From Thermoanaerobaculia bacterium (GTDB taxonomy: Bacteria; Acidobacteriota; Thermoanaerobaculia; Gp7-AA8): a stretch of 64,000 nucleotides of DNA. The notes below the pieces were generated by a model. The model saw only the letters and a list, made by a program, of their open reading frames with translations, was not told where the DNA came from and ran no database searches. Of the stretch, positions 1 to 64,000 are shown piece after piece; within the stretch, counting starts at the first letter, position 1; each line of letters starts with the position of its first letter. The stretch lies in NCBI GenBank assembly GCA_035276475.1, contig DATELQ010000052.1, positions 67 to 64,066 on the forward strand. Reading direction: 5' to 3'. The translations under genes and the position numbers were made by a program.

Positions 1-7002: not shown

Positions 7003-9564
7003 GTGAAGAAGCTCCTGCTCTGGCTTGTCATCATTCTCATTCTCATCGTCGCCGGTCTGGCGATCTACTCCCGTTTCCGCAAGCTCTTCCCCGAGCCCAA
7101 CACGCAGAAAGACGAAGCGATGCTCGCCGGCCGCGACGCCAAGAGCATGCCGGGCGCGGACGAGGACTACTACCACGACATGGACTACGGCTTGACCAAC
7201 AACGCCGAGGCCGTGCGCGCGGCGGTCGATCCGTACATCCATGGCATCAGCGCCGCCGACGCCGTCAAAGCCGTCGCCATCGGCCGCAACAACTGGGTCG
7301 TCTGGACCGGCGGCAACGACCGCCTGTGGGACAAGCTCAACGCCTCGAGCGTCGGCAACCTCGACCTCCTGAAGACCATCTCCAACGCCGGCCCGTACAC
7401 GCGCGACAACCGCTGGACGTGGTACGGCCTCGTCAACGAGCCGTGCTACAAGAAAAACACCGCGCCGCGCGCCGACCGCTGGGGCCTCGTCCTCGATGTC
7501 TGGGACGACGCCAACCCCGACTGCAAGACTCACGATCCGTTCGAGAACGAGCAGAAGTACCCGGGCGTGAAGTACGGCGCGCGCGGCACCGGCAAGCTGG
7601 CCCTCGGCTCGTACTACGGCTACGGCACCGGCATCGTCGGACTGCGCCTCTTCCCGAACCCTGCCTTCGACGAGAAGGCGCAGGCGGCGTGGGACGCGAA
7701 GCGCTACTACGACGACCCGAGCTACTACAACCGCGCCGACCTCGTGAAGCCGTACCGCGTCGGCATGTCGTGCGGCTTCTGCCACGTCGGCCCAAACCCG
7801 TCGAATCCTCCGGCCGATCCGGAGAACCCGAAGTGGGAGAACCTCAACAGCAATCCGGGCGCGCAGTACTTCTGGATCTCGCGCATCTTCATGTCGGACT
7901 ACCACAACGTCCAGCAGAGCTTCGTCTGGCAGCTCTTCAACACCTCGCGTCCGGGCGCGCTCGACACCTCGCTCGTCTCCTCCGACGAGATCAACAACCC
8001 GCGCACCATGAACGCCATCTACAACCTGAAGGCGCGCGCGGAGATCGCCACGAAGTGGGGTGCCGAGAAGCTCGCCGGCGGTGGCCTCGACAACAAGCAG
8101 TTCAACGACTACGTCCCGCCGCTTTCGCAGCCCACGCTGCTCACGGCGATGTGGGACAAGGGGACGAACACCGGCCTCACCACGCACGTGCTCAAGGATG
8201 GCGCCGACTCGGTCGGAGCCCTGGGCGCGTTGAACCGCGTCTATCTCAACATCGGTCTCTTCAGCGAAGACTGGACGACGCACTTCATCCCGCTCATCGG
8301 CGGGCCGAAGACGAGCCCGATCGAGATCAAGTACTGCCGCGCCGCGTCGAACTACTGGAACGCGAACGAGCTGCAGACGCCCTACACCGGCCTATTCTTC
8401 ATGGTCACGGCGAAGCCCGACTACCTCGCCAAGGCGCCGGGCGGCTCGGCATTCATGGCCGACGCCGCGCTCGTCCCGCAGGGGAAAGTCGTCTTCGCCG
8501 AGCGCTGCGCGCGCTGCCACTCCAGCAAGCAGCCCGACAAAGTCTTCCAAACCTACTTCAAGGCGGGATGCATCGGCCCCGACTACCTGAAGTGCTGGAA
8601 CGACTACTGGAACTACACGAAAACGCCGGAGTACAAGGCGGCCATCACGGAGATCGTCAACAAGCCGGACTTCCTCGACGACAACTTCCTCTCCACCGAA
8701 GTGCGCGTACCGGTGACGCTCCTCGAGACCAACGCGTGCAGCCCGCTGGCCACCAACGCCATCCGCGGCGACATTTGGGACAACTTCTCCTCCGAGTCGT
8801 ACAAGAACCTCCCCGCCGTCGGCAACGTCACGGTGCACGATCCTTACACCTACCAGCCGAAGGAGTACGCGATGCCGGCGGGCGGCCGCGGCTACACGCG
8901 CCCGGCGTCGCTCATCAGCCTCTGGTCCACCGCGCCGTTCCTGCAGAACAACAGCGTCGGCCACTTCGAGCCGAGCGGCTCGGTCAAGGACCGCATGAGC
9001 TCCTTCGACGACGCCATCCACCAGATGCTCTGGCCGGAGACGCGACTGGCGAACCCGGCAGGGGCGATGTTCGTGACGAAGTCGGGGAAGATGGCGCCGG
9101 GCTGGATCGACACGACCACGGAGCAGAGCCGCCTCAACGTCCCACGCGGCTATCTGCCGCCGCAGCTCGTCGCGGTCGGCACTCCGTTCCGCGGTCTCCT
9201 CGAGAAGTTCTTCCCCAACACCTTCAACAAGGAGGGGCTGAGCATCGGGCCGATCCCGAAGGGAACACCCATCAACCTGCTGTCGAACCTCAACGTCGGG
9301 CCGGACGGCTTCGACGCCACCGTCCCCGTCGTGAAGAAGATGATCAAGGCCTTCAAGTCGCTGCCGCCGAATGCGACGGACGAGCAGGTGCGCGCGACCT
9401 TCAAGCCGCTCGTGCCCGATATGCTGAGCGTCAGCAAGTGCACCGACTTCGTCGTCAACCGCGGCCACTACTTCGGCACCGACTTCCTGCCGGGGAGCGA
9501 AGGTGAGCCGGGCCTGACCGACGATCAGAAGAAGGCGCTCATCGCGTTCCTGAAGACGTTCTGA
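7003..9564 (+). CDS. large di-heme c-type cytochrome (2x CxxCH), N-terminal TM anchor, paralog A
   Basis: GTG start at 7003 follows a GGAGG RBS at 6991-6995. The N-terminus is a TM helix (LLLWLVIILILIVAGLAIY). Heme-binding motifs are 'CGFCH' and 'CARCH', about 250 aa apart. The protein shares long identical blocks with the ORF at 12570..15080. Confidence 0.7.
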   Translation: MKKLLLWLVIILILIVAGLAIYSRFRKLFPEPNTQKDEAMLAGRDAKSMPGADEDYYHDMDYGLTNNAEAVRAAVDPYIHGISAADAVKAVAIGRNNWVVWTGGNDRLWDKLNASSVGNLDLLKTISNAGPYTRDNRWTWYGLVNEPCYKKNTAPRADRWGLVLDVWDDANPDCKTHDPFENEQKYPGVKYGARGTGKLALGSYYGYGTGIVGLRLFPNPAFDEKAQAAWDAKRYYDDPSYYNRADLVKPYRVGMSCGFCHVGPNPSNPPADPENPKWENLNSNPGAQYFWISRIFMSDYHNVQQSFVWQLFNTSRPGALDTSLVSSDEINNPRTMNAIYNLKARAEIATKWGAEKLAGGGLDNKQFNDYVPPLSQPTLLTAMWDKGTNTGLTTHVLKDGADSVGALGALNRVYLNIGLFSEDWTTHFIPLIGGPKTSPIEIKYCRAASNYWNANELQTPYTGLFFMVTAKPDYLAKAPGGSAFMADAALVPQGKVVFAERCARCHSSKQPDKVFQTYFKAGCIGPDYLKCWNDYWNYTKTPEYKAAITEIVNKPDFLDDNFLSTEVRVPVTLLETNACSPLATNAIRGDIWDNFSSESYKNLPAVGNVTVHDPYTYQPKEYAMPAGGRGYTRPASLISLWSTAPFLQNNSVGHFEPSGSVKDRMSSFDDAIHQMLWPETRLANPAGAMFVTKSGKMAPGWIDTTTEQSRLNVPRGYLPPQLVAVGTPFRGLLEKFFPNTFNKEGLSIGPIPKGTPINLLSNLNVGPDGFDATVPVVKKMIKAFKSLPPNATDEQVRATFKPLVPDMLSVSKCTDFVVNRGHYFGTDFLPGSEGEPGLTDDQKKALIAFLKTF

Positions 9565-9575
9565 GGAGGGATCGG

Positions 9576-11435
9576 TTGGAAGAGCGGTCGTACGAATACA
9601 TCGTCGTCGGATCGGGGGCGGGTGGCGGCACGGTCGCCGCCCGCCTCGCGGAGTACGGGCACACGGTGCTGCTGCTCGAAGCGGGCGGCGACCCGAAGAA
9701 GCTCTCCGGCGGCGACCCACCCTACCCGACCGAGAACCGTCTCCCCGACGACTACGACGTCCCCTGCTTCCACGCCTTCGCGTCAGAGAACGACGCCATG
9801 AAGTGGGACTTCTTCGTCCGGCATTACAAGGATGACGCGCTGCAGCGGAAGGACCTGAAGGTCGTGGAGACGCCCGAGGGCCCGCGCATTCTCTACCCGC
9901 GCGCCGGCACCCTCGGCGGCTGCACCGCGCACAACGCGCAGATCACCATCTACCCGCACAACAAAGACTGGGACGACATCGCCCAGCTCACCGGCGACCG
10001 CTCCTGGTCCGCCGGCAACATGCGCAAGTACTTCCAGCGCCTCGAGAACTGCCATCACCGCAAGATCTGGCGCTGGATCTACAACCTCACCCGCATCAAT
10101 CCGACGCGGCACGGCTTTCGCGGCTGGCTCAATACCGAAAAAGCCATTCCCGACGCGGCGGTCGAGGATGAAGACCTCGACAAGTTCCTCATCAAGTCGA
10201 TCGCCGCCTGCGAGAAGAACCTCAACTCCCCCTTCATCGAGCGCCTGAAGTGGTCGCTCCTCGGCAAGGGCGACGCGAACGACTGGCGCCTCGTGCAGGA
10301 GGACTCGACCGGCATCCGCTACATCCCGCTGGCGACGAACAACCACGCCCGCAACAGTCCGCGCGAGCGCGTGCTCGACGTGATGAAGCGGCATCCCGAC
10401 AAACTCTTCGTCGAGCTCGAGGCCCTCGCGGCGCGCGTCCTCTTCGACGACACGAACAAGGCCACCGGCGTGGAGTATCTGAAGGGCGCGCGTCTGTACC
10501 GCGCGTCAAAGGACCCGAACGGCGGCGGTGTGCCGATGAGAGTCACCGCCACGCGCGAAGTCATCCTCGCCGGCGGCGTCTACAACTCCCCGCAGCTCCT
10601 CATGCTCTCGGGCATCGGCCCGCGCGAGCACCTCGCGCACTTCGGCATCGCCTGCCGGCACGACCTCCCCGCCGTCGGCACGAACCTCCAGGACCGCTAC
10701 GAAGTCGGCGTCGTCAACCGCATGAGCTTCCCCGAGTGGTGGCTCCTCAAGGGCGCGAAGTTCCACGCCGGCGATCCGCAGTACAACGAGTGGAAGAACA
10801 AGCGCAACGGCGCCTACATCACCAACGGCGGCGTCGTCGCCGTCATCAAGAAGTCGTTCGACCAACGGCCGCTCCCCGACCTCTTCATCTTCGCCCTTCT
10901 CGGCAAGTTCTACGGCTACTTTCCCCAGTACTCGAAGCAGTTCCTCCCGCCGAACCTCAACTACCTCACCTGGTGCATCCTCAAGGCCCACACGCAGAAC
11001 TGCGCCGGCACGGTAGGGCTGAAGTCCCCCGACCCGCGCGACACGCCCGACATCGACTTCTGCTACTTCCAGGAGGGGACCGACAAGGGCGAGCAGGACC
11101 TCGCCTCCGTTGTGGAGGGCGTGAACTTCGTCCGCTCCGTCACCGCGCCGCTGCGCAAGAAGGGCCTCATCGCCGAGGAGGAGCTGCCGGGCGAGCACGT
11201 CAAGACCCAGGCCGAGATCGCCGACTTCGTCAAGTACAACGCCTGGGGCCATCACGCTTCGTGCACCTGTCCGATCGGCCAGGTCGTCGACAAAGACTTC
11301 CAGGTCTACGGCACGCGCGGGCTGCGCATCGTCGACGCATCGGTGTTCCCGAAGATCCCCGGGTTCTTCATCGTCAGTTCCGTCTACACCATCGGAGAGA
11401 AGGCCGCCGACGTCATTCACGAGGCTGCAAAATGA
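9576..11435 (+). CDS. GMC-family FAD-dependent oxidoreductase
   Basis: The N-terminus '[34 protein letters not shown]' is an FAD Rossmann motif of glucose-methanol-choline oxidoreductases. The length (619 aa) and the C-terminal '[11 protein letters not shown]' are typical of GMC enzymes. An RBS-like 'gaggaggg' precedes the start. Confidence 0.85.
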
Positions 11436-12457
11436 GCAATTACGGCATCGAAGGCGTTGTCGACGACGACCGCCGCTACGCCGGCACGCGCTACGCCGAG
11501 GTACGCGACGCGATGTTCGCGAACCCGTACTCGCGTCCCTACCCGATCGCGCCGCTCACGCTGTGGAGTTTGCTGCGCGGCATCCTGCCGTTCGGCCAAC
11601 CGTGGCACTTCCTCGCTGCCGCGCGCCGCACGGTCGCCTCGGAGGCCGAGCTCCGCTGGGGTCCGGACCGCAAAGGCTTTCGCCGCCTCCTCCACCCGAA
11701 CGGCATCTGCATGACCGGCGTGTGGGAGATCACCGAGGAGACGCCGTACAGCGGCTACTTCCGGAAAGGGAGCCGCGCCCTCGTCATGGCGCGCTACTCG
11801 ACGTCTGCGGAGACGCGGCGCGGCAACACGCGCTCCCTGGCGATGGTCGGCCGTGTCTACCCGACCACCGATCCGAACGATCCCCGCCCGCTGCGCAGCG
11901 CCAGCTTCATCACCCAGGAGGACATCGGCGGCGCCTACAGCCGGACGATCAACGAGGCCGTGCTGCGCAACGCCCCGAACGTCACCGCCTCGCGCCGCGG
12001 CTGGGGGGCGCCGGCGTTTGCCGTGACCGGACTCGTTCTCGGCATCGCTGACAAGAAGAACACCATCCGGCAGGTCTACGAGATCGCGGAGCTCGGGAAG
12101 CCCGACGGCGAGCCGACGCGCGCGCCGGAGTTCATGCAGCTCCTCGTCTCGCCCGACCAGCCGGTGATACCAGGCGAGACCCTCGACGTCCGCGACGAGA
12201 TCATGGCCCAGATCTACGAGACGGCGAAGCGGAGCCTGACCTTCCGCATCGAGACCTCGGATACCGGGGTCACGAAAGGACCCGGTTTCTACCAGCGACG
12301 CACGATCACCAACTGGCGGCAGATCGGAACCCTCACGTTCGACGCCGCCGTCGCCTCGTACAACGGCGACCACGTCTTCCACGCGAACCACCCGCCGTGG
12401 CGGCGCGACCGCAACGATCCCTCGACTGCACACCGGCGGCGGCTGTCCGACCGCTGA
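11432..12457 (+). CDS. catalase-related heme protein (mini-catalase / catalase-like peroxidase family)
   Basis: The ATG at 11432 overlaps the GMC stop (ATGA). 'RRLLHPNGICMTGVWEITEETPYSGYF...ALVMARYSTSAETRRGNTRSLA' parallels the catalase core, which runs R-x-x-H-x-x-G (distal His) ... RFSTV-G ... R-D-x-RGFA. Length is 341 aa. The ORF track only shows this frame as part of a spurious long ORF starting at 10250. Confidence 0.5.
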   Translation: MSNYGIEGVVDDDRRYAGTRYAEVRDAMFANPYSRPYPIAPLTLWSLLRGILPFGQPWHFLAAARRTVASEAELRWGPDRKGFRRLLHPNGICMTGVWEITEETPYSGYFRKGSRALVMARYSTSAETRRGNTRSLAMVGRVYPTTDPNDPRPLRSASFITQEDIGGAYSRTINEAVLRNAPNVTASRRGWGAPAFAVTGLVLGIADKKNTIRQVYEIAELGKPDGEPTRAPEFMQLLVSPDQPVIPGETLDVRDEIMAQIYETAKRSLTFRIETSDTGVTKGPGFYQRRTITNWRQIGTLTFDAAVASYNGDHVFHANHPPWRRDRNDPSTAHRRRLSDR

Positions 12458-12569
12458 AACGAATCGTTCTTTGGCGTCACTAAATCTCGTGAAGGGAGGG
12501 TAGGGAAATGCCGTTCCCGCGCCACTCCTATACTGAATTCCGTCTCAAATCGGTCGAAGGAGGGTCACC

Positions 12570-15080
12570 TTGAAGAAGCTCTACTCATGGATTGTCCTCA
12601 TCGCGGTCGTCATGGTCGGGCTCAGTTGCAAGCACGTCCCCGGTCAGCCGCGGCCGAACACGCAGCAGGACGAAGCGATGCGCGCCGGGCGCTCGCCGGA
12701 GAGCCTCAAAGGCTCCGACGACGACTACCTCGGCGACATGGACAACGGCCTGACCCGGGACCCCGAGGCCGCGCGCCGGGAGATGATCCCCTACCTCGGC
12801 CCGAACGTCACCGGCGCCGAGGCCGTGCGCCACATCGCCATCGGCCGGAACAACTGGATCGTCTGGACCGCCGGCAACGACGTCCTGTGGGACCGCCTGA
12901 ACCGCGACAGCAAGGGCGCCCTCGACCTCCTCAAGACGGTCTCGAACCTTCCGAACTACAACCGCAGCAACCGCTGGAACTGGTACGGCCTGGTCAACGA
13001 GCCGTGCTACAAGAAGAACACCGAGCCGCGCGCCGACCGCTGGGGCCTCCGCCTCGACGTCCGCGACCCGAACTGCGCCCCCGACCCGTTCGAGAACGAG
13101 GCGAAATACCCGGGCGTGAAGATCGGCGCGCGCGGCAAGGGGAAGGTCGAAGTCGGCTCCTACTACGGCTACGGCACCGGCATCATGGGGCTGCGGCTCT
13201 TCCCGAATCCCGACTTCGACGAGAAGGCGCAGGCGGCGTGGGACCCGAAGCGCTATTACGAAGATAAGGACTACTACAGCCGCGCCGACCTCATTAAGCC
13301 GTACCGCGTCGGCATGTCGTGCGGCTTCTGCCACGTCGGCCCGAACCCCTCGAACCCGCCGGCGGACCCGGAGAACCCGACCTTCGCGAACCTGAACGGC
13401 AACCCCGGCGCGCAGTACTTCTGGATCTCGCGCATCTTCATGTTCGATCAGGATAAGTCGAGCTTCGTCTGGCAGCTCTTCAACACCTCGCGTCCGGGCG
13501 CGCTCGACACGTCGCTCGTCTCCTCCGACGAGATCAACAACCCGCGCACCATGAACGCGGTCTACAACCTCCACGCGCGCCTGATGCTCGGGTACAAGTA
13601 CGGCGCGGAGAAGCTCGCCGCCGGCGGCAGCGCGAACAACAAGCAGCTCAACGACTACGCCCCGCCGCTGACGGACCTGGTCAAGTCCTTCTATGACCCG
13701 AAGACGACCACGGCGTACACCACGCACGTCCTCAAGGACGGCGCGGACTCGGTCGGCGCCTTGGGCGCGCTCAACCGCGTCTACCTCAACATCGGTCTCT
13801 TCAGCGAGGACTGGATGACGCACTTCATCCCGCTCGTCGGCGGGCCGATCACCAGTCCGATCGAGATCGCCTACTGCCGCAAGGCCTCGAATTACTGGAA
13901 CGCGAACGAGATGCAGACGCCCGACGTGGCCCTTTACTTCCTCGCCACAGCGAAGCCCGACTACCTCGCCAAGGCGCCGGGCCACGAGAAGTACCTCGCC
14001 GACGACTACCTCGTCCCCCGCGGCAAGGAAGTCTTCGCCGAGCGCTGCGCGCGCTGCCACTCCAGCAAATTGCCGGAGAAGGTCGCCACGAATTACATGA
14101 AGCCCGGCTGCATCGGCGCGAATTACCTGAAGTGCTGGGACGACTACTGGGCTTACACCAAGACCGCCGAGTTCAAGAACGAGATGAAGGAGATCGTCAG
14201 CCGGCCGGACTTCCTCGACGACAACTACCTCTCGACAGAGTTCCGCGTCCCGGTGACGCTCATGGAGACCAACGCCTGCAGCCCGCTGGCGACGAACGCC
14301 CTCGCCGGCGACATCTGGGACAACTTCTCCTCGCAGTCGTACAAGGAGCTCCCCGCGGTCGGCACGATCACCGTGCACGACCCGTACACCTACGAGCCGA
14401 AGCAGTACACGATGCCCGGCGGCGGCCGCGGCTACACGCGTCCGGCGTCGCTGATCAGCCTCTGGTCGACCGCGCCGTTCATGCAGAACAACAGCGTCGG
14501 TCCGTTCATGTGGACCGGCTCCGTCGCCGACCGTATGACGTCGTTCGACGAGTCGATCAACCAGATGCTCTGGCCGGAGCGGCGCAAGTCGAACCCGCCG
14601 GGGGCGATGTTCGTGACGAAGTCCGGGAAGATGGCGCCGGGGTGGATCGACACGACCACCGAGCCGAGCTACCTCCGCCTCACGCCGGGCTATCTGAAGG
14701 GCGGTGAGCGCCTTCTGCTCAAGACGTTCTCCGACTACTACGACGACACGAACGGCCTGGTTGTCGGCCCGATCCCGCAGGGAACGCCGATCAACCTCCT
14801 GGCAAACCTGAACGTCGACCCGCAGGGCTTCTCCGAGACGAAGTGGGTCGTGCTGAAAATGTTGAAGGCGCTGCCGAAGGGCGGACACCCGACCGAGGAT
14901 GAGATGCGCACTGCGTTCAAGCCGCTCGTCCCCGACATGCTCCGCGTCAGCAAGTGCACCGACTTCGTGGTCAACCGCGGCCACTACTTCGGCACCGACT
15001 TCCTCCCCTCCTCGGAAGGCGAGGCGGGGCTGAGCGACGCCGACAAGAACGCCCTTATCGCCTACCTCAAGCGCTTCTAG
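12570..15080 (+). CDS. large di-heme c-type cytochrome (2x CxxCH), paralog B
   Basis: TTG start at 12570 follows a 'gaaggaggg' RBS. An N-terminal TM helix is present and 'CGFCH' and 'CARCH' are conserved. Extensive identity to paralog A, for example 'YRVGMSCGFCHVGPNPSNPPADPENP' is identical in both. Confidence 0.7.
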   Translation: MKKLYSWIVLIAVVMVGLSCKHVPGQPRPNTQQDEAMRAGRSPESLKGSDDDYLGDMDNGLTRDPEAARREMIPYLGPNVTGAEAVRHIAIGRNNWIVWTAGNDVLWDRLNRDSKGALDLLKTVSNLPNYNRSNRWNWYGLVNEPCYKKNTEPRADRWGLRLDVRDPNCAPDPFENEAKYPGVKIGARGKGKVEVGSYYGYGTGIMGLRLFPNPDFDEKAQAAWDPKRYYEDKDYYSRADLIKPYRVGMSCGFCHVGPNPSNPPADPENPTFANLNGNPGAQYFWISRIFMFDQDKSSFVWQLFNTSRPGALDTSLVSSDEINNPRTMNAVYNLHARLMLGYKYGAEKLAAGGSANNKQLNDYAPPLTDLVKSFYDPKTTTAYTTHVLKDGADSVGALGALNRVYLNIGLFSEDWMTHFIPLVGGPITSPIEIAYCRKASNYWNANEMQTPDVALYFLATAKPDYLAKAPGHEKYLADDYLVPRGKEVFAERCARCHSSKLPEKVATNYMKPGCIGANYLKCWDDYWAYTKTAEFKNEMKEIVSRPDFLDDNYLSTEFRVPVTLMETNACSPLATNALAGDIWDNFSSQSYKELPAVGTITVHDPYTYEPKQYTMPGGGRGYTRPASLISLWSTAPFMQNNSVGPFMWTGSVADRMTSFDESINQMLWPERRKSNPPGAMFVTKSGKMAPGWIDTTTEPSYLRLTPGYLKGGERLLLKTFSDYYDDTNGLVVGPIPQGTPINLLANLNVDPQGFSETKWVVLKMLKALPKGGHPTEDEMRTAFKPLVPDMLRVSKCTDFVVNRGHYFGTDFLPSSEGEAGLSDADKNALIAYLKRF

Positions 15081-15089
15081 TTTCGCCGG

Positions 15090-15118
15090 CGGGTCGTGGG
15101 TCAGAACCCCACGACCCG
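15090..15118. terminator. bidirectional stem-loop between convergent cytochrome and hupE-like genes
   Basis: 'gggtcgtggg tcagaac cccacgaccc' is a 10-bp perfect stem at 15091-15100 / 15108-15117, placed right after the cytochrome stop and across the hupE-like stop. There is no clear U-tract. Confidence 0.4.
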
Positions 15119-16195
15119 CTGCAGCGTCCAGAACACTCCGGTCGCGGCAATCATCATCGAGGCCGGCACGACGAAGCGCGGACGGTACCAGTCGCGCTGC
15201 CGGAACCAAGCCGCCACCAGCAGATAGGCGGTGACGACGACGGCGAGCTGCGCGAGCTCGATGCCGACGTTGAAGCTGACGAGCGCCGGCACGAACTCGC
15301 CGCGCGGGAGCTGCAGCTCGCGCAGGACGCCGGCGAAGCCCATGCCGTGCAGCAGGCCGAAGGCGAAGACGACGGCGGGGCGCCACGGCTTGAGCTCCGT
15401 CGTGACGACGTTCTCGACGGCAACGTAGGCGATGGAGATGGCGATGAGCGGCTCGACGATGCGCGACGGCAGCGAGACGACGCCGTACATCGTCAGCCCA
15501 AGGGTGATGGAGTGCGCGATCGTGAACGCCGTGACCTGCGTGAGGATCGGCCGCAGCCGCGTGGTCAGAAGAAAAATGCCGAGGATGAAAAGGATGTGGT
15601 CGAGCCCCCGCGGGAGGATGTGCTGAAAGCCGAGGACGAGGTACTGCTGGATCACGTGCGCCCGCGTCGGCGGCGCCGTTCGGGCGAGCGGTAGGGGCGC
15701 ACAGCGTGCGCCCCCCTCGACCCAAATCGTCCTCTCATCGAGCGTCAGCGCATACGTCGCATACGTCAGCCCGTACTCAAAGGTGACCGTCCGCGCGTTC
15801 GCCGGCACCGCCCCCGTCGCGTTCAGCACGACAAACGCCGGCCGGCTGACATCGGACGGGACCTCCAGCGCCGCAATCGCGACGTGCGCCGGCGAGGCCA
15901 CGCCATCGAACCGCACGTCGATCTCCCGCCCCACCCCTGGCAACAGCGGCGTGAGCCTCGCCCGCAGCGCCGCCGCGTCGAGCGCGCCGCTGCGCGGCTG
16001 CCCGGCGGCCACTTCGAGCTTATTGAGGAGCGACAGCGGCGCCGTCGTGATCGTCGCCGTCCAGGTCTGCCCCACGGACAGCCGCACCTGCGTCGTCCCG
16101 ATCTCGTGCGCCTGCGCGGCGCCGGCGATCAGGAGCAGCAGCAGGAATCGCTTCACGCCAGATATACGGTGGCAACGGCGGAACTGGATTCGCAT
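15101..16195 (-). CDS. HupE/UreJ-family membrane protein (putative Ni/Co transporter-like) with extra N-terminal periplasmic domain
   Basis: The C-terminal half has multiple TM helices with His-containing HupE/UreJ_2-like motifs: 'LDHILFILGIFLL', 'FTIAHSITLGL', 'GLLHGMGFAGVL' and 'NVGIELAQL'. The start is uncertain. It is either Met 16195, only 14 bp from the divergent amine oxidase start, or GTG 16155 giving a VKRFLLLLL signal peptide. Confidence 0.6.
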   Translation of the reverse strand: MRIQFRRCHRISGVKRFLLLLLIAGAAQAHEIGTTQVRLSVGQTWTATITTAPLSLLNKLEVAAGQPRSGALDAAALRARLTPLLPGVGREIDVRFDGVASPAHVAIAALEVPSDVSRPAFVVLNATGAVPANARTVTFEYGLTYATYALTLDERTIWVEGGARCAPLPLARTAPPTRAHVIQQYLVLGFQHILPRGLDHILFILGIFLLTTRLRPILTQVTAFTIAHSITLGLTMYGVVSLPSRIVEPLIAISIAYVAVENVVTTELKPWRPAVVFAFGLLHGMGFAGVLRELQLPRGEFVPALVSFNVGIELAQLAVVVTAYLLVAAWFRQRDWYRPRFVVPASMMIAATGVFWTLQRVVGF

Positions 16196-16209
16196 TACAT
16201 TCGAGCCGT

Positions 16210-17454
16210 ATGCGCGACGCAATCGTCATCGGCGGCGGGGCCGCGGGGCTGGCCGCGACGCGCGATCTCTCCGCCGCCGGCCTCGACGTGCTCCTCCTCG
16301 AAGCCCGCAACCGCCTCGGCGGGCGCGTGCACACGCTGCACGAGGCCAATCTCCCGCTGCCGGTCGAGCTCGGGCCGGAGTTCGTGCACGGCGAGGTCGA
16401 GGAGGTCTTCCAACTCGTGCGCGGCAGCGGCGTGCTGATCGACCGCCTCCCCGACCTGCATCTGTGGAACGGCCGCGAGCGTCCCGACTTCTGGAAACGG
16501 ATCGAGCGCATCCTCGGCCGCGCTGCAAAGACGCCGCACGATGTCTCGCTCGCGGAGTTCCTCGCCAAATCGCGCATCAGCCCCTCGGATCGCAAGCTCG
16601 TCGAGATGTTCGTCGAGGGCTACCACGCCGCCGATCTCGAGAAGGTCAGCAGCCACTCCCTGGCGTCGAGCGACAGCGAGCAGCAGGACGAAAACGACTT
16701 CCCGCAGTTCCGCGTCGTCACCGGCTACGACTCGCTGCTGAACGTGATCCGCGGCGGCTTCGCGCAGGAGCACGTGGAAGTGCGGACGTCGTCGATCGTC
16801 ACGCGGATCGCCTGGCGGCGCGGCGAGGTCGAGGTAGGCGTCCGCACGCGCGCGGGCGCCGAGGAGACGCACCGCGCGCGGGCCGCCATCGTCACGCTGC
16901 CGATCGGCGTCCTGCGCTCCGACGCCATCACATGGGACCCGCGCCCGCGCAACCTCGCCGCGCTCGAGAAGCTGGAGATGGGGAACGTCTGCAAGATCGT
17001 CTTCGCCTTCCGCGAGTCGTTCTGGCCGGCGCAGACGAACTTCGTCCACGCCGCGGGGCCGGAGTTTCCGACGTGGTGGACGCACGCGCCCGCCGTCGTT
17101 CCGCTGATCACCGCCTGGACCGGCGGCCCACCCGCCGCGCGCCTTCTCGACATGAGCGAGGCGCAGCGCATCGACCGCGCCCTCGCCTCGCTGGCGAACG
17201 TGTTCGACGTGCCGCGCGCGCGGCTCGACGATCTCCTCGACAGCTGGTGGACGCACGACTGGCGCAACGACCCGCTCTCGCGCGGCGCGTACAGCTACAC
17301 GCTCGCCGGCGGCATGAGCGCGCGGAAGAAGCTCGCCGCGCCGGTGCAAAGCACGCTCTTCTTCGCCGGCGAAGCGTGCGAGGCGGAGCAGTCCGGCACC
17401 GTCGCCGGCGCCATCGCCTCGGGACGCGCCGCCGCAAAGGCCGTTCGGGCTTAG
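16210..17454 (+). CDS. flavin-containing amine oxidase family protein
   Basis: The N-terminal FAD motif 'IVIGGGAAGLAATRDL...LLLEARNRLGGRV' is present and the ORF has amine oxidase (MAO/PAO-like) architecture over 414 aa. Confidence 0.8.
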   Translation: MRDAIVIGGGAAGLAATRDLSAAGLDVLLLEARNRLGGRVHTLHEANLPLPVELGPEFVHGEVEEVFQLVRGSGVLIDRLPDLHLWNGRERPDFWKRIERILGRAAKTPHDVSLAEFLAKSRISPSDRKLVEMFVEGYHAADLEKVSSHSLASSDSEQQDENDFPQFRVVTGYDSLLNVIRGGFAQEHVEVRTSSIVTRIAWRRGEVEVGVRTRAGAEETHRARAAIVTLPIGVLRSDAITWDPRPRNLAALEKLEMGNVCKIVFAFRESFWPAQTNFVHAAGPEFPTWWTHAPAVVPLITAWTGGPPAARLLDMSEAQRIDRALASLANVFDVPRARLDDLLDSWWTHDWRNDPLSRGAYSYTLAGGMSARKKLAAPVQSTLFFAGEACEAEQSGTVAGAIASGRAAAKAVRA

Positions 17455-18890
17455 GGCAATCGAATCGACTGCCCGTGGTGGAACACGTTCCCCGGATCCC
17501 ACCGCTTCTTCACCCGCTGCAGGCGCGGATAGCTGTCGAGGTAGTACAACCGCGCCCAGTCGCGCAGATCGGTGTCCGGATAGTTGACGTAGCAGCCGTC
17601 CATCGTCGCGTTGGGCAGCGGGCCTTCGGGGCCGTACATGTCGTCGTAAAACGCCCGGATCCAGCGCAGGTTCTCGTCCTGCTCGAGCGGGTTGTTCCAG
17701 TACGTCTGGTACTGCAGCTTCATGATCGACGACCGCTGCGGCACCGCCGTCGCCTCCGAGTCGACCGCGTTGATCCGGCAGCCGTACGAGTCGACCTGCA
17801 GCAGCGCCTGCGGGACGTCGCTGTCGTTCGTGAGATGCGTCCACATCTTCGCGATCTGCGCGTCGGGAAACGGCTGCTTCATGTACGCCGACTTGTACTT
17901 CCCGTACTGATTCGGGCCGGAGGGATCGAACGTCTGCGTCGCATACAGCCACGGCATCGCCGTGACGTCGTTGTGCCGCATCGGGTGGAAGTGGCGGCCG
18001 ACGGGGACGACCTGCGGCACGAAGGGGCCGACGGCGTGGCGCATGCGCTCGACCAGCTCCTCGACCGGCCCGGCCCCGCTGCCGACGTTCTGGATCGTCA
18101 GCACGATCTGCGACGCCGACTTGTGCGTGAGGTGCAGCAGCGTGAAGAGTCCGGCGAACGGACTGCCGGGGGCGCTGTTCTCGCGCAGGAAGTCGCCGTA
18201 CGCCTGCACCAGCCGCGCGAACTTCCCGGGCGTCATCGCGCTCCAGTCCCAGGCCAGGTTCGCGACGTACGCCTCCGGCGGCGCGGGCGGAAGCTCGCGG
18301 AAAAAGAACCGCGTCACGATGCCGAAGTTGCCTCCGCCGCCGCCCTGATTGACCCAGAGGAGCTCGCGCTCGTCGCCGTGCGAGTCGGCCGTGACCGTCG
18401 CCGCGTGCGCGCGGCCGTCCGCGTCGACGACGACGATCTCGACGCCGGTCAGCCAGTCGACCGTGAGTCCGTGCAGCCGCGACAGCAGCCCGTATCCGCC
18501 GCCGGTGATGTGCCCGCCCGCACCGACGGAGTAGCACGACCCCGCCGGCAGCGCCACGTCGTACTCCTTGTACAGATTCCAGTAGACGTTCCAGAGCGTG
18601 CAGCCGGCTTCGATGCAGTACGCCCGCCGGGCGTCGTCGTAATAGACGCGGTTCATCGGCGCCGTGTCGACGATGACGCCGCCGTCGTTGCCGACCGCGA
18701 AGTCCTCGTAGCAATGTCCGCCGCTGCGCACCGTGATGCGGCGCTTCGCGTCGACGGCCTCCTGCACCGTTCTCTCGACCTGGCCGGTGTCGCCGCACAC
18801 CTGGATGAACGCCGGCTTGCCGGCCCAGCGGAGATTGAAGCCGCGGATCAGCGTCTGGTAGCGCGGGTCGTCGGGACCGACTTTGCTCAC
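17451..18890 (-). CDS. FAD-linked oxidase, berberine-bridge-enzyme-like (VAO/PCMH fold)
   Basis: The FAD_binding_4-like 'ITVRSGGHCYEDF' and 'GAGGHITGGGYG' motifs are present. The C-terminus has a BBE-like segment ending '...VFHHGQSI'. Confidence 0.8.
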   Translation of the reverse strand: MSKVGPDDPRYQTLIRGFNLRWAGKPAFIQVCGDTGQVERTVQEAVDAKRRITVRSGGHCYEDFAVGNDGGVIVDTAPMNRVYYDDARRAYCIEAGCTLWNVYWNLYKEYDVALPAGSCYSVGAGGHITGGGYGLLSRLHGLTVDWLTGVEIVVVDADGRAHAATVTADSHGDERELLWVNQGGGGGNFGIVTRFFFRELPPAPPEAYVANLAWDWSAMTPGKFARLVQAYGDFLRENSAPGSPFAGLFTLLHLTHKSASQIVLTIQNVGSGAGPVEELVERMRHAVGPFVPQVVPVGRHFHPMRHNDVTAMPWLYATQTFDPSGPNQYGKYKSAYMKQPFPDAQIAKMWTHLTNDSDVPQALLQVDSYGCRINAVDSEATAVPQRSSIMKLQYQTYWNNPLEQDENLRWIRAFYDDMYGPEGPLPNATMDGCYVNYPDTDLRDWARLYYLDSYPRLQRVKKRWDPGNVFHHGQSIRLP

Positions 18891-18947
18891 GGAAGAGGAG
18901 TAGCGGCAGCGCGGAGATCCCTACCCCCGCGGAGTACAATCGCGTCG

Positions 18948-19397
18948 ATGATCCCGAGACTCGCGCTGCTCCTTCTCTTCGTCGCCGGCTCCGCGGTCGC
19001 GCAGGAATTCGGCCGCGCCGACGGCGGCGACCTCCAGCTCCAGGTCAAGCAGCCGGGCGGCTTCTCCGGCTCCCTCGGACTCTCCTTCTCGAACGGCCCC
19101 TTCGGGTCGAAGCAATTCGGCGGCACCCTCGGCGGCGCGCTCATCGCGGACAAGCTCTGGTTCTTCGCCACGGGAGAGCGCAATCGTCAGTACGCCTCCG
19201 TCACCCCGCAGCTCAATGACCGCCAGGTTCTCACCGCGGCCGCCGGCACCGGACGGGAGCAGACGCCCACGCTCACGTTGCCGTCGTCATTCCTCTCGAT
19301 GCGCTACACCGGCATGCTCTCGAGCAGCTCGTACTTCACCGCGAACGTGACGACGCGAAGAACGACCGCCGAGCCGGCGCTCGTCCTCTTCCACTAG
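18948..19397 (+). CDS. hypothetical secreted protein (150 aa)
   Basis: The in-frame ATG has a signal-peptide-like N-terminus (MIPRLALLLLFVAGSAVAQE). It is only visible as the tail of a spurious 1204-aa ORF in the track. No domain is recognised. Confidence 0.35.
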   Translation: MIPRLALLLLFVAGSAVAQEFGRADGGDLQLQVKQPGGFSGSLGLSFSNGPFGSKQFGGTLGGALIADKLWFFATGERNRQYASVTPQLNDRQVLTAAAGTGREQTPTLTLPSSFLSMRYTGMLSSSSYFTANVTTRRTTAEPALVLFH

Positions 19398-20026
19398 AAG
19401 CCGTACTTCGCCTTATCCCGCCCGATCCGCTTCAGCGCCACGATCGCCGGGACGAAGTCGCGCGTCTCGCCGGGGAGCTTCTGCCAGATCCGGTAGTAGT
19501 CGCGGTCGTGCCCCGTCTCCCGCCCGAACGTCTCCTTCATGATCCGCGCGACGCGGTTCTCGCCCGAGTTGTACGCCGCCGCGGCCAGGTACCAGCAGCC
19601 GAAGCGCTTGTAGAGGTGCTCGAGAAAGTCGAGCGCCGCCTCCGTCTCCTTCTCCAGGTTCTTCCGCTCGTCGACCTTCTTGTTCACGCGCAGGCCGTAC
19701 AGATGCGCCGTCGCCTTCGTCAGCTGCCACACCCCGACCGCTTCCTCGGCAGAGTGTGCCTCGCGGTCGAACGCCGACTCCTCGAAGGCCAGATAGATGA
19801 GGTTCTGCGGCAGGCCGCGCGCCCGCAGCTTGCTCGTGATCAGCTTCTGGACGTGCGGCTTCCGCTCGAAGCCGGCCGCGATCCTCTTGCGGTACTCCGG
19901 CGTATGGCTGAACTGGTCGACCCAGTAGTCGACCCGCTCGTGCTTGAGGTCGGGCAGCACATCGCGCTGGCCGGCCATTGCGGCGGCGGCGGCGAAAAAG
20001 ACGGCGAAAGCGGCAAAATGGCGCAT
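19394..20026 (-). CDS. lytic transglycosylase (SLT domain) protein
   Basis: The SLT catalytic signature 'EESAFDREAHSAEEAVGVWQLTKATA' matches E-S-x-F ... S-x-x-G-A-x-G-x-x-Q. The start is taken at Met 'MRHFAAFAVFFAAAAAMA', a signal peptide. Confidence 0.7.
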   Translation of the reverse strand: MRHFAAFAVFFAAAAAMAGQRDVLPDLKHERVDYWVDQFSHTPEYRKRIAAGFERKPHVQKLITSKLRARGLPQNLIYLAFEESAFDREAHSAEEAVGVWQLTKATAHLYGLRVNKKVDERKNLEKETEAALDFLEHLYKRFGCWYLAAAAYNSGENRVARIMKETFGRETGHDRDYYRIWQKLPGETRDFVPAIVALKRIGRDKAKYGF

Positions 20027-20109
20027 CGAAGTTACCGTTCGTGCAAAGCCATTGCCGCGGCCGGCGGACCGTGAATATTTTCTTGGTGGAGGGCTGTTCC
20101 CCTCGCGAC

Positions 20110-22164
20110 ATGAAGAGATTCGCACTCCTCCTCTCGCTGCTCACTCTCCTTTCCACCGCCGGGTTGCGCGCCGCTGACGCGCCGTCGGCGACGCAGACCG
20201 CGCAGCGCTACGGCAAATGGGGCGTCGATCTCGACGCCATGGACCGCAGCGTCAAGCCCGGCGACGACTTTTTCCGCTTCGTCAACGGCAAGTGGGCTTC
20301 CACCGCCCAGATCCCGGCCGACAAGACGAGCCTCGGATCGTTCGCGCTCCTCCGCGACCTCTCCGAGGCGCGCGTGCACGAGATCCTGGAGCGCTGGGCC
20401 GCCGCCAAGAACCTCAAGCCCGGCAGTGACGAGGCCAAGGTCGCCGCGATCTACCGCTCGTTCATGGACGAGGCGACGATCGAGAAGTTCGACAGCAAGC
20501 CCATCCAGCCGTTTCTCGACGCCGTTGCGAAAGCCAAAACCCTCGACGACGTCGCCCGCCTGATGGCCGACTCGCAGGGCGGCTTCGGCAGCTCGTTCTT
20601 CCGCGCCGGCATCGGCGACGACCAGAAGAACCCCGACAAGAACACGCTTTATCTCTCGCAGGCCGGCTTGGGCCTCCCCGACCGCGAGTACTACCTGCAG
20701 GACAAGTTCAAGGAGCAGCGCGAGCACTACCAGCAGTACGTCAGCGACATGCTGAAGCTGGCCGGCTGGCCCGAGCCGGAGAAGAACGCCGCCGACGTCG
20801 TGGCGCTCGAGACCAAGATCGCCGAGGCGCATTGGACGCGCGCCGAAGGGCGCAACCGGGACAAGACGTACAACCTCATGACCTTCGCCGAGCTGGAGAA
20901 GAACGCCGCCGGCTTCCCCTGGAGCGTCTACTTCAAGGAAGCGGGCCTGGAGAAGGCCGGCCGCGCCGTCGTCCGCCAGAACACGGCGTTCCCGAAGATC
21001 GCCAACGTCTTCGCCGCCACGCCCGTCGACACGCTGAAGGCGTGGGAGGCGTTCCACATCGTCGACGAGACCTCGCCGCTGCTCTCGAAGCGCTTCGCCG
21101 ACGCGCAGTGGGAGTTCCGCTCGAAGTACCTCAATGGCACGAAGGAACAGCGCCCCCGCTGGAAGCGCGGCACGCAGGCCGCCGAGATCTCCATGGGCGA
21201 GGCGATCGGCCGCACGTACGTGGCCGAGTACTTCCCGCCGGAGTCGAAGGCGAAGATGGAGTCGCTCGTCAGCGATCTCCGCACGGCGCTCCGTGCCCGC
21301 ATCGAGAAGCTGGAGTGGATGAAGCCGGAGACGAAGGCGAAGGCGCTGGAGAAGCTGGCCAAGTTCAACGTGAAGATCGGCTATCCGACGAAGTGGCGCG
21401 ACTATTCGGCGCTGCAGGTGAAAGACGGTGACGCCGTCGGCAACGTCCTCAGCTCCGCGAAGTTCCAGTGGGCCCGCGACCTGGCCGATCTCAACAAGCC
21501 GACCGACAAGACCGAGTGGGGCATGACGCCGCAGACGGTCAACGCCTACTACAACTCGACGAAGAACGAGATCGTCTTCCCCGCCGCGATTCTGCAGCCG
21601 CCCTTCTTCGATCCGAAGGCCGACCCGGCCGTGAACTACGGTGCGATCGGCGGCGTGATCGGACACGAGATCACGCACGGCTTCGACGATCAGGGCCGCA
21701 AGTCCGACGGCAACGGCGTGCTCACCGACTGGTGGGTCGCCGACGACGCCGCGAAGTTCGAGGCGCAGGCGACGAAGCTCGGCGCGCAGTACGAGGCGGT
21801 GAATTTCCCGACGCTGCCCGGCATGCACATCACCGGACGCCTGACGATGGGCGAGAACATCGCGGACCTCGGCGGGATCCTGCTCGCGCTCGACGCCTAC
21901 AAGGTGTCGCTCAAGGGCCAGCCTGCCCCGGTGCTGGACGGCTTCACCGGCCAGCAGCGCGTGTTCCTCGGCTGGGCCCAGGTGTGGCGCTCCGTGATGC
22001 GCGACGACACCCTCCGCCAGCTCCTCATGACCGACTCCCACTCCCCCGCCCCCGTCCGCGCCATCGCCCCGCTCCGCAACGTGGACGCGTGGTACGACGC
22101 GTTCGGCGTGAAGGAGGGAGAGGCGAATTACGTGAAGCCGGAAGAGCGAGTCAGAATCTGGTAA
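20110..22164 (+). CDS. pepO: M13-family zinc metallopeptidase (neprilysin/PepO-like)
   Basis: The ORF carries the HExxH zinc-binding 'VIGHEITHGFDDQGR', the third zinc-ligand motif 'ENIADLGG' and the N-terminal lipoprotein-like signal 'MKRFALLLSLLTLLSTAG'. Length is about 684 aa. Confidence 0.85.
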   Translation: MKRFALLLSLLTLLSTAGLRAADAPSATQTAQRYGKWGVDLDAMDRSVKPGDDFFRFVNGKWASTAQIPADKTSLGSFALLRDLSEARVHEILERWAAAKNLKPGSDEAKVAAIYRSFMDEATIEKFDSKPIQPFLDAVAKAKTLDDVARLMADSQGGFGSSFFRAGIGDDQKNPDKNTLYLSQAGLGLPDREYYLQDKFKEQREHYQQYVSDMLKLAGWPEPEKNAADVVALETKIAEAHWTRAEGRNRDKTYNLMTFAELEKNAAGFPWSVYFKEAGLEKAGRAVVRQNTAFPKIANVFAATPVDTLKAWEAFHIVDETSPLLSKRFADAQWEFRSKYLNGTKEQRPRWKRGTQAAEISMGEAIGRTYVAEYFPPESKAKMESLVSDLRTALRARIEKLEWMKPETKAKALEKLAKFNVKIGYPTKWRDYSALQVKDGDAVGNVLSSAKFQWARDLADLNKPTDKTEWGMTPQTVNAYYNSTKNEIVFPAAILQPPFFDPKADPAVNYGAIGGVIGHEITHGFDDQGRKSDGNGVLTDWWVADDAAKFEAQATKLGAQYEAVNFPTLPGMHITGRLTMGENIADLGGILLALDAYKVSLKGQPAPVLDGFTGQQRVFLGWAQVWRSVMRDDTLRQLLMTDSHSPAPVRAIAPLRNVDAWYDAFGVKEGEANYVKPEERVRIW

Positions 22165-22186
22165 GTTCCGATTGCTCGTAACGTGA

Positions 22187-22220
22187 AACGGCCGCCTCCG
22201 GGCGGCCGTTTTTGTTTTTA
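22187..22220 (+). terminator. rho-independent terminator after the M13 peptidase gene
   Basis: The GC stem 'cggccgcc tccg ggcggccg' is followed by 'tttttgttttt'. Confidence 0.6.
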
Positions 22221-22619
22221 TGTGGTGAACCGTTCCGGCGAGATGGACAGATCGGGGCACGCGGCCAACAAGCCGCGGTCCGCCGTCACCAGAGGCACCT
22301 CGAGGTTAACGGCCGCAACGACGAACTGGGCGTCATACGCGGAGAGCTTCCGCTCCGCCGCCATCTCCAACACGTCGTCTCCCGACGGCTCCATCTCGCT
22401 TCGACCGAAAATTGTTTGCGCCCGCCGCCATGTCTCGTGCGCCTCGGCTAGCGTGAGAACGTGCGCACACACCGCCGTTGTGAGGACGTTCAGAAACTCG
22501 CTGCGCCAAAGCGTCGGTAGCATCCAGCGCGGATCTTTCGCCCATACGGCTCGCGCCATCTCCGTCTTTTCCCCCTCGATTAGCAGGTAAGCCACGAGGT
22601 TCGTGTCAGCCACGATCAC
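22218..22619 (-). CDS. vapC: type II toxin VapC (PIN domain)
   Basis: The N-terminal 'MIVADTNLVAYLL' carries the PIN acidic residue. Size is 133 aa. Its start overlaps the stop of the upstream small RHH gene. Confidence 0.7.
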   Translation of the reverse strand: MIVADTNLVAYLLIEGEKTEMARAVWAKDPRWMLPTLWRSEFLNVLTTAVCAHVLTLAEAHETWRRAQTIFGRSEMEPSGDDVLEMAAERKLSAYDAQFVVAAVNLEVPLVTADRGLLAACPDLSISPERFTT

Positions 22620-22846
22620 CGGTCTCTCCGCCGAGCGCGGTCGATGATCGTCTGACGGAGCGGATGCCGGCCACGCACGCGCAAGCGATCGATCTCTTCA
22701 AGCGTCGGCGGACCGGAGCGGTCATGGAGTGCCGCCTCCAGAATGGTGATCGCCTCACTGCTGAGACTGCGCCGGTTCGCCGCCGCGCGCGTCTTCAGTT
22801 TTCGATGAAGCTCCTTCGGAAGTTCCTTGATCAGCAGAGCGGCCAT
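22616..22846 (-). CDS. vapB: VapB-type antitoxin (ribbon-helix-helix, Arc/FitA-like)
   Basis: 76-aa product 'MAALLIKELPKELHRKLKTRAAANRRSLSSEAITILEAAL' is a typical RHH antitoxin. The gene has a 4-bp overlap with vapC. Confidence 0.6.
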   Translation of the reverse strand: MAALLIKELPKELHRKLKTRAAANRRSLSSEAITILEAALHDRSGPPTLEEIDRLRVRGRHPLRQTIIDRARRRDR

Positions 22847-22899
22847 GGTATCGAAAGTATAGCAAAGCGCTAGTGCTATGCTGCGCGCCAGGAGGAACG

Positions 22900-23214
22900 A
22901 TGAAGAACCCATCCGAGCCCCTCTACATCGGCGTCGGCAGTCACGCCGTGGCCATCGACCGCGCCACCGGCGCCGAGCTTTGGCGGACGAAGCTCAAGTC
23001 ATCGAGCTTCGTGACCGTCTACTCCGACCGCGACGGCCTCTACGCCGGCGCGAAGGGAGAGCTCTTCTGCCTCGACCGCACCACCGGCAGCATCCTCTGG
23101 CACAACCGCCTGAACGGCCTCGGAATGAACGTCATCACGTTCAGCGGCAGCGGCACGACCGCGCTGTTGGATCGCGCAACAACAAGCGGCCCTGGGGGCC
23201 GCAGCACGGGGTGA
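22900..23214 (+). CDS. small PQQ-like beta-propeller repeat protein (possibly a gene fragment)
   Basis: 'GSHAVAIDRATGAELWRTKL' and 'LFCLDRTTGSILWHNRL' resemble PQQ/BamB-type repeats. It is about 105 aa, far shorter than a full propeller. Confidence 0.3.
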   Translation: MKNPSEPLYIGVGSHAVAIDRATGAELWRTKLKSSSFVTVYSDRDGLYAGAKGELFCLDRTTGSILWHNRLNGLGMNVITFSGSGTTALLDRATTSGPGGRSTG

Positions 23215-23236
23215 GCGTCTTGCACGCTCCTCCGCC

Positions 23237-24613
23237 GTGGACTGGTTCGACGGCCTCTGGCTCGTCCGCCTCCTCTTCCTCCGCGGCCTCGCGGCGATCT
23301 ACCTCGTCGCCTTCCTCTCCGCGCTGAACCAATTCCCCGCGCTCCTCGGCGAGCGCGGGCTCCTCCCGGTGCGCGACTTCCTCGACGTTGTCACGTTCCG
23401 CGACGCGCCGTCGCTCTTCCACTGGCGGTACTCGGACCGGCTCCTCCGCGCCGTCGCACGGAGCGGTATCGCGCTCGCGGCCATCTCGCTCATCGGCGTC
23501 ACCGACAAAGCTCCGTGGCCGCTCTTCCTCGCCATCTGGCTCGCGATGTGGGCGCTCTACCTCTCCATCGTCAACGTCGGCCAGACCTTCTACGCCTTCG
23601 GATGGGAGTCGATGCTCTGCGAGGCCGGCTTCTTCGCCGCATTCCTCGGGCCCGCACACCTGCGGACGCCCGCCATCGTCATCGTCCTCCTCCGCTGGAT
23701 GCTCTTCCGCGTCGAGCTCGGCGCGGGCCTCATCAAGCTCCGCCACGACCAATGCTGGCGCGATCTCACCTGCCTCTATTACCACTACGAGACCCAGCCG
23801 CTCCCGAACCCGCTGAGTCGCCTCTTCCACCGCGTACCGAAGCCGCTGCACCGCTGGAGCGTCGCCTTCAGCCACTTCGTGCAGATCGTCGCGCCGTTCG
23901 GCCTCTTCGCGCCGCAGCCGATCGCGTCGATCGCCGCGGCGCTGGCCATCGCGCAGCAGCTCCTCCTGATCGTCAGCGGCAACTACGCCTGGCTGAACTG
24001 GCTGACCGTCATCCTCGGCGTGACCGGCTTCAGCGACGCGATCCTTTACGTGCGTACACCCGCGACCGCGCCGCGTCCGATGGCCTTCGACGTCATCCTC
24101 TACGCGCTCGCCGCGCTCACCGCGATCCTGAGCATCCGCCCCGCGCTCAACTTTTTCTCGCGCAACCAATACATGAACTACTGCTGGAACCGATTCCACC
24201 TTGTCTGCGCGTACGGCGCGTTCGGCAGCATCACCAAGGAGCGCTTCGAGGTCGTGCTCGAAGGAAGCAACGAGGGCGTGGAGTGGAAGGAGTACGGCTT
24301 CCGCGCCAAGCCGGGCGACACCGCGCGGCGGCCGCCGCAGGTCGCGCCGTACCACCTCCGCCTCGACTGGCTGATGTGGTTCCTCCCCTTCTCCGTGCAC
24401 GCGCCGGGCTACGAGCGCTGGTTCATCCGCCTCGTGCAGCGGCTCCTCAAGGGCGACGCGCAAACGCTCGCGCTCCTGCGCCACAACCCCTTCCCCGATG
24501 CGCCGCCGAAGTACATCCGCGCCGGCTACTACCTCTATCGCTTCGGCGAGAAGGAGTGGTGGACGCGCGAGCGCATCGGCGACTACCTGCCGATCATGGC
24601 GCGCTCTGTGTAA
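23237..24613 (+). CDS. lipase maturation factor (LMF1-like) family membrane protein
   Basis: It has multiple TM segments plus the LMF-family conserved blocks 'YHYETQPLPNPLS' and 'GNYAWLNWLTV'. Length is 458 aa. Confidence 0.65.
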   Translation: MDWFDGLWLVRLLFLRGLAAIYLVAFLSALNQFPALLGERGLLPVRDFLDVVTFRDAPSLFHWRYSDRLLRAVARSGIALAAISLIGVTDKAPWPLFLAIWLAMWALYLSIVNVGQTFYAFGWESMLCEAGFFAAFLGPAHLRTPAIVIVLLRWMLFRVELGAGLIKLRHDQCWRDLTCLYYHYETQPLPNPLSRLFHRVPKPLHRWSVAFSHFVQIVAPFGLFAPQPIASIAAALAIAQQLLLIVSGNYAWLNWLTVILGVTGFSDAILYVRTPATAPRPMAFDVILYALAALTAILSIRPALNFFSRNQYMNYCWNRFHLVCAYGAFGSITKERFEVVLEGSNEGVEWKEYGFRAKPGDTARRPPQVAPYHLRLDWLMWFLPFSVHAPGYERWFIRLVQRLLKGDAQTLALLRHNPFPDAPPKYIRAGYYLYRFGEKEWWTRERIGDYLPIMARSV

Positions 24614-24616
24614 CGC

Positions 24617-26161
24617 GTGAACGTCTTTCGCAAATGGGGCGAGCTGATGGTCCTCTCGCTCGCCCTGGCCATCATCATCATCGACTCCACGCTCCTCAAC
24701 GTCTCCCTCTCGACGCTGATCCGCGACCTCAACACGACCCTCCAGAAACTGCAGTGGGTGATCTCCGCGTACTCGCTGATCCTGGCCGCGCTCACCGTCA
24801 CGGGCGGGCGGATGGGCGATCTCTTTGGCCGCAAGCGGATGTTCATGACCGGCGCGGTCATCTTCGTCGTCGGCGCAGTCATCGCCTCCGTCAGCCACTC
24901 CTTCACCGTCCTCCTCCTCGGCGAGTCGATCGTCGAAGGCATCGGCGCCGCGCTGATGATGCCCTCGACCGCGGCGCTCCTCGTGGCCAAGTACCGCGGC
25001 CACGACCGCGCCGTCGCCTTCGGGATCTGGGGCGGCGTCGCCGCGGCCGCATCGGCGATCGGCCCGATCCTCGGCGGATTCCTCACGACGCACTACAGCT
25101 GGCGCTGGGGCTTCCGCATCAACGTCATCGTCGTGGCCGTGCTGCTCATCGGCTCGCGTCTCATCGACGACGCGCGCGACGAGCGCGAGAAATCGATCGA
25201 CTGGATCGGCGTTCTCCTCTCCTCCGTCGGCCTCTTCCTCGTCGTCTTCGGCATCATCGAGTCGGAGAGCTACGGCTGGCTGCGCGCGCGCAAGCCCTTC
25301 CCGCTCTGGCAGGCCGGCTCGATCTCCATCGCGCCGATCGCGCTCCTCGCCGGCGTCGCCGTCGTGGCCATCTTCTGCCTCTGGGAGTGGCGGATGGAGG
25401 CGCGCGGCGGCACGCCCATCGTGTCGATGCAGCTCTTCCGGAATACTGAGTTCGTTGCCGGCGCGGGCGTGATCGGCATCCTGATGCTCGCGCAGAACGG
25501 CGTCATCTTCTCGCTGCCGGTCTTCCTGCAGTCAGTGAAGCGCCTCGACGCCCTGCACACCGGCCTCACGCTCTTTCCGATGTCGCTCATGCTCCTCATC
25601 GTCTCGCCGCTCGCGGCGAAGTTCAGCAAGCGCATCGCCCACAAGCGGCTCGTACAGACGGGGCTCGTGCTCAACACCATCGCCATCGTCGTGCTGCGCT
25701 TCACCTTGAACTGGCCTGCTCCCGCGCTGGCGCTTTACGGCATCGGCCTGGGACTCGTGCTCTCGCAGATCAACAACCTGACTCTCTCCGCGGTGCCGGT
25801 GCGCGACGCCGGCGAAGCCTCGGGCGTTGCGAACACCTTCCGCCAGGTCGGCATCGCCTTCGGCGCGGCGACGATCGGCGCAGTGATGATCTCCACGATC
25901 CTCGTCCGGCTCGACGCCGCCGTCCCGCCGCAATCGAAGCCGGCGGTCGCGAAGATCCTCAACGCCAACGCCGCGGAGCTGGCGTTCGGCGAGAGCAGTG
26001 CGCTCAAGGAGCTGCCGCCGGCGGTCGTGAAACTGCGCCCTGCCGCCACGACGGTCGGCATCGAGCGCGCGCTGCTCTGGTGCGCTCTCTTCGCGCTCGT
26101 CGGCCTGGCCGTCTCAGCGTTCCTTCCGCTGCGGCCGCAAGGAGATAATCGCGCTTCATGA
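24617..26161 (+). CDS. MFS transporter, DHA2 (14-TM drug:H+ antiporter) family
   Basis: MFS motif 'GRMGDLFGRKRMF' is present. About 14 hydrophobic segments and a 514-aa length are typical of EmrB/QacA-type transporters. Confidence 0.85.
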   Translation: MNVFRKWGELMVLSLALAIIIIDSTLLNVSLSTLIRDLNTTLQKLQWVISAYSLILAALTVTGGRMGDLFGRKRMFMTGAVIFVVGAVIASVSHSFTVLLLGESIVEGIGAALMMPSTAALLVAKYRGHDRAVAFGIWGGVAAAASAIGPILGGFLTTHYSWRWGFRINVIVVAVLLIGSRLIDDARDEREKSIDWIGVLLSSVGLFLVVFGIIESESYGWLRARKPFPLWQAGSISIAPIALLAGVAVVAIFCLWEWRMEARGGTPIVSMQLFRNTEFVAGAGVIGILMLAQNGVIFSLPVFLQSVKRLDALHTGLTLFPMSLMLLIVSPLAAKFSKRIAHKRLVQTGLVLNTIAIVVLRFTLNWPAPALALYGIGLGLVLSQINNLTLSAVPVRDAGEASGVANTFRQVGIAFGAATIGAVMISTILVRLDAAVPPQSKPAVAKILNANAAELAFGESSALKELPPAVVKLRPAATTVGIERALLWCALFALVGLAVSAFLPLRPQGDNRAS

Positions 26162-26907
26162 AAACGATCGTGATCACCGGCGCGAGCGCTGGCATCGGCG
26201 CGGCCATGGCCCGGCGCCTGGCGCGCGACGGCAACCAGCTCGCTCTCGGTGCGCGGCGCGCCGAGGCGCTGCGCGCGGTCGTCGGAGAGATCGAGGCGGC
26301 GGCGATTACGGTGGTCGCCGACGTCACCCGCCGCGCCGACGTCGAGCGCCTCCGCGACGAAGCGATTCGCGCCTTCGGCAGCGTCGACGTCTGGATCAAC
26401 AACGCCGGCCGCGGCATCACCCGCTCGGTCCTCGAGCTGACCGACGCCGACGTCGACGAGATGATGTCGGTCAACCTCAAGTCGGCGCTCTACGGCATGC
26501 AGGCGATCGTCCCCTATTTCGTGAAGCGCGGGAGTGGACATCTCATCAACATCTCGTCGTTCCTGGCGCGCGTGCCGATCGCCGCGCACCGCTCGGCATA
26601 CAACGCGGCGAAGGCGGCGCTGAATGCGCTGACGTCGAACGTGCGCGCCGACGTCGCCGGCAGCGGCGTGGAGATCTCGACGGTGATGCCCGGCCTCGTC
26701 TCGACCGACTTCGCCAAGAACGTCCTCGGCACCGCGAGCACGACGCCGCCGCCGTGGACGCCGAACGCGGCGATGAAGCCGCAGACGGCCGACGAAGTGG
26801 CGGACGCGGTGGCGGAGCTGATCGAGCATCCGCGCGCGGAGATCTACACGAACCCGGCGAGCCGCGAGATGGCCCGCCGCTGGTTCGAAGGCCTCGAGGC
26901 GATTTGA
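26158..26907 (+). CDS. SDR-family short-chain dehydrogenase/reductase
   Basis: Cofactor motif 'TGASAGIG' and the catalytic 'SAYNAAKAA' (YxxxK) are both present. Confidence 0.85.
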   Translation: MKTIVITGASAGIGAAMARRLARDGNQLALGARRAEALRAVVGEIEAAAITVVADVTRRADVERLRDEAIRAFGSVDVWINNAGRGITRSVLELTDADVDEMMSVNLKSALYGMQAIVPYFVKRGSGHLINISSFLARVPIAAHRSAYNAAKAALNALTSNVRADVAGSGVEISTVMPGLVSTDFAKNVLGTASTTPPPWTPNAAMKPQTADEVADAVAELIEHPRAEIYTNPASREMARRWFEGLEAI

Positions 26908-27728
26908 TGCACCCCAGCAGTCCGCAGCAGAAGGAGATGTCGGACGAGTCGATGGTGCGCAATCTCGCGGCGCAGGCGGAGGCGATCTGGCCGCAGGAGG
27001 AGCCGATCTTCGCGCGGCATCCGCTCCGCGACAGCGCGGTGCTCGACCTCGGCTGCGGGACGGGCGAGATCACGGCGCGGCTGGCCGAGGCGTACCCGCA
27101 CGCGACGTTCACAGGCGTCGACCTCGAGGAGCCGCACCTCATGCGCGCCCGCGAGCGCTGCGCCGCCTTCGGCGACCGCGTGCGCTTCGAGGCCGGCGAC
27201 GCGATGGCGCTGGCATTCGCGGATGCAACGTTCGACTACGTCGTCTGCCGTCACGTGATCCAGGCCGTGCCCAATCCGGCGCGAGTGCTCGCGGAGATTC
27301 ACCGCGTGCTCCGCCCCGGCGGCCGCGTGCATCTCATCGCCGAGGATTACGGGATGCTGTGGTGCCACCCGACGGCGCTCGACGCCGACGATTTCTGGCA
27401 GCGCATCCCCTGGCGGTTCGAGGCGGCGGTCGGCTGCGACCTCCACGTCGGCCGCCACACGTTCACGCTGCTCCACGACCTCGGCATGGAGGACATCCGC
27501 GCCGACTACATCGTGGTCGACACGCTGCGCGTGCCCCGCGACACGTTCGCCCGCATCTGGGAAGCCTGGCGCGACGGCTATACCGACTCGATGGTCGAGC
27601 GCTGCGCCGTTTCGCGCGAAGAGGTCGAGCAACGCTGGCGGGAGATGATCGATTGCGTGCGCGACCCGCGCGGATACGCGCTGTGGCAGGTGCCGGTGTG
27701 GACGGGGCGGAAGGGGGCGGCGCGTTAA
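26907..27728 (+). CDS. class I SAM-dependent methyltransferase
   Basis: ATG overlaps the SDR stop. Motif I is 'VLDLGCGTGEIT'. Motif post-I/II is 'VDLEE...AGDAMAL' and motif III 'LRPGGRV'. Confidence 0.8.
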   Translation: MHPSSPQQKEMSDESMVRNLAAQAEAIWPQEEPIFARHPLRDSAVLDLGCGTGEITARLAEAYPHATFTGVDLEEPHLMRARERCAAFGDRVRFEAGDAMALAFADATFDYVVCRHVIQAVPNPARVLAEIHRVLRPGGRVHLIAEDYGMLWCHPTALDADDFWQRIPWRFEAAVGCDLHVGRHTFTLLHDLGMEDIRADYIVVDTLRVPRDTFARIWEAWRDGYTDSMVERCAVSREEVEQRWREMIDCVRDPRGYALWQVPVWTGRKGAAR

Positions 27729-27732
27729 GACA

Positions 27733-27975
27733 TCACCGGATCTTCATCAAACGTCCCGACGAGAAGGGATCGAACAACTCCCCCGGCTCGATCTCCAGCG
27801 CCTTCGCGATCCGGATGATGTTCACCAGCGCTACGTTACGCTCAGCGCGCTCGATCTGACCGATGTAGTTGCGATCCAGGCCCGCCAGCTCGGCGAGGCG
27901 CTCCTGAGAGAGACCGTGCTCCGTCCGTACCTCACGAAGGCGATCGCCGAAGAGACGGAGGATCTCGTCGCGCAT
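27733..27975 (-). CDS. XRE-family HTH transcriptional regulator
   Basis: 'GLSQERLAELAGLDRNYIGQIERAERNVALVNIIRIAKAL' is a Cro/C1-type HTH. The start is taken at the internal Met (MRDEILRL). Confidence 0.7.
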   Translation of the reverse strand: MRDEILRLFGDRLREVRTEHGLSQERLAELAGLDRNYIGQIERAERNVALVNIIRIAKALEIEPGELFDPFSSGRLMKIR

Positions 27976-28061
27976 TCGTAATGCATTTGGACTTGCGCGT
28001 GAGAAAGTCTCCACCTACTATGAGTATCAACGCCGCCTGGAAGCCACGCAAAGGAGTCTGC

Positions 28062-28517
28062 ATGTCCGTCAGCCCAGCCAACATTCGCCGTCTCTTCCTC
28101 GAGCAACAGCCGTCGTACTCGGCGTCCGAAGCCGCTGACCTCTTCGGCATGACCGAACGCGAGCTTCACGCGTGGATCGAGGCAGGGGAATTGGAGGGGG
28201 AGCGGGCAAACGACGGAATGAGGCTCCCGTGGGCGGAGCTCGTCTCCTTCGCGATGGGTTTTTGGGACCAGGAGGAGATCGAAGCGGCCCTCGGGGATGA
28301 TCTTGCGACCACCATTCCCGAACTGTTGCGCCTCGCCGAGCTTCATGTGCGCATTCCGCGCATCGAGGTCGTCGCGCTCGAGCACGTGGCGGCGCGCGAG
28401 GGGAAAACGGTCAGCGGCGTGCTCGGGCGGGAGCTGCTCGACTTCGTTTCCGTACACTCGGAGTGGCTTTCGCGCGACGTCCATGGCTTCGCCGACGCCC
28501 TCGCATGGCCAAGCTGA
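28062..28517 (+). CDS. hypothetical protein with N-terminal excisionase/MerR-like HTH
   Basis: ATG is preceded by 'aaaggag'. 'YSASEAADLFGMTERELHAWIEAGEL' resembles an excisionase-type HTH. It is divergent from the XRE regulator and lies immediately upstream of the 21-bp repeat array. Confidence 0.45.
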   Translation: MSVSPANIRRLFLEQQPSYSASEAADLFGMTERELHAWIEAGELEGERANDGMRLPWAELVSFAMGFWDQEEIEAALGDDLATTIPELLRLAELHVRIPRIEVVALEHVAAREGKTVSGVLGRELLDFVSVHSEWLSRDVHGFADALAWPS

Positions 28518-28548
28518 GGCTAGCGATCGGATGAATCCCATCCCGGAA

Positions 28549-28737
28549 CACTTAAAAGTGCTCCGGCGGCACATAAATCTTATCCCGGGTCAGATTTATG
28601 TGATCGCCGAGCATTTAAATGTGCTCCCGGAACACAAAAAAGTGATCCGCCGGCACATAAATCCGAGAGCGGATCACATTTATGTGCCGCGGGATCACTT
28701 AAATGTGATCCATGGACACTTAAAAGTGATCCCACCA
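28549..28737. repeat. array of nine exactly phased 21-bp units, each with an AT-rich 12-bp core CAC-W6-GTG (half-sites in units 2+3 and 6+7) separated by 9-bp GC-rich spacers
   Basis: The cores start at 28549, 28570, 28591, 28612, 28633, 28654, 28675, 28696 and 28717. They read cacttaaaagtg, cacataaat, atttatgtg, catttaaatgtg, cacaaaaaagtg, cacataaat, cacatttatgtg, cacttaaatgtg and cacttaaaagtg. Units 2+3 and 6+7 form extended palindromes (cacataaat ... atttatgtg). The in-frame translation gives a 7-aa periodic peptide but uses tta, ata, aaa and aat codons that are implausible in this GC-rich genome. Confidence 0.85.
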
Positions 28738-28747
28738 TCACATACGG

Positions 28748-29188
28748 CTACTTCTGCCGCAGCGCCGCCCACCCCGCGATCGGCGTCGCCACCAGCCACG
28801 TCGCCAGCAGGAGCAGCCACGGCGTGCTGAGCTGGATCGTTGCCACTGCGTGCCGCACCCCCGCCGCAACGTCGGCGCCGAGGAGGGAAATCGCCAGTGC
28901 CAAGGCCACGGCCAGCGTCGCGGCCTGCCCGATCAGCAGCGACCGGCGCACGCGCGCCTCTGCCTCCTCGTGCCTCCGCACCTGCAGGCGCCACCACATC
29001 GCCGCGGCGCTCGGTACCGCCGCCTCGGCGATCGCATCGAGGCGCTCGTCGAGCAGTGCGCCCGCTACGAGACGCAACTCGCTGCAGTCGGCGCACGATT
29101 CCACGTGCGTCTCCAGCTCCGGCCCGACGAAGCGGCGGCCGAGCGCGTCGAGGAGCTCGTCGGCGCGAGGGCAGGAAATCGCGGTCAT
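28748..29188 (-). CDS. anti-sigma factor (zf-HC2, membrane-spanning)
   Basis: 'ETHVESCADCSELRL' is an H-x3-C-x2-C zinc motif. Two C-terminal TM helices are present. The gene overlaps the upstream ECF sigma gene by 4 bp. Confidence 0.7.
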   Translation of the reverse strand: MTAISCPRADELLDALGRRFVGPELETHVESCADCSELRLVAGALLDERLDAIAEAAVPSAAAMWWRLQVRRHEEAEARVRRSLLIGQAATLAVALALAISLLGADVAAGVRHAVATIQLSTPWLLLLATWLVATPIAGWAALRQK

Positions 29189-29754
29189 GCCGTCCTCCCC
29201 GTCAGAATCGCGGCGAGCTTCTTTCTCGCCCGGAACAGCAGCGTACGAATGCTGATCGAGCGCAACCCGAGAATCCCGGCGATCTCGTCGTGGGAAACGC
29301 CCTGCGCGTATGCGAGCCAGAGCAACTCGCGCTGCATCGGCTCGAGCTGCTGAATCGCGCGCTTCACGTCCGTCCGCATCGCCACCTGATGCTCGGGATT
29401 CGGCGCCGGCGACGCCTCGTCCGCGAGCGGCACCTCACCGTAGCGCTTGCCGCGGCGCGCCGCGTCGCGCAGCACATTCGTAGCGATCTGGAACAGCGAA
29501 TTGCGCCGGTGCGACTCGCTCTCGTACTGCTTCCCGGCGCGGTAGAAGCGGTAGTACGCCTCCTGGAGAAAATCGTCGGCTTTCTGCGGATCGCCGGACG
29601 TCCGCGACAGGTACGCCCACAGCGACCGCGCCGTGCGCTCGTAGAACGCGCGGAACTCCTCCTCGTCCATCACCGAGAGCGCACGGTCGGCGTCGCGGCT
29701 CTCGGGGATGGACATGTCGCGGATCATCAGCGGAAAACTCATCTCGTCGATCAT
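29185..29754 (-). CDS. ECF (sigma-70 family, group 4) RNA polymerase sigma factor
   Basis: Sigma region 2 is 'FLQEAYYRFYRAGKQYESESHRRNSLFQIATNV'. Region 4 is 'LLWLAYAQGVSHDEIAGILGLRSISIRTLLFRARKKL'. Confidence 0.85.
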   Translation of the reverse strand: MIDEMSFPLMIRDMSIPESRDADRALSVMDEEEFRAFYERTARSLWAYLSRTSGDPQKADDFLQEAYYRFYRAGKQYESESHRRNSLFQIATNVLRDAARRGKRYGEVPLADEASPAPNPEHQVAMRTDVKRAIQQLEPMQRELLWLAYAQGVSHDEIAGILGLRSISIRTLLFRARKKLAAILTGRTA

Positions 29755-30599
29755 CGCACCAGTTCCGCCTCGTCAGGGAGAGGTTTTGCGCCGAGGCGGC
29801 GGGACAGCGCCGCCGACACGATCGCGGAGAGGATGAAGCCGCCGCCGATGCACGCCGCGATCGTCCCCATGGCGAAGAACCCCTGCGCCGTCTCGCGGTC
29901 GAAGCGTCCGCTGACGAGGAGCATGCCGAGGCCGCCGGCGGCGACGATCAGCCCAATCTGGATCGACCACAGCACCCGCGTCATCGGCGCGCTCGCGCCG
30001 GCCGATTCGACGTGAAGCGGGATCGGCGCGGACTCGAGGAACTTCGACCCCGCGGGCGTCTTGACGTACGCGAGGAGCTCCTCGGTCGAGCCGAAGCGGT
30101 CGAGGATCTTGTTGTGCACCTCCGCCTGCGTCCGCGACAGCCGCGACCACCGCCGCTGCTCGATCAGCGTGCGGACGAGCCACGTCAGAATGAAGGCAAT
30201 GAGGGTGATGACGAAGCCGACGCCGATCGCCTCGACGGCCTCCTGCCATGCACTGCGCTGCCGCCCGTACAGCGGGTTCGGGAGCTCCTGCACGAAGTAA
30301 TGCGGGTTGCGGCGGATCTCGGGATGCGCGGCGACGTACTGCGCGAGCTCGGGGTAGCGGGCCAGAAACGGATCGTTCGACAACAGTGTCGGATCGATGG
30401 TCACGAGTGGCGCGACCTCGGACGGATGCTGGCTGAGCAGCCGGGTGAACTGTTCCCGAACCTGCTGCCGCGTTTGCGCCTCTTCAATCGGCGGCACGGG
30501 CGCAGGGGCAGCCGTCGTGGTGGCCGGTTGCGCCGAAACTCCGCCGGCGAGCGCGGCCATCAGCGTCAGGATCAGGATCATTCGGGTCGAGAGGGTCAT
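29751..30599 (-). CDS. hypothetical secreted/membrane protein, first gene of the ECF sigma operon
   Basis: It has a signal peptide (MILILTLMAALAGGVSAQP) and two predicted TM helices, and overlaps the sigma gene by 4 bp. Confidence 0.5.
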   Translation of the reverse strand: MTLSTRMILILTLMAALAGGVSAQPATTTAAPAPVPPIEEAQTRQQVREQFTRLLSQHPSEVAPLVTIDPTLLSNDPFLARYPELAQYVAAHPEIRRNPHYFVQELPNPLYGRQRSAWQEAVEAIGVGFVITLIAFILTWLVRTLIEQRRWSRLSRTQAEVHNKILDRFGSTEELLAYVKTPAGSKFLESAPIPLHVESAGASAPMTRVLWSIQIGLIVAAGGLGMLLVSGRFDRETAQGFFAMGTIAACIGGGFILSAIVSAALSRRLGAKPLPDEAELVR

Positions 30600-30680
30600 G
30601 GCTGGTTCGATCTCCTTCGCCCCCTAATACGAGCGGGAAAGGCTGAGGTGGACAGCGATTTGTGAGACCATCCGCGCCCA

Positions 30681-32120
30681 ATGCCTTTTTCGATCTTCGG
30701 ACTTCACCCTGATCTTCTTCGCGGCGTCAAAGAGCTGGGCTTCACGCGGCCGACGCCGATTCAGAGCGACGCCATCCCGCCGGCCATGGCCGGGCGCGAC
30801 GTTTTGGCGGCGGCGCAGACCGGCAGCGGCAAGACCGCGGCCTTTCTCCTGCCGATCCTCCAGCGTCTCCTCGGCAAGAAGCGCGGCACGACGCGGGCGC
30901 TGATCCTCACGCCGACGCGCGAGCTCGCCGCGCAGATCGACGAGCACCTCCGCGACCTCTCCGTGCACACGCCCATCTCCGGCGCCGCGGTCTACGGCGG
31001 CGTGGCCATGGGGCCGCAGGAGCACGCCTTCCGCAGCGGCGTCGACGTCCTCGTGGCCACGCCCGGCCGGCTGCTTGACCATTTCCAGCATCCGTACGCG
31101 CGGCTCGACGGCCTCGAAGTCCTCGTCCTCGACGAAGCGGACCGCATGCTCGACATGGGCTTCCTCCCCGACATCCGCCGCGTGCTGCGGCACCTGCCGG
31201 CGAAGCGGCAGACGCTCTTTTTCTCCGCCACGATGCCGGCGCCGATCGTCGAGCTCTCGCGCGAGATGCTGCGCAACCCGGCCATGATCTCGATCGAGCG
31301 GAAAGCGGCGCCGGCGGCCGGCATCGCCCAGTCGGTCTTTCCCGTCGCCCAGGAGCTGAAGTTGTTGTTGCTCGACACGCTGCTGCAGCGCGGCGAGATC
31401 CAGAACGCCATCGTCTTCACGCGCACGAAGCACCGCGCCAACCGCGTCTTCGAGCAACTGGAGCGGCGGCGCGTGAAGGTGGCGCGCATCCATGGCAACC
31501 GCAGCCAAATGCAGCGAACCGAGGCGCTGGCGGGATTCAAGTCGGGGAAGTACCGGATCCTCGTCGCCACCGACATCGCCGCGCGCGGGATCGACGTGGA
31601 GGCGCTCTCGCACGTCGTCAACTTCGACGTGCCGAACGTGCCGGACGACTACATCCACCGCGTCGGCCGCACGGCGCGCGCGGAGCTGACCGGCGACGCC
31701 ATCACGTTCGTGGCGCCGGACGAGGAAAACGACCTCCGCGCCATCGAGCGCGCCATTGGCAAGCGCCTTCCGCGCGTGACGGTGCCCGACTTCGACTACG
31801 CACAGAGACCGGCGGAGCGGCTGGAGATTCCGATCCAGGAGCGCATCGCGGCAATCCGCGCGAAGAAGGCGGAGGAGCGCGCCCGGGCGAAGGCGAAGGC
31901 GGAGCGGCGCGCGGCGGCAGAGAGCGCGACGGCGAACGCGCGCCATCGATCCCCGCGTGATGGCAGGATCACACGGCCCGGATCGGCACGACCGTCAACG
32001 TCAGCTTCTCCGTCCGCCGGATCACCGTCAGCGTCGCCGGCTTCCCGATTTCCTCCTCGGTCAGCAGGCGGTGGAGATCGTCGACCGTCGCAACCGCCCT
32101 CGCGCCGAAGGCGACGATGA
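30681..32120 (+). CDS. rhlE: DEAD-box ATP-dependent RNA helicase (RhlE-like)
   Basis: The Q motif and 'AQTGSGKTAAF' (motif I), 'DEAD' in 'LVLDEADRMLDMGF', 'SAT' and 'HRVGRTAR' are present. A C-terminal Arg/Gly/Ser-rich tail follows, and its last about 150 bp overlap the convergent htrA-like gene. Confidence 0.9.
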   Translation: MPFSIFGLHPDLLRGVKELGFTRPTPIQSDAIPPAMAGRDVLAAAQTGSGKTAAFLLPILQRLLGKKRGTTRALILTPTRELAAQIDEHLRDLSVHTPISGAAVYGGVAMGPQEHAFRSGVDVLVATPGRLLDHFQHPYARLDGLEVLVLDEADRMLDMGFLPDIRRVLRHLPAKRQTLFFSATMPAPIVELSREMLRNPAMISIERKAAPAAGIAQSVFPVAQELKLLLLDTLLQRGEIQNAIVFTRTKHRANRVFEQLERRRVKVARIHGNRSQMQRTEALAGFKSGKYRILVATDIAARGIDVEALSHVVNFDVPNVPDDYIHRVGRTARAELTGDAITFVAPDEENDLRAIERAIGKRLPRVTVPDFDYAQRPAERLEIPIQERIAAIRAKKAEERARAKAKAERRAAAESATANARHRSPRDGRITRPGSARPSTSASPSAGSPSASPASRFPPRSAGGGDRRPSQPPSRRRRR

Positions 32121-32892
32121 CGTCCGCTTCCTGCAGCCCCGCAGCCTCGGCGGGGCTCTGCGGCTCGACGCTCAGCACGAGCACGCCGCTCTCCGCAGCG
32201 AGGTCGTAGAAACGGACGACGCGGCGGTGCAGCGGCGCGGACTGGCCAGCCACGCCGATGTAGCTGCGCGTCACGCGGCCGTCGCGGATCAGGCGCGAGG
32301 CGACGAACTTCGCGGTGTTGATGGCGATGGCAAAGCAGATGCCCTGCGCCGGGCGGATGACCGCCGTGTTCACGCCGATCACCTCGCCGCGCGCGTTCAC
32401 GAGCGGCCCGCCGGAGTTGCCGGGATTGAGCGCCGCGTCGGTCTGGATGACGCTGTCGATGAGGCGCCCGCTCTGCGCGCGCATCGTGCGGCCGAGGGCA
32501 CTGACGACGCCGGCCGTGACCGTGGCTTGGAAGCCGAGCGGGTTGCCGACGGCGACGACGAGCTGCCCGGGCTTGATGCGATCGGAGTCGCCGAGCTGCG
32601 CCGGCGTCTGGTTCGGCGCGGAGACGCGCAGCACGGCGAGGTCGGTGTGTGGGTCGTTGCCGACCACGCTCGCCGCGCAACGCGTGCCGTCGTACAGCGT
32701 GACGTCGATCGAGGAGGCGCCGGTGACGACGTGGCTGTTCGTCAGAATGAAGCCGTCGGGCGTGAAGAGGAATCCGGAGCCGCCGCCGCGCGGCTTCCCC
32801 TCCGCCGAGACTTCGACGTTGACGACGGAGGGGGTGATCGTCTCCGCGGCGGTGGTGACGGCGGCGGAGTAGGCATCGAGAAGGTCGAGCAT
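31969..32892 (-). CDS. trypsin-like serine protease with PDZ domain (HtrA/DegP family)
   Basis: Catalytic-triad context is 'TNSHVV' (His), 'DLAVL' (Asp) and 'GNSGGPLV' (Ser). A C-terminal PDZ-like region is present. No obvious signal peptide. Confidence 0.85.
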   Translation of the reverse strand: MLDLLDAYSAAVTTAAETITPSVVNVEVSAEGKPRGGGSGFLFTPDGFILTNSHVVTGASSIDVTLYDGTRCAASVVGNDPHTDLAVLRVSAPNQTPAQLGDSDRIKPGQLVVAVGNPLGFQATVTAGVVSALGRTMRAQSGRLIDSVIQTDAALNPGNSGGPLVNARGEVIGVNTAVIRPAQGICFAIAINTAKFVASRLIRDGRVTRSYIGVAGQSAPLHRRVVRFYDLAAESGVLVLSVEPQSPAEAAGLQEADVIVAFGARAVATVDDLHRLLTEEEIGKPATLTVIRRTEKLTLTVVPIRAV

Positions 32893-32926
32893 CCGCTAAG
32901 GAAAACAAACGTGCATTCCCGGCGGG

Positions 32927-33250
32927 TCACTTCACCCGATACCCCAGCCTCCCCAACTCCGCCACCACCCTCGCCGCGTGGTCCCCCTGAATCTCGATCT
33001 CCCCATCCCTCGCGCTCCCGCCCGCCCCGCACTTCTTCTTCAGCGCTGCGGCCAGCGACGCGAGCGTCTCGGGCGTGTGCTGGAAGCCGCTCGCCACCGT
33101 CACGGTCTTGCCGGCGCGGCGCTTGCGGTCGAGCGTCACGCGGATGTTCTGCTTCGACGGCTCGACGTCGTGCGGCGCGTCGAGCTTGCCCGAGTCGCGC
33201 AGGCGCTTCGCCTCCTCGGGATCCGACGTCCAGACCAGCTTCGACGTCAC
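32927..33250 (-). CDS. yciH: translation initiation factor SUI1/YciH family
   Basis: The SUI1 core 'IRVTLDRKRRAGKTVTVASGF' and 'IEIQGDHAARVVAELGRLGYRV' are present. Confidence 0.8.
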   Translation of the reverse strand: MTSKLVWTSDPEEAKRLRDSGKLDAPHDVEPSKQNIRVTLDRKRRAGKTVTVASGFQHTPETLASLAAALKKKCGAGGSARDGEIEIQGDHAARVVAELGRLGYRVK

Positions 33251-34018
33251 AGCGTCACCACCTCCAGATTCTCGATCTCCTGCTCGAGGAACTCCGCCGC
33301 GATCCGGCGGAAGCGATCCTCGGCATCGGTCACGAGAAACGTGTGCGGCGTGTCACCGTTCGACTGCGGCTCGACGAGCTTCTGCACCGCCTCCGCCGTC
33401 GTCTCCGCGCTGTCGACGATCTGCACGGCACCGCCGACCACCTGCTCGATCGTGGCGCGGAGGATCGGATAGTGCGTGCATCCGAGGACCAGCGTGTCGA
33501 TGCCGGCGTCGATCAGCGGCTCAAGGTAGATCTCCGCCACCTCGCGCGCCACGTGCGTGTTCGCCCATCCCTCCTCCGCCAGCGGCACGAAGAGCGGCGC
33601 CGGCGACTCCGTCACGTGCACCTCGGCATTGAGCGCGCGGATCGCCTTCGTGTACGCGCGCGACTTCACCGTCCCCTCCGTAGCGATCACGCCGACGTGG
33701 CCGCGCGTGTGCGCCACCGCCGCGCGCGCGCCCGGCTCGATCACGCCGATGACCGGGATCTCGAGCCGCTCCTTCAGCGTCGGCAGCGCCGCGGCTGTGG
33801 CGGTGTTGCAGGCGACGACGAGCATGCCGATGCCGCGGCCGAGCAGATGGTTCGCCGCTTCGAGCGAGTAGCGGACGACGGTCTGCGGCGACTTCGTCCC
33901 GTACGGCACGCGCGCGGAGTCGCCGAGGTAGATCAGCGGATGCGACGGCAGCGCGCGGGCGATCTCGCGGAAGACGGTTAACCCGCCAACGCCGGAATCG
34001 AACACGCCGATCGGAGCG

Positions 34019-35401
<1,383 letters not shown>

Positions 35402-35417
35402 TCAGTCCGCCTTGTGC

Positions 35418-35993
35418 ATGAGTCCGGCCAATCGTATCCGAGGTATCCTCGGCCGCGTGCGCTTCGACGAGGTGCTGCGGACGTTCGCCGAGTTCTTCGA
35501 GAGGGAGGGAGTGCGGTGGGCGGTGGCTGGCGGGCTGGCGATGCACGCCTGGGGCTACTCACGAACGACGAATGACATCGATTTCGTCGTTGACGGAAAC
35601 CAGCAGCAACGCGTGATCATGTTCGCCGAGTCCCTCGGCTACGAGACACTATTCGTATCAGACGGGTACTCGAATCATCAGAACCCATTGAAACATCTCG
35701 GCAAGATCGACTTTCTCTATGTGTACGGCGACACGGCGGAACAGCTGTTTGCCGCATCGACGAAACGCGCCGCGGCGAACGAAGTGACCGCGCCCGTATT
35801 GCGACCAGAGCATCTTGCGATGATGAAAGCTCTGGCCATGAAGAACAGGCCGATGCGGACCTTGATCGATGCCGCTGACGTCGCATTCCTGCTGAGTCTT
35901 CCGGAAACTGATGAAGCGGCGGTGCGGGATTACTTCGCGAAACAGGGCCTGTTGGATTTGTTCCATGCGATCGAGCGACACCGACTCCCTTGA
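35418..35993 (+). CDS. nucleotidyltransferase-fold protein (AbiEii/MNT-like)
   Basis: 'AVAGGLAMHAWGYSRTTNDIDFVV' matches the hG[GS]-x(n)-[DE]-x-D minimal nucleotidyltransferase signature. Length is 191 aa. The start is only 16 bp from the divergent regulator start, so it is uncertain. Confidence 0.45.
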   Translation: MSPANRIRGILGRVRFDEVLRTFAEFFEREGVRWAVAGGLAMHAWGYSRTTNDIDFVVDGNQQQRVIMFAESLGYETLFVSDGYSNHQNPLKHLGKIDFLYVYGDTAEQLFAASTKRAAANEVTAPVLRPEHLAMMKALAMKNRPMRTLIDAADVAFLLSLPETDEAAVRDYFAKQGLLDLFHAIERHRLP

Positions 35994-36168
35994 GCTGCCA
36001 GACTTCGAGCGCGACATGCCGCTTGACGACGCTGCCCTCGACGCGCTGGATCGCGCGCGCCAACTGCCGGCCATGACGTTTCAGGAGTATCTCGATTTCC
36101 TCAGCAGCATTTGGATCCCGGGAAGGAATGATCAGCTCCCTCCTTTCTCCGAACCGTTCACCCTGTAG
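35965..36168 (+). CDS. small hypothetical ORF downstream of the NTase gene (about 50-67 aa)
   Basis: Short ORF 'M(RSSDTDSLELPDFERD)MPLDDAALDALDRARQLPAMTFQEYLDFLSS...' either overlaps or abuts the NTase stop. There is no motif, so it is speculative. Confidence 0.25.
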   Translation: MRSSDTDSLELPDFERDMPLDDAALDALDRARQLPAMTFQEYLDFLSSIWIPGRNDQLPPFSEPFTL

Positions 36169-36180
36169 AATCCCGCGCGC

Positions 36181-37644
36181 ATGCAAGTCGCCATCTCTCG
36201 CGATCCCAAACTCTCCAAGATCGACCACCTCTTCATCGTCCTCGCCGAAAACTCGCGGCCGGATCTGCCGCTCTCGCCGAAGGCGTTGAAAAAAATCCTC
36301 GCCGACTCGGGCTTTGTCGGGCGCGGCGACGAGTTCGTCACCTCGCTCGCCGACGAGCCGAGGAAGATCACCCTCGTCGGCTGCGGCAAGGAAGAGTCGC
36401 TCTCGATCCGCGGCGCGCGCGCGGCGCTCTATCGCATCGGCAAGATCGCCAAGATGCAGCGCGACGCCTCGATCGCCGTCGTCTTCCCCTACGTCCTGCC
36501 GAAGCTCACCGCGGCCGAGACCACGCGCCTCCTCGCCGTCGAGCTCTCCCAGGCCGACTACAAGTACGACGCGTACATCACCGTCAAGAAAGACGACAAG
36601 GCGCCGAAGATCGAGGCCACGCTCGTGCCGCTCGACGGTCTCGACAGCCGCCGCTTCAAGGCCATCGAGGACGAGGCCAACGCCATCGCCGGCGGCGTGC
36701 GGCTCGTGAAGGAGCTCGGCAACGCGCCGCCGAACCTCATGACGCCGACGAAGCTCGCCCAGAGCGCCGAGCAGGCCGCGAAGGCCGTCGACATCAAGTG
36801 CACGGTCTACGGGAAAAAAGAAATCGAGAAGATGAAGATGGGCGGCCTCCTCGCCGTCAACCGCGGGTCCGCCGAGGAGCCGCGCTTCGTCGTCCTCGAG
36901 TACACGCCGAAGAAAGCGAAGGCGCACGTCGCCCTCGTCGGCAAAGGCATCACCTTCGACTCCGGCGGCATCTCCATCAAGCCCGCCGAAAAAATGGAAG
37001 AGATGAAGTTCGACATGTGCGGCGCCGCGGCGGTGATCGGCACGATCCAGGCGGCCGCCAACCTCGAGCTTCCCGTCAAGATCACCGGCGTCATCGCCAC
37101 GACCGACAACCTCCCGAGCGGCAGCGCCTACAAGCCGAGCGACATCATCACCACGATGTCGGGCAAGACTGTGGAGATCGTGAATACGGACGCCGAGGGG
37201 CGGATGATTTTGTCGGACGCGCTGCACTACGCGTCGCAGCAGAAGCCCGACCACATCATCGACTACGCCACGCTCACCGGCGCCTGCGTCGTCGCCCTCG
37301 GCAGCGAGGCCGCGGGGCTCTTCACGAACAACGATGAGCTGGCTCGGAAGTTGATTGAGAGTGGGGAGCGCGCCGGCGAGCGCCTCTGGAGAATGCCCGA
37401 GTGGGACGAATACAAGGAGCTGATCCGCAGCGAGTGGGCGGACATGAAGAACTCGGGCGGACGCTGGGGCGGCGCGATCACGGCCGCGGTCTTTCTGAAG
37501 GAGTTCGTCAATTGTCCATCGTGGGCGCATCTCGACATCGCCGGCACGGCGTACGCGGAGCACGAGACGGGGCGCGAGGCGCGCGGCGCGACGGGCGCGG
37601 GCGTGCGCGTGACCATCGCCTTCTTGGAATCGCTCTCGCGCTAG
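36181..37644 (+). CDS. pepA: leucyl aminopeptidase (M17 family)
   Basis: M17 signature 'NTDAEGRMILSDAL', metal-binding 'VGKGITFDSGG', and a 487-aa length. Confidence 0.9.
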   Translation: MQVAISRDPKLSKIDHLFIVLAENSRPDLPLSPKALKKILADSGFVGRGDEFVTSLADEPRKITLVGCGKEESLSIRGARAALYRIGKIAKMQRDASIAVVFPYVLPKLTAAETTRLLAVELSQADYKYDAYITVKKDDKAPKIEATLVPLDGLDSRRFKAIEDEANAIAGGVRLVKELGNAPPNLMTPTKLAQSAEQAAKAVDIKCTVYGKKEIEKMKMGGLLAVNRGSAEEPRFVVLEYTPKKAKAHVALVGKGITFDSGGISIKPAEKMEEMKFDMCGAAAVIGTIQAAANLELPVKITGVIATTDNLPSGSAYKPSDIITTMSGKTVEIVNTDAEGRMILSDALHYASQQKPDHIIDYATLTGACVVALGSEAAGLFTNNDELARKLIESGERAGERLWRMPEWDEYKELIRSEWADMKNSGGRWGGAITAAVFLKEFVNCPSWAHLDIAGTAYAEHETGREARGATGAGVRVTIAFLESLSR

Positions 37645-38645
37645 CGCTCGTCGCCGCGTGCGACGGCCGCCGCACGGTCGTGCGCATCACGCCGAAGCCG
37701 GCGGCGCCGGAGATCAACTACACGGCCTTCGAGTCGCCGTCGCTGCAGTTCCTGCCGCGTCAGCAGGAGGCGCCGGGGTGGAAGCTCGAGAACGACCCGA
37801 TCGTGGTGCCGAAGGAGCACGTCGTCTCGTATCTTGGCCCCGAGGGGCCGACGTTCGCGGCGTACCAGACGCTCGACGACACCGTCGGCAAATACAGCGC
37901 GACCAACGGCGGCGGCTTCGCCACCGTCGAGATCTTCCGCTTCCCCGACTTCGTCAAAGCCTTCGGCGCGTACTCGCTGCAGAAGGACGGCAACCTCCGC
38001 TTCATCGACATCCCGAACGAGTCGTTCGTGAAGCCGCACTCGGTGCACATCTGGCGCGGCCCGTTCTACGTGCGGATCATCGGCGAGGGGGCGCCCGACA
38101 GCGTGACCGCGCTGGCAAAGTTCGTCTCCGACAAGATGCCGCCCGCGCCCGGCAAGCCGGCCATCTTCGCGTTCCTCCCCGACAAGCTGCGCGTCCCGAA
38201 CAGCGAGCGCTACTCCGCGGAAAAAGGCTTCGGCCAGGGCTTCCTCGGCAATTCGTTCCAGGCGGAGTTCAACGTCGACGGCGACATCGTCAACGGGCTG
38301 GTGATCCCCGCGGTGAGCAAGCAGGCCGCCGGACAGATCCTGGTGACGTACAGGAATCTCTACACGCGCAACGGCAAGCTGCTCGACCCGATCCCGAACC
38401 TCGGCGAGGACAATTTCACGGCCGAGGACCGTTACCTCGGGCGCGTGGTGGCGTTCCGCATCGACCGCTTCCTCGTCGCGTTCAACGGATTCAAGGAGCG
38501 CCAGCACCTCATCGACCTGGCCACGCAGGCCGACCAGAAGATCCTCGGCACGATCCGCAAGCAGCTCGTCACCGCGGAGAACGACGAGGAGAAGCCGAAC
38601 ACGACGACGGTGCCGGCGTGGATGCAGCAGCAGCGGCGGCGCTAA
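37620..38645 (+). CDS. hypothetical lipoprotein (lipobox LALVAAC), start codon unclear
   Basis: The reading frame yields '...LLGIALALALVAACDGRR...', a classic lipobox, followed by about 320 aa with no recognised domain. There is no in-frame ATG, GTG or TTG between 37560 and the lipobox. The only upstream Met would overlap pepA by about 240 bp. Confidence 0.4.
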   Translation, partial: LLGIALALALVAACDGRRTVVRITPKPAAPEINYTAFESPSLQFLPRQQEAPGWKLENDPIVVPKEHVVSYLGPEGPTFAAYQTLDDTVGKYSATNGGGFATVEIFRFPDFVKAFGAYSLQKDGNLRFIDIPNESFVKPHSVHIWRGPFYVRIIGEGAPDSVTALAKFVSDKMPPAPGKPAIFAFLPDKLRVPNSERYSAEKGFGQGFLGNSFQAEFNVDGDIVNGLVIPAVSKQAAGQILVTYRNLYTRNGKLLDPIPNLGEDNFTAEDRYLGRVVAFRIDRFLVAFNGFKERQHLIDLATQADQKILGTIRKQLVTAENDEEKPNTTTVPAWMQQQRRR

Positions 38646-40051
38646 GGCACGATCAAGTCCGTGCGCGCGAAGCCGAGCATTCCGCCGGCGTTCATCAGCA
38701 CTTTGACCACGTAGCGCCCCGGCGGAAGTTTCAGTTGCTCCTGCAACGCATCGCGGACGCGCGCAGCCTTCGAGAAGACGGTCGCGCCCTGTTCGTCCAC
38801 GACGTACAGGTAGGCATCGACGACCGATGCCTCGGCCGGGTTGAACGCAGCGGTAATCGTCCCGCGCGGCGTGGCGTCCAACGTCACTGACAGCCCGTTC
38901 TGCGGGATGTCGTTGGCGATGATGTCGGCGAGTTGCAGCGCGTCGAGCGGCCCTTCCGCCGCGGCCTTCCCGTAGCCGGTGCGATAGCTGACGCGCGCGC
39001 CGCGCGGCGCACCGCCGACGCGCACCTCGATCGTCCCGGCGCGATTGTCGCGGCGCATGAAGCCGAGCCGGTAGACGCTCTGCTGCAGCGACGTTAATCG
39101 TGTCAGTGCGCGGCCGACGTCGTTCTCGCCGCTGATGAGCGTACCGCCGGTGGCCGACGTCAACTGCCGCAGCGGCTCGGAGGAGTTGAGCGGGCGGACG
39201 CCGAATGTGTCGACGGCGTCGAGGAACACACCCGCGTCGGCGAAGGCGCGGTAGATCTGCGCGATGTCCGTCCGGAATCGCGACTGCTGTACGAATTCGC
39301 CGAAGAGGTAGGGCCCGAAGCCGGCGCTCAGCAGCACCACATGCTTCTGTCCTTCGAGCGCACGCATGCGCTCCGCGGCGGCGGCGAGACCGTCCAACTG
39401 ATGCTCCGCGAAGTGCCGCCGCGGCTCCGCCAGCGAGTCCTTGTTCGCGTCGCCGCCGAGGAGCGTGTTCCGGATGTCGGCGCTGCGGTTCCCCGTTTCC
39501 TGCACCTGACTGTAGTTGTCGGTCATCACCAACGCGCGCTCGGCCTGCTTCGTGGCGATGCCTAAGGCGTCGTGCGCGTCGCTCGGAGCGAGCGTGGCCA
39601 CGGCGCGGCGCACGGCCACGCGGTCGGTGAGGAACGGGATCACGAACTGGATGCCGTCGCGTGCCGTGTACGTGGCGACGGCGAAGGCGTCGGTATCGGG
39701 ATTCGCGCGCGCCACGAGAGCGTCGGCGGCGTGTTGGGCTCGCACGAGGTCGTTCGGCCGCGTGAAGAAGAGATCGAAGAGGAGGAGGTAGAGGCGACGC
39801 TGGTGGAGCTGCGGGGCTGCCGCGCCTCGAGGCTGCGGAGTCTCGCCGCCGATCTCCTCGAAATACTCGATCTCCCGCGGCTTCCCGTCGACGCGCAGCG
39901 AGAACGCCTCCTTCGGCAGCCCGCGCACCGGCGTTCCGTCCGCCGCGGTGACGTAGACCGGCACCTCGATGAGCTCGACGGTGACACTCTCGCGCGTCTG
40001 CGCGAGCGCGGCCGATGCTGCGAACAGAAGCAGGGCGACGGCGCTCTTCAT
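38642..40051 (-). CDS. VWFA-related Acidobacterial-domain secreted protein (TIGR03436-like), paralog 1
   Basis: It has a signal peptide, then 'VTVELIEVPVYVTAADGTPVRGLPKEAFSLRVDGKPREIEYFEE', the characteristic N-terminal block of this family. A VWA-like middle region follows. Confidence 0.65.
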   Translation of the reverse strand: MKSAVALLLFAASAALAQTRESVTVELIEVPVYVTAADGTPVRGLPKEAFSLRVDGKPREIEYFEEIGGETPQPRGAAAPQLHQRRLYLLLFDLFFTRPNDLVRAQHAADALVARANPDTDAFAVATYTARDGIQFVIPFLTDRVAVRRAVATLAPSDAHDALGIATKQAERALVMTDNYSQVQETGNRSADIRNTLLGGDANKDSLAEPRRHFAEHQLDGLAAAAERMRALEGQKHVVLLSAGFGPYLFGEFVQQSRFRTDIAQIYRAFADAGVFLDAVDTFGVRPLNSSEPLRQLTSATGGTLISGENDVGRALTRLTSLQQSVYRLGFMRRDNRAGTIEVRVGGAPRGARVSYRTGYGKAAAEGPLDALQLADIIANDIPQNGLSVTLDATPRGTITAAFNPAEASVVDAYLYVVDEQGATVFSKAARVRDALQEQLKLPPGRYVVKVLMNAGGMLGFARTDLIVP

Positions 40052-41559
40052 CGCGCGACAGTGAAGTCCGTTCTCGCGAATCCCATCGACTCTCCGAGCC
40101 GCACCAGCACTTTCGCGGTGTAGTTGCCGGGCGGCAGGTCGAACGTCTCGTCGAAGCGGATGGCCGCGTCGCGCGGGGCAGCCGAGGCACGCTCGCTCTC
40201 GATGTCGATGCGCTTCACCTTCGTGGCCACGGCGCGCGCGCCGGAGAAGACGTAGATCATCGCGTCGGCGCGCGCAGTCTTCGTGTCGATCTGCGCGAGC
40301 AGCTCGCGCGCAGGGATCGATACCGACACGGTGCTCCCCTTCGCCGAGGCGTTGACGGTCACGCCGTTCTGCGGGATGTCGTTGAGCAGGATGTCGGCGA
40401 GCTGCAAGCCGTTCTCCGCCGACGCGGCCGGCGGCTCCGTAGAGTACGACGGCCGATAGCTGACGCGCGGATGCCCGTCCACGCCGTGCAGGCGCACCTT
40501 GATCGCGTTCTCGCCGCGCCCGGTGTCGCGGTTGTGAAAGCCGAGGACGTAGACGACGCGCTGGCGATCGCTCAGCACCTGCAGCGCCTCGTACAGATTG
40601 TTGCGGTTGTCGACGACCGTGCCGCCGGTGTCGCGCGTCAGCGCGTAAAGCGACTCGTTCTCCGCGAGCGTCCAGGTGTATCGCAGTCCGGCGGTGTCGA
40701 TGGCGTCGAGAAACACGCCGGCATCCGCGTACTGACGAATCATCTTGCGCGAGGCGATCAATCCTGGCGTGTTCGCGGCGAAGAGCTGCGGATTCCCCGC
40801 GGTCGGAGAGGCCTGGCTGAGCGGCCCGACGCGAATCGACGAGACGCCGTGCAACAGCGCGGCCGAGTAGCCCTCGGAGAGGAGAACGACGTGTTTCTGC
40901 CCCTCAATCGGCGCGAGGCGTTCGGCCAGCAGCCCGAGCGCCTCCATCTGTCCCTCGGCCGTGTTGCGCTGGCGGTCGAGGATCAGCTCCTCGGCGACGC
41001 GTGTCTGCGCTGCCGCGGGAAGCTCGCCGCGGTCGAACGCCGCCTCGATCGGCTGAATCTCCGCGGGCCCGGCCGCGAGCCGCAGCGGATCGGCGTTCGC
41101 GGCCGGCCGCAGCGAGGCGATGGCCCGCGCGATGGCGATGCGGTCCTTCGTGAACGGCACGAGCACGTCGAGGCCGCGGTGCGACGAGTACGTCGCCACG
41201 GAAAAGACGTCGGCGTAGCCGGCGTGTTGCACGAGCTCCTGCGCCGCGCGCTGGGCGCGGTGGATGCTGTTCGGCGCGGAGTAGAAGAGGTCGAAGACGA
41301 GGACGTAGAGCCGGCGCTCGCGCGGATCGACGCGCGTGTCCTTCGGCGCGATTTTGCCGAAGTCGATGACGTCGAAGTAGTCGATCGTCTGCGGCTTGCC
41401 ATTGACGGTGAGCTCGAAGTTGTCGCGAGACAGCCCGGTGACGACGCCCAGCGCCGTGGAGACGTAGACCGGCACCTGGACGACTTCGACGTTCTGGACT
41501 TCACGGTGGGCGGCAAGCGCAGGGAGGGCGACGAGGAGCAGGGCGAGAACACGACGCAT
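40048..41559 (-). CDS. VWFA-related Acidobacterial-domain secreted protein, paralog 2
   Basis: The start is taken at MRRVLALLLVALPALAA. 'VEVVQVPVYVSTALGVVTGLSRDNFELTVNGKPQTIDYFD' parallels paralog 1. There is a 4-bp overlap with paralog 1. Confidence 0.65.
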   Translation of the reverse strand: MRRVLALLLVALPALAAHREVQNVEVVQVPVYVSTALGVVTGLSRDNFELTVNGKPQTIDYFDVIDFGKIAPKDTRVDPRERRLYVLVFDLFYSAPNSIHRAQRAAQELVQHAGYADVFSVATYSSHRGLDVLVPFTKDRIAIARAIASLRPAANADPLRLAAGPAEIQPIEAAFDRGELPAAAQTRVAEELILDRQRNTAEGQMEALGLLAERLAPIEGQKHVVLLSEGYSAALLHGVSSIRVGPLSQASPTAGNPQLFAANTPGLIASRKMIRQYADAGVFLDAIDTAGLRYTWTLAENESLYALTRDTGGTVVDNRNNLYEALQVLSDRQRVVYVLGFHNRDTGRGENAIKVRLHGVDGHPRVSYRPSYSTEPPAASAENGLQLADILLNDIPQNGVTVNASAKGSTVSVSIPARELLAQIDTKTARADAMIYVFSGARAVATKVKRIDIESERASAAPRDAAIRFDETFDLPPGNYTAKVLVRLGESMGFARTDFTVAR

Positions 41560-41666
41560 TGAGCTGTCTCCTTGCGCGCGAGCCGATGCGGCGGGCGTGC
41601 CCGAGATTTCGGGTTGTTTCGCGCGTTTTCTGTCATCGCGCGCGGTCACTGCGACCTACGCGGGCG

Positions 41667-42143
41667 TCACCGCTCCCACAGTCCGCTCTTGCCGCCGGAC
41701 TTGCGCACGAGCTGCAGGGACTCGATCGAGATCCCCTTCTCTGCGCTCTTGCACATGTCGTAGATCGTCAGCGCCGCGACGGCGCAGGCGGTCATCGCCT
41801 CCATCTCCACGCCGGTCTTGCCGTCGCAACGGACGATGGCGTGGACTTCGACGGTGCCGGCGGCGGGATCGAGGTCGAAGGTGATGTCGACGGAGGTGAC
41901 GGCAATGGGGTGAGCGAGCGGGATGAGCGTCGGCGTCTGCTTCGCGGCCAGGACGCCGGCGACTTTGGCGGTGGCGAGGACGTCGCCCTTCGGCAGGGCG
42001 CGATCGATGAGGCGTTTGAGCGTCTCCGGCTTCATGCGCACGGTGGCGGTGGCGACGGCCTCGCGCCGCGTGGTGTGCTTGGAGCCGACGTCGACCATGG
42101 AGATGCCGCCGGTGTCGTCGAGATGGGAAAAGTCGTTGCTCAT
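41667..42143 (-). CDS. moaC: cyclic pyranopterin monophosphate synthase
   Basis: 'SHLDDTGGISMVDVGSK...TATVRM...GDVLATAKVAGVLAAKQTPTLIPLAHP...VEMEAMTACAVAALTIYDMCKS' is canonical MoaC. Length is 158 aa. Confidence 0.9.
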   Translation of the reverse strand: MSNDFSHLDDTGGISMVDVGSKHTTRREAVATATVRMKPETLKRLIDRALPKGDVLATAKVAGVLAAKQTPTLIPLAHPIAVTSVDITFDLDPAAGTVEVHAIVRCDGKTGVEMEAMTACAVAALTIYDMCKSAEKGISIESLQLVRKSGGKSGLWER

Positions 42144-42706
42144 GCGTACCTCATCGCGCTTTCCAATTCCTCGGGTGTGTTCACGTTGAGCAGCGGCTCG
42201 CCGCCGAAGCGGGAGCGCAGTTCGTCTTCTTCGATGATCTCCGCGCCGCGCGCCAGTCCGTGCAGGTCATATTGCTTGCTCGCAATTCGCTCCGTCACGA
42301 TCGCCTCGACGTCGAAGGCGTAGCCGGCGCAGAGCATCTGCAGTTTGCCGCTCCAGCGCGGCACGATGATTGTCGAGTTCGACACTTCCACGCGCATGCG
42401 CAGAAAGCGCAAGACGTCCGCGTCGATGAGCGGGTAGTCGACGGCCAGCAGGAAGCACGTCGCTTTCGCATGCCTCAGCGCGGCCAGGAGGCCGAAGATC
42501 GCCGCCTCGTCGTCGTGCGGCGCTTCTTCGATCGTTTCGATGTCGAGCTTCGCGCCGCCGGGCCGTTGCACGGCGATGACTCGATCGAACACTGCGCGCG
42601 CGGCGCTCGCGGCGCGATCGAGGAACGTCGCGCCGCCGAGCTCGATCTCGAGCTTGGAGCGTCCCATGCGCGACGAGCGTCCGCCCGCGAGGAGGTAGCA
42701 GTTCAC
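42140..42706 (-). CDS. mobA: molybdenum cofactor guanylyltransferase
   Basis: GTG start gives 'VNCYLLAGGRSSRMGRSKLE', which is the MobA L-A-G-G-x-S-x-R-M-G motif. There is a 4-bp overlap with moaC. The ORF track fuses it into a 392-aa artefact. Confidence 0.7.
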   Translation of the reverse strand: MNCYLLAGGRSSRMGRSKLEIELGGATFLDRAASAARAVFDRVIAVQRPGGAKLDIETIEEAPHDDEAAIFGLLAALRHAKATCFLLAVDYPLIDADVLRFLRMRVEVSNSTIIVPRWSGKLQMLCAGYAFDVEAIVTERIASKQYDLHGLARGAEIIEEDELRSRFGGEPLLNVNTPEELESAMRYA

Positions 42707-42724
42707 AACGCGTATCGTACTGCC

Positions 42725-43363
42725 ATGCTCACCGTTGTGATTCCGGCGCTGAACGAGGAGGAGCGCGTCGCCGCCGCCGTCCGCTCCGCGTTCGAGGCCG
42801 GAGCGTCCGAGGTGATCGTGGTCGATGGCGGGTCGAGCGACGCGACAGTCGAGCGCGCGCGCGACGCCGGCGCCCGCGTGCTCCTCGGCGAGCGGATGCG
42901 CGCGAAGCAGCTCAACCTCGGCGCACGTGCCGCTGCGAACGACACGATCATTTTTCTGCACGCTGATACGCTCCTGCCGAATGGCGCGTGCGCGGCGGTT
43001 CTGGCGTCGGGCGCGCCCTTCGGCGGCTTTCGCATCGCCTTCGCCGAGCGCTCGCTGCGCCTCCGCTACGTCGCGTTCATGATCAACCTGCGGACGCGGA
43101 TCACGCGGCAGCCGTGGGGCGATCAGGCACAGTTCGTCGACCGCCGCGCCTTCCCCGGCTTCCGCGAGATCCCGATCATGGAGGACTACGACCTCGCGCG
43201 ACGGATGAAGCGCGGCGTCATCCTGCCGCTGACCGTCATCACCTCCGGCCGCCGCTTTCTGCAGAAAGGCGTGGTCCGAACGTCGTTCATCAACTGGACG
43301 ACGATCCTCCGCTACCACCTCGGCGCTGACGTCGACGCACTCGCCCGCCGCTATCGCAAGTAA
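42725..43363 (+). CDS. family 2 glycosyltransferase-like protein
   Basis: 'MLTVVIPALNEEERVAAAVRS...VIVVDGGSSDATVERA' is a GT-A/GT2 N-terminal fold with a DxD-like 'LHADTLL'. Length is 212 aa. It is divergent from mobA. Confidence 0.65.
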   Translation: MLTVVIPALNEEERVAAAVRSAFEAGASEVIVVDGGSSDATVERARDAGARVLLGERMRAKQLNLGARAAANDTIIFLHADTLLPNGACAAVLASGAPFGGFRIAFAERSLRLRYVAFMINLRTRITRQPWGDQAQFVDRRAFPGFREIPIMEDYDLARRMKRGVILPLTVITSGRRFLQKGVVRTSFINWTTILRYHLGADVDALARRYRK

Positions 43364-43806
43364 TTGAGGATCGCGCTGATCTCGAATCCCTGCCGCTGCA
43401 GCCGCGCCGCGATCTTGTCGCGGTCGGCGCCGAAGCGGTGGGAGAGCTTCTCGTACGCGGCGCGCAGCCGCTCCTCTTCGCCGTCGCCGTGCTCGCGAAT
43501 GGCCCGCTCCGCCGCGTCGTCCGAAACGCCGGCGTTGCGCAGCTCGCCGCGGATGCGCAGCCGTCCGATACCCTTCCGCACGCGCGTCCGCACATACGCC
43601 CCGGCGAAGCGGTCGTCATCGAGCCACTTCTCCTCGCGCAGCCGCGCCAGCGTCGCCGCGACCGTCGCGTCATCGAACTTCTTCGCCGCCAACTTCCGGC
43701 GCAGCTCCGCCTCGGAATTGAAGCGGTAGTTCAGGATGCGGAGGGCCACCGCGTAGCAAGTAGATGGGGTCAGGTCTTCACTTTTCACTTTCTTATTTGT
43801 AGCCAT
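43351..43806 (-). CDS. recX: RecA regulator RecX
   Basis: 'YAVALRILNYRFNSEAELRRKLAAKKF...' and the three-helix repeat organisation are typical of RecX. The ATG at 43806 lies in the loop of a 32-bp perfect inverted repeat. Confidence 0.7.
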   Translation of the reverse strand: MATNKKVKSEDLTPSTCYAVALRILNYRFNSEAELRRKLAAKKFDDATVAATLARLREEKWLDDDRFAGAYVRTRVRKGIGRLRIRGELRNAGVSDDAAERAIREHGDGEEERLRAAYEKLSHRFGADRDKIAARLQRQGFEISAILNYLR

Positions 43807-43856
43807 GCCGTGCGAGTTACTCCGAATAAGAAAGTGAAAAGTGAAGACCTGACCCC
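43766..43856. repeat. perfect 32-bp inverted repeat (arms 43766-43797 and 43825-43856, 27-nt loop) enclosing the recX start codon
   Basis: The left arm is 'ggggtcaggtcttcacttttcactttcttatt'. The right arm is 'aataagaaagtgaaaagtgaagacctgacccc', its exact reverse complement. The loop 'tgtagccatgccgtgcgagttactccg' contains the recX ATG (complement) and a GGAG. The right arm ends 4 nt before the pilT stop. Confidence 0.85.
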
Positions 43857-43859
43857 AAT

Positions 43860-45038
43860 CTACAGCGAGTTGCCGAAGTCGAACGGCGAGTCGTCGGAGA
43901 ACGGATCGCTCGAGTCGCTGGCGACGGAGAGCTTCGACTCCATCTCCTCTCGGGACATATCCGAGGTCGACTGGATGCCTTGCAGCTTGAGGCGGAACTC
44001 GTCGGGGTTCGAGGCGCGGCGCAGTGCTTCGTCGAGCGTGATCAGGCCGTTCTTGTAGAGCATGTAGAGCGACTGATCGAACGTCTGCATGCCGTACTGC
44101 GACGTCCCCTGCGAGATCGCGTCCTTGATCAGCTTCGTCTTTTCCTTGTTCTCGATGCAGTCGCGAATGTACGCGGTCGAGATCAGCACCTCGCACGCGG
44201 GCACGCGGCCGAGGCCGTCGGCGCGCGGGAGAAGGCGCAGCGAGACGACCGCTTTGAGCACCGCGGCGAGCTGCAGGCGGATCTGCTTCTGCTGGTGCGG
44301 CGGGAAGACGGAGATGATGCGGTTGATCGTCTCCGTCGCGTCCATCGTGTGCAGCGTGGAGAGCACCAGATGCCCGGTCTCCGCGGCCGTGAGCGCCGTC
44401 TCGATCGTCTCATAGTCGCGCATCTCGCCGACGAGGATGACGTCCGGGTCCTGGCGCAAGGCGCTGCGCAGCGCCTGCGAGAACGACTTCGTGTCGACCT
44501 CGATCTCGCGCTGGTTCACGATCGACTTCTTGTCGCGGTGAAGGAACTCGATCGGGTCCTCGACCGTCATGATGTGCTCGGTGCGGTGGGCGTTGATGTA
44601 GTCGATCATCGCCGCCAGCGTCGTCGACTTGCCGGAGCCGGTCGTGCCGGTGCAGAGAATGAGGCCGCGGCGCTCGTCGGCGATCTTCTCCAGGACGATC
44701 GGCAGCATGAGCTCGCGGATGGAGAGGATCTTGACCGGGATGACGCGGAGGACCATGCCGACGGTGCCGCGCTGCTGGAAGATGTTGCAGCGGAAGCGGC
44801 CCAGGCCAGGGACCGAGTAGGCGATGTCGATCTCGTAGTTGTTCTTGAACTTCTCCTTCTGCCGCGAGGACATGATGGAGAAGGCCATAGCGATCGTGTC
44901 CTCCTGCATGAGCCGCTTGAGCTCCACCAGCGGCACGAGCTCGCCGTCGACGCGGATGACCGGATGCGACCCGACTTTGATGTGCAGGTCCGACGCGCGG
45001 CGCTCGGCGGCGATCTTCAGGAGGTCGTTGATGTGCAT
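43860..45038 (-). CDS. pilT: type IV pilus twitching-motility ATPase
   Basis: 'MHINDLLKIAAERRASDLHI', Walker A 'GTTGSGKSTTLAAM', and 'TVEDPIEF' and 'ILVGEMRD' boxes are present. Length is 392 aa. Confidence 0.9.
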   Translation of the reverse strand: MHINDLLKIAAERRASDLHIKVGSHPVIRVDGELVPLVELKRLMQEDTIAMAFSIMSSRQKEKFKNNYEIDIAYSVPGLGRFRCNIFQQRGTVGMVLRVIPVKILSIRELMLPIVLEKIADERRGLILCTGTTGSGKSTTLAAMIDYINAHRTEHIMTVEDPIEFLHRDKKSIVNQREIEVDTKSFSQALRSALRQDPDVILVGEMRDYETIETALTAAETGHLVLSTLHTMDATETINRIISVFPPHQQKQIRLQLAAVLKAVVSLRLLPRADGLGRVPACEVLISTAYIRDCIENKEKTKLIKDAISQGTSQYGMQTFDQSLYMLYKNGLITLDEALRRASNPDEFRLKLQGIQSTSDMSREEMESKLSVASDSSDPFSDDSPFDFGNSL

Positions 45039-45061
45039 GAACGCGTTATTTTACGCCAATC

Positions 45062-45718
45062 ATGCTGAAGTCCGTGCTCCGCGTCCCCTCCGCACAACCC
45101 GACGACGTTCCGCTCCCGCTCGTGCTGGTCATGCACGGCCGCGGCGCCGACGCCAACGACCTCGCCGACCTCGCGCCGATGCTCGACCCGCCCGGCGGCG
45201 CGCGCTTCGTCTTTCCGAACGCGCCGAAGCCGTTCGAGGCCGCTCCCGGCATGACCTTCGGCTACAGCTGGTTCGACGGTTGGCCGCCGCGCGGCCAGTC
45301 GATGCAGGAGTCGCGCGCGCTGATCCTCGAGCTCATCGACGACCTCGTCGAGCGCTATCCGACGCCGCCCGGCAAGCTCATCGTCAGCGGCTTCTCGCAG
45401 GGTGGATTGATGTCGATCGACGCCGGTTTCCGGACGAAGCAAGAGGTCGCCGGCATCGTGGTGATGAGCGGCGCCATTGCCGAGTCCGACATGCCTGACT
45501 TCGCCGCGAAAAAGGACGTGCCGGTGCTGATCGTCCACGGCACCGCGGACGACATGATCCCGGTGCTGGCGGCGAGGCGGGCGCGGCGGATACTCGAGCA
45601 GCACGGTATCGAGCCCGAGTATCACGAGTTCCCGATGGGGCATCACGTGACGCCGGAGTCGATGGAGGTCGTACGCAATTTCATGGCAGCGCGATTGCTT
45701 CAATCGCCTACAACATGA
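45062..45718 (+). CDS. phospholipase/carboxylesterase-family alpha/beta hydrolase
   Basis: Nucleophile elbow 'GFSQGG' and 'PVLIVHGTADDMIP' (Asp/His region) are present. Length is 218 aa. Confidence 0.8.
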   Translation: MLKSVLRVPSAQPDDVPLPLVLVMHGRGADANDLADLAPMLDPPGGARFVFPNAPKPFEAAPGMTFGYSWFDGWPPRGQSMQESRALILELIDDLVERYPTPPGKLIVSGFSQGGLMSIDAGFRTKQEVAGIVVMSGAIAESDMPDFAAKKDVPVLIVHGTADDMIPVLAARRARRILEQHGIEPEYHEFPMGHHVTPESMEVVRNFMAARLLQSPTT

Positions 45719-46404
45719 CTCCAAATAACCGCTTCGCCGCCATCGCTCTCACGGTTGCGCTTGCTGTGCCCGCCGCGGAAGCTTCGATGGCGACGGCCGC
45801 CCCCTTCGAGGAGAAAGTCGACAACGCGAACTCCATCATCGTCGGGCGGTGTCTGAAAAACGAATCGCGCTGGGACCCGAGCGGCCGCTGGATCCTCACC
45901 TACTCGACGTTCAAGGTGACGAACACCCTCAAAGGGAGCGCGGCGCAGGAAGTGACGCTCGTCGTTCCGGGGGGCTCGATCGGCGGCGTGCACCAGAGCA
46001 GCGTCGGCCTGCCGGCGTTCAGCGAAGGGAGCGAGAACGTCCTCTTCATCCGCAACAGCAAGGTCGGTCCAACGGTGCTGTACTTCGACCAGGGGGCCTA
46101 CGACGTCAAGACGAACGATCGCGGCGAGAAGGTCGTCGAGCCGGTGGCCACCGACGTAGTGCACATCGACGCACAGCGGGGCGTGGCTGTGCCAGGCGAG
46201 GGGCCGCGCAGCTTGAGCGAGTTCAAAGGCGCGGTCGACCGCGCGGTTCGCACCGCCGACGAGCGTCGCCAGAAGATGGATCTCATTCGCGCGCGGCAGC
46301 AGAAGGGACCGTCGATCGGCTCGATGATCATCGGCAACAAGCTGGTGCTCGCGGCGCTGGCTATCGGATTGCTGCTGGCCGCGTGGCAGCTCTTCCGCCG
46401 GTAG
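45715..46404 (+). CDS. hypothetical secreted protein with C-terminal TM anchor
   Basis: A signal peptide and a C-terminal hydrophobic helix (LVLAALAIGLLLAAW) are present. It overlaps the esterase stop with an ATGA. Confidence 0.45.
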   Translation: MTPNNRFAAIALTVALAVPAAEASMATAAPFEEKVDNANSIIVGRCLKNESRWDPSGRWILTYSTFKVTNTLKGSAAQEVTLVVPGGSIGGVHQSSVGLPAFSEGSENVLFIRNSKVGPTVLYFDQGAYDVKTNDRGEKVVEPVATDVVHIDAQRGVAVPGEGPRSLSEFKGAVDRAVRTADERRQKMDLIRARQQKGPSIGSMIIGNKLVLAALAIGLLLAAWQLFRR

Positions 46405-46407
46405 CGC

Positions 46408-47025
46408 CTACATCGCCGCGCGCACGGCGGAGTCGAAGTCTTCGTACGTGCGGCCGCCGATGAGCATCCGCTGCGCCCGTCCTTCGCGGTCGAGCACGAG
46501 CGTCGTCGGCCGGCCGCTGTACGCCATCCGCTGGATGCCGGTCGTTGGCGAATCCGAGGTGAAGCGCGCCGTCATCGTCGACTGCGGGTACTTCGCCAGA
46601 TACTTGCGGAGGATCTCCGGCTCCTCGCTCGAGATCGTCAGCACGACGACGCCTTTGCCGCGGTACGCGTCCGCGAGGCGGCTCAAGTCCGGCATCTCCT
46701 TGCGGCACGGCGGGCACCACGTCGCCCAGTAGTTGACGACGACGACGTTGCCGCGCAGGTCGGTGAGGCGGTGGACGTCGCTCGAGTCGAGCATCGTGTA
46801 CTGCACGGTGCTGGTGCGGTGCTCGATGATTTTCGTGACCGTGGTGAAGAACCAGAACGCCAGCGACGCGACGGCGACGACGATGACGACGACGGCGTCG
46901 ATCAGCCAGTGGAACCAGCGCCGCGGGCGCTTGATCGCGGCGAAGATCAAGATGCCGACGATGATGGCGGTGGCGAGGACGGCGAGGTGGTGGTCGGCGA
47001 CGAAGCTGAAGAACTGCTGCTGCAT
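46408..47025 (-). CDS. TlpA/ResA-family thiol-disulfide oxidoreductase (membrane-anchored thioredoxin fold)
   Basis: An N-terminal TM helix is followed by 'NYWATWCPPCRKEMP' (CxxC). The start is at MQQQFFSF. The ORF track extends it spuriously to 47559. Confidence 0.8.
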   Translation of the reverse strand: MQQQFFSFVADHHLAVLATAIIVGILIFAAIKRPRRWFHWLIDAVVVIVVAVASLAFWFFTTVTKIIEHRTSTVQYTMLDSSDVHRLTDLRGNVVVVNYWATWCPPCRKEMPDLSRLADAYRGKGVVVLTISSEEPEILRKYLAKYPQSTMTARFTSDSPTTGIQRMAYSGRPTTLVLDREGRAQRMLIGGRTYEDFDSAVRAAM

Positions 47026-47061
47026 GGGATCCGAGTACGGATTTCGCACTTGTGAGTTGCG

Positions 47062-47838
47062 ATGACCACAAAAGCGGCGCCGCGGGCCGGGCTTCGACGC
47101 GCGCTCGATCAAAAGCAGCTCGTTCTCTTCTACCAGCCGATTCACGAGCTGGAGTCGCGCCGCGTCGTGGCCGCCGAGGCACTCTTGCGGGCGCGGCGGC
47201 GCAGCGGCGAGATCCGCAGCGCGGCGGCGCTGGCGAAGGCCGCCGAGGAAGGGCCGGACCTCTATCGCCTCGACTCGTGGCTCATCCGCCGCGCGTTCGA
47301 CGACGCCGCGGCGTGGCAGCGCGACGTCGCGCCGGAGTGCGCACTGCAGGTCAACGTGTCGCCGCGCGAGCTCGACGAGCGCGGACTCTCCACGCGGCTG
47401 CGCAAGCTCGCCAAGCTGACCGGCATCGAACCGCGCATGGTGCGCGTCGAGATCACGGAGACGAGCTTCATCGCCAAGCCGGGCGCCGCGGCGCGCGCGC
47501 TGCGGCAGGTGAAGTCCGTCGGCGTGGAGCTGTGGCTCGACGATTTCGGCACCGGGCATTCGTCGCTGTCACACTTGCTGTCGTTTCCGCTCGACGGGTT
47601 GAAGCTGCCCGCCGAGTTCGTGCAGCCGCTCGGCACCGACGAGCGCGCCTGTTCGTTGGTCCGGCACCTGATCGAGCTCGCGCACGACCTAGGGTTGCGC
47701 GTAACGGCCGAGGGCGTCGAGAACGGCGAGCAGCTCGCGGCGCTGCGGAAGGCGCAGTGCGACTTCGTGCAGGGGTTCCTCTTCTCGAAGCCGATGCCTG
47801 TGGAGCGCTTCCGCGAGTTTCTCAGGCGACCTTGGTGA
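47062..47838 (+). CDS. EAL-domain protein (putative c-di-GMP phosphodiesterase)
   Basis: 'AAEALLRAR', 'RVEITE', 'LWLDDFGTGHSSLS', 'TAEGVE' and 'QCDFVQGF' are EAL catalytic motifs. It is a stand-alone 258-aa domain. Confidence 0.85.
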   Translation: MTTKAAPRAGLRRALDQKQLVLFYQPIHELESRRVVAAEALLRARRRSGEIRSAAALAKAAEEGPDLYRLDSWLIRRAFDDAAAWQRDVAPECALQVNVSPRELDERGLSTRLRKLAKLTGIEPRMVRVEITETSFIAKPGAAARALRQVKSVGVELWLDDFGTGHSSLSHLLSFPLDGLKLPAEFVQPLGTDERACSLVRHLIELAHDLGLRVTAEGVENGEQLAALRKAQCDFVQGFLFSKPMPVERFREFLRRPW

Positions 47839-48529
47839 ACCGCGTTTCCTCGGGCGCGTACTCGTCACGGCGGCGGTCGAGGTCGCGCATGACGTTGCGC
47901 TTGAACTGCTCGGCGCCGCCCTTCATCTGCTCGTCGATGTAGTCGGCGATCTCGAGGTTCTCGATGCGCATGCGCACGGTCTTGAAGATGCGCGGCACTT
48001 TGCCGGGGATCTGCACGTGGTGCAGCCCGCCGCTGTAGGCGAGGAGCATGCGCCCTTCGCGAATGGCCAGGAGGATGTCGGCGATGCCGCCGCGCACGGT
48101 CATCGGATTTCCGTGCAGGTCGAGCCCGGTCTCCCTCTTCATCCGCCCCTCGGGCGCGATGATGACCATGGAGCGCGGATCGATTTTGTTGAGGACCTGG
48201 AACCAGGTGTCGTCGCGCTGCCGGGTGATGGCGATGACGTGGTGCGCGACGAATTTGAAGATGAGCCCAACGAGCGGCCGCCCTGTCGTCTTGTCCGCCG
48301 CCGGCACGACGCCGTGCGCGGCGATGCGCCAAATGAAGCGGTTCGGCACACCGCCGAGAAAGACCGGCTCGAAGAGCGAGGTGTGGTTGAGAAAGGCCAC
48401 GAGGCGGAGGCCTTTCCACGGGTCGGGTGGGGTGGGCCCAAGAAAGGCGAAGTCGTGCGAGTAGAAGACCTTCGAGAGGTATTTCAGGATGAGCAGCAGC
48501 GTGAAAACCGTGATGCTCCGGAAGATCCC
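47822..48529 (-). CDS. lysophospholipid acyltransferase (PlsC/LPLAT family)
   Basis: Acyltransferase motif I is 'FLNHTSLFEP' (HxxxxD-like block). 'IIAPEGRM' is the PEG motif. The start is at MGIFRS. Confidence 0.65.
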   Translation of the reverse strand, partial: GIFRSITVFTLLLILKYLSKVFYSHDFAFLGPTPPDPWKGLRLVAFLNHTSLFEPVFLGGVPNRFIWRIAAHGVVPAADKTTGRPLVGLIFKFVAHHVIAITRQRDDTWFQVLNKIDPRSMVIIAPEGRMKRETGLDLHGNPMTVRGGIADILLAIREGRMLLAYSGGLHHVQIPGKVPRIFKTVRMRIENLEIADYIDEQMKGGAEQFKRNVMRDLDRRRDEYAPEETRFTKVA

Positions 48530-48577
48530 CATGCGGCGCCGAAGGGTAGCACAGCGTCTCGTCGTAAGATTGCATCC

Positions 48578-48811
48578 ATGAGCAGCGATTGGCGTGAGCT
48601 CATCCGAGTCGACCCGAACGTCTGTCACGGCCAGGCGTGTGTCGAGGGAACGCGAATTCTGGTTTCGGTAGTGCTCGACAATCTAGCTGCCGGCCTGAAT
48701 GAGGCGGAGATCATTGCGAGCTATCCGCGGCTGACGCACGAGGCGATTCAGGCGTGCATTGCCTACGCGGCCGACCTCGCGCGCGAGCAGGTCGTTCCAT
48801 TCCCGGTATAG
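48578..48811 (+). CDS. DUF433-family protein (putative antitoxin-like partner)
   Basis: 'VDPNVCHGQACVEGTRILVSVVLDNLAAGLNEAEIIASYPRLTHEAIQACIAYA' matches the DUF433 consensus. Length is 77 aa. Confidence 0.65.
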   Translation: MSSDWRELIRVDPNVCHGQACVEGTRILVSVVLDNLAAGLNEAEIIASYPRLTHEAIQACIAYAADLAREQVVPFPV

Positions 48812-48820
48812 CCCGCCGCC

Positions 48821-49174
48821 ATGCAGTTCAAGATCGACGAGAACTTACCTGACGAGTTGTCCGCGCTGCTGCGTGAAAACGGTTGGGATTCCACGACAAT
48901 TGTCGAGCAGGACATCAGCGGCGCCGACGATCCCAAAGTCGCGAGCGTATGCGACGGAGAAGATCGGATTCTGATCACGTTTGACACCGGCTTCGCAAAC
49001 ATTCGTGCCTATCCGCCTGCCGATCACCCGGGCTATATCGTCTTTCGCCTCGCCCACCAGGACAAGCCGCACGTACTGCGAATCGCCGCGCAAGTCGTGG
49101 CCAAACTGCGCGACCGCGGACTGCGCAATGAGTTGTGGGTTGTGGACGAGAGCCGGATTCGAATTCGGTGGTGA
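48821..49174 (+). CDS. DUF5615 (PIN-like/Mut7-C-like) protein
   Basis: 'MQFKIDENLPDELSALLRENGWDSTTIVEQ...' is a typical DUF5615 N-terminus. It lies 9 bp after DUF433, and DUF433/DUF5615 pairs are recurrent putative TA modules. Confidence 0.6.
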   Translation: MQFKIDENLPDELSALLRENGWDSTTIVEQDISGADDPKVASVCDGEDRILITFDTGFANIRAYPPADHPGYIVFRLAHQDKPHVLRIAAQVVAKLRDRGLRNELWVVDESRIRIRW

Positions 49175-49873
49175 TCACGCGCCCAGGAACTCCCGCGCGA
49201 ACCTCGGCCCCCTCCCCTCGTCCTCGTGCTTGAAGAAGACGAAGGCCTCGTCCCACGGCTGGGCCTCGATGCGCTGGCGCCACTCGGCGAGCATCTCGGG
49301 CGTGTACTCGGTGCGGCGGAGGCGCAGGTAGCCCCACGTCGCCGTCGGCACGATGAGCGCGGCGGGGTCGGTCACCTCGTCCGTGTCGGACAGGCAGATC
49401 GCGGCGTTGTGCTCGCGCAGGACGGCGTAGACCTCGTCGTCGAGCCACGAGTCGTCGAGAAACTCCATCACCACGCGCGCCGTGGCGGGAATCATCGGGA
49501 GAAACGAGCGCAGCGCCTCCGTGTCCTTCTGCAGGAATGCCGGAAGCCGGAACAGCAGCGGCCCGAGCCGCGGGCCGAGCGTCGCCGCCACCTCCCAGAA
49601 GCGGGCCACGCCCGCGCCGGCGTTGACGAGCGTTTTCTGCTGCGTGATCCACCGCGGCGCCTTCAACGCAAAGAGGAACGACTCCGGCACCTGGGCCATC
49701 CACTTCTCGAACATCGACGGCTGCGGCATGCGATAGAACGTGGCGTTGATCTCGACCGTGTCGAATTGCCCGGCGTAGAACGCGAGCATCTTCGACGCCG
49801 GCATCCCCTCGGGATAGAAATTTCCCTTCCACTCCGCGTAGCTGTAGCCGCTCGTGCCGACGTGCAGCCGCAT
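49175..49873 (-). CDS. DUF72-family protein
   Basis: 'MRLHVGTSGYSYAEWKGNFYP' is the DUF72 signature. Length is 232 aa. Confidence 0.8.
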   Translation of the reverse strand: MRLHVGTSGYSYAEWKGNFYPEGMPASKMLAFYAGQFDTVEINATFYRMPQPSMFEKWMAQVPESFLFALKAPRWITQQKTLVNAGAGVARFWEVAATLGPRLGPLLFRLPAFLQKDTEALRSFLPMIPATARVVMEFLDDSWLDDEVYAVLREHNAAICLSDTDEVTDPAALIVPTATWGYLRLRRTEYTPEMLAEWRQRIEAQPWDEAFVFFKHEDEGRGPRFAREFLGA

Positions 49874-50099
49874 GAGCGAAACTATACGCGTGCGAGTTGC
49901 GCTCGTTCACACGGCCAGCGACAGCGAAGCGGCGGCGGTCGAGCGCGCGCTGACGGACGCCGGCATCGACTACGAGCTGCGCCTCGAGCCGAAGCTCGAC
50001 AGCGACGGCCCCTGTCTCCTCGGGCTGCTCTTCTCCGTCGAAGAAGAAGACGCCGCGCGCGGCCGCGAGCTGCTCGCCGCGGAAGGGATCATTCGATGA
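49872..50099 (+). CDS. small DUF2007-like protein (75 aa)
   Basis: 'IRVRVALVHTASDSEAAAVERALTDAGIDYEL...LLFSVEEEDAARGRELLAAEGI' resembles the DUF2007 putative-signal-transducing fold. Its stop overlaps the next gene start (ATGA). Its ATG overlaps the divergent DUF72 start, so there is no promoter space. Confidence 0.35.
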   Translation: MSETIRVRVALVHTASDSEAAAVERALTDAGIDYELRLEPKLDSDGPCLLGLLFSVEEEDAARGRELLAAEGIIR

Positions 50100-51460
50100 A
50101 GCTGCTCCTCGTTCTCCTGATCGCGCTGCCGCAGCAGTTCGGCACGATCTCGTTTCCCAACAGCGGCAAGCCGGAAGCGCAGGAGCCGTTCCTGCGCGGC
50201 GTGCTGCTGCTGCACAACTTCGCCTATCCGCAGGCGGCGCGCGCGTTCGAGGAGGCGGAGCGCATCGATCCGAATTTCGCGCTCGCCTACTGGGGCGAAG
50301 CGATGACGTACAACCACCCGATCTGGTACGAGGTCGATCTCGACCGCGGGCGCGACGCGGTCAAACGCGCGCAGCGCGCCGGAGGCGGACCGTGGATCGA
50401 CGCGGTGGCACAACTCTACGGCGAAGGCGACAAGGCGGCGCGCGACGCCGCGTACGAGCAGGCCATGGCGCGCCTCGCCGCGGCGAACCCGAACGACGTC
50501 GAGGCGCAGGTCTTCCACGCGCTGGCAATCCTCGGCACGGTCGGCCGCGACGAGGTCGACGCGCGCAAACGCATCCGTGCGGCCGCGCTGCTCGAGCCGA
50601 TCTTCGCGACGCACCGCGATCATCCCGGCGCGCTGCACTATCTGATTCACGCGTACGACGATCCGCTGCACGCGCCGCTCGGCCTCCGTGCCGCGCAGCG
50701 CTACGCCGGCGTCGCCTCGGGCGCCCCGCACGCGCTGCACATGCCGTCGCACATCTTCGTGCAGCTCGGGATGTGGCCCGAGGCGGCGAAGGCGAACGAG
50801 GCGGCGTACGCGCAGTCGCAGGAGTGGGTGACACGCGAGCACGCCGCGAGCGACAAGCGCGACCTGCACAGCCTCTCGTGGCTGCAGTACGCGTATCTGC
50901 AGATGCACCGCGCCGCCGACGCGCGGCGGCTGCTCGACGAGGTGCCGGCGAAGGAGGGCGAGGGGATGCGCGAGCGGCACACGCGCGAGTCGATGCAGGC
51001 GCGCTACGCGATCGAGAGCGGTGACTGGGGCGCGTTCGACTTCGCCGGAGCGCACGAGCCGGCGGCGATCTTCGCGCGCGGCCTGCGCGCGGTCGCGGCG
51101 AACGATGCGGCCGAGGCGGAGCGCGCGGCGAAGGAGCTGACGGCGGCGGGAAAGGAGCGCAGCGACGTCGAGGCCCGCACGGCCACGACGATGGAGCAGG
51201 AGCTGCGCGCGTCGATGGCGATGGCGCGCGGCGACACGGCGTCGGCGCTGCGCATGGCCGCGCAGGCGGCGCAGACGGAGGAGACGCTCGGCGTGCCGTC
51301 CGGGCCGCCCGATACGTTCAAGCCGGCCCGCGAGCTGTACGGCGAGCTGCTGCTCCGCGCGGGAAAGAAGAAAGAGGCGGCGGAGCAGTTCCGCATTGCC
51401 CTGACGCGGACGCCAAACCGCGCGGCATCGCTGGCGGGACTGGCGGCGGCGGAGCAATGA
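50096..51460 (+). CDS. secreted TPR-like helical-repeat protein
   Basis: A signal peptide (MKLLLVLLIALPQQ) is followed by an Ala-rich helical repeat architecture with several TPR-like pairs. No catalytic motif is seen. The ORF track shows a spurious 5' extension to 49226. Confidence 0.5.
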   Translation: MKLLLVLLIALPQQFGTISFPNSGKPEAQEPFLRGVLLLHNFAYPQAARAFEEAERIDPNFALAYWGEAMTYNHPIWYEVDLDRGRDAVKRAQRAGGGPWIDAVAQLYGEGDKAARDAAYEQAMARLAAANPNDVEAQVFHALAILGTVGRDEVDARKRIRAAALLEPIFATHRDHPGALHYLIHAYDDPLHAPLGLRAAQRYAGVASGAPHALHMPSHIFVQLGMWPEAAKANEAAYAQSQEWVTREHAASDKRDLHSLSWLQYAYLQMHRAADARRLLDEVPAKEGEGMRERHTRESMQARYAIESGDWGAFDFAGAHEPAAIFARGLRAVAANDAAEAERAAKELTAAGKERSDVEARTATTMEQELRASMAMARGDTASALRMAAQAAQTEETLGVPSGPPDTFKPARELYGELLLRAGKKKEAAEQFRIALTRTPNRAASLAGLAAAEQ

Positions 51461-51464
51461 CGCG

Positions 51465-51884
51465 TCAGCGCGGGTGGCAGTAGTCGCCGACGGCGGTGTA
51501 GACCTGCGTGCAGGTCTGATCGCCGGCGAGGTTTCGTTTCCCGCACTCAGCCGTCGCCCACTTCGCCGTGTCGATGATGCCGCTCGGCACCTGGTCGCAC
51601 CACCCCGCCGGCGCGGTCGATGCCTTGAGGCACGCCGAGGCGAATACGCGCGTGCGGATCTGGCCGCTGAAGCTGCGGTCGGCGCGGCGCAGCGCCTCGT
51701 CGATGCAGTCGTTCGGCGCCTTGCCGGCGCCAAACTCGGCGCCTTCTTTCTGCATCTTCTCGGCGGAGGCGCGGAGCTCCGGTCCGTGAGCCTTGAGCGC
51801 GCGGTAGCCGACGACGCCGATCACCACGATGATCAGCACGAACACGGCGACGAGGATGAGGATGATCTTCAACCAGCCCGGCAT
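51465..51884 (-). CDS. membrane-anchored Cys-containing hypothetical protein
   Basis: The start is at MPGWLKIILILVAVFVLIIVVIG (TM anchor). It is 139 aa with 6 Cys, and no motif is recognised. Confidence 0.45.
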   Translation of the reverse strand: MPGWLKIILILVAVFVLIIVVIGVVGYRALKAHGPELRASAEKMQKEGAEFGAGKAPNDCIDEALRRADRSFSGQIRTRVFASACLKASTAPAGWCDQVPSGIIDTAKWATAECGKRNLAGDQTCTQVYTAVGDYCHPR

Positions 51885-51901
51885 GGACGAATAATACGCT
51901 C

Positions 51902-52678
51902 GTGAACTTCGACAAGGCGATTGCGGCGATCGACGCGGGCGACGTGGCCACCCTGGAGCGCTTGCTCGCCGACGATCCCCGCCTGGCGCGCGAGCGCCTC
52001 GACGAGCCGACCGAGGGCTACTTCGCGCGGCCGTACCTCTTGTGGTTCGTCGCGGAGAATCCGATTCGGAATGAGACGCTGCCGCCGAACATCGTCGAGG
52101 TGACGCGGGCCATTCTCCGCGCCGCGCCGCACGAGCAGGAGGTGCTCGACTACGCGGTCGAACTGGTGGCGACGGGGCGCGTGCCGCGCGAGTGCGGCGT
52201 ACAGATCGCGCTGATCGACGCATTGATCGACGCCGGCGCCCACCCCAGCGGCTTGCACATCACGCTCGCGCATCGAGAGATGGACGCGGCGAAGCACCTC
52301 CTCGCCCGCGGCGCCGAGCTCACGCTCGCCGCCGCGATCTGCCTCGGCCGGCGCGATGACGTAGAACGCCTCGCCAAGACGCCGCAGGACCTGCAGACCG
52401 CCGTCGCCGCCGCCGCGTTCTATGGCGACGCCGAGGCGCTGCGGCTGCTGATCGGCCTCGGCGCCGACATCAACGCCTACTGCCCCGCCGGTTTCCACGC
52501 GCACTCGACGCCGCTGCACCAGGCCGTCTACTCCGGCTCGCTGGAGGCGGTGAAGGTGCTGGTCGAAGCCGGCGCCGACAGAACGGCGCGCGATCGCATG
52601 TACGACGGGACGCCGCGCGGGTGGGCGGAGTACTGCAAGCAAGGGGAGATCGCGGAGTATTTACTTCAGCTTCAGTGA
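51902..52678 (+). CDS. ankyrin-repeat protein
   Basis: 'GAHPSGLHITLAHREMDAAKHLLARGAEL', '...TPLHQAVYSGSLEAVKVLVEAGAD' and at least 3-4 ANK repeats are present. Confidence 0.8.
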   Translation: MNFDKAIAAIDAGDVATLERLLADDPRLARERLDEPTEGYFARPYLLWFVAENPIRNETLPPNIVEVTRAILRAAPHEQEVLDYAVELVATGRVPRECGVQIALIDALIDAGAHPSGLHITLAHREMDAAKHLLARGAELTLAAAICLGRRDDVERLAKTPQDLQTAVAAAAFYGDAEALRLLIGLGADINAYCPAGFHAHSTPLHQAVYSGSLEAVKVLVEAGADRTARDRMYDGTPRGWAEYCKQGEIAEYLLQLQ

Positions 52679-53059
52679 GGGACGAAACGGGGACTCCGGG
52701 CGCGGCGCGAGCGTCTGTCGACCCGGATCGACGATGAGGTCGAGCCGCTCCAGGACGAGTTGGCCGATGAGCGGTTCGCATTCGGGCGGGCCGACGAGAC
52801 AGTCGGTGTCCATCTGGCGGTCGCCGATCGTGAGTGACAGAAATCGCGCGCGAGGCAGCTCGATCTTCTGTTCGTTGGCCAGCGTCACGGTGATATTGCC
52901 GTCGAGGGGCAAGCCGAGCGCCTCCACGAGATCCTGCGGAATGAGCGTCATGACCGCGCCTGTATCGACAAGCGCGTCGATCTCAATGCGTCGCGGCGTC
53001 TTCTTCAGCCAGGCGTCGCTCTCGTTTTCGAGAATCACGTGCGCGCGGACTTCACCCAT
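52661..53059 (-). CDS. retropepsin-like (clan AA) aspartic peptidase
   Basis: 'IDALVDTGAVMTLIP' is the DTG active-site motif in a 132-aa single-lobe protein. Confidence 0.7.
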   Translation of the reverse strand: MGEVRAHVILENESDAWLKKTPRRIEIDALVDTGAVMTLIPQDLVEALGLPLDGNITVTLANEQKIELPRARFLSLTIGDRQMDTDCLVGPPECEPLIGQLVLERLDLIVDPGRQTLAPRPESPFRPSLKLK

Positions 53060-53070
53060 CGCACATCATT

Positions 53071-53970
53071 CTATTGTGCCGCATGCTTCGACGCCGCCCT
53101 CACCTCGATCTGCCCCTCCCGCACCTGCACCTCGAAGCACCGTGCCGGGAACGTCGTCGGGCCATTGACCACGTGCCCGTCTGCGAGCGCCAGCTCCGAC
53201 TGATGCCACGGGCACTGGATGGCGTCGCCGACGAGCTTCCCCTCGGAGAGCGGGCCGCCGAGGTGGGGGCAGGTCTCGGTGATGGCGAAGATCTGGCCGT
53301 TGCGCTTCACGAGCAGGATGGCCACCCCCTCGGCCGTCACGCGGGTGGGGGTATCGGGGGCCAGCGCGGACTCGGCGAGGACGGGGACGAACGACTCGGG
53401 CTTCTTGTTGTCCGCGGTCGCGGTGTGGTCGACGCCGATCTGCTCGCCGAAGACCAAGTGCCCGCCGAGGTACGCCGAGACCATGCCGACGGCGTAGCCG
53501 AGCATCGACAGCGCGACGGCGCTTTGGCGCGAGTCCTTCCGCTTCCGCATCACGTACGACGTCGCGTACATCCCGGCGGCGGCGAGATTCAGCACGCCGT
53601 GCGCGAGGCCGACGCGTTTGCCGCGGTCGTCCGTCTCGGACCAGTCGGTGAGGCCGGTGATCGCCGAGCCGACCGCGCCGAGCAGGCCGAGGGCCACGGC
53701 AGCGTCGGCGCTGTCGCGGAACTCGCGGCGGCCGCTCAGGCTCTCCATGGCGTCGAGCACCAGCGCCGCGGTCCAGGCGCCGAGCGGCACGTCCGTGATG
53801 GCCGGGTGCAGCGGGTGGCCGAGCCACGTGCCGTGCAAGATGTTTTTCACTTCCCGAGGCAGCGCGCCGCGCACCGCTTTCTGCAGCACGTTGGCAAGCT
53901 CCTCGAGTCCCGGCTGGCGCGAGATGGCGTTGATGAGCCCTTCGTATCCCATGCGCCGTGGGGCGTTCAC
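53071..53970 (-). CDS. Rieske [2Fe-2S] domain protein with N-terminal DUF2231-like membrane domain
   Basis: Rieske boxes 'CPHLGGPL' and 'CPWHQSEL' are present. The N-terminal part has 4 TM segments. Confidence 0.75.
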   Translation of the reverse strand: MNAPRRMGYEGLINAISRQPGLEELANVLQKAVRGALPREVKNILHGTWLGHPLHPAITDVPLGAWTAALVLDAMESLSGRREFRDSADAAVALGLLGAVGSAITGLTDWSETDDRGKRVGLAHGVLNLAAAGMYATSYVMRKRKDSRQSAVALSMLGYAVGMVSAYLGGHLVFGEQIGVDHTATADNKKPESFVPVLAESALAPDTPTRVTAEGVAILLVKRNGQIFAITETCPHLGGPLSEGKLVGDAIQCPWHQSELALADGHVVNGPTTFPARCFEVQVREGQIEVRAASKHAAQ

Positions 53971-54740
53971 GTTTGGTGCCGGTCGCAGGAGTACGTCGTG
54001 CGGCCGAACACGACCGACTTCACGACCGTCCCGCCGCAGCGGGGGCAGCGCGCTCCCTCCTCACGGTGGTGGATCAGGTAGCGCGGCGGATAGTCGCAAT
54101 CGGCCTCCTTGAGATCGATCACCGTCAGCAGGATCTTGCGCATCGTCGTGAAGATCGTGGCGACGTCCGAGGGAGAGAGGCGGTCGACCGGGCGGCGCGG
54201 CGCGATCGACGATTGGAACAGCGTCTCGTCCGCGTACAGATTGCCGATGCCCGCGATCACGTCCTGCGACATCAGCGTCGACTTCACCGCACCGCGGCGC
54301 GGTGCGAGGAGGCGGCGGAACTCCGGAAGCCGCAACGACAACGGATCGGGTCCGAGGGCGTGCTGCTCGATGTAGGCGTCGGGATCCGGAATCGTGTCGA
54401 CCACGCCGAAGAGGCGCATGTCCTCGAAGGCCAACGACGCGCCATTTTCGAAGTCGAAGATCACGCGGGCGAAGCGAGGCGGGGAATCGACGTAGTACGA
54501 GAGATCCCCCGTCATCCCGAAGTGCAGATGCAGCCAGAGTCCGCCCGCGTCGGCGAAGAGGTGCTTCCCGTGCCGGCGCACGCCCGTGAACGTGTGCCCG
54601 CGGAGCATGCGCGCGAACGCGTCCTTGCGCACGGCGCCGAGGATCCGCTCGTCGAGCACGCGCACCTTGGCGATCCGCTGCCCCAGCGCGTGGCGCGCGA
54701 AGTAGCGCCCGTAGAGCTCGACCTCGGGGAGTTCAGGCAT
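53967..54740 (-). CDS. mutM: formamidopyrimidine-DNA glycosylase
   Basis: 'MPELPEVE' at the N-terminus carries the catalytic Pro2/Glu3. A C-terminal zinc finger 'CPRCGGTVVKSVVFGRTTYSCDRHQ' is present. The ORF track fuses it into a 448-aa artefact. Confidence 0.85.
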   Translation of the reverse strand: MPELPEVELYGRYFARHALGQRIAKVRVLDERILGAVRKDAFARMLRGHTFTGVRRHGKHLFADAGGLWLHLHFGMTGDLSYYVDSPPRFARVIFDFENGASLAFEDMRLFGVVDTIPDPDAYIEQHALGPDPLSLRLPEFRRLLAPRRGAVKSTLMSQDVIAGIGNLYADETLFQSSIAPRRPVDRLSPSDVATIFTTMRKILLTVIDLKEADCDYPPRYLIHHREEGARCPRCGGTVVKSVVFGRTTYSCDRHQT

Positions 54741-54765
54741 TACTGAGGGCGCACGCCGTGCGCCC

Positions 54766-56526
54766 CTACTTGAACCTTGCTTCGAGCACGTCCAGCGGCA
54801 CGGGACCGGAGTCGAGCACCGCGTCGTGGAACGCGCGGATGTCGAACTTGTCGCCGAGCTTCTGCTTCTGCTTCTCGCGCAGCTCCAGGATCTTGAGCTG
54901 CCCGATCTTGTAGCCCAAGGCCTGGCCGGGCCAGACGATGTAGCGGTCCGTCTCGTTCTGAACCTCGACCTCGTCCTGCGCGGAGTGGTCGTGGAAGAAC
55001 TGCACGACCTGCTCGCGCGTCCACTTCTTCGAGTGCAGCCCCGTGTCGACCACCAGCCGGATCGCGCGGAGCATCTCGTCCTGCAGGCGGCCGTAGTCGT
55101 TCCACGGATCCTGGTAGAAGCCGACCTCCTTGCCGAGGCGCTCGGAGTAGAGCGCCCACCCCTCGACGTACGCCGTGAAGTTGAGGAGGTGCTTGCGGAA
55201 GTCGGGGAGGCCGGTGACCTCCTGGGCGATGGCGATCTGCATGTGATGGCCGGGGACGCCCTCGTGGTACGCCGTCGACTCCATGGTGATGGTCTTGCGC
55301 GACTGCGGCTCACTCGTGTTCACCTCGACGCGGCCGGGGCGCGAGCCGTCGGGCGCGCCGGGCTGGTACTCCGCGCCGGGTGCTTCCTTCTCGCGGAACG
55401 CCTCGGTCGGCACGACGATGACCTTCGCGCGCGGCAGGCGGCCGAAGAGCTGCGGCAGCTTCGCGTACATCTGGTCGATGTAGTGCCGATAGAGATCGAG
55501 GATCTGCTCGCGCGACTTGGGGTGAAGGTCCGGGTTCTCGTCGGCCGCCTTCTGCACCGACTTGAGATCGTTGTATCCGAGGCGCTTCGCGACCTGGAGA
55601 AGCTCGCCCTCGATGCGGGCCACTTCGCGCAGGCCGATCTCGTGGATCTGATCGGCGGTGAGATTCGTGGTCGTGCTCTCGCGAATGCGGACGTTGTAGC
55701 GGTGCACGCCGTCGGGCAGTGCCCACATCCCCACCTCGGTGCGGCCGTGCGGCGCGTACTCGTCCTTCACGAAGGCCGCGAATTTCTTATACGCCGGCAG
55801 CACGCCGTCTTTGATCGCGGAGAGGAAGTCGGCGCGGATGCGCGCGCGGTCCGCCTCGGAGATCGACTCCGGGAACGACGCCAGCGGCTGCGCGAACGGC
55901 GTCTTCTCCGGCTCCTGCGCCGCGATCGCGGCCGACTGCGCCGCCACTTTCTCGAGCAGGAACTTCGGCGGCATGAGGCGGTCCTTCATCCCCTTGCGCA
56001 TCGCCGCGATGGTGTCGTCCATCTGCTTGGGAAACCCGCGCATGCGCTTGACGTAGTCGTCGTAGTCCTTCGCGCTCGTGAAGGTGAGGAGCGACGGGAA
56101 CTGCGCGGCGCCGAGGTGGATGCCGCTGATCTGCGTGACCGGCATCTCCCAATCTTTCATGTCGAAGTCAGCGATGCCCTCGCGGAGCATGTGCAGCATC
56201 AGGACTTTGTTGAGCTTTTCCTGCTCGGAGAAGCCGGTGGTGTCGACGGCCTCGACGCGCGGAATGAAGCGCCGGAACCCTGCGATGTCCCTGCGCTGCC
56301 CGGCCTCGGAGAGGTCCTGGACCTTGTCGTTGTAGCGCTTGTCGCCGAGGATCGAGGCGAACTCCGGGTACACGCGCATCGTGTACTCCCAATGCTCGTG
56401 CATCAGGTCCTCGAGCGCTTTGCGGCGCTTGTCGAGGTCTGAGGCGGAGAGCTCGGCGGCGGTGAGTTGCGACACGATGAGAATCGACGCGAGGAACGCG
56501 ACCGCGAATTTTTGCATGCGCGTCAA
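54766..56526 (-). CDS. DUF885-family secreted protein
   Basis: Signal peptide and 'TAYHEGVPGHHMQIAIAQE' (the DUF885 HE-x-x-PGHH block) are present. Length is 586 aa. Confidence 0.75.
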   Translation of the reverse strand: MTRMQKFAVAFLASILIVSQLTAAELSASDLDKRRKALEDLMHEHWEYTMRVYPEFASILGDKRYNDKVQDLSEAGQRRDIAGFRRFIPRVEAVDTTGFSEQEKLNKVLMLHMLREGIADFDMKDWEMPVTQISGIHLGAAQFPSLLTFTSAKDYDDYVKRMRGFPKQMDDTIAAMRKGMKDRLMPPKFLLEKVAAQSAAIAAQEPEKTPFAQPLASFPESISEADRARIRADFLSAIKDGVLPAYKKFAAFVKDEYAPHGRTEVGMWALPDGVHRYNVRIRESTTTNLTADQIHEIGLREVARIEGELLQVAKRLGYNDLKSVQKAADENPDLHPKSREQILDLYRHYIDQMYAKLPQLFGRLPRAKVIVVPTEAFREKEAPGAEYQPGAPDGSRPGRVEVNTSEPQSRKTITMESTAYHEGVPGHHMQIAIAQEVTGLPDFRKHLLNFTAYVEGWALYSERLGKEVGFYQDPWNDYGRLQDEMLRAIRLVVDTGLHSKKWTREQVVQFFHDHSAQDEVEVQNETDRYIVWPGQALGYKIGQLKILELREKQKQKLGDKFDIRAFHDAVLDSGPVPLDVLEARFK

Positions 56527-56527
56527 T

Positions 56528-56986
56528 TTATAACGCGGCGGAAGGGTTGGCGACCACCACGATGCGGCGGATCTGCACGCCGCGCCTCTCGGCCAGGGCC
56601 ATGCGGGCCTCGACGTTCACGCGGGCCAGGTCGGCGGCGGAGAGACGCGGGAGACGGCAAAGCTCGATGGTGACGGCGGGCTTGAGGTCGATGGCGATGC
56701 GGGGCTGGGGGGCGGGAAGCTGAATCGTGATGGTGGAGGGGCGCTCTTGCCTGCTTTGGACGGGGGCGGCCGCGGCGACGGGGACGACCGGGGCGACAGG
56801 CAGGGGTGCCTGTCGCCCACTCACCCGCGCCTGCGTCAGCGGCGCCGCCTTCTGGACCTGTAAAACCGAGTCGAGAACGAACGACGCGAAGGCGTCGATG
56901 GCAGCGCGCCGTCCATGCTCAGCCAGCCTGCAGCCGGTCAGTGCTACGGCCGCGAGCAGAAGCACGCACACTCCAATTCGCGTCAT
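56528..56986 (-). CDS. hypothetical lipoprotein
   Basis: Internal Met gives 'MTRIGVCVLLLAAVALTGC', a lipobox. It has no recognised domain and the start is uncertain. Confidence 0.4.
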   Translation of the reverse strand: MTRIGVCVLLLAAVALTGCRLAEHGRRAAIDAFASFVLDSVLQVQKAAPLTQARVSGRQAPLPVAPVVPVAAAAPVQSRQERPSTITIQLPAPQPRIAIDLKPAVTIELCRLPRLSAADLARVNVEARMALAERRGVQIRRIVVVANPSAAL

Positions 56987-57115
56987 CCGTTCTCGTCTCA
57001 TTGCCACCTCAGACGACCGGGAGAGCAAAAAGTTGTCTCGTTCACGGTCATGTAACACCCTCGCGAACGGCACGTCGCCTGCACTAGAGCCTGTCGATGC
57101 CAAAGACGGGGGTAG

Positions 57116-58612
57116 TTGCCTGTGGAAGAAGGGAAACTGAATGGGCGGGATCTCGCCAGGACGGGGATTCCGGGCCTGGATGACGTTTTAGCGGGGGGTC
57201 TGACCCGCAACCGCACGTATGTCGTACAGGGCGATCCAGGCGTCGGCAAGACGACGCTCGGGTTGCAGTTCATCCTCTGCGGAGAGGAGCTCGGCGAGAC
57301 CGGCCTCTATCTGACCTTGTCCGAAACGAAGGACGAGCTGAAGGCGGTGGCCGACGCGCACGGCTGGTCGCTCGATCACATCCACATCTTCGAGTACTCG
57401 GCGCCCGAGCGGCTGGCGGCGGACGAGGAGAGCACGCTCTTCCATCCGTCCGAGATCGAGCTTGGGGAGGCCGTGCAGGCGCTGATCGCCGAGGTCGAGC
57501 GGGTCAATCCGAAACGCGTCGTCATCGACTCGCTGTCGGAGATCCGCCTCCTCGCGCAGAATCCGCTGCGCTACCGGCGGCAGATCCTCGGTCTCAAGCA
57601 CTACTTCAGCGGTCGCGACGCCACCGTGCTGCTGCTCGACGACAAGAGCGTGACGAACGGCGACATGCAGCTCATGACCCTGGCGCACGGCGTCATCAAC
57701 CTCGAGCAGCTCGCGCCCGCGTACGGCGCGGACCGGCGGCGGCTGCGCGTCAGTAAGTTCCGCGGCGTGAAGTACCGGGGCGGCTTCCACGACTTCAACA
57801 TCCGCACCGGTGGGCTGATCGTCTATCCGCGGCTCGTCGCCGCGGAGCATCGCCACACGCAGGAACTGCAGGCGCTGTCGAGCGGCATCGCGGCCGTCGA
57901 CGAGCTCCTCGGCGGGGGCGTCCACCGCGGCACGAGCACGCTGATCATCGGCCCGGCGGGGGCGGGAAAGTCGGCGCTGGCGACGCACTACGCCGTCTCG
58001 GCGGCAAAGCGCGGCGAGAACGCGGCCATCTTCGCCTTCGACGAGAGCCAGAGCACGCTCTTCGCCCGATCGCGGTCGCTGGGCCTCGACCTCGCCGAGC
58101 ACGTCGAGTCCGGGCGCATCTCCATTCAGCAGATCGATCCGGCCGAAGTACCGCCCGGCGAGTTCGTGCATCTCGTGCGCGAGGCCGTCGAGCAGCGCAA
58201 CATCTCGGTGCTCATCATCGACAGCCTCAATGGGTATCTCAACTCCATGCCCGAGGAGCGCTTCCTGACGGTGCATATGCACGAGCTCCTGACGTACCTC
58301 GGGCAGAAGGGTGTGGCCACGATCCTCGTCGTCGCCCAGCAGGGCTTGATCGGATCGAACATGCTGGCGCCGGTCGACGTCAGCTACCTCGCGGACTGTG
58401 TCGTGATCCTCCGCTACTTCGAGCACGCCGGCGAGATCCGCAAAGCCATCTCCGTCATGAAGAAGCGCAGCGGCTATCACGAGAGAGCCATCCGGCCATT
58501 CTCGTTCTCCGAACAGGGAATCGAGGTCGGCAACCCGCTGACGGAGTTCCACGGCATCCTCTCCGGGACGCCGCTGCTCGAGACGGACGGCCACGATGCC
58601 TCGTCCCGCTGA
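57116..58612 (+). CDS. KaiC-like double RecA-fold ATPase
   Basis: Two RecA/KaiC modules are present. The first has 'GIPGLDDVLAGGL...GDPGVGKTTLGLQF'. The second has 'GIAAVDELLGGGVHRGTSTLIIGPAGAGKSALATH'. Length is 498 aa. TTG/GTG start. Confidence 0.8.
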   Translation: MPVEEGKLNGRDLARTGIPGLDDVLAGGLTRNRTYVVQGDPGVGKTTLGLQFILCGEELGETGLYLTLSETKDELKAVADAHGWSLDHIHIFEYSAPERLAADEESTLFHPSEIELGEAVQALIAEVERVNPKRVVIDSLSEIRLLAQNPLRYRRQILGLKHYFSGRDATVLLLDDKSVTNGDMQLMTLAHGVINLEQLAPAYGADRRRLRVSKFRGVKYRGGFHDFNIRTGGLIVYPRLVAAEHRHTQELQALSSGIAAVDELLGGGVHRGTSTLIIGPAGAGKSALATHYAVSAAKRGENAAIFAFDESQSTLFARSRSLGLDLAEHVESGRISIQQIDPAEVPPGEFVHLVREAVEQRNISVLIIDSLNGYLNSMPEERFLTVHMHELLTYLGQKGVATILVVAQQGLIGSNMLAPVDVSYLADCVVILRYFEHAGEIRKAISVMKKRSGYHERAIRPFSFSEQGIEVGNPLTEFHGILSGTPLLETDGHDASSR

Positions 58613-60098
58613 CCGGAGGCAGGAGCGCGTGCTGCTGCTCATGCCGTTCGGGCGTGACGGCGCGCTGGCCGCGCGTGCCCTGCGCGAAGCGAGCCTGACG
58701 TATCTGATCTGCAGCGACATGCCCGACCTCTGCGACAGAGTCGGCGAGGGCGCCGGCGCTGCCATGATCACCGAAGAGGCGCTCGACGCGGAGGCCATGC
58801 AGTGCCTGCGCGAGGAGATCGAAAAGCAGTCGCCGTGGGCCGACCTCCCCCTCATCATCTTCGTCTCGCGGCCCTCGGCGGAGCTGAAGGTGCGGTCGTT
58901 CGAGGCGCTCGGGCCGCGCGCCAACATCACGCTGATCGAGCGGCCCGTGCGGGTGAAGACGATGATCAGCGCGGCCGGGGCGGCGCTGCGCGCGCGGCGG
59001 CGGCAGTACGAAGTGCGCGACCTCCTCGACGAGCTCGAGCAGCGCGTCACGGAGCGCGACAACTTCCTGGCCATGCTCAGCCACGAGCTGCGCAACCCGC
59101 TCGCCGCCATCACGCTGGCCGCGGACATCGACGACCGCGACGTCATCGCCCGCCAGACCCGGCATCTCAAGAAGCTCGTCGACGACCTGCTCGACATCGG
59201 CCGCGTGACGTCGGGAAAGATCATGCTTCACCGCACGCCCGTCGACTTCGGCGACATCGTCGAGCACTGCGTGGCCACGATGCAGCCGCGCGTCGAGGCC
59301 CGCCGCCTCCATGTCGAAGTCCACCGCGAGACCGAGCAGGCCTGGATCGACGGCGACGCCGTGCGCCTCGAGCAGGTCGTCAACAACGTGCTGGCGAATG
59401 CGATCAAGTACACGCCGCCCGACGGCTGGATCAACGTGGTGCTCGAGCGCGACGACGGCGAGGTCGTGCTGCGCGTGCGCGACAGCGGCAAAGGCATCGC
59501 GCCGGAGATGCTCACGCGCGTCTTCGATCTCTTCATGCAGGGCGACGTGGCGCTCGACCGCAGTGAAGGGGGGATGGGCATCGGCCTCACGCTCGTGCGC
59601 AAGTTGACGGAGCTGCACGGCGGCAGCGTCCGCGCCTACAGCCGCGGCCCCGGCAGCGGGAGCGAGTTCGTGATCCGCCTGCCGCTCGGCGCGCCGCCGA
59701 CGGGCATTTCGGAGCGGACGAGGACGACGACGACGTCCGCGCCGCGGCACATCGTTCTGATCGAGGACAACGCCGACATCCGCGACCTGCTGCGCCTCAA
59801 GCTCAATCACCTCGGGCACACCGTCGAGACGGCGGAGGACGGGGTGAAGGGCTTGGAGACGGTGCTGAGCGCGAAGCCCGACATCGCCCTGGTCGACATC
59901 GGCCTCCCCGGCCTCGACGGCTACGACCTCGCGCGCCAGGTGCGCGAGAAGCTCGGCAACGACGTCTACCTCGTCGCGCTCACCGGCTACGGCCAGGCCG
60001 ACGACCGCAAGCGCGCGCTCGAAGCGGGCTTCGACGTGCATCTGACGAAGCCGGCCGACATGGTCGATCTGCAGAACGTGCTGGCGCGGGCGCGCTGA
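58596..60098 (+). CDS. hybrid sensor histidine kinase / response regulator
   Basis: It has a receiver-like N-terminus, HisKA '[15 protein letters not shown]', an HATPase with 'RDSGKGI' and '[10 protein letters not shown]', and a C-terminal REC with '[12 protein letters not shown]'. It overlaps kaiC-like by 17 bp. Confidence 0.85.
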
Positions 60099-62444
60099 TC
60101 ACTTCACCGCAACGGCGCGCGCCTGCGTGATGTCCGTCAATCCCTTGAAGGCCTTGTCGATCGCGTCCTGCAGCAGCGTGCGCATCCCCTGCTCCAGAGC
60201 GAGGCTGCGCAGCTCGCCGATCGGCGCGCGGCGCTGCACGGCGCGTTTGACCTCGTCCGTGCCGACGAGCAGCTCGTGCACGCCCATGCGGCCTTTGTAG
60301 CCGGTGTTGCCGCACGCGCTGCAGCCCTTCGGCTGGTACAGCGTCACCTCCGGCGTGTACTGCAGCTCGAAGTACGTCCGCCCGTAGGCGTCGGCGATCT
60401 CGTCGAACTCCTCCCGCGTCGGGTGATAGGCCTCCTTGCACTTCGCGCAGAGCGTGCGCACGAGGCGCTGGGCCATGATGCCGAGGAGCGCGTCGGCGAA
60501 GTTGAACGGGTCGATGTTCATATCGAGAAGACGCGTGATCGTCTCCGGCGCCGAGTTCGTGTGCAGCGTGGAAAAGACGAGGTGGCCGGTCAGCGAGGCC
60601 TCGATGCCGATGGCCGCCGTCTCGTGGTCGCGCATCTCGCCGACCATGATGACGTCGGGATCGGCGCGGAGGAACGAGCGCATCGCCGCGGCGAAGGTGA
60701 AGTCGATCTTCGGCTGCACCTGCACCTGCCGCAACCCGCGCTGCGTGATCTCGACCGGGTCTTCCGCGGTCCAGATCTTCATGTCCTCGGTGTTGATGAA
60801 GCCGAGCGCCGAGTGCAGCGTGGTCGTCTTGCCCGAGCCGGTCGGGCCGACGACGAGGCAGATGCCGTACGGCTTCGAGACGATCTCCTTGAACTGCGTG
60901 AGGTTCCGCTCGCTGAAGCCCATGCGGTCGAGCGGCAGCGGCTTCGACGCCGCCAGGATGCGCATGACCACGTCCTCGTTCTGGTTCGTGGTCGGGATCG
61001 TGGCCACGCGCAGCTCGATCGTGCCGCGCGAGTATTTGAAGCGGATCTTCCCGTCCTGCGGCTTGCGGCGCTCGGAGATGTCGAGCTTGGCCATGATCTT
61101 GAGCCGCTGCACGAGGGCGTTGCGGTGCATGCCCGGCACTTCCATGAACTTCTGGCAGTCGCCGTCGATGCGCAGGCGGATGATGCACGGGTTCTTCGAG
61201 CCGTCCGGCTCGACGTGGATGTCCGACGCGCCGCGGTTGAAGGCCTCGATGATGAGCTGGTTGGCCAGCCGCACGATGCCGGAGTCCGTCTCGTCGATCT
61301 CCGGCACCTCCCTCTCCTCTTCCTCGGTCGACGCCCCCTCCCCTTCTCCGAGCTGGTCGATGATCTTGGCGAGATCGCCGCCGTCCGTGGCTGCGGCCTC
61401 GACCTTCTCGCCGTACGACGCGGCGATGTAGGCGAGGATCTCGTGCTTCAGCCCGACCCAGAAGTCGTAGCGCGGCGCGAGGCTCATGGCCCGGATGGCG
61501 TCGAGGCGCGTCAGGTCCTGCGGGTCGTCGACGGCGATGACGAGCATGCCCGGCTTCCGCTCCACCGGCGCGCAGACGTACTTTTTCCACATTTCCGACG
61601 GCACGCGGTCGCGCAGGTCGGCCGGGATGGTCTGCTCGCCGTCGTAGCCGAAGAACTGCGTCGCATAAAACGCCGCGAGCGACTTTCCGAGCTCCTCCTT
61701 CGGGACGTTGTAGTCGTCGATCAGGATCTTCTCGATGGTGGTGTTGTTGACGCGCGCGCTCGAAACCGCGGCCTCGATGTCCTTCTCCGAGACAACGCCT
61801 TTGTCGACGAGGCCGCCGAGCCTCGACGGCTTGGTCTGCCGCGCCGCCCGGTGCTGGTTGTAGAAGGCGATACCGAGGATGCGCCCGATCTCCTCGGCGG
61901 CGTCCTCGTCCTGGGAGGTGAAGGCGACGCCGTGGCGCTTGTTGATGAGCTGCAGGACGCCGAGGAGGTATTTCTCGAAGAGGATGGGGACGGCCAGGAC
62001 GGCGCGCGTGCGGAAGCCGCTCTGCTTGTCCCAGCGCTGGTCGAAGCGGAGGTTGGCGTGGAACTTCGAGAGCTCGGCGGCGTCGTAGGCGTCGCGGATG
62101 TTGATGGTCTTGCGCGAGAGGGCGGTGAAGCCGGCGATGGAGGCGAACGACTTCGGGACGCGGATTTCCTTCGGCACGTCGCCGACTTTGTGCAGCGAGT
62201 ACAACTCCTGATTCTTGGTGTCGACGGCGTAGATCGTCAGCCGCTCGGCGTCGAGGAGCTCGAGGATCTTGTCCTTGAGCGTCATGAGGATGTGCGGGAT
62301 GGAGTCGGCCGAGTTGATCTGATTCGCGATCGCGGTGAGCTTTTTCCGGTACTCGAGCTCGCGCTCGAGCGAGGAGGGCGCAGCTTGGACGGTCATGGGA
62401 AAAAGGATAGCACCCGCCATTTGTGACCGATCATCAACGGCCAT
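60099..62444 (-). CDS. GspE/PilB-family secretion ATPase with N-terminal GAF domain
   Basis: The C-terminal half has '[17 protein letters not shown]', 'TAEDPVEI', 'VGEMRD' and a tetracysteine 'CAKC...CSACGNTG'. The N-terminal about 230 aa is GAF-like. Start Met is uncertain (62444, 62420 or 62396). Confidence 0.85.
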
Positions 62445-62472
62445 TCACGGCATAATGACGGCGGAGACCGCC

Positions 62473-62958
62473 ATGAAACTAATCCACATACTCACCATTC
62501 TTCTCATCCTGACGGCCGCGCCGCTCTTCGCCGCGCGCCGCAACGCAAACATCGTCGACGACGTGATCCGCATGCAGAAGTCCGGCATCGCCGAGGACGA
62601 GATCATCGCCTTCGTGCACAAGGGCGACACCCGCCTCGACGTGACGGCGGACGACATGATCGCCCTCCACGACGCGGGCGTCTCCCGCAACGTGATCAAG
62701 GCGATCCTCGACGAGTCCGACGCCCGCGGCGAGCGCCGCGACAACAACCGCGGCCGCGACTACGGCTACTCCTACGCGGCCCCGAGCTTCAGCTACGGCT
62801 ACTACGGCGTCCCGTACTTTTACGACCCGTGGTACTACAACCCCTGGTACTACGGCTACGGCCCGCGCGTGTCGGTCGGATTCAACTTCGGATTCGGCCG
62901 GTATTGGGGCGGGTACCGAGGGGGATTCCGCGGGGGATTCCGCCACCGCCACCGGTAA
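62473..62958 (+). CDS. secreted hypothetical protein with Tyr/Gly-rich C-terminus
   Basis: Signal peptide 'MKLIHILTILLILTAAPLFA' and the C-terminal 'YGYSYAAPSFSYGYYGVPYFYDPWYYNPWYYGYG...GGYRGGFRGGFRHRHR' are present. Confidence 0.5.
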   Translation: MKLIHILTILLILTAAPLFAARRNANIVDDVIRMQKSGIAEDEIIAFVHKGDTRLDVTADDMIALHDAGVSRNVIKAILDESDARGERRDNNRGRDYGYSYAAPSFSYGYYGVPYFYDPWYYNPWYYGYGPRVSVGFNFGFGRYWGGYRGGFRGGFRHRHR

Positions 62959-62968
62959 TGGCAGTTTA

Positions 62969-63069
62969 TCCCGCGCGCAGACGCGGGATCAGCCGATGCA
63001 CCGCGGCAGCTCGTAGGCTATAGCATCGCGGTGGATCAGCTGATCCCGCGTCTTTCGCGCGGGATAAAC
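62969..63069. terminator. nested inverted-repeat structure between convergent genes
   Basis: 'tttatcccgcgcgcagacgcgggatcagc' at 62969-62997 and 'gctgatcccgcgtctttcgcgcgggataaa' at 63040-63069 are near-perfect reverse complements. Each arm contains its own 8-bp hairpin (atcccgcg / cgcgggat). An inner 'caccgcg...cgcggtg' repeat is also present. Confidence 0.5.
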
Positions 63070-63086
63070 TTCGCGGAGTACCGCCT

Positions 63087-64000
63087 TCAAATCCCCGTCA
63101 CCCGCACGACTTCCTCGAACGTCGTCATCCCCTCGGCCAATTTGCGCAGCGCGGACTGCCGCAGCGTGCGCATGCCACGCTTGAGCGCCGTCTCCTTGAT
63201 CTTGAGGAAGTCTTCGCGGCGCTCGATGAGGTCGCGGATCGTGTTGTCGATCGGCAGCATCTCGAAGATGCCGGTGCGGCCGAAGTAGCCGGTGTTGCGG
63301 CAGCGGATGCAGCCGGCCCCTTCCTTCACGATGATCCGCTTCCCCGGCGGCGCCTGCAGGTTCAGCATCGTCGCCTCCTCGTGCGTGAGGGGACGGTTTT
63401 GCTTGCAGTCCTGGCAGATCTTGCGCACCAGGCGCTGGGCCATCGTGCCGATCAAAGTCGACGAAATCAGGAACGGCTGGATGCCGAGGTCGACGAGGCG
63501 CGTGACCGAGGTCGCGGCGTCGTTCGTGTGCAGCGTCGAGAAGACCAGGTGCCCGGTCAGCGCCGCCTGCACGGCGTTCTCCGCCGTCTCCGTGTCGCGG
63601 ATCTCGCCGACCATGATGATGTCGGGATCCTGGCGGAGGATCGTCCGCAGCGCGTGCGCGAAGGTGATGCCGATCTTCGCCTGCACTGCGGTCTGATTGA
63701 AGTCGTCGTGCACCATCTCGATCGGGTCTTCGATCGTGGTGATGTTGATCTCCGGCGACGCCAGCGACTTGAGCGCCGAGTAAAGCGTCACCGTCTTGCC
63801 CGATCCGGTCGGACCGGTGACGAGGATGATCCCGTGCGGGCGCTTGATCCAATCGGAGAAGAGCGCCAGCTCGTCGTCGTAAAAACCGAGGCCGGCGACG
63901 GTGCGCAGCATGACGTCAGGGTCGAAGATGCGCATGACCACTTTTTCCCCGAACGCCGTCGGCAGCGTGGAGACGCGCAGCTCAACCTCTTTCCCCTGGT
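63087..64000 (-). CDS. GspE/PilB-family type II secretion / type IV pilus assembly ATPase (5' end beyond window)
   Basis: '[21 protein letters not shown]', 'TIEDPIEM', 'MVGEIRD' and 'CQDCK...CIRCRNTGYFGRTG' are present. The reading frame continues open to position 64000. Confidence 0.85.
   Translation of the reverse strand, partial: QGKEVELRVSTLPTAFGEKVVMRIFDPDVMLRTVAGLGFYDDELALFSDWIKRPHGIILVTGPTGSGKTVTLYSALKSLASPEINITTIEDPIEMVHDDFNQTAVQAKIGITFAHALRTILRQDPDIIMVGEIRDTETAENAVQAALTGHLVFSTLHTNDAATSVTRLVDLGIQPFLISSTLIGTMAQRLVRKICQDCKQNRPLTHEEATMLNLQAPPGKRIIVKEGAGCIRCRNTGYFGRTGIFEMLPIDNTIRDLIERREDFLKIKETALKRGMRTLRQSALRKLAEGMTTFEEVVRVTGI

Follow-up and report, generated by a model that had tools for sequence, protein, structure and literature searches.

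A RoxA-like di-haem cytochrome c family paired with a GMC-family flavoprotein, and its duplication beside a catalase-fold gene in Thermoanaerobaculia

The RoxA-like di-haem oxygenases with a known reaction are few and are limited to rubber cleavage and to oleate dioxygenation or diol synthesis. RoxA and RoxB (PDB 4b2n; NF050033 and NF050034) are large secreted proteins with two CxxCH haems, and H641 of RoxA is the distal ligand of its C-terminal haem (PMC6311187). PA2077 and PA2078 from Pseudomonas aeruginosa (FadCcp) are an oleate 10S-dioxygenase and a 7,10-diol synthase, respectively. These RoxA-like, periplasmic, di-haem proteins of 624–634 aa are tandem paralogues encoded in one operon; they are 43% identical to each other and catalyse different steps (PMC4496055). 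Bacterial CCP/MauG proteins, recognized by a family-model match, are smaller (approximately 35–45 kDa) and have a His/Met-ligated electron-transfer haem. GMC-family flavoproteins are found next to cytochromes in dehydrogenase complexes: in Burkholderia FAD-GDH and Gluconobacter FDH the GMC catalytic subunit is encoded beside a c-type cytochrome. The cytochrome of these complexes is tri-haem, and a small hitchhiker subunit carries the TAT signal.

Here we describe a locus from a Thermoanaerobaculia bacterium in which two large di-haem cytochromes, further referred to as cyt1 and cyt2, flank genes for a GMC-family oxidoreductase and a 341-aa protein. The analysed stretch of DNA, 64,000 nucleotides long, is referred to as the window.

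Gene layout and cytochrome paralogues

The four genes are read in one direction (Table 1). Their coordinates and gene content, as given by the first-pass annotation of the window, were borne out by ORF calls and domain matches, and the HupE/UreJ, amine oxidase and BBE-type oxidase genes are present next to them as claimed. The longest ORF of cyt1 begins at position 6964, ahead of the GTG start, and the GMC stop and the start of the 341-aa ORF share 4 nt (ATGA).

Table 1. Features of the locus (positions in the window).
Feature	Position	Strand	Remarks
cyt1 leader	6962..6995	+	motif TATTGAATTCCGTC at 6962-6975; ribosome-binding site GAAGGAGG at 6988-6995
cyt1	7003..9564	+	853-aa di-haem c-type cytochrome; predicted N-terminal membrane helix; GTG start
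cyt1 haem motifs	7771-7785; 8506-8520	+	CGFCH and CARCH, respectively; within cyt1
cyt1 His822	9466-9468	+	invariant; aligned with RoxA H641
GMC-family FAD oxidoreductase	9576..11435	+	619 aa; without signal peptide
GMC His119	9930-9932	+	inside the GGCTAHNA motif
341-aa catalase-fold protein	11432..12457	+	without signal peptide; His88 and His320 invariant
cyt2 leader	12529..12562	+	TATACTGAATTCCGTC, then GAAGGAGG
cyt2	12570..15080	+	836-aa paralogue of cyt1
cyt2 haem motifs	13320-13334; 14046-14060	+	CxxCH motifs of cyt2
cyt2 His805	14982-14984	+	
HupE/UreJ_2 membrane protein	15101..16222	-	family match
Amine oxidase	16210-17454	+	
BBE-type FAD oxidase	17451-18890	-	

The two cytochromes align end to end with 70% amino acid identity, and their DNA is 78.5% identical over 2,477 bp. 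Each contains exactly two CxxCH motifs, at residues 257–261 (CGFCH) and 502–506 (CARCH) in cyt1 and at 251–255 and 493–497 in cyt2, the spacing being 245 and 242 aa, respectively. Both motifs are invariant in an alignment of 23 sequences and also in that of all 92 cytochrome ORFs longer than 650 aa from the fetched loci, each of which has exactly two, even paralogues with 26–39% identity. This conservation exceeds chance by far and upholds the early description of two motifs approximately 250 aa apart. An N-terminal transmembrane anchor had been assigned to each protein. For cyt1 this holds, a helix being predicted at residues 2–28; the N-terminus of cyt2 is instead short and signal-like and ends with ...VGLSC, an atypical possible lipobox. 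Canonical lipoboxes occur in several proteobacterial orthologues.

Long identical blocks shared by cyt1 and cyt2 had been taken as a sign of recent duplication. These blocks are in fact the most conserved motifs of the family, in which 103 alignment columns are at least 98% conserved. The closest relative found, a Thermoanaerobaculia MAG (locus L003), carries both cytochrome copies. Given the DNA identity of 78% and the presence of both copies in L003, the duplication is not recent and is common to the window and L003. The elements of the cyt1 leader recur ahead of cyt2 and of the two cytochrome genes in L003; the leader was copied along with the gene.

Kinship of the cytochrome family with RoxA-like enzymes

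The cytochrome family comprises 2,648 clusters at 50% identity (E ≤ 1e-3), with relatives in the genomes of at least 586 species, and its members are annotated merely as "hypothetical protein". Identity between phyla is 54–60%. Conservation of 95% or more is seen at 267 columns when orthologues from different phyla are compared; 103 of these columns hold in the paralogues too. Model searches assigned no Pfam or NCBIfam family to the cytochrome; in particular, there was no Pfam match to CCP_MauG and no match to the PSCyt1/2/3 Pfam models at E ≤ 0.01. Sequence and profile searches of PDB with cyt1, A1 and the 341-aa family returned nothing significant, small cytochromes c matching just the stretch around the haem-2 CxxCH, and Foldseek against PDB gave no match. 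Hence the cytochromes match no named family, and, as initially noted, they are unlike the tri-haem subunits of GMC dehydrogenase complexes. ORFs of approximately 400–500 aa that lack CxxCH were grouped with the cytochromes by chaining; they encode unrelated proteins, probably of a TPR-like type. No description of the family was found in the literature on the cytochrome–GMC pairing, DUF4331, RoxA-like or FadCcp relatives; the pairing is undescribed in the literature searched, as the first-pass annotation had proposed for the system.

The best profile match is NF040606 ("di-heme cytochrome c peroxidase"), a family of uncharacterised RoxA relatives. Its NCBIfam model matches cyt1 with E 2.5e-9, at 37 bits versus the cut-off of 150, and the NF040606 members encountered here match RoxA in PDB at 5e-30. 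They are found near the cytochrome–GMC pair in nine loci. The NCBIfam models of RoxA, RoxB and RoxC have cut-offs of 900–1000 bits; cyt1 matches none of them, and distant cytochrome paralogues touch the RoxB and RoxC models at 18–29 bits. An initial hhalign comparison with a shallow profile (Neff 1.9) covered 24 columns, and a deeper profile was required. With a profile of 82 sequences, NF040606-type neighbours were matched with a probability of 98.5% (E 2.4e-15). In the permissive, non-realigned mode the alignment spans residues 487–853 of cyt1 and opens with the haem-2 CxxCH, after which PASLISLWSTAPFLQNNSV is aligned with PLDGIWLRAPYLHNGSV, followed by NRGH..FGT and by the C-terminal KKALIAFLKTF. 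The haem-1 site is covered by a second match (70%), co-linear with the first. The NF040606 proteins differ from the cytochrome in having no counterpart to its N-terminal 250 residues and large insertions.

In the paralogue profile the GH motif is aligned with G640–H641 of RoxA, as well as with NxGH of NF040606 proteins. The invariant His822 is thus by alignment the counterpart of RoxA H641 and a putative haem ligand. The MauG motif PY(F/L)H-NGSVP is recognizable in the family as APFLQNNSV. The His of this motif is missing in the orthogroup: its position is occupied by Leu (63 orthologues), Gln (16), Val (5) or Ile (1), and the His is retained only in seven distant paralogues.

The cytochrome therefore resembles RoxA and RoxB in being large and presumably extracytoplasmic with two CxxCH haems and in the co-linear arrangement of the haem-2 region, W-x-x-AP-(Y/F)-L-x-N-x-SV and the C-terminal GH...LIxxLKT. 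It differs in being approximately 200 residues longer, in being a predicted membrane-anchored protein or lipoprotein instead of secreted, in the replacement of the MauG-motif His by Leu or Gln and in having a GMC gene as a near-constant partner. The inter-haem region, where equivalents of RoxA F317 and W302 near the catalytic haem would be sought, gave no reliable alignment. The likeness to PA2077 and PA2078, taken by description, includes the haem spacing, which is 245 residues both there and in cyt1, and a distal His near the C-terminus; these proteins, however, retain PYFHNGSVP and are not accompanied by GMC, and their mutual identity is lower than that of the paralogues in the window (70%).

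Judged by its sequence, the cytochrome falls within the RoxA-like branch of the bacterial CCP/MauG superfamily; it represents an unnamed, very widespread family, distant kin of rubber and fatty-acid oxygenases. The suggested RoxA/MauG-type kinship was the right direction, as follows from the profile comparisons and NCBIfam matches. The protein is probably a RoxA-like di-haem enzyme and not an electron carrier.

GMC partner, catalase-fold protein and recurrent neighbours

The pairing was counted for 85 cytochrome genes from 82 fetched loci and the window. The surveyed loci come from Acidobacteriota, Proteobacteria, one cyanobacterium and Methylomirabilales. A GMC gene is located directly downstream of 64 cytochrome genes (median gap 22 nt) and within 8 kb of a further 12; for four genes with complete flanks it is absent. 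One distant cytochrome paralogue (L055) has a GMC gene of its own. The complete four-gene layout with the second cytochrome, regarded at first as one module, was found in the window and L003 only (83-locus survey). The syntenic unit across phyla is the pair of cytochrome and downstream GMC: the two-gene module is conserved, and the Thermoanaerobaculia lineage added the second cytochrome and the catalase-fold gene. Since the synteny extends across phyla, chance or non-functional adjacency was rejected, and we consider it fairly likely that the two proteins work in one pathway.

The identity of the GMC oxidoreductase was confirmed by matches to GMC_oxred_N and GMC_oxred_C (70.7 and 83.4 bits, both above the cut-offs). 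It contains GSGAGGG and an invariant HH559–560 pair. In the alignment with choline oxidase (GGCSSHNA) and pyranose dehydrogenase, His119 corresponds to the histidine in their GGCSSHN/GGCSTHN motifs, which bears the covalent flavin link in these enzymes; by this alignment the FAD is probably covalently bound. GMC alcohol oxidases have a second catalytic residue, His or Asn, approximately 40 residues past the first. In the comparison with 8b7s, the Asn of the GN motif, which presumably marks this second position, is replaced by Phe-Phe, near-invariant across 71 orthologues. The GMC protein from the window and most of its orthologues have no export signal, starting 10–16 residues ahead of GxGxxG, and a TAT-lipoprotein GMC with a twin-arginine signal and a lipobox is encoded in just approximately nine loci.

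The 341-aa protein has a catalase beta-barrel core fold. In structure it comes closest to allene oxide synthase and a mycobacterial mini-catalase, the catalase-related mini-haemoproteins compared being those from coral (1u5u) and Mycobacterium avium (MAP-2744c, 3e4w); catalase sequence models gave no match. In the family, His88 in RRLLH and His320 are 100% conserved and His317 is 97% conserved. The candidate proximal Tyr310, placed by motif and not by structural superposition, is conserved in 52% of sequences, with Phe in 36%. Thus, of the description "catalase-related heme protein" the catalase fold stands, whereas haem binding is putative, given the conservation of the candidate Tyr. The gene is present in eight of the 83 loci, and the protein from the window, likewise most orthologues, has no export signal. 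A 376-aa gene following GMC in L001, tried as a homologue, encodes DUF4331 instead.

Patatin-like phospholipases are encoded in 21 of the 83 loci, frequently directly after the GMC gene. Other lipid-related neighbours are a class-3 lipase and a Tle1-like lipase, and the window contains an LMF1 lipase maturation factor. DUF4331 is found in 26 of the 83 loci, a DyP-like four-gene set in 13 and HupE_UreJ_2 in 12; DUF4198 is another recurrent neighbour. To our knowledge DUF4331 has no known function, and no mention of it was found in the literature searched. A HupE-like gene recurs in L003, together with an aldo-keto reductase, and in L009. The "oxidoreductase island" proposed for the window finds no support as a unit: HupE-like genes recur, L085 has an amine oxidase as well, and a BBE oxidase was found in none of the fetched loci, L003 stopping short of the position that these genes occupy in the window.

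Possible pathway and competing readings

In the proposed scheme, the cytochrome would be a membrane-tethered, periplasm-facing di-haem c-type oxygenase or peroxidase. RoxA and PA2077/PA2078, taken as models, suggest that the N-terminal haem, with His261 on its proximal side, may be the catalytic site that binds O2 or peroxide, and that the C-terminal one, with His506 and His822 as candidate bis-His ligands, may be non-catalytic. The cytochrome would oxygenate or peroxidise a lipophilic substrate at the outer surface of the membrane, most likely an unsaturated lipid or isoprenoid. The presumably co-transcribed GMC, in this genome apparently a cytoplasmic protein, would then take the same metabolite further by oxidising an alcohol or aldehyde-hydrate group in it. 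For the catalase-fold protein, likewise cytoplasmic, two roles are conceivable: removal of H2O2 formed by GMC acting as an oxidase, or conversion of an organic hydroperoxide in the manner of mini-catalases of the allene oxide synthase type. As a whole, a RoxA-like di-haem oxygenase or peroxidase acting with GMC in one pathway, with a catalase-fold helper, is a plausible, if tentative, reading and the one favoured here.

Several observations count against it. The His that all known RoxA/RoxB and PA2077/78 proteins have in the MauG motif is replaced; GMC has Phe-Phe at the presumed second catalytic position; and the compartments of the cytochrome and GMC apparently differ in most genomes, yet not in the approximately nine loci with a TAT-lipoprotein GMC. 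A single model does not easily cover both the signal-less and the TAT-lipoprotein cases. The earlier notion of extracytoplasmic cytochromes fed by GMC meets the compartment problem in the window, where both GMC and the catalase-fold protein are without export signals.

The substrate may be an unsaturated lipid, since lipases recur nearby; the PA2077/PA2078 precedent and the allene-oxide-synthase-like fold were also counted for this. On the other side, the lipase association is seen in about a quarter of loci, and the DUF4331, HupE, DUF4198 and DyP-like sets point elsewhere. We regard a lipid or isoprenoid substrate as doubtful. It is somewhat less likely still that the family is a widespread branch of RoxA-type dioxygenases with an obligate flavoprotein partner, in a pathway that oxygenates or oxidatively cleaves unsaturated membrane lipids or isoprenoids, and with the paralogues of this genome in successive steps like PA2077 and PA2078. 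If true, methanotrophs, nitrifiers, pseudomonads, cyanobacteria and soil Acidobacteriota would have a bacterial route of the oxylipin or apocarotenoid-like kind; any lipid or isoprenoid substrate would imply a new pathway of lipid oxidation in bacteria of environmental importance. The family outnumbers the RoxA-like oxygenases of known reaction, and its near-constant pairing with one GMC subfamily provides a concrete two-enzyme target for biochemistry, with cultured hosts such as Pseudomonas morbosilactucae, Marinobacterium rhizophilum, Methylosinus, Nitrosovibrio and Thiorhodococcus drewsii.

Alternatively, the pair could form a dehydrogenase–cytochrome complex, in which GMC oxidises the substrate and the di-haem cytochrome is a dedicated electron acceptor, as in FAD-dependent fructose, glucose or sorbitol dehydrogenases or flavocytochromes. 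The tight, translationally close pairing across phyla fits such a complex, as do the approximately nine loci in which the twin-arginine signal and lipobox would place GMC beside the cytochrome in the periplasm. A simple complex is disfavoured because most partner GMC proteins, including that from the window, have no export signal. The locus is like those of FAD-GDH and FDH in the adjacency of the GMC gene to a c-type cytochrome and differs in that a tri-haem cytochrome and a hitchhiker subunit are both missing from the window; no small TAT-signal ORF was seen in its operon. The catalytic GMC subunit of these complexes also has no signal of its own (PMC6719666). The di-haem cytochrome has no similarity to known acceptor subunits; with approximately 850 aa, 267 strongly conserved columns and an active site of RoxA-like architecture, it goes far beyond the needs of a carrier. 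We consider the complex unlikely; a carrier role would make the pair a new type of flavoprotein–cytochrome couple.

A peroxide-coupled system is slightly less probable again. Here a GMC oxidase would produce H2O2 for a di-haem peroxidase or a MauG/BthA/MbnH-like enzyme acting on a protein or cofactor, and the catalase-fold protein would shield the cytoplasm. However, the homology is to the RoxA-like branch and not to CCP_MauG, no conserved gene for a candidate protein substrate accompanies the pair, the catalase-fold gene is missing in most loci, and cytoplasmic H2O2 production for a periplasmic enzyme would be unusual.

We give little credence to the idea that the pair, jointly with HupE/UreJ, DUF4198 and DUF4331 proteins, serves to take up a metal or metallophore or to process it by redox chemistry. 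It draws on the HupE_UreJ_2 (12) and DUF4331 (26) loci, on the HupE–DUF4198–DUF4331 cluster adjoining the pair in L085, which also has an amine oxidase, and on methanotrophs and nitrifiers being among the lineages with the pair. Methanotrophs and nitrifiers depend on copper enzymes. Nevertheless, these neighbours are missing from most loci, and neither the cytochrome nor GMC has a metal-binding signature. A defence island was rejected because PADLOC gave no hits for the cytochrome, GMC, catalase-fold, patatin-like, CHAT or DUF4331 proteins.

A 1,204-aa ORF at 15783-19397, with a weak OMP match, overlies the amine oxidase and BBE genes and is a shadow ORF due to high GC.

Gene layout and age of the duplication

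ORF listing and translation confirmed that two paralogous large cytochromes c, cyt1 and cyt2, each with two CxxCH motifs, flank a GMC flavoprotein gene and the gene of a 341-aa protein, as proposed in the first-pass annotation. All four genes have the same direction. The gap between the cyt1 and GMC genes is 11 nt, the start of the 341-aa gene overlaps the GMC stop (ATGA), and 112 nt separate this gene from cyt2. Pfam identified GMC_oxred_N/C in the flavoprotein, only sub-threshold cytochrome-c matches in cyt1 and cyt2, at the second CxxCH, and no match in the 341-aa protein, which has a catalase fold. Further neighbors include SLT and MFS genes. PADLOC had no match for the TPR-CHAT protein; LMF1, whose homolog is encoded downstream, is known mostly from eukaryotes. 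The 1,204-aa ORF at 15783-19397 (+) was rejected as an Arg/Pro-rich shadow ORF, the true genes being those of the amine oxidase and the BBE-type FAD oxidase.

Coordinates of features in the window and in other loci (L handles)
Feature	Locus	Position	Strand	Remarks
TPR-CHAT protein	window	2143-5193	-	1,016 aa; upstream of module
Aldo-keto reductase	window	5419-6225	-	
Leader motif, cyt1	window	6962-6975		TA(T/C)TGAATTCCGTC; ~25 nt upstream of gene start
cyt1	window	7003-9564	+	853 aa
GMC flavoprotein	window	9576-11435	+	619 aa
341-aa protein	window	11432-12457	+	
Leader motif, cyt2	window	12531-12544		TA(T/C)TGAATTCCGTC; ~25 nt upstream of gene start
cyt2	window	12570-15080	+	836 aa
HupE/UreJ_2	window	15101-16222	-	
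Amine oxidase	window	16210-17454	+	
BBE-type FAD oxidase	window	17451-18890	-	
M13 peptidase	window	19978-22164	+	downstream
LMF1 lipase maturation factor homolog	window	23237-24613	+	LMF1 plus LMF1_C; downstream
DUF4331 examples	L085; L001; L042; L052	11169-17655; 14483-15613; 14773-15732; 6615-7769		
DyP-like four-gene set	L025	2627-7162		example
Haem-peroxidase cluster	L002	687-5212	-	
Distant cytochrome paralogs	L009; L055; L004; L049	2442-4523; 5504-7639; 14149-16581; 15748-18276		
Distant cytochrome paralogs	L069/L076/L077	about 10500-12700		
Small ORF before catalase-fold gene	L085; L086; L087	9648-10004; 6167-6523; 9696-10004		
Molybdenum hydroxylase cluster	L083/L084	3448-12746		

Both cytochromes contain CGFCH and CARCH, spaced by 245 residues in cyt1 and 242 in cyt2. 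Aligned over the full length, they are 70% identical (78.5% at the DNA level). The closest public relative is a Thermoanaerobaculia MAG (L003), which has the same cytochrome-GMC-341-aa-cytochrome layout, aldo-keto reductase and HupE genes at matching flanking positions, and cytochromes 92% and 89% identical to those of the window. When 92 family members are placed in a neighbor-joining tree, cyt1 and cyt2 form sister clades with one L003 ortholog in each; therefore the duplication is restricted to this lineage, yet predates the divergence of L003 from the window organism. The duplication had been considered recent given long identical blocks; the DNA identity and the L003 orthologs contradict this, and the blocks are motifs conserved universally across the family. 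Among 267 positions at least 95% conserved in other orthologs, 261 are kept in cyt1 and 257 in cyt2, and on this basis both copies look functional. The leader was duplicated along with the gene: T-A-Y-TGAATTCCGTC followed by GAAGGAGG lies upstream of both cytochrome genes in the window and in L003, and could be an operator or leader element.

The cytochrome family and the conserved pair

At 90% identity the cytochrome family falls into over 6,600 clusters, nearly all without a Pfam domain and all labeled "hypothetical" or generic cytochrome c. At 50% identity there are 2,648 clusters (E ≤ 1e-3), or 863 (E ≤ 1e-30). At least 586 GTDB species genomes carry relatives; the hosts include Thermoanaerobaculia, other Acidobacteriota, Methylococcaceae, Methylocystis/Methylosinus, Nitrosospira/Nitrosovibrio/Nitrosomonas, Pseudomonas, Marinobacterium, Gilvimarinus, Haliea, Thiorhodococcus, an Oscillatoria and Methylomirabilales. 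Identity across phyla is 54–60%. In all 92 sequences, including paralogs at 26–39% identity, 103 columns are at least 98% conserved; these include the two CxxCH motifs as well as a C-terminal His (cyt1 H822). The distant paralogs (~690–840 aa) form a subfamily that keeps the MauG-motif His, and often adjoin the main cytochrome copy or, as in L055, a GMC gene of their own.

Synteny was surveyed in 82 fetched loci and the window (83 loci, 85 cytochrome genes). The conserved unit is the cytochrome-GMC pair and not the quartet suggested initially: 64 of the 85 cytochrome genes are directly followed by a GMC ortholog (median gap 22 nt), 12 more have one elsewhere within 8 kb, and only four with full flanks lack it. 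The 341-aa gene, present in 8 of 83 loci, mostly from Thermoanaerobaculia, is accessory, and the full layout with a second cytochrome copy was found only in the window and L003. On three further long contigs, chosen via the 341-aa protein, its gene lies within 8 kb of an unannotated 828–849-aa gene with a GMC gene after it; we take these two to be the cytochrome-GMC pair.

Recurrent neighbors of the pair are DUF4331 genes (26 of 83 loci), patatin-like phospholipases (21 loci, frequently as the next gene after GMC), HupE/UreJ (12 loci), NF040606/RoxA-like cytochromes (9 loci), class-3 and Tle1-like lipases and DUF4198. Several DUF4331 proteins have SDHADP directly after the signal peptide, and in L085 HupE_UreJ_2, DUF4198 and DUF4331 genes are grouped together; literature searches yielded no mention of DUF4331. 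A DyP-like set adjoins the pair in 13 loci (beta-proteobacteria, Acidobacteriaceae, Geminicoccaceae) and consists of a DyP-type peroxidase-like protein (~510–650 aa) and family-less proteins of ~404, 434 and 146 aa. A further haem oxidase near the pair is the animal-haem-peroxidase homolog (946 aa) of L002; DUF4331 and TPR protein genes come after it, and the cluster lies upstream of the pair at a distance of a few kb, with a 1,469-aa gene in between.

Relation to RoxA-like di-haem enzymes

The cytochrome profile (82 sequences, Neff 4.3) was compared using hhalign with NF040606-type di-haem proteins encoded near some loci, giving a probability of 98.5% and E of 2.4e-15. The default alignment spans 24 columns at haem 2. 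The permissive, non-realigned one runs from cyt1 residue 487 to the C-terminus and takes in the haem-2 CxxCH, PASLISLWSTAPFLQNNSV paired with PLDGIWLRAPYLHNGSV, NRGH-FGT and KKALIAFLKTF; a second, co-linear match covers the haem-1 site. These neighbor proteins match RoxA (4b2n) at 5e-30. The NF040606 model itself matches cyt1 with E of 2.5e-9 (37 bits, below the cut-off of 150), and the RoxB and RoxC models are also touched by the cytochrome paralogs. Finally, the paralog profile aligns with RoxA residues 500–524 (MauG motif) and 639–662, placing the invariant His of the family on H641, which in RoxA is the distal ligand to the C-terminal haem (PMC6311187). The links are listed in descending order of weight.

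A defining feature of RoxA is lacking: in place of the PYFHNGSVP His the cytochrome orthogroup has Leu, Gln, Val or Ile, and only the distant paralogs keep the His. Given the profile links and this replacement, we file the cytochrome as a divergent new subfamily within the RoxA-like branch, being neither RoxA, RoxB nor MauG. In pointing to RoxA/MauG-like enzymes, the first-pass annotation took the right direction. In formal terms cyt1 and cyt2 closely resemble PA2077/PA2078 of P. aeruginosa, tandem paralogs in one operon with a haem spacing of 245 residues (PMC4496055). The family is not covered by any entry of Pfam, NCBIfam or the PDB, and literature searches yielded no account of the family or its pairing with GMC; still, it belongs to a known superfamily, whose chemistry it probably shares, and the interest of the module lies in the breadth of the family and in a clean two-gene target.

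The GMC partner and possible function

The best PDB relatives of GMC are a chloramphenicol-inactivating oxidoreductase, choline oxidases, alcohol oxidases and fatty-acid photodecarboxylase, and by sequence it is a divergent member of its family. The near-invariant GGC-T-A-H119-N-A motif of the orthogroup lines up with GGCSSHNA in choline oxidase and with GGCSTHN in pyranose dehydrogenase, enzymes in which the aligned His carries the 8-alpha-histidyl flavin link. HH559-560 are invariant, and Phe-Phe occupies the position where the second catalytic His or Asn is expected. Most orthologs, including that of the window, start 10–16 residues before GxGxxG and have no export signal, whereas in about nine loci (L018, L025, L029, L034, L037, L038, L049, L053, L061) GMC, 48–52% identical, has a twin-arginine signal and a lipobox. 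The orthologous pair thus seems to occur with two different topologies.

That so much of the cytochrome is conserved, and that its architecture is RoxA-like, argues for an enzyme rather than a carrier. In the known RoxA-like enzymes the N-terminal five-coordinate haem binds O2 and attacks C=C bonds of lipophilic substrates, polyisoprene for RoxA and RoxB and oleate for PA2077/PA2078, and the bis-His C-terminal haem is non-catalytic (PMC6311187, PMC4496055). In the most economical model, which builds on these precedents, the lipase-rich neighborhoods and the AOS-like mini-catalase, the cytochrome would oxygenate or peroxidize an unsaturated lipid or isoprenoid in the periplasm, GMC would act on the same metabolite, oxidizing an alcohol or aldehyde group, and, in this lineage, the catalase-fold protein would remove H2O2 or convert a hydroperoxide. 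The main rival, in which GMC is a dehydrogenase and the cytochrome its dedicated acceptor, fits the TAT-lipoprotein subclade, but not the signal-less majority. A peroxide-coupled MauG-like system and a metal-related role of the pair are further possible readings.

The catalase-fold gene also occurs in other settings. In other Acidobacteriota it is preceded by a start-overlapped small ORF (102–118 aa); the window has no such ORF, and there the catalase-fold start is overlapped directly by the GMC stop. In L083/L084 it is embedded in a molybdenum hydroxylase cluster (Fer2, MoCoBD, XdhC, MobA-like); a large gene cut off by the start of the locus, a GMC gene and a multihaem cytochrome gene lie upstream. 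This context hints at aldehyde or N-heterocycle oxidation.

Follow-up and report, generated by a model that had tools for sequence, protein, structure and literature searches.

What is the origin, and what might be the role, of a long and perfect inverted repeat that lies between two bacterial genes and encloses the start codon of one of them? The window, by which we mean the whole 64,000-nt stretch of Thermoanaerobaculia DNA analysed here, carries two neighbouring genes on the minus strand. The upstream gene, pilT (43860..45038), encodes a type IV pilus retraction ATPase of 392 aa (Pfam T2SSE, 1.4e-45). The downstream gene, recX (43351..43806; 151 aa as called), encodes a protein that matches Pfam RecX_HTH1, from residue 17, and RecX_HTH2. 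The repeat occupies their junction. A first-pass annotation offered several readings of it: an attenuator or terminator for pilT–recX, a translational control element for recX, a site acted on by a structure-specific nuclease or recombinase, or a palindromic assembly artefact. We conclude that the hairpin is very probably a mobile ‘TIR dimer’ of a TIRYT-type Y1 element, which landed on the pilT–recX junction and now supplies the start of recX. It is a known kind of element, and neither a purpose-built regulator nor an assembly error.

The anatomy given in the first-pass annotation stands in full. The arms, at 43766..43797 and 43825..43856, are exact reverse complements (32 of 32 positions) with 27 nt between them. 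On the pilT–recX transcript (minus strand), the 5′ arm (43825..43856) is a non-coding copy of the 32-nt terminal inverted repeat (TIR) GGGGTCAGGTCTTCACTTTTCACTTTCTTATT, and is separated by 3 nt from the TAG stop codon of pilT (43860–43862). The 3′ arm (43766..43797) is a second TIR copy, and encodes RecX residues 3–14 (TNKKVKSEDLTP). The centre, or loop, of 27 nt (43798..43824, minus strand; CGGAGTAACTCGCACGGCATGGCTACA) contains both the GGAG (43824–43821) and the ATG at which recX is called (43806–43804). Each arm also includes two tandem copies of a 7-nt unit (TCACTTT TCACTTT at 43778..43791 of the plus strand), a candidate protein-recognition repeat. In an inverted-repeat search the arms lengthen to 38 nt at 95% identity (43765..43802 and 43820..43857). 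Folding adds five further outer pairs, TAGAT/ATCTA, that take in the pilT stop codon: the pilT-side junction (43857..43862, minus strand), comprising the TAG (43862–43860) and then ATT, pairs with 43760–43765. The transcript strand folds at −70.7 kcal/mol (z = −11.6), as extremely stable a hairpin as had been claimed, and the single-stranded DNA folds at −39.5 kcal/mol (z = −13.1). One arm alone folds at 0 kcal/mol. The whole element is an AT-rich island, with a GC fraction of ~0.45 versus 0.65–0.75 in its surroundings. At up to three mismatches the arm matches the window twice, at the two arms themselves, versus 0 times in 100 dinucleotide-preserving shuffles of the window; neither this search nor an nhmmer profile of arm variants found further copies in the 64 kb.

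Perfect palindromes can arise as fold-back chimeras, and two short contigs indeed terminate in a folded-back copy of recX-flanking sequence beside the element (L059:1–35 and L062:1–11). An assembly artefact is nonetheless so improbable here as to be negligible. The insertion is carried by four independent assemblies (ENA ERZ27257058, JGI 3300037467, Ga0134128 and Ga0673033) and so is not an artefact; both flanks are intact in all four, and a few loop and arm positions differ among them. Both arms are AT-rich, unlike either flank, so neither can have been copied from the neighbouring native sequence. And the element belongs to a family with many copies, described below, whose centres differ.

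The position of the hairpin between co-oriented genes, together with its extreme stability as RNA, is what might be expected of a dedicated attenuator or terminator that evolved in place. In intrinsic terminators a U-tract follows a short, G+C-rich stem. Scanned for promoters and terminators, the pilT–recX junction yielded no promoter-like site, no terminator-like site and no U-tract, which leaves this option of the first-pass annotation unsupported. The hairpin has no Rfam hit at the gathering threshold; its best matches, all sub-threshold, are to generic miRNA-precursor hairpins (45–50 bits versus thresholds of 70–97). Arms identical to these recur at more than 25 unrelated loci, and they also form the ends of transposase-bearing elements. 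Comparison of orthologous junctions, proposed at the outset as a check, already contradicts a device of this kind: close relatives (L025 and L065) have the junction without the hairpin, their stop and start codons overlapping. With no terminator-like site, and with the element missing in L025 and L065, we do not class the hairpin as an intrinsic terminator or attenuator, and we consider its evolution in place as one highly improbable.

What the hairpin does belong to is a dispersed repeat family. Hairpins of 72–150 nt that have the same arms, and centres that vary, were located at over 25 unrelated sites in Thermoanaerobaculia metagenome-assembled genomes (MAGs) and soil metagenomes, and the copies are located in very short intergenic gaps across Thermoanaerobaculia genomes. 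A 20-mer from the arm is present on six contigs of the Thermoanaerobaculia MAG SMAG_U4593 and on three of SMAG_U4647. All nine have inverted arm pairs: eight are hairpins of 72–90 nt, and the remaining pair spans 165 nt. A 23-mer of the window type is present in metagenome Ga0134128 as 12 hairpin copies and one full-length element, and in two other samples as four more copies; the copies matched by this 23-mer are 74–150 nt long, with identical arms and differing centres. We set aside 9 of the 26 metagenome matches, which lie on low-GC (~0.40) contigs and are without the GGGGTCAGG terminus. The copies counted are nine from two MAGs and 16 miniature ones from three soil metagenomes, nearly all of them inverted dimers. 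The 22-nt terminus also occurs in elements of MAGs labelled Desulfobacterales, delta proteobacterium, Geobacter and Planctomycetales. Of 68 arms, 14 have the sequence GTAG within 9 nt (background 1.8%), so that it is enriched but not constant; this ‘foot’ is suggestive only, because the full-length elements lack it and TAG stop codons confound it. At several loci, spurious ‘MKSEDLTP...’ ORFs have been called from the element arms.

The full-length elements reveal the parentage of the family. At L039:2180–3254, arms identical to the window's 32-nt arms form the TIRs around an ORF of 315 aa. The left end of this element is identical to the window's 5′ arm, as are the left ends of the transposase elements in L067 and L068; the right end has the sequence of the window's 3′ arm, and the transposase stop codon lies inside it. 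L067 and L068 share this layout, with arms identical to the window's over 32 nt, and L010 and L066 have the same TIR-flanked Y1 layout with variant arms. With 40.5 bits the L039 ORF exceeds the cut-off (23) of Pfam Y1_Tnp. Among NCBIfam models it matches the REP-associated tyrosine transposase (REP_Tyr_transpos) best, at 65.7, below the curated 80. It carries the motifs NHYH, FQ and YIVLNP, and among the parents the L010 enzyme alone has an HTH match, to HTH_23, which is sub-threshold. The 5′ end of the arm, GGGGTCAG, fits GGGGWSAS, and this is the TIR start motif of a class of elements named TIRtron/TIRYT (Di Nocera, De Gregorio & Rocco 2013, PMC3733652; see also PMC6006769), whose enzymes are otherwise termed TnpAY1 subclass 2.1 (Quentin et al. 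2018, PMC6006769) or Group-1 RAYTs (Bertels et al. 2017, PMC5581495). TnpAY1 class 2/subclass 2.1 is characterized by NH[YF]H, FQ or W[EQ], and Y[IV]xLNP, and by a long C-terminal tail with an HTH (PMC6006769); an acidobacterial group of TIRYT-type enzymes is already described (PMC3733652, PMC6006769, PMC5581495). Since the arm motif and the enzyme motifs both match this class, we take the hairpin to be a ‘TIR dimer’, that is, a REPIN- or MITE-like non-autonomous derivative. The nearest of the first-pass options was therefore the target for a structure-specific nuclease or recombinase, the arms being the TIRs of a Y1/HUH element.

The Y1 gene lies between epimerase and VIT1 host genes in L039 and in L067/68, and both flanks of L066, read from the flanking DNA, match these loci. 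The enzyme thus occupies the same two-gene site in three lineages, with 75–86% amino-acid identity, and each homologue occurs on one or two contigs. A tblastn search with the transposase found no Y1 transposase gene in the 64-kb window; judging from these relatives, the source organism probably has a cognate enzyme.

Two other kinds of mobile element deserve mention. The inverted repeats of the Tn3 family are ~38 bp long and begin GGGG, and its target duplications are 5 bp. Arms of 38 nt that begin GGGGTC, such as these, could accordingly mark a MITE derived from a DDE transposon (e.g. a Tn3-family ‘TIME’), but target-site duplications of at least 4 nt occur at none of 25 independent insertions, and the full-length elements found to bear these arms all code for a Y1/HUH rather than a DDE enzyme. 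With no duplications and only Y1 parents we reject this derivation as highly improbable. IS200/IS605 elements carry a subterminal hairpin at each end, are without terminal inverted repeats, and have a TnpA that is ~150 aa long. These we reject also: neither end of L039 folds better than shuffled sequence (z = +1.2 and +0.25), inverted repeats are present, and the enzyme has 315 aa.

Empty and filled alleles of the pilT–recX junction can be compared directly. In the empty allele (L025 and L065) the junction reads ...TTG/CTG TGA GCGAC TGCTAC, and the GTG start of recX overlaps the TGA stop of pilT. The PilT protein of empty L025 is identical to that of the filled site, and the DNA is 95.7% identical. 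Filled alleles all have TAGA(G/C/T) at the end of pilT, and so stop at TAG where the empty alleles stop at TGA, and they have the recX start within the element. This is not a clean insertion, for the filled site is not the sum of the empty site and the element: ~8 nt (TGAGCGAC) have been exchanged for TAGA(N), and the recX-side junction varies between the window, L034 and L053. The window's centre is common only to the orthologous pilT–recX copies L026, L034, L060, L053–58 and L061, and its first part resembles the L039 sequence just inside the left end (CGCAGTAAAGCGGG). In another lineage, B (L059/62/63), the centre is a different one whose loop offers no start codon, and recX is retained. 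In a neighbour-joining tree of RecX (130 residues), filled alleles fall into two clusters and empty alleles are nested among them. The tree is compatible with one ancient insertion plus conversion, or with repeated insertion, and recombination is likely. We favour a single insertion, as the identical junctions in both clusters suggest.

The sequence of events that we propose is as follows. The hairpin would be two 32-nt TIR copies, arranged head to head around a short interior remnant of an element of ~1.07 kb. In its full-length form this element would encode just one TIRYT-type Y1 (HUH) tyrosine transposase (= Group-1 RAYT = TnpAY1 subclass 2.1), and the miniature form would behave like a REPIN or a MITE, its mobility probably driven by the TIRYT. 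The pointers to mobility are the existence of both empty and filled sites, the absence of target-site duplications, and a TIR variant that tracks the enzyme lineage. Scattered copies without target-site duplication are what one would expect of a Y1 enzyme that works on a DNA hairpin by single-strand ‘peel-and-paste’. One such copy would have landed exactly on the overlapping pilT stop and recX start (TTGTGAGCGAC), replacing ~8 nt, providing pilT with a new TAG stop and destroying the GTG start of recX. The recX gene presumably survived because the element offers an in-frame start, either the ATG or GTG of the loop or the GTG of the 3′ arm. The first-pass interpretation thus holds for the anatomy, and fails in its idea of a device built for the pilT–recX junction, given the dispersed copies and the empty relatives.

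The choice of start codon follows from this history. Judged from the sequence, about 14 of the initial codons of recX as called are element-derived and about two come from the junction, the native protein beginning at about CYAVALRIL; RecX homologues from empty sites have the N-terminus M[A/S/T]DCYVAALRIL. The loop provides an ATG start in the window and in L034, L060 and L053–58, and a GTG in L061. An alternative in-frame GTG, codon 7 of recX (43786..43788, minus strand), lies inside the 3′ arm, and for P0001, a RecX protein that is 99% identical (145 aa, MKSEDLTP...), the start annotated by NCBI is the GTG inside this arm. In L059/62/63 an in-frame TAA two codons farther upstream leaves the arm GTG as the only possible recX start. 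Depending on the start, RecX would gain 8–16 N-terminal residues, mostly element-encoded, ahead of its first RecX domain. Those who annotate recX in this clade should be aware that the first 8–16 residues and the start are element-derived, and that pipelines disagree on the start.

Several consequences might follow for expression. In the pilT–recX mRNA the element would fold into a stem of 32–43 bp, and translational coupling of recX to pilT would be lost. With its start sequestered, recX would probably be translated less, and such an effect is a plausible side-effect of the insertion, because the native start was destroyed and the new one lies within the hairpin. The stem might be cleaved by RNase III, and, since it starts 3 nt past the stop codon, it might interfere with pilT termination. 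Any regulatory effect on recX or pilT, then, is one that the arrangement of the junction predicts. No promoter-like site was found between the genes, and recX is therefore probably still dependent on the pilT transcript. With dN/dS values of 0.16–0.48 in element-carrying lineages, recX remains under purifying selection.

The element is better conserved than its surroundings. At a recX dS of 0.38, 0 of 64 arm positions and 2 of 27 loop positions differ; at a dS of 0.19 the element is identical at 90 of 90 positions, and at 0.36 it differs at 1 of 86. This exceeds what a neutral, selfish remnant would retain, and calls for something beyond simple parasitism: a function for the host, gene conversion by other members of the family, or renewed insertion. 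Could the hairpin have been exapted as a host module, kept for recX expression through the start in its apical loop (control of translation linked to pilT, to temperature or to RNase III), for stabilization of the pilT mRNA 3′ end, or for both? Its far slower change than that of synonymous sites in the flanking genes would agree with this, as would the constant position of the start codon in the loop (the window, L034, L060, L053–58 and L061), the purifying selection on recX, and the probable reliance of recX on the pilT transcript. In Escherichia coli, moreover, REPs within 15 nt of a stop codon reduce translation (Liang et al. 2015, as cited in PMC12306157). Against these points, arms are kept equally well in copies at unrelated loci, so that the conservation characterizes the family as a whole rather than the pilT–recX junction. 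Lineage B dispenses with a start codon in the loop and retains recX, and empty alleles persist among close relatives. We therefore regard exaptation as unlikely.

The manner in which the arms change bears on the same question. Of 35 pairs, 12 have changed in both partners and none in just one of them; in controls, with the partner shifted by 1–3 columns, the number is 0–1. All four occurrences of the 7-nt unit switch together, to TCAG (L053–58) or to TGAC (L061), and L066, which has a diverged transposase gene, is bounded by the TGAC-type arm variant. Arm changes thus follow the TIRs of the lineage's transposase (L061 versus L066), which argues for concerted evolution with the enzyme rather than for selection on RNA structure, and against exaptation.

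A more ambitious reading, which we offer tentatively and consider possible but doubtful, is that the TIRYTs of Thermoanaerobaculia and their TIR dimers form a vertically inherited, co-evolving replicator, similar to REPIN–RAYT but built on Group-1 enzymes. Individual hairpins would be actively kept uniform: they are nearly invariant over a dS of ~0.4, and the two arms and the two 7-nt units switch jointly with a change of enzyme lineage. They would serve the host as modules at gene boundaries, here as the pilT stop and as the recX start, the latter held, as a translational gate, in the loop of a stem of −70 kcal/mol. To our knowledge, Group-1 RAYTs are treated in the literature as being without REPIN populations. 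Whatever the merit of this idea, the family of the TIR dimer at the pilT–recX junction brings TIRYT/Group-1 RAYTs, a class that has received little study, into Thermoanaerobaculia. Three of its traits recall REPINs: the enzyme keeps a fixed locus, copies persist at orthologous sites, and the arms change in a coordinated way. The junction also amounts to a natural experiment, in which closely related strains have recX either coupled to pilT or split from it by a hairpin of 32–43 bp that holds the start. Such filled and empty pairs make the effect of the element on a RecA regulator directly testable.

How does this element compare with known systems? It is most like the TIRtrons, in which a Y1/HUH transposase of ~315 aa lies within long TIRs starting GGGGWSAS (PMC3733652, PMC6006769), the enzyme carries NH[YF]H, FQ and Y..LNP, and TIRs also form a moderately abundant dispersed family, often as dimers (PMC3733652). 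It differs in its TIR sequence and in its host: neither the arm motif strings nor Thermoanaerobaculia as host had a match in the literature text searched. In the passages of the TIRYT/TIRtron papers that were searched we found no account of persistence at orthologous sites, or of joint changes in the two arms and the two 7-nt units, nor of arms that abut stop codons, or of a copy that supplies a gene's start codon. With the REPIN–RAYT system (Bertels & Rainey 2011, PMC3116915; Nunvar et al. 2010) it shares the inverted doublet and long hairpin, the non-autonomous partnership with a probably low-copy, repeat-flanked Y1 transposase gene (PMC3116915), the fixed chromosomal site of the enzyme gene in related lineages, the persistence of copies at orthologous positions, and the absence of target-site duplication. 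But REP units are imperfect palindromes with a conserved 5′ GTAG, whereas the present arm is not palindromic (0 kcal/mol) and only 14 of 68 arms have the 5′ GTAG foot; copies number tens so far, not hundreds; and the enzyme is probably one of Group 1 rather than of Group 2 or 3. The Correia/NEMIS elements of Neisseria and the ERIC elements of Yersinia (references in PMC3733652) are likewise palindromes, of 70–150 nt, beside coding regions; they are co-transcribed, form long RNA stems that are possible substrates for RNase III, and can alter expression of their neighbours. They differ in that they stem from DDE-type transposases, or are assumed to depend on them, and they have target duplications, which the present element does not. 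Finally, the Rickettsia palindromic elements (RPEs, also cited in PMC3733652) resemble ours in adding in-frame codons to a protein that still functions. RPEs carry a CGTC tag, have no known transposase, and lie within the ORF; the present element, in contrast, lies at the extreme 5′ end and replaces the start codon.

Between pilT and recX lies a perfect inverted repeat. Its arms, 43766-43797 (GGGGTCAGGTCTTCACTTTTCACTTTCTTATT on the plus strand) and 43825-43856, are exact reverse complements 27 nt apart. A repeat search lengthens them to 38 nt at 95% identity (43765-43802/43820-43857), and folding adds five outer pairs, TAGAT/ATCTA, that cover the pilT stop codon. The minus strand encodes both genes: pilT at 43860-45038 (Pfam T2SSE, 1.4e-45) and recX at 43351-43806 (RecX_HTH1 and RecX_HTH2). 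On the transcript, the end of pilT (... CTG TAG ATT) is followed by the 5' arm, CGGAGTAACTCGCACGGC, ATG GCT ACA, the 3' arm, and TCT ACT TGC TAC ...; the 3' arm encodes RecX residues 3-14 (TNKKVKSEDLTP). The repeat search and gene calls agree with the first-pass annotation on this anatomy: exact 32-nt arms, a 27-nt centre and arm-encoded RecX residues 3-14. By shuffles and folds, the structure is far beyond chance. The arm sequence has 0 matches in 100 shuffles of the window, and the hairpin folds at -70.7 kcal/mol as RNA (z = -11.6) and at -39.5 kcal/mol as single-stranded DNA (z = -13.1). The element stands out as AT-rich within DNA of ~68% GC, and no further copy was found in the 64-kb window.

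A palindromic assembly artefact, one option of the first-pass annotation, is rejected: the filled junction (pilT-recX with the element) occurs with both flanks in four independent assemblies (ENA ERZ27257058, JGI 3300037467, Ga0134128 and Ga0673033) that differ from each other at a few positions. Two short metagenome contigs (L059:1-35 and L062:1-11) end in reverse-complement recX 5' flank on the hairpin's other side. The palindrome most likely produced these ends through fold-back misassembly, so the element, though itself real, can create local artefacts.

Comparison of orthologous pilT-recX junctions, which the first-pass annotation had proposed, finds the element in the filled alleles and not in two 'empty' ones, L025 and L065. 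L025, a soil contig, encodes the window's exact PilT protein in DNA that is 95.7% identical; its junction reads AAC TCG CTG TGA GCGAC TGC TAC GTC, and its recX starts at a GTG overlapping the pilT stop (protein start VSDCYVAALRIL). L065 has the same arrangement. Most RecX homologues start M[A/S/T]DCYVAALRIL; a minority start with arm-encoded residues (MATNKKVKSEDLTP..., MSANKKLETEDLTP..., VKTEDLTP...). In filled-allele DNA, the element stands at the same place in L026, L034, L060, L061, L053-58 and L063, with identical junctions (TAGA(G)/GGGG ... CCCC/C TGC TAC). The pilT stop is TAG in all filled alleles and TGA in the empty ones. Missing from filled alleles are ~8 nt (TGAGCGAC), native recX start included; this is not a clean cut-and-paste footprint, and it leaves the element's boundaries uncertain by a few nt. 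In the loop, the recX start is ATG in the window, L034, L060 and L053-58, and GTG at the same position in L061; in L059, L062 and L063, which have a different centre, it is a GTG within the 3' arm, two codons downstream of an in-frame TAA. For the window-type allele, too, NCBI annotation takes the arm GTG as start (P0001, a RecX protein 99% identical), and the calls conflict at window 43786-43806: 151 aa from the loop ATG, 145 aa from the arm GTG. In NCBI, a RecX protein of 99% identity bears the window's organism name, Thermoanaerobaculia bacterium (Acidobacteriota). Spurious MKSEDLTP... ORFs also arise from arms at several unrelated loci (e.g. L002, L010, L011 and L016). The first RecX domain begins at residue 17, so the extra residues form an N-terminal tail. 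The gene is still in use, since recX dN/dS in element-carrying lineages (0.16-0.48) is similar to that of the filled versus empty comparison (0.27).

The element likely has consequences for both genes: a lost coupling layout, hindered recX initiation, a possible target for RNase III, and a possible effect on the end of pilT. In empty alleles the two genes overlap (GTGA), as is classic for translationally coupled genes; filled alleles place a stem of 32-43 bp between them. No promoter-like or terminator-like site was detected in the filled junction, and recX is probably still carried by the pilT transcript. The recX start lies in a loop of 17-27 nt or within the stem itself, and the first codons are paired, so that initiation should be hindered. 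A stem of such length is the kind of perfect RNA duplex that RNase III cleaves, and might be cut at pilT-recX; such cleavage was reportedly shown for Neisseria MITE hairpins by De Gregorio et al. in 2003 (listed in PMC3733652). The stem begins 3 nt past the pilT stop. In E. coli, a REP within 15 nt of a stop codon reduces translation from the gene upstream of it (Liang et al. 2015, cited in PMC12306157).

The hairpin belongs to a dispersed family of repeats. In a scan of one genome per species, a 20-mer taken from the arm matches the Thermoanaerobaculia MAG SMAG_U4593 on six contigs and SMAG_U4647 on three. All nine are inverted arm pairs, eight enclosing 7-25 nt and one ~120 nt. It also matches MAGs labelled Desulfobacterales, delta proteobacterium, Geobacter and Planctomycetales. 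The window sub-type, scanned as a 23-mer extending into CTTTCTTATT, occurs in soil metagenome Ga0134128 as 12 hairpin copies and one long element, and in two other samples as four more copies; nine low-GC contigs that it matched were set aside as unrelated. Hairpin copies are 74-150 nt long, with arms identical over 32-35 nt and differing, mostly self-complementary centres. The first-pass annotation's locus-specific device does not survive this dispersal and the empty junctions in relatives. Low-GC (~0.40) contigs L030, L032, L037, L049, L050, L027, L045 and L047 match exactly over 26 nt (TCTTCACTTTTCACTTTCTTATTCGC), corresponding to the inner arm and the first bases inside the long element L039; in these contigs the match is set in a tandem TCTTCACTTTTCA context, the GGGGTCAGG terminus is missing, and the same locus recurs in several related contigs. 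A 22-nt terminus, GGGGTCAGGTCTTCACTTTTCA, is identical in L005:4127-4186, L008:741-801, L018:1541-1562 and L010:391-1491, whose MAG labels include Desulfobacterales, delta proteobacterium and Geobacter, and adjoins homologous Y1 transposase genes in L010 and L018; identity across those MAGs implies that the terminus spread horizontally or that the sequence recognised by the enzyme is very strongly constrained. Two distinct species-level MAGs hold orthologous copies (L001:5934-6005 and L022:1575-1664; flanks 87% identical) that share the element's first 45 nt exactly; in the L022 copy 18 internal nt are tandemly duplicated (TCTTCAGAGTGTAGAAA) and the 3' arm has a few changes.

The long element, L039:2180-3254 (1075 nt), carries the window's exact 32-nt arm at both ends, inverted. 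Its single ORF (315 aa; stop codon within the right arm) scores 40.5 bits against Pfam Y1_Tnp (cut-off 23). The sole NCBIfam match is REP-associated tyrosine transposase (65.7 bits, under the cut-off of 80). This ORF is a Y1 transposase, and the window's arms are the ends of a tyrosine-transposase element. The same layout recurs in L067/L068 (enzyme 86% identical, arms identical), L066 (75%, variant arms) and L010 (37%, 22-nt termini), and in a Geobacter contig an arm lies just 5' of a homologous ORF's start. The enzyme gene is flanked by NAD-dependent epimerase/dehydratase and VIT1 protein genes in L039 and L067/68, and also in L066, judged by reading its flanking DNA; each homologue was found on only one or two contigs. 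Such a pattern is expected of a gene inherited vertically at low copy number. The host ORF upstream of the L066 gene runs into the left arm, ending at a TGA within it. No Y1 transposase gene of this kind occurs in the 64-kb window. In a Planctomycetales MAG (L016:4159-7425), a frameshifted IS200-type tnpA (NCBIfam transpos_IS200, 94 bits) is flanked by degenerate copies of the same GGGGTCAGGTCTTCA arms, with two hairpin copies no more than 3 kb away. Two readings are open to choice: an association of the family with an IS200-type gene in that MAG too, or insertion of an IS into one of the hairpins. From the first-pass interpretation, the structure-specific recombinase target would stand, recast as structure- or strand-specific, and the locus-specific device and possible artefact fall away.

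The element is far more conserved than recX synonymous sites. Between the window and L034 (recX dS 0.38) the arms differ at 0/64 positions and the loop at 2/27; L053 and L056 (dS 0.19) differ at 0/90, and L063 and L062 (dS 0.36) at 1/86. Flanks of the window and L034 are 92% identical over 2088 nt, at which 0 changes in 64 nt has P ~0.005 by our arithmetic. Where arms do change between lineages, they change together: L053-58 have TCAC -> TCAG in each 7-nt unit of each arm, and one T:A -> C:G pair, with the stem still perfect; L061 has TCAC -> TGAC at all four places. Among nine distinct arm pairs, 97.5% of alignment cells are paired, and 12/35 pairs changed on both sides, none on one side only (slid controls, 0-1). 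This does not by itself prove selection for the hairpin, because two ends recognised by one enzyme would co-vary likewise. Recognition by, and co-evolution with, the enzyme, plus homogenisation of copies, is the favoured reading, because the two tandem units within an arm, which are not paired to each other, change together, and the TGAC-type variant is also the TIR (terminal inverted repeat) of the diverged enzyme gene L066. Candidate routes of homogenisation are gene conversion, re-insertion and host-level selection.

Copies sit close to gene ends: at least 20 ends lie -1 to 7 nt from an arm, several copies take up the whole space separating convergent genes, and the element's first G forms part of some stop codons. 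The recX copy is unusual in being placed on a gene start. Across 68 arms, 61 have A or T at position -2 of the flank; 23 have a TAG and 14 a GTAG within 9 nt (backgrounds of 2.8% and 1.8% in random 11-nt windows of the window sequence). Long ORFs in the window stop most often at TGA (20; TAG 11, TAA 5). These figures are suggestive of a foot or target that contains TAG; the signal is confounded with stop codons and is absent at full-length elements.

Other repeats occur in the window. At 28541-28735, an AT-rich intergenic cluster holds short hairpin units, CACWTAAAWGTGMTCC, at least six in number and lying in both orientations (all six matches with one mismatch or fewer fall within 190 nt; 0.01 expected), making nested imperfect palindromes whose arms reach 83 nt at 72%. 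The cluster resembles those of REP/BIME type and seems to belong to a second family, unrelated to the recX hairpin; the unit occurs in none of 52 comparison loci. At 62979-63053 is a GC-rich 27-nt inverted repeat (93%; AGACGCGGGATCAGCCGATGCACCGCG/CGCGGTGGATCAGCTGATCCCGCGTCT) with a 21-nt loop and an additional outer complementary stretch, TTATCCCGCGCG ... CGCGCGGGATAA.

The closest known systems are transposase-associated repeats. In Di Nocera et al. (PMC3733652), RAYT-like genes with long flanking TIRs are named 'TIRYTs', in 'TIRtrons'; many of their TIRs share the motif GGGGWSAS, TIRs can build moderately abundant families in which dimers are frequent, and Acidobacteria have a separate TIRYT group. 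Quentin et al. (PMC6006769) equate TIRYTs with TnpAY1 subclass 2.1 and Bertels' Group 1, and list NH[YF]H, FQ or W[EQ], Y[IV]xLNP and a C-terminal HTH tail as subclass motifs; Bertels et al. (PMC5581495) give Group 1 flanking 16-mers an average of only ~12 copies. The window's arm starts GGGGTCAG, compatible with GGGGWSAS, and the L039 protein contains NHYH, FQ and YIVLNP. A classical REP is rejected, as a single arm has no fold of its own (0 kcal/mol), and IS200/IS605 likewise, as neither end of the full-length element is more stable in folds than shuffled sequence. Flank duplications of at least 4 nt are absent from all 25 independent insertions, which excludes a DDE/Tn3-type MITE and fits the Y1 single-strand mechanism. 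Because the arm and enzyme motifs fit and features of the other classes are absent, we file the hairpin as a putative TIR dimer of a TIRtron, REPIN- and MITE-like in its working and not a classical REP. The TIRtron class has already been described, and the window's hairpin adds to it; the more interesting aspects are REPIN-like evolution, a terminus found across phyla, and a natural polymorphism, filled or empty, where the gene for a RecA regulator begins.
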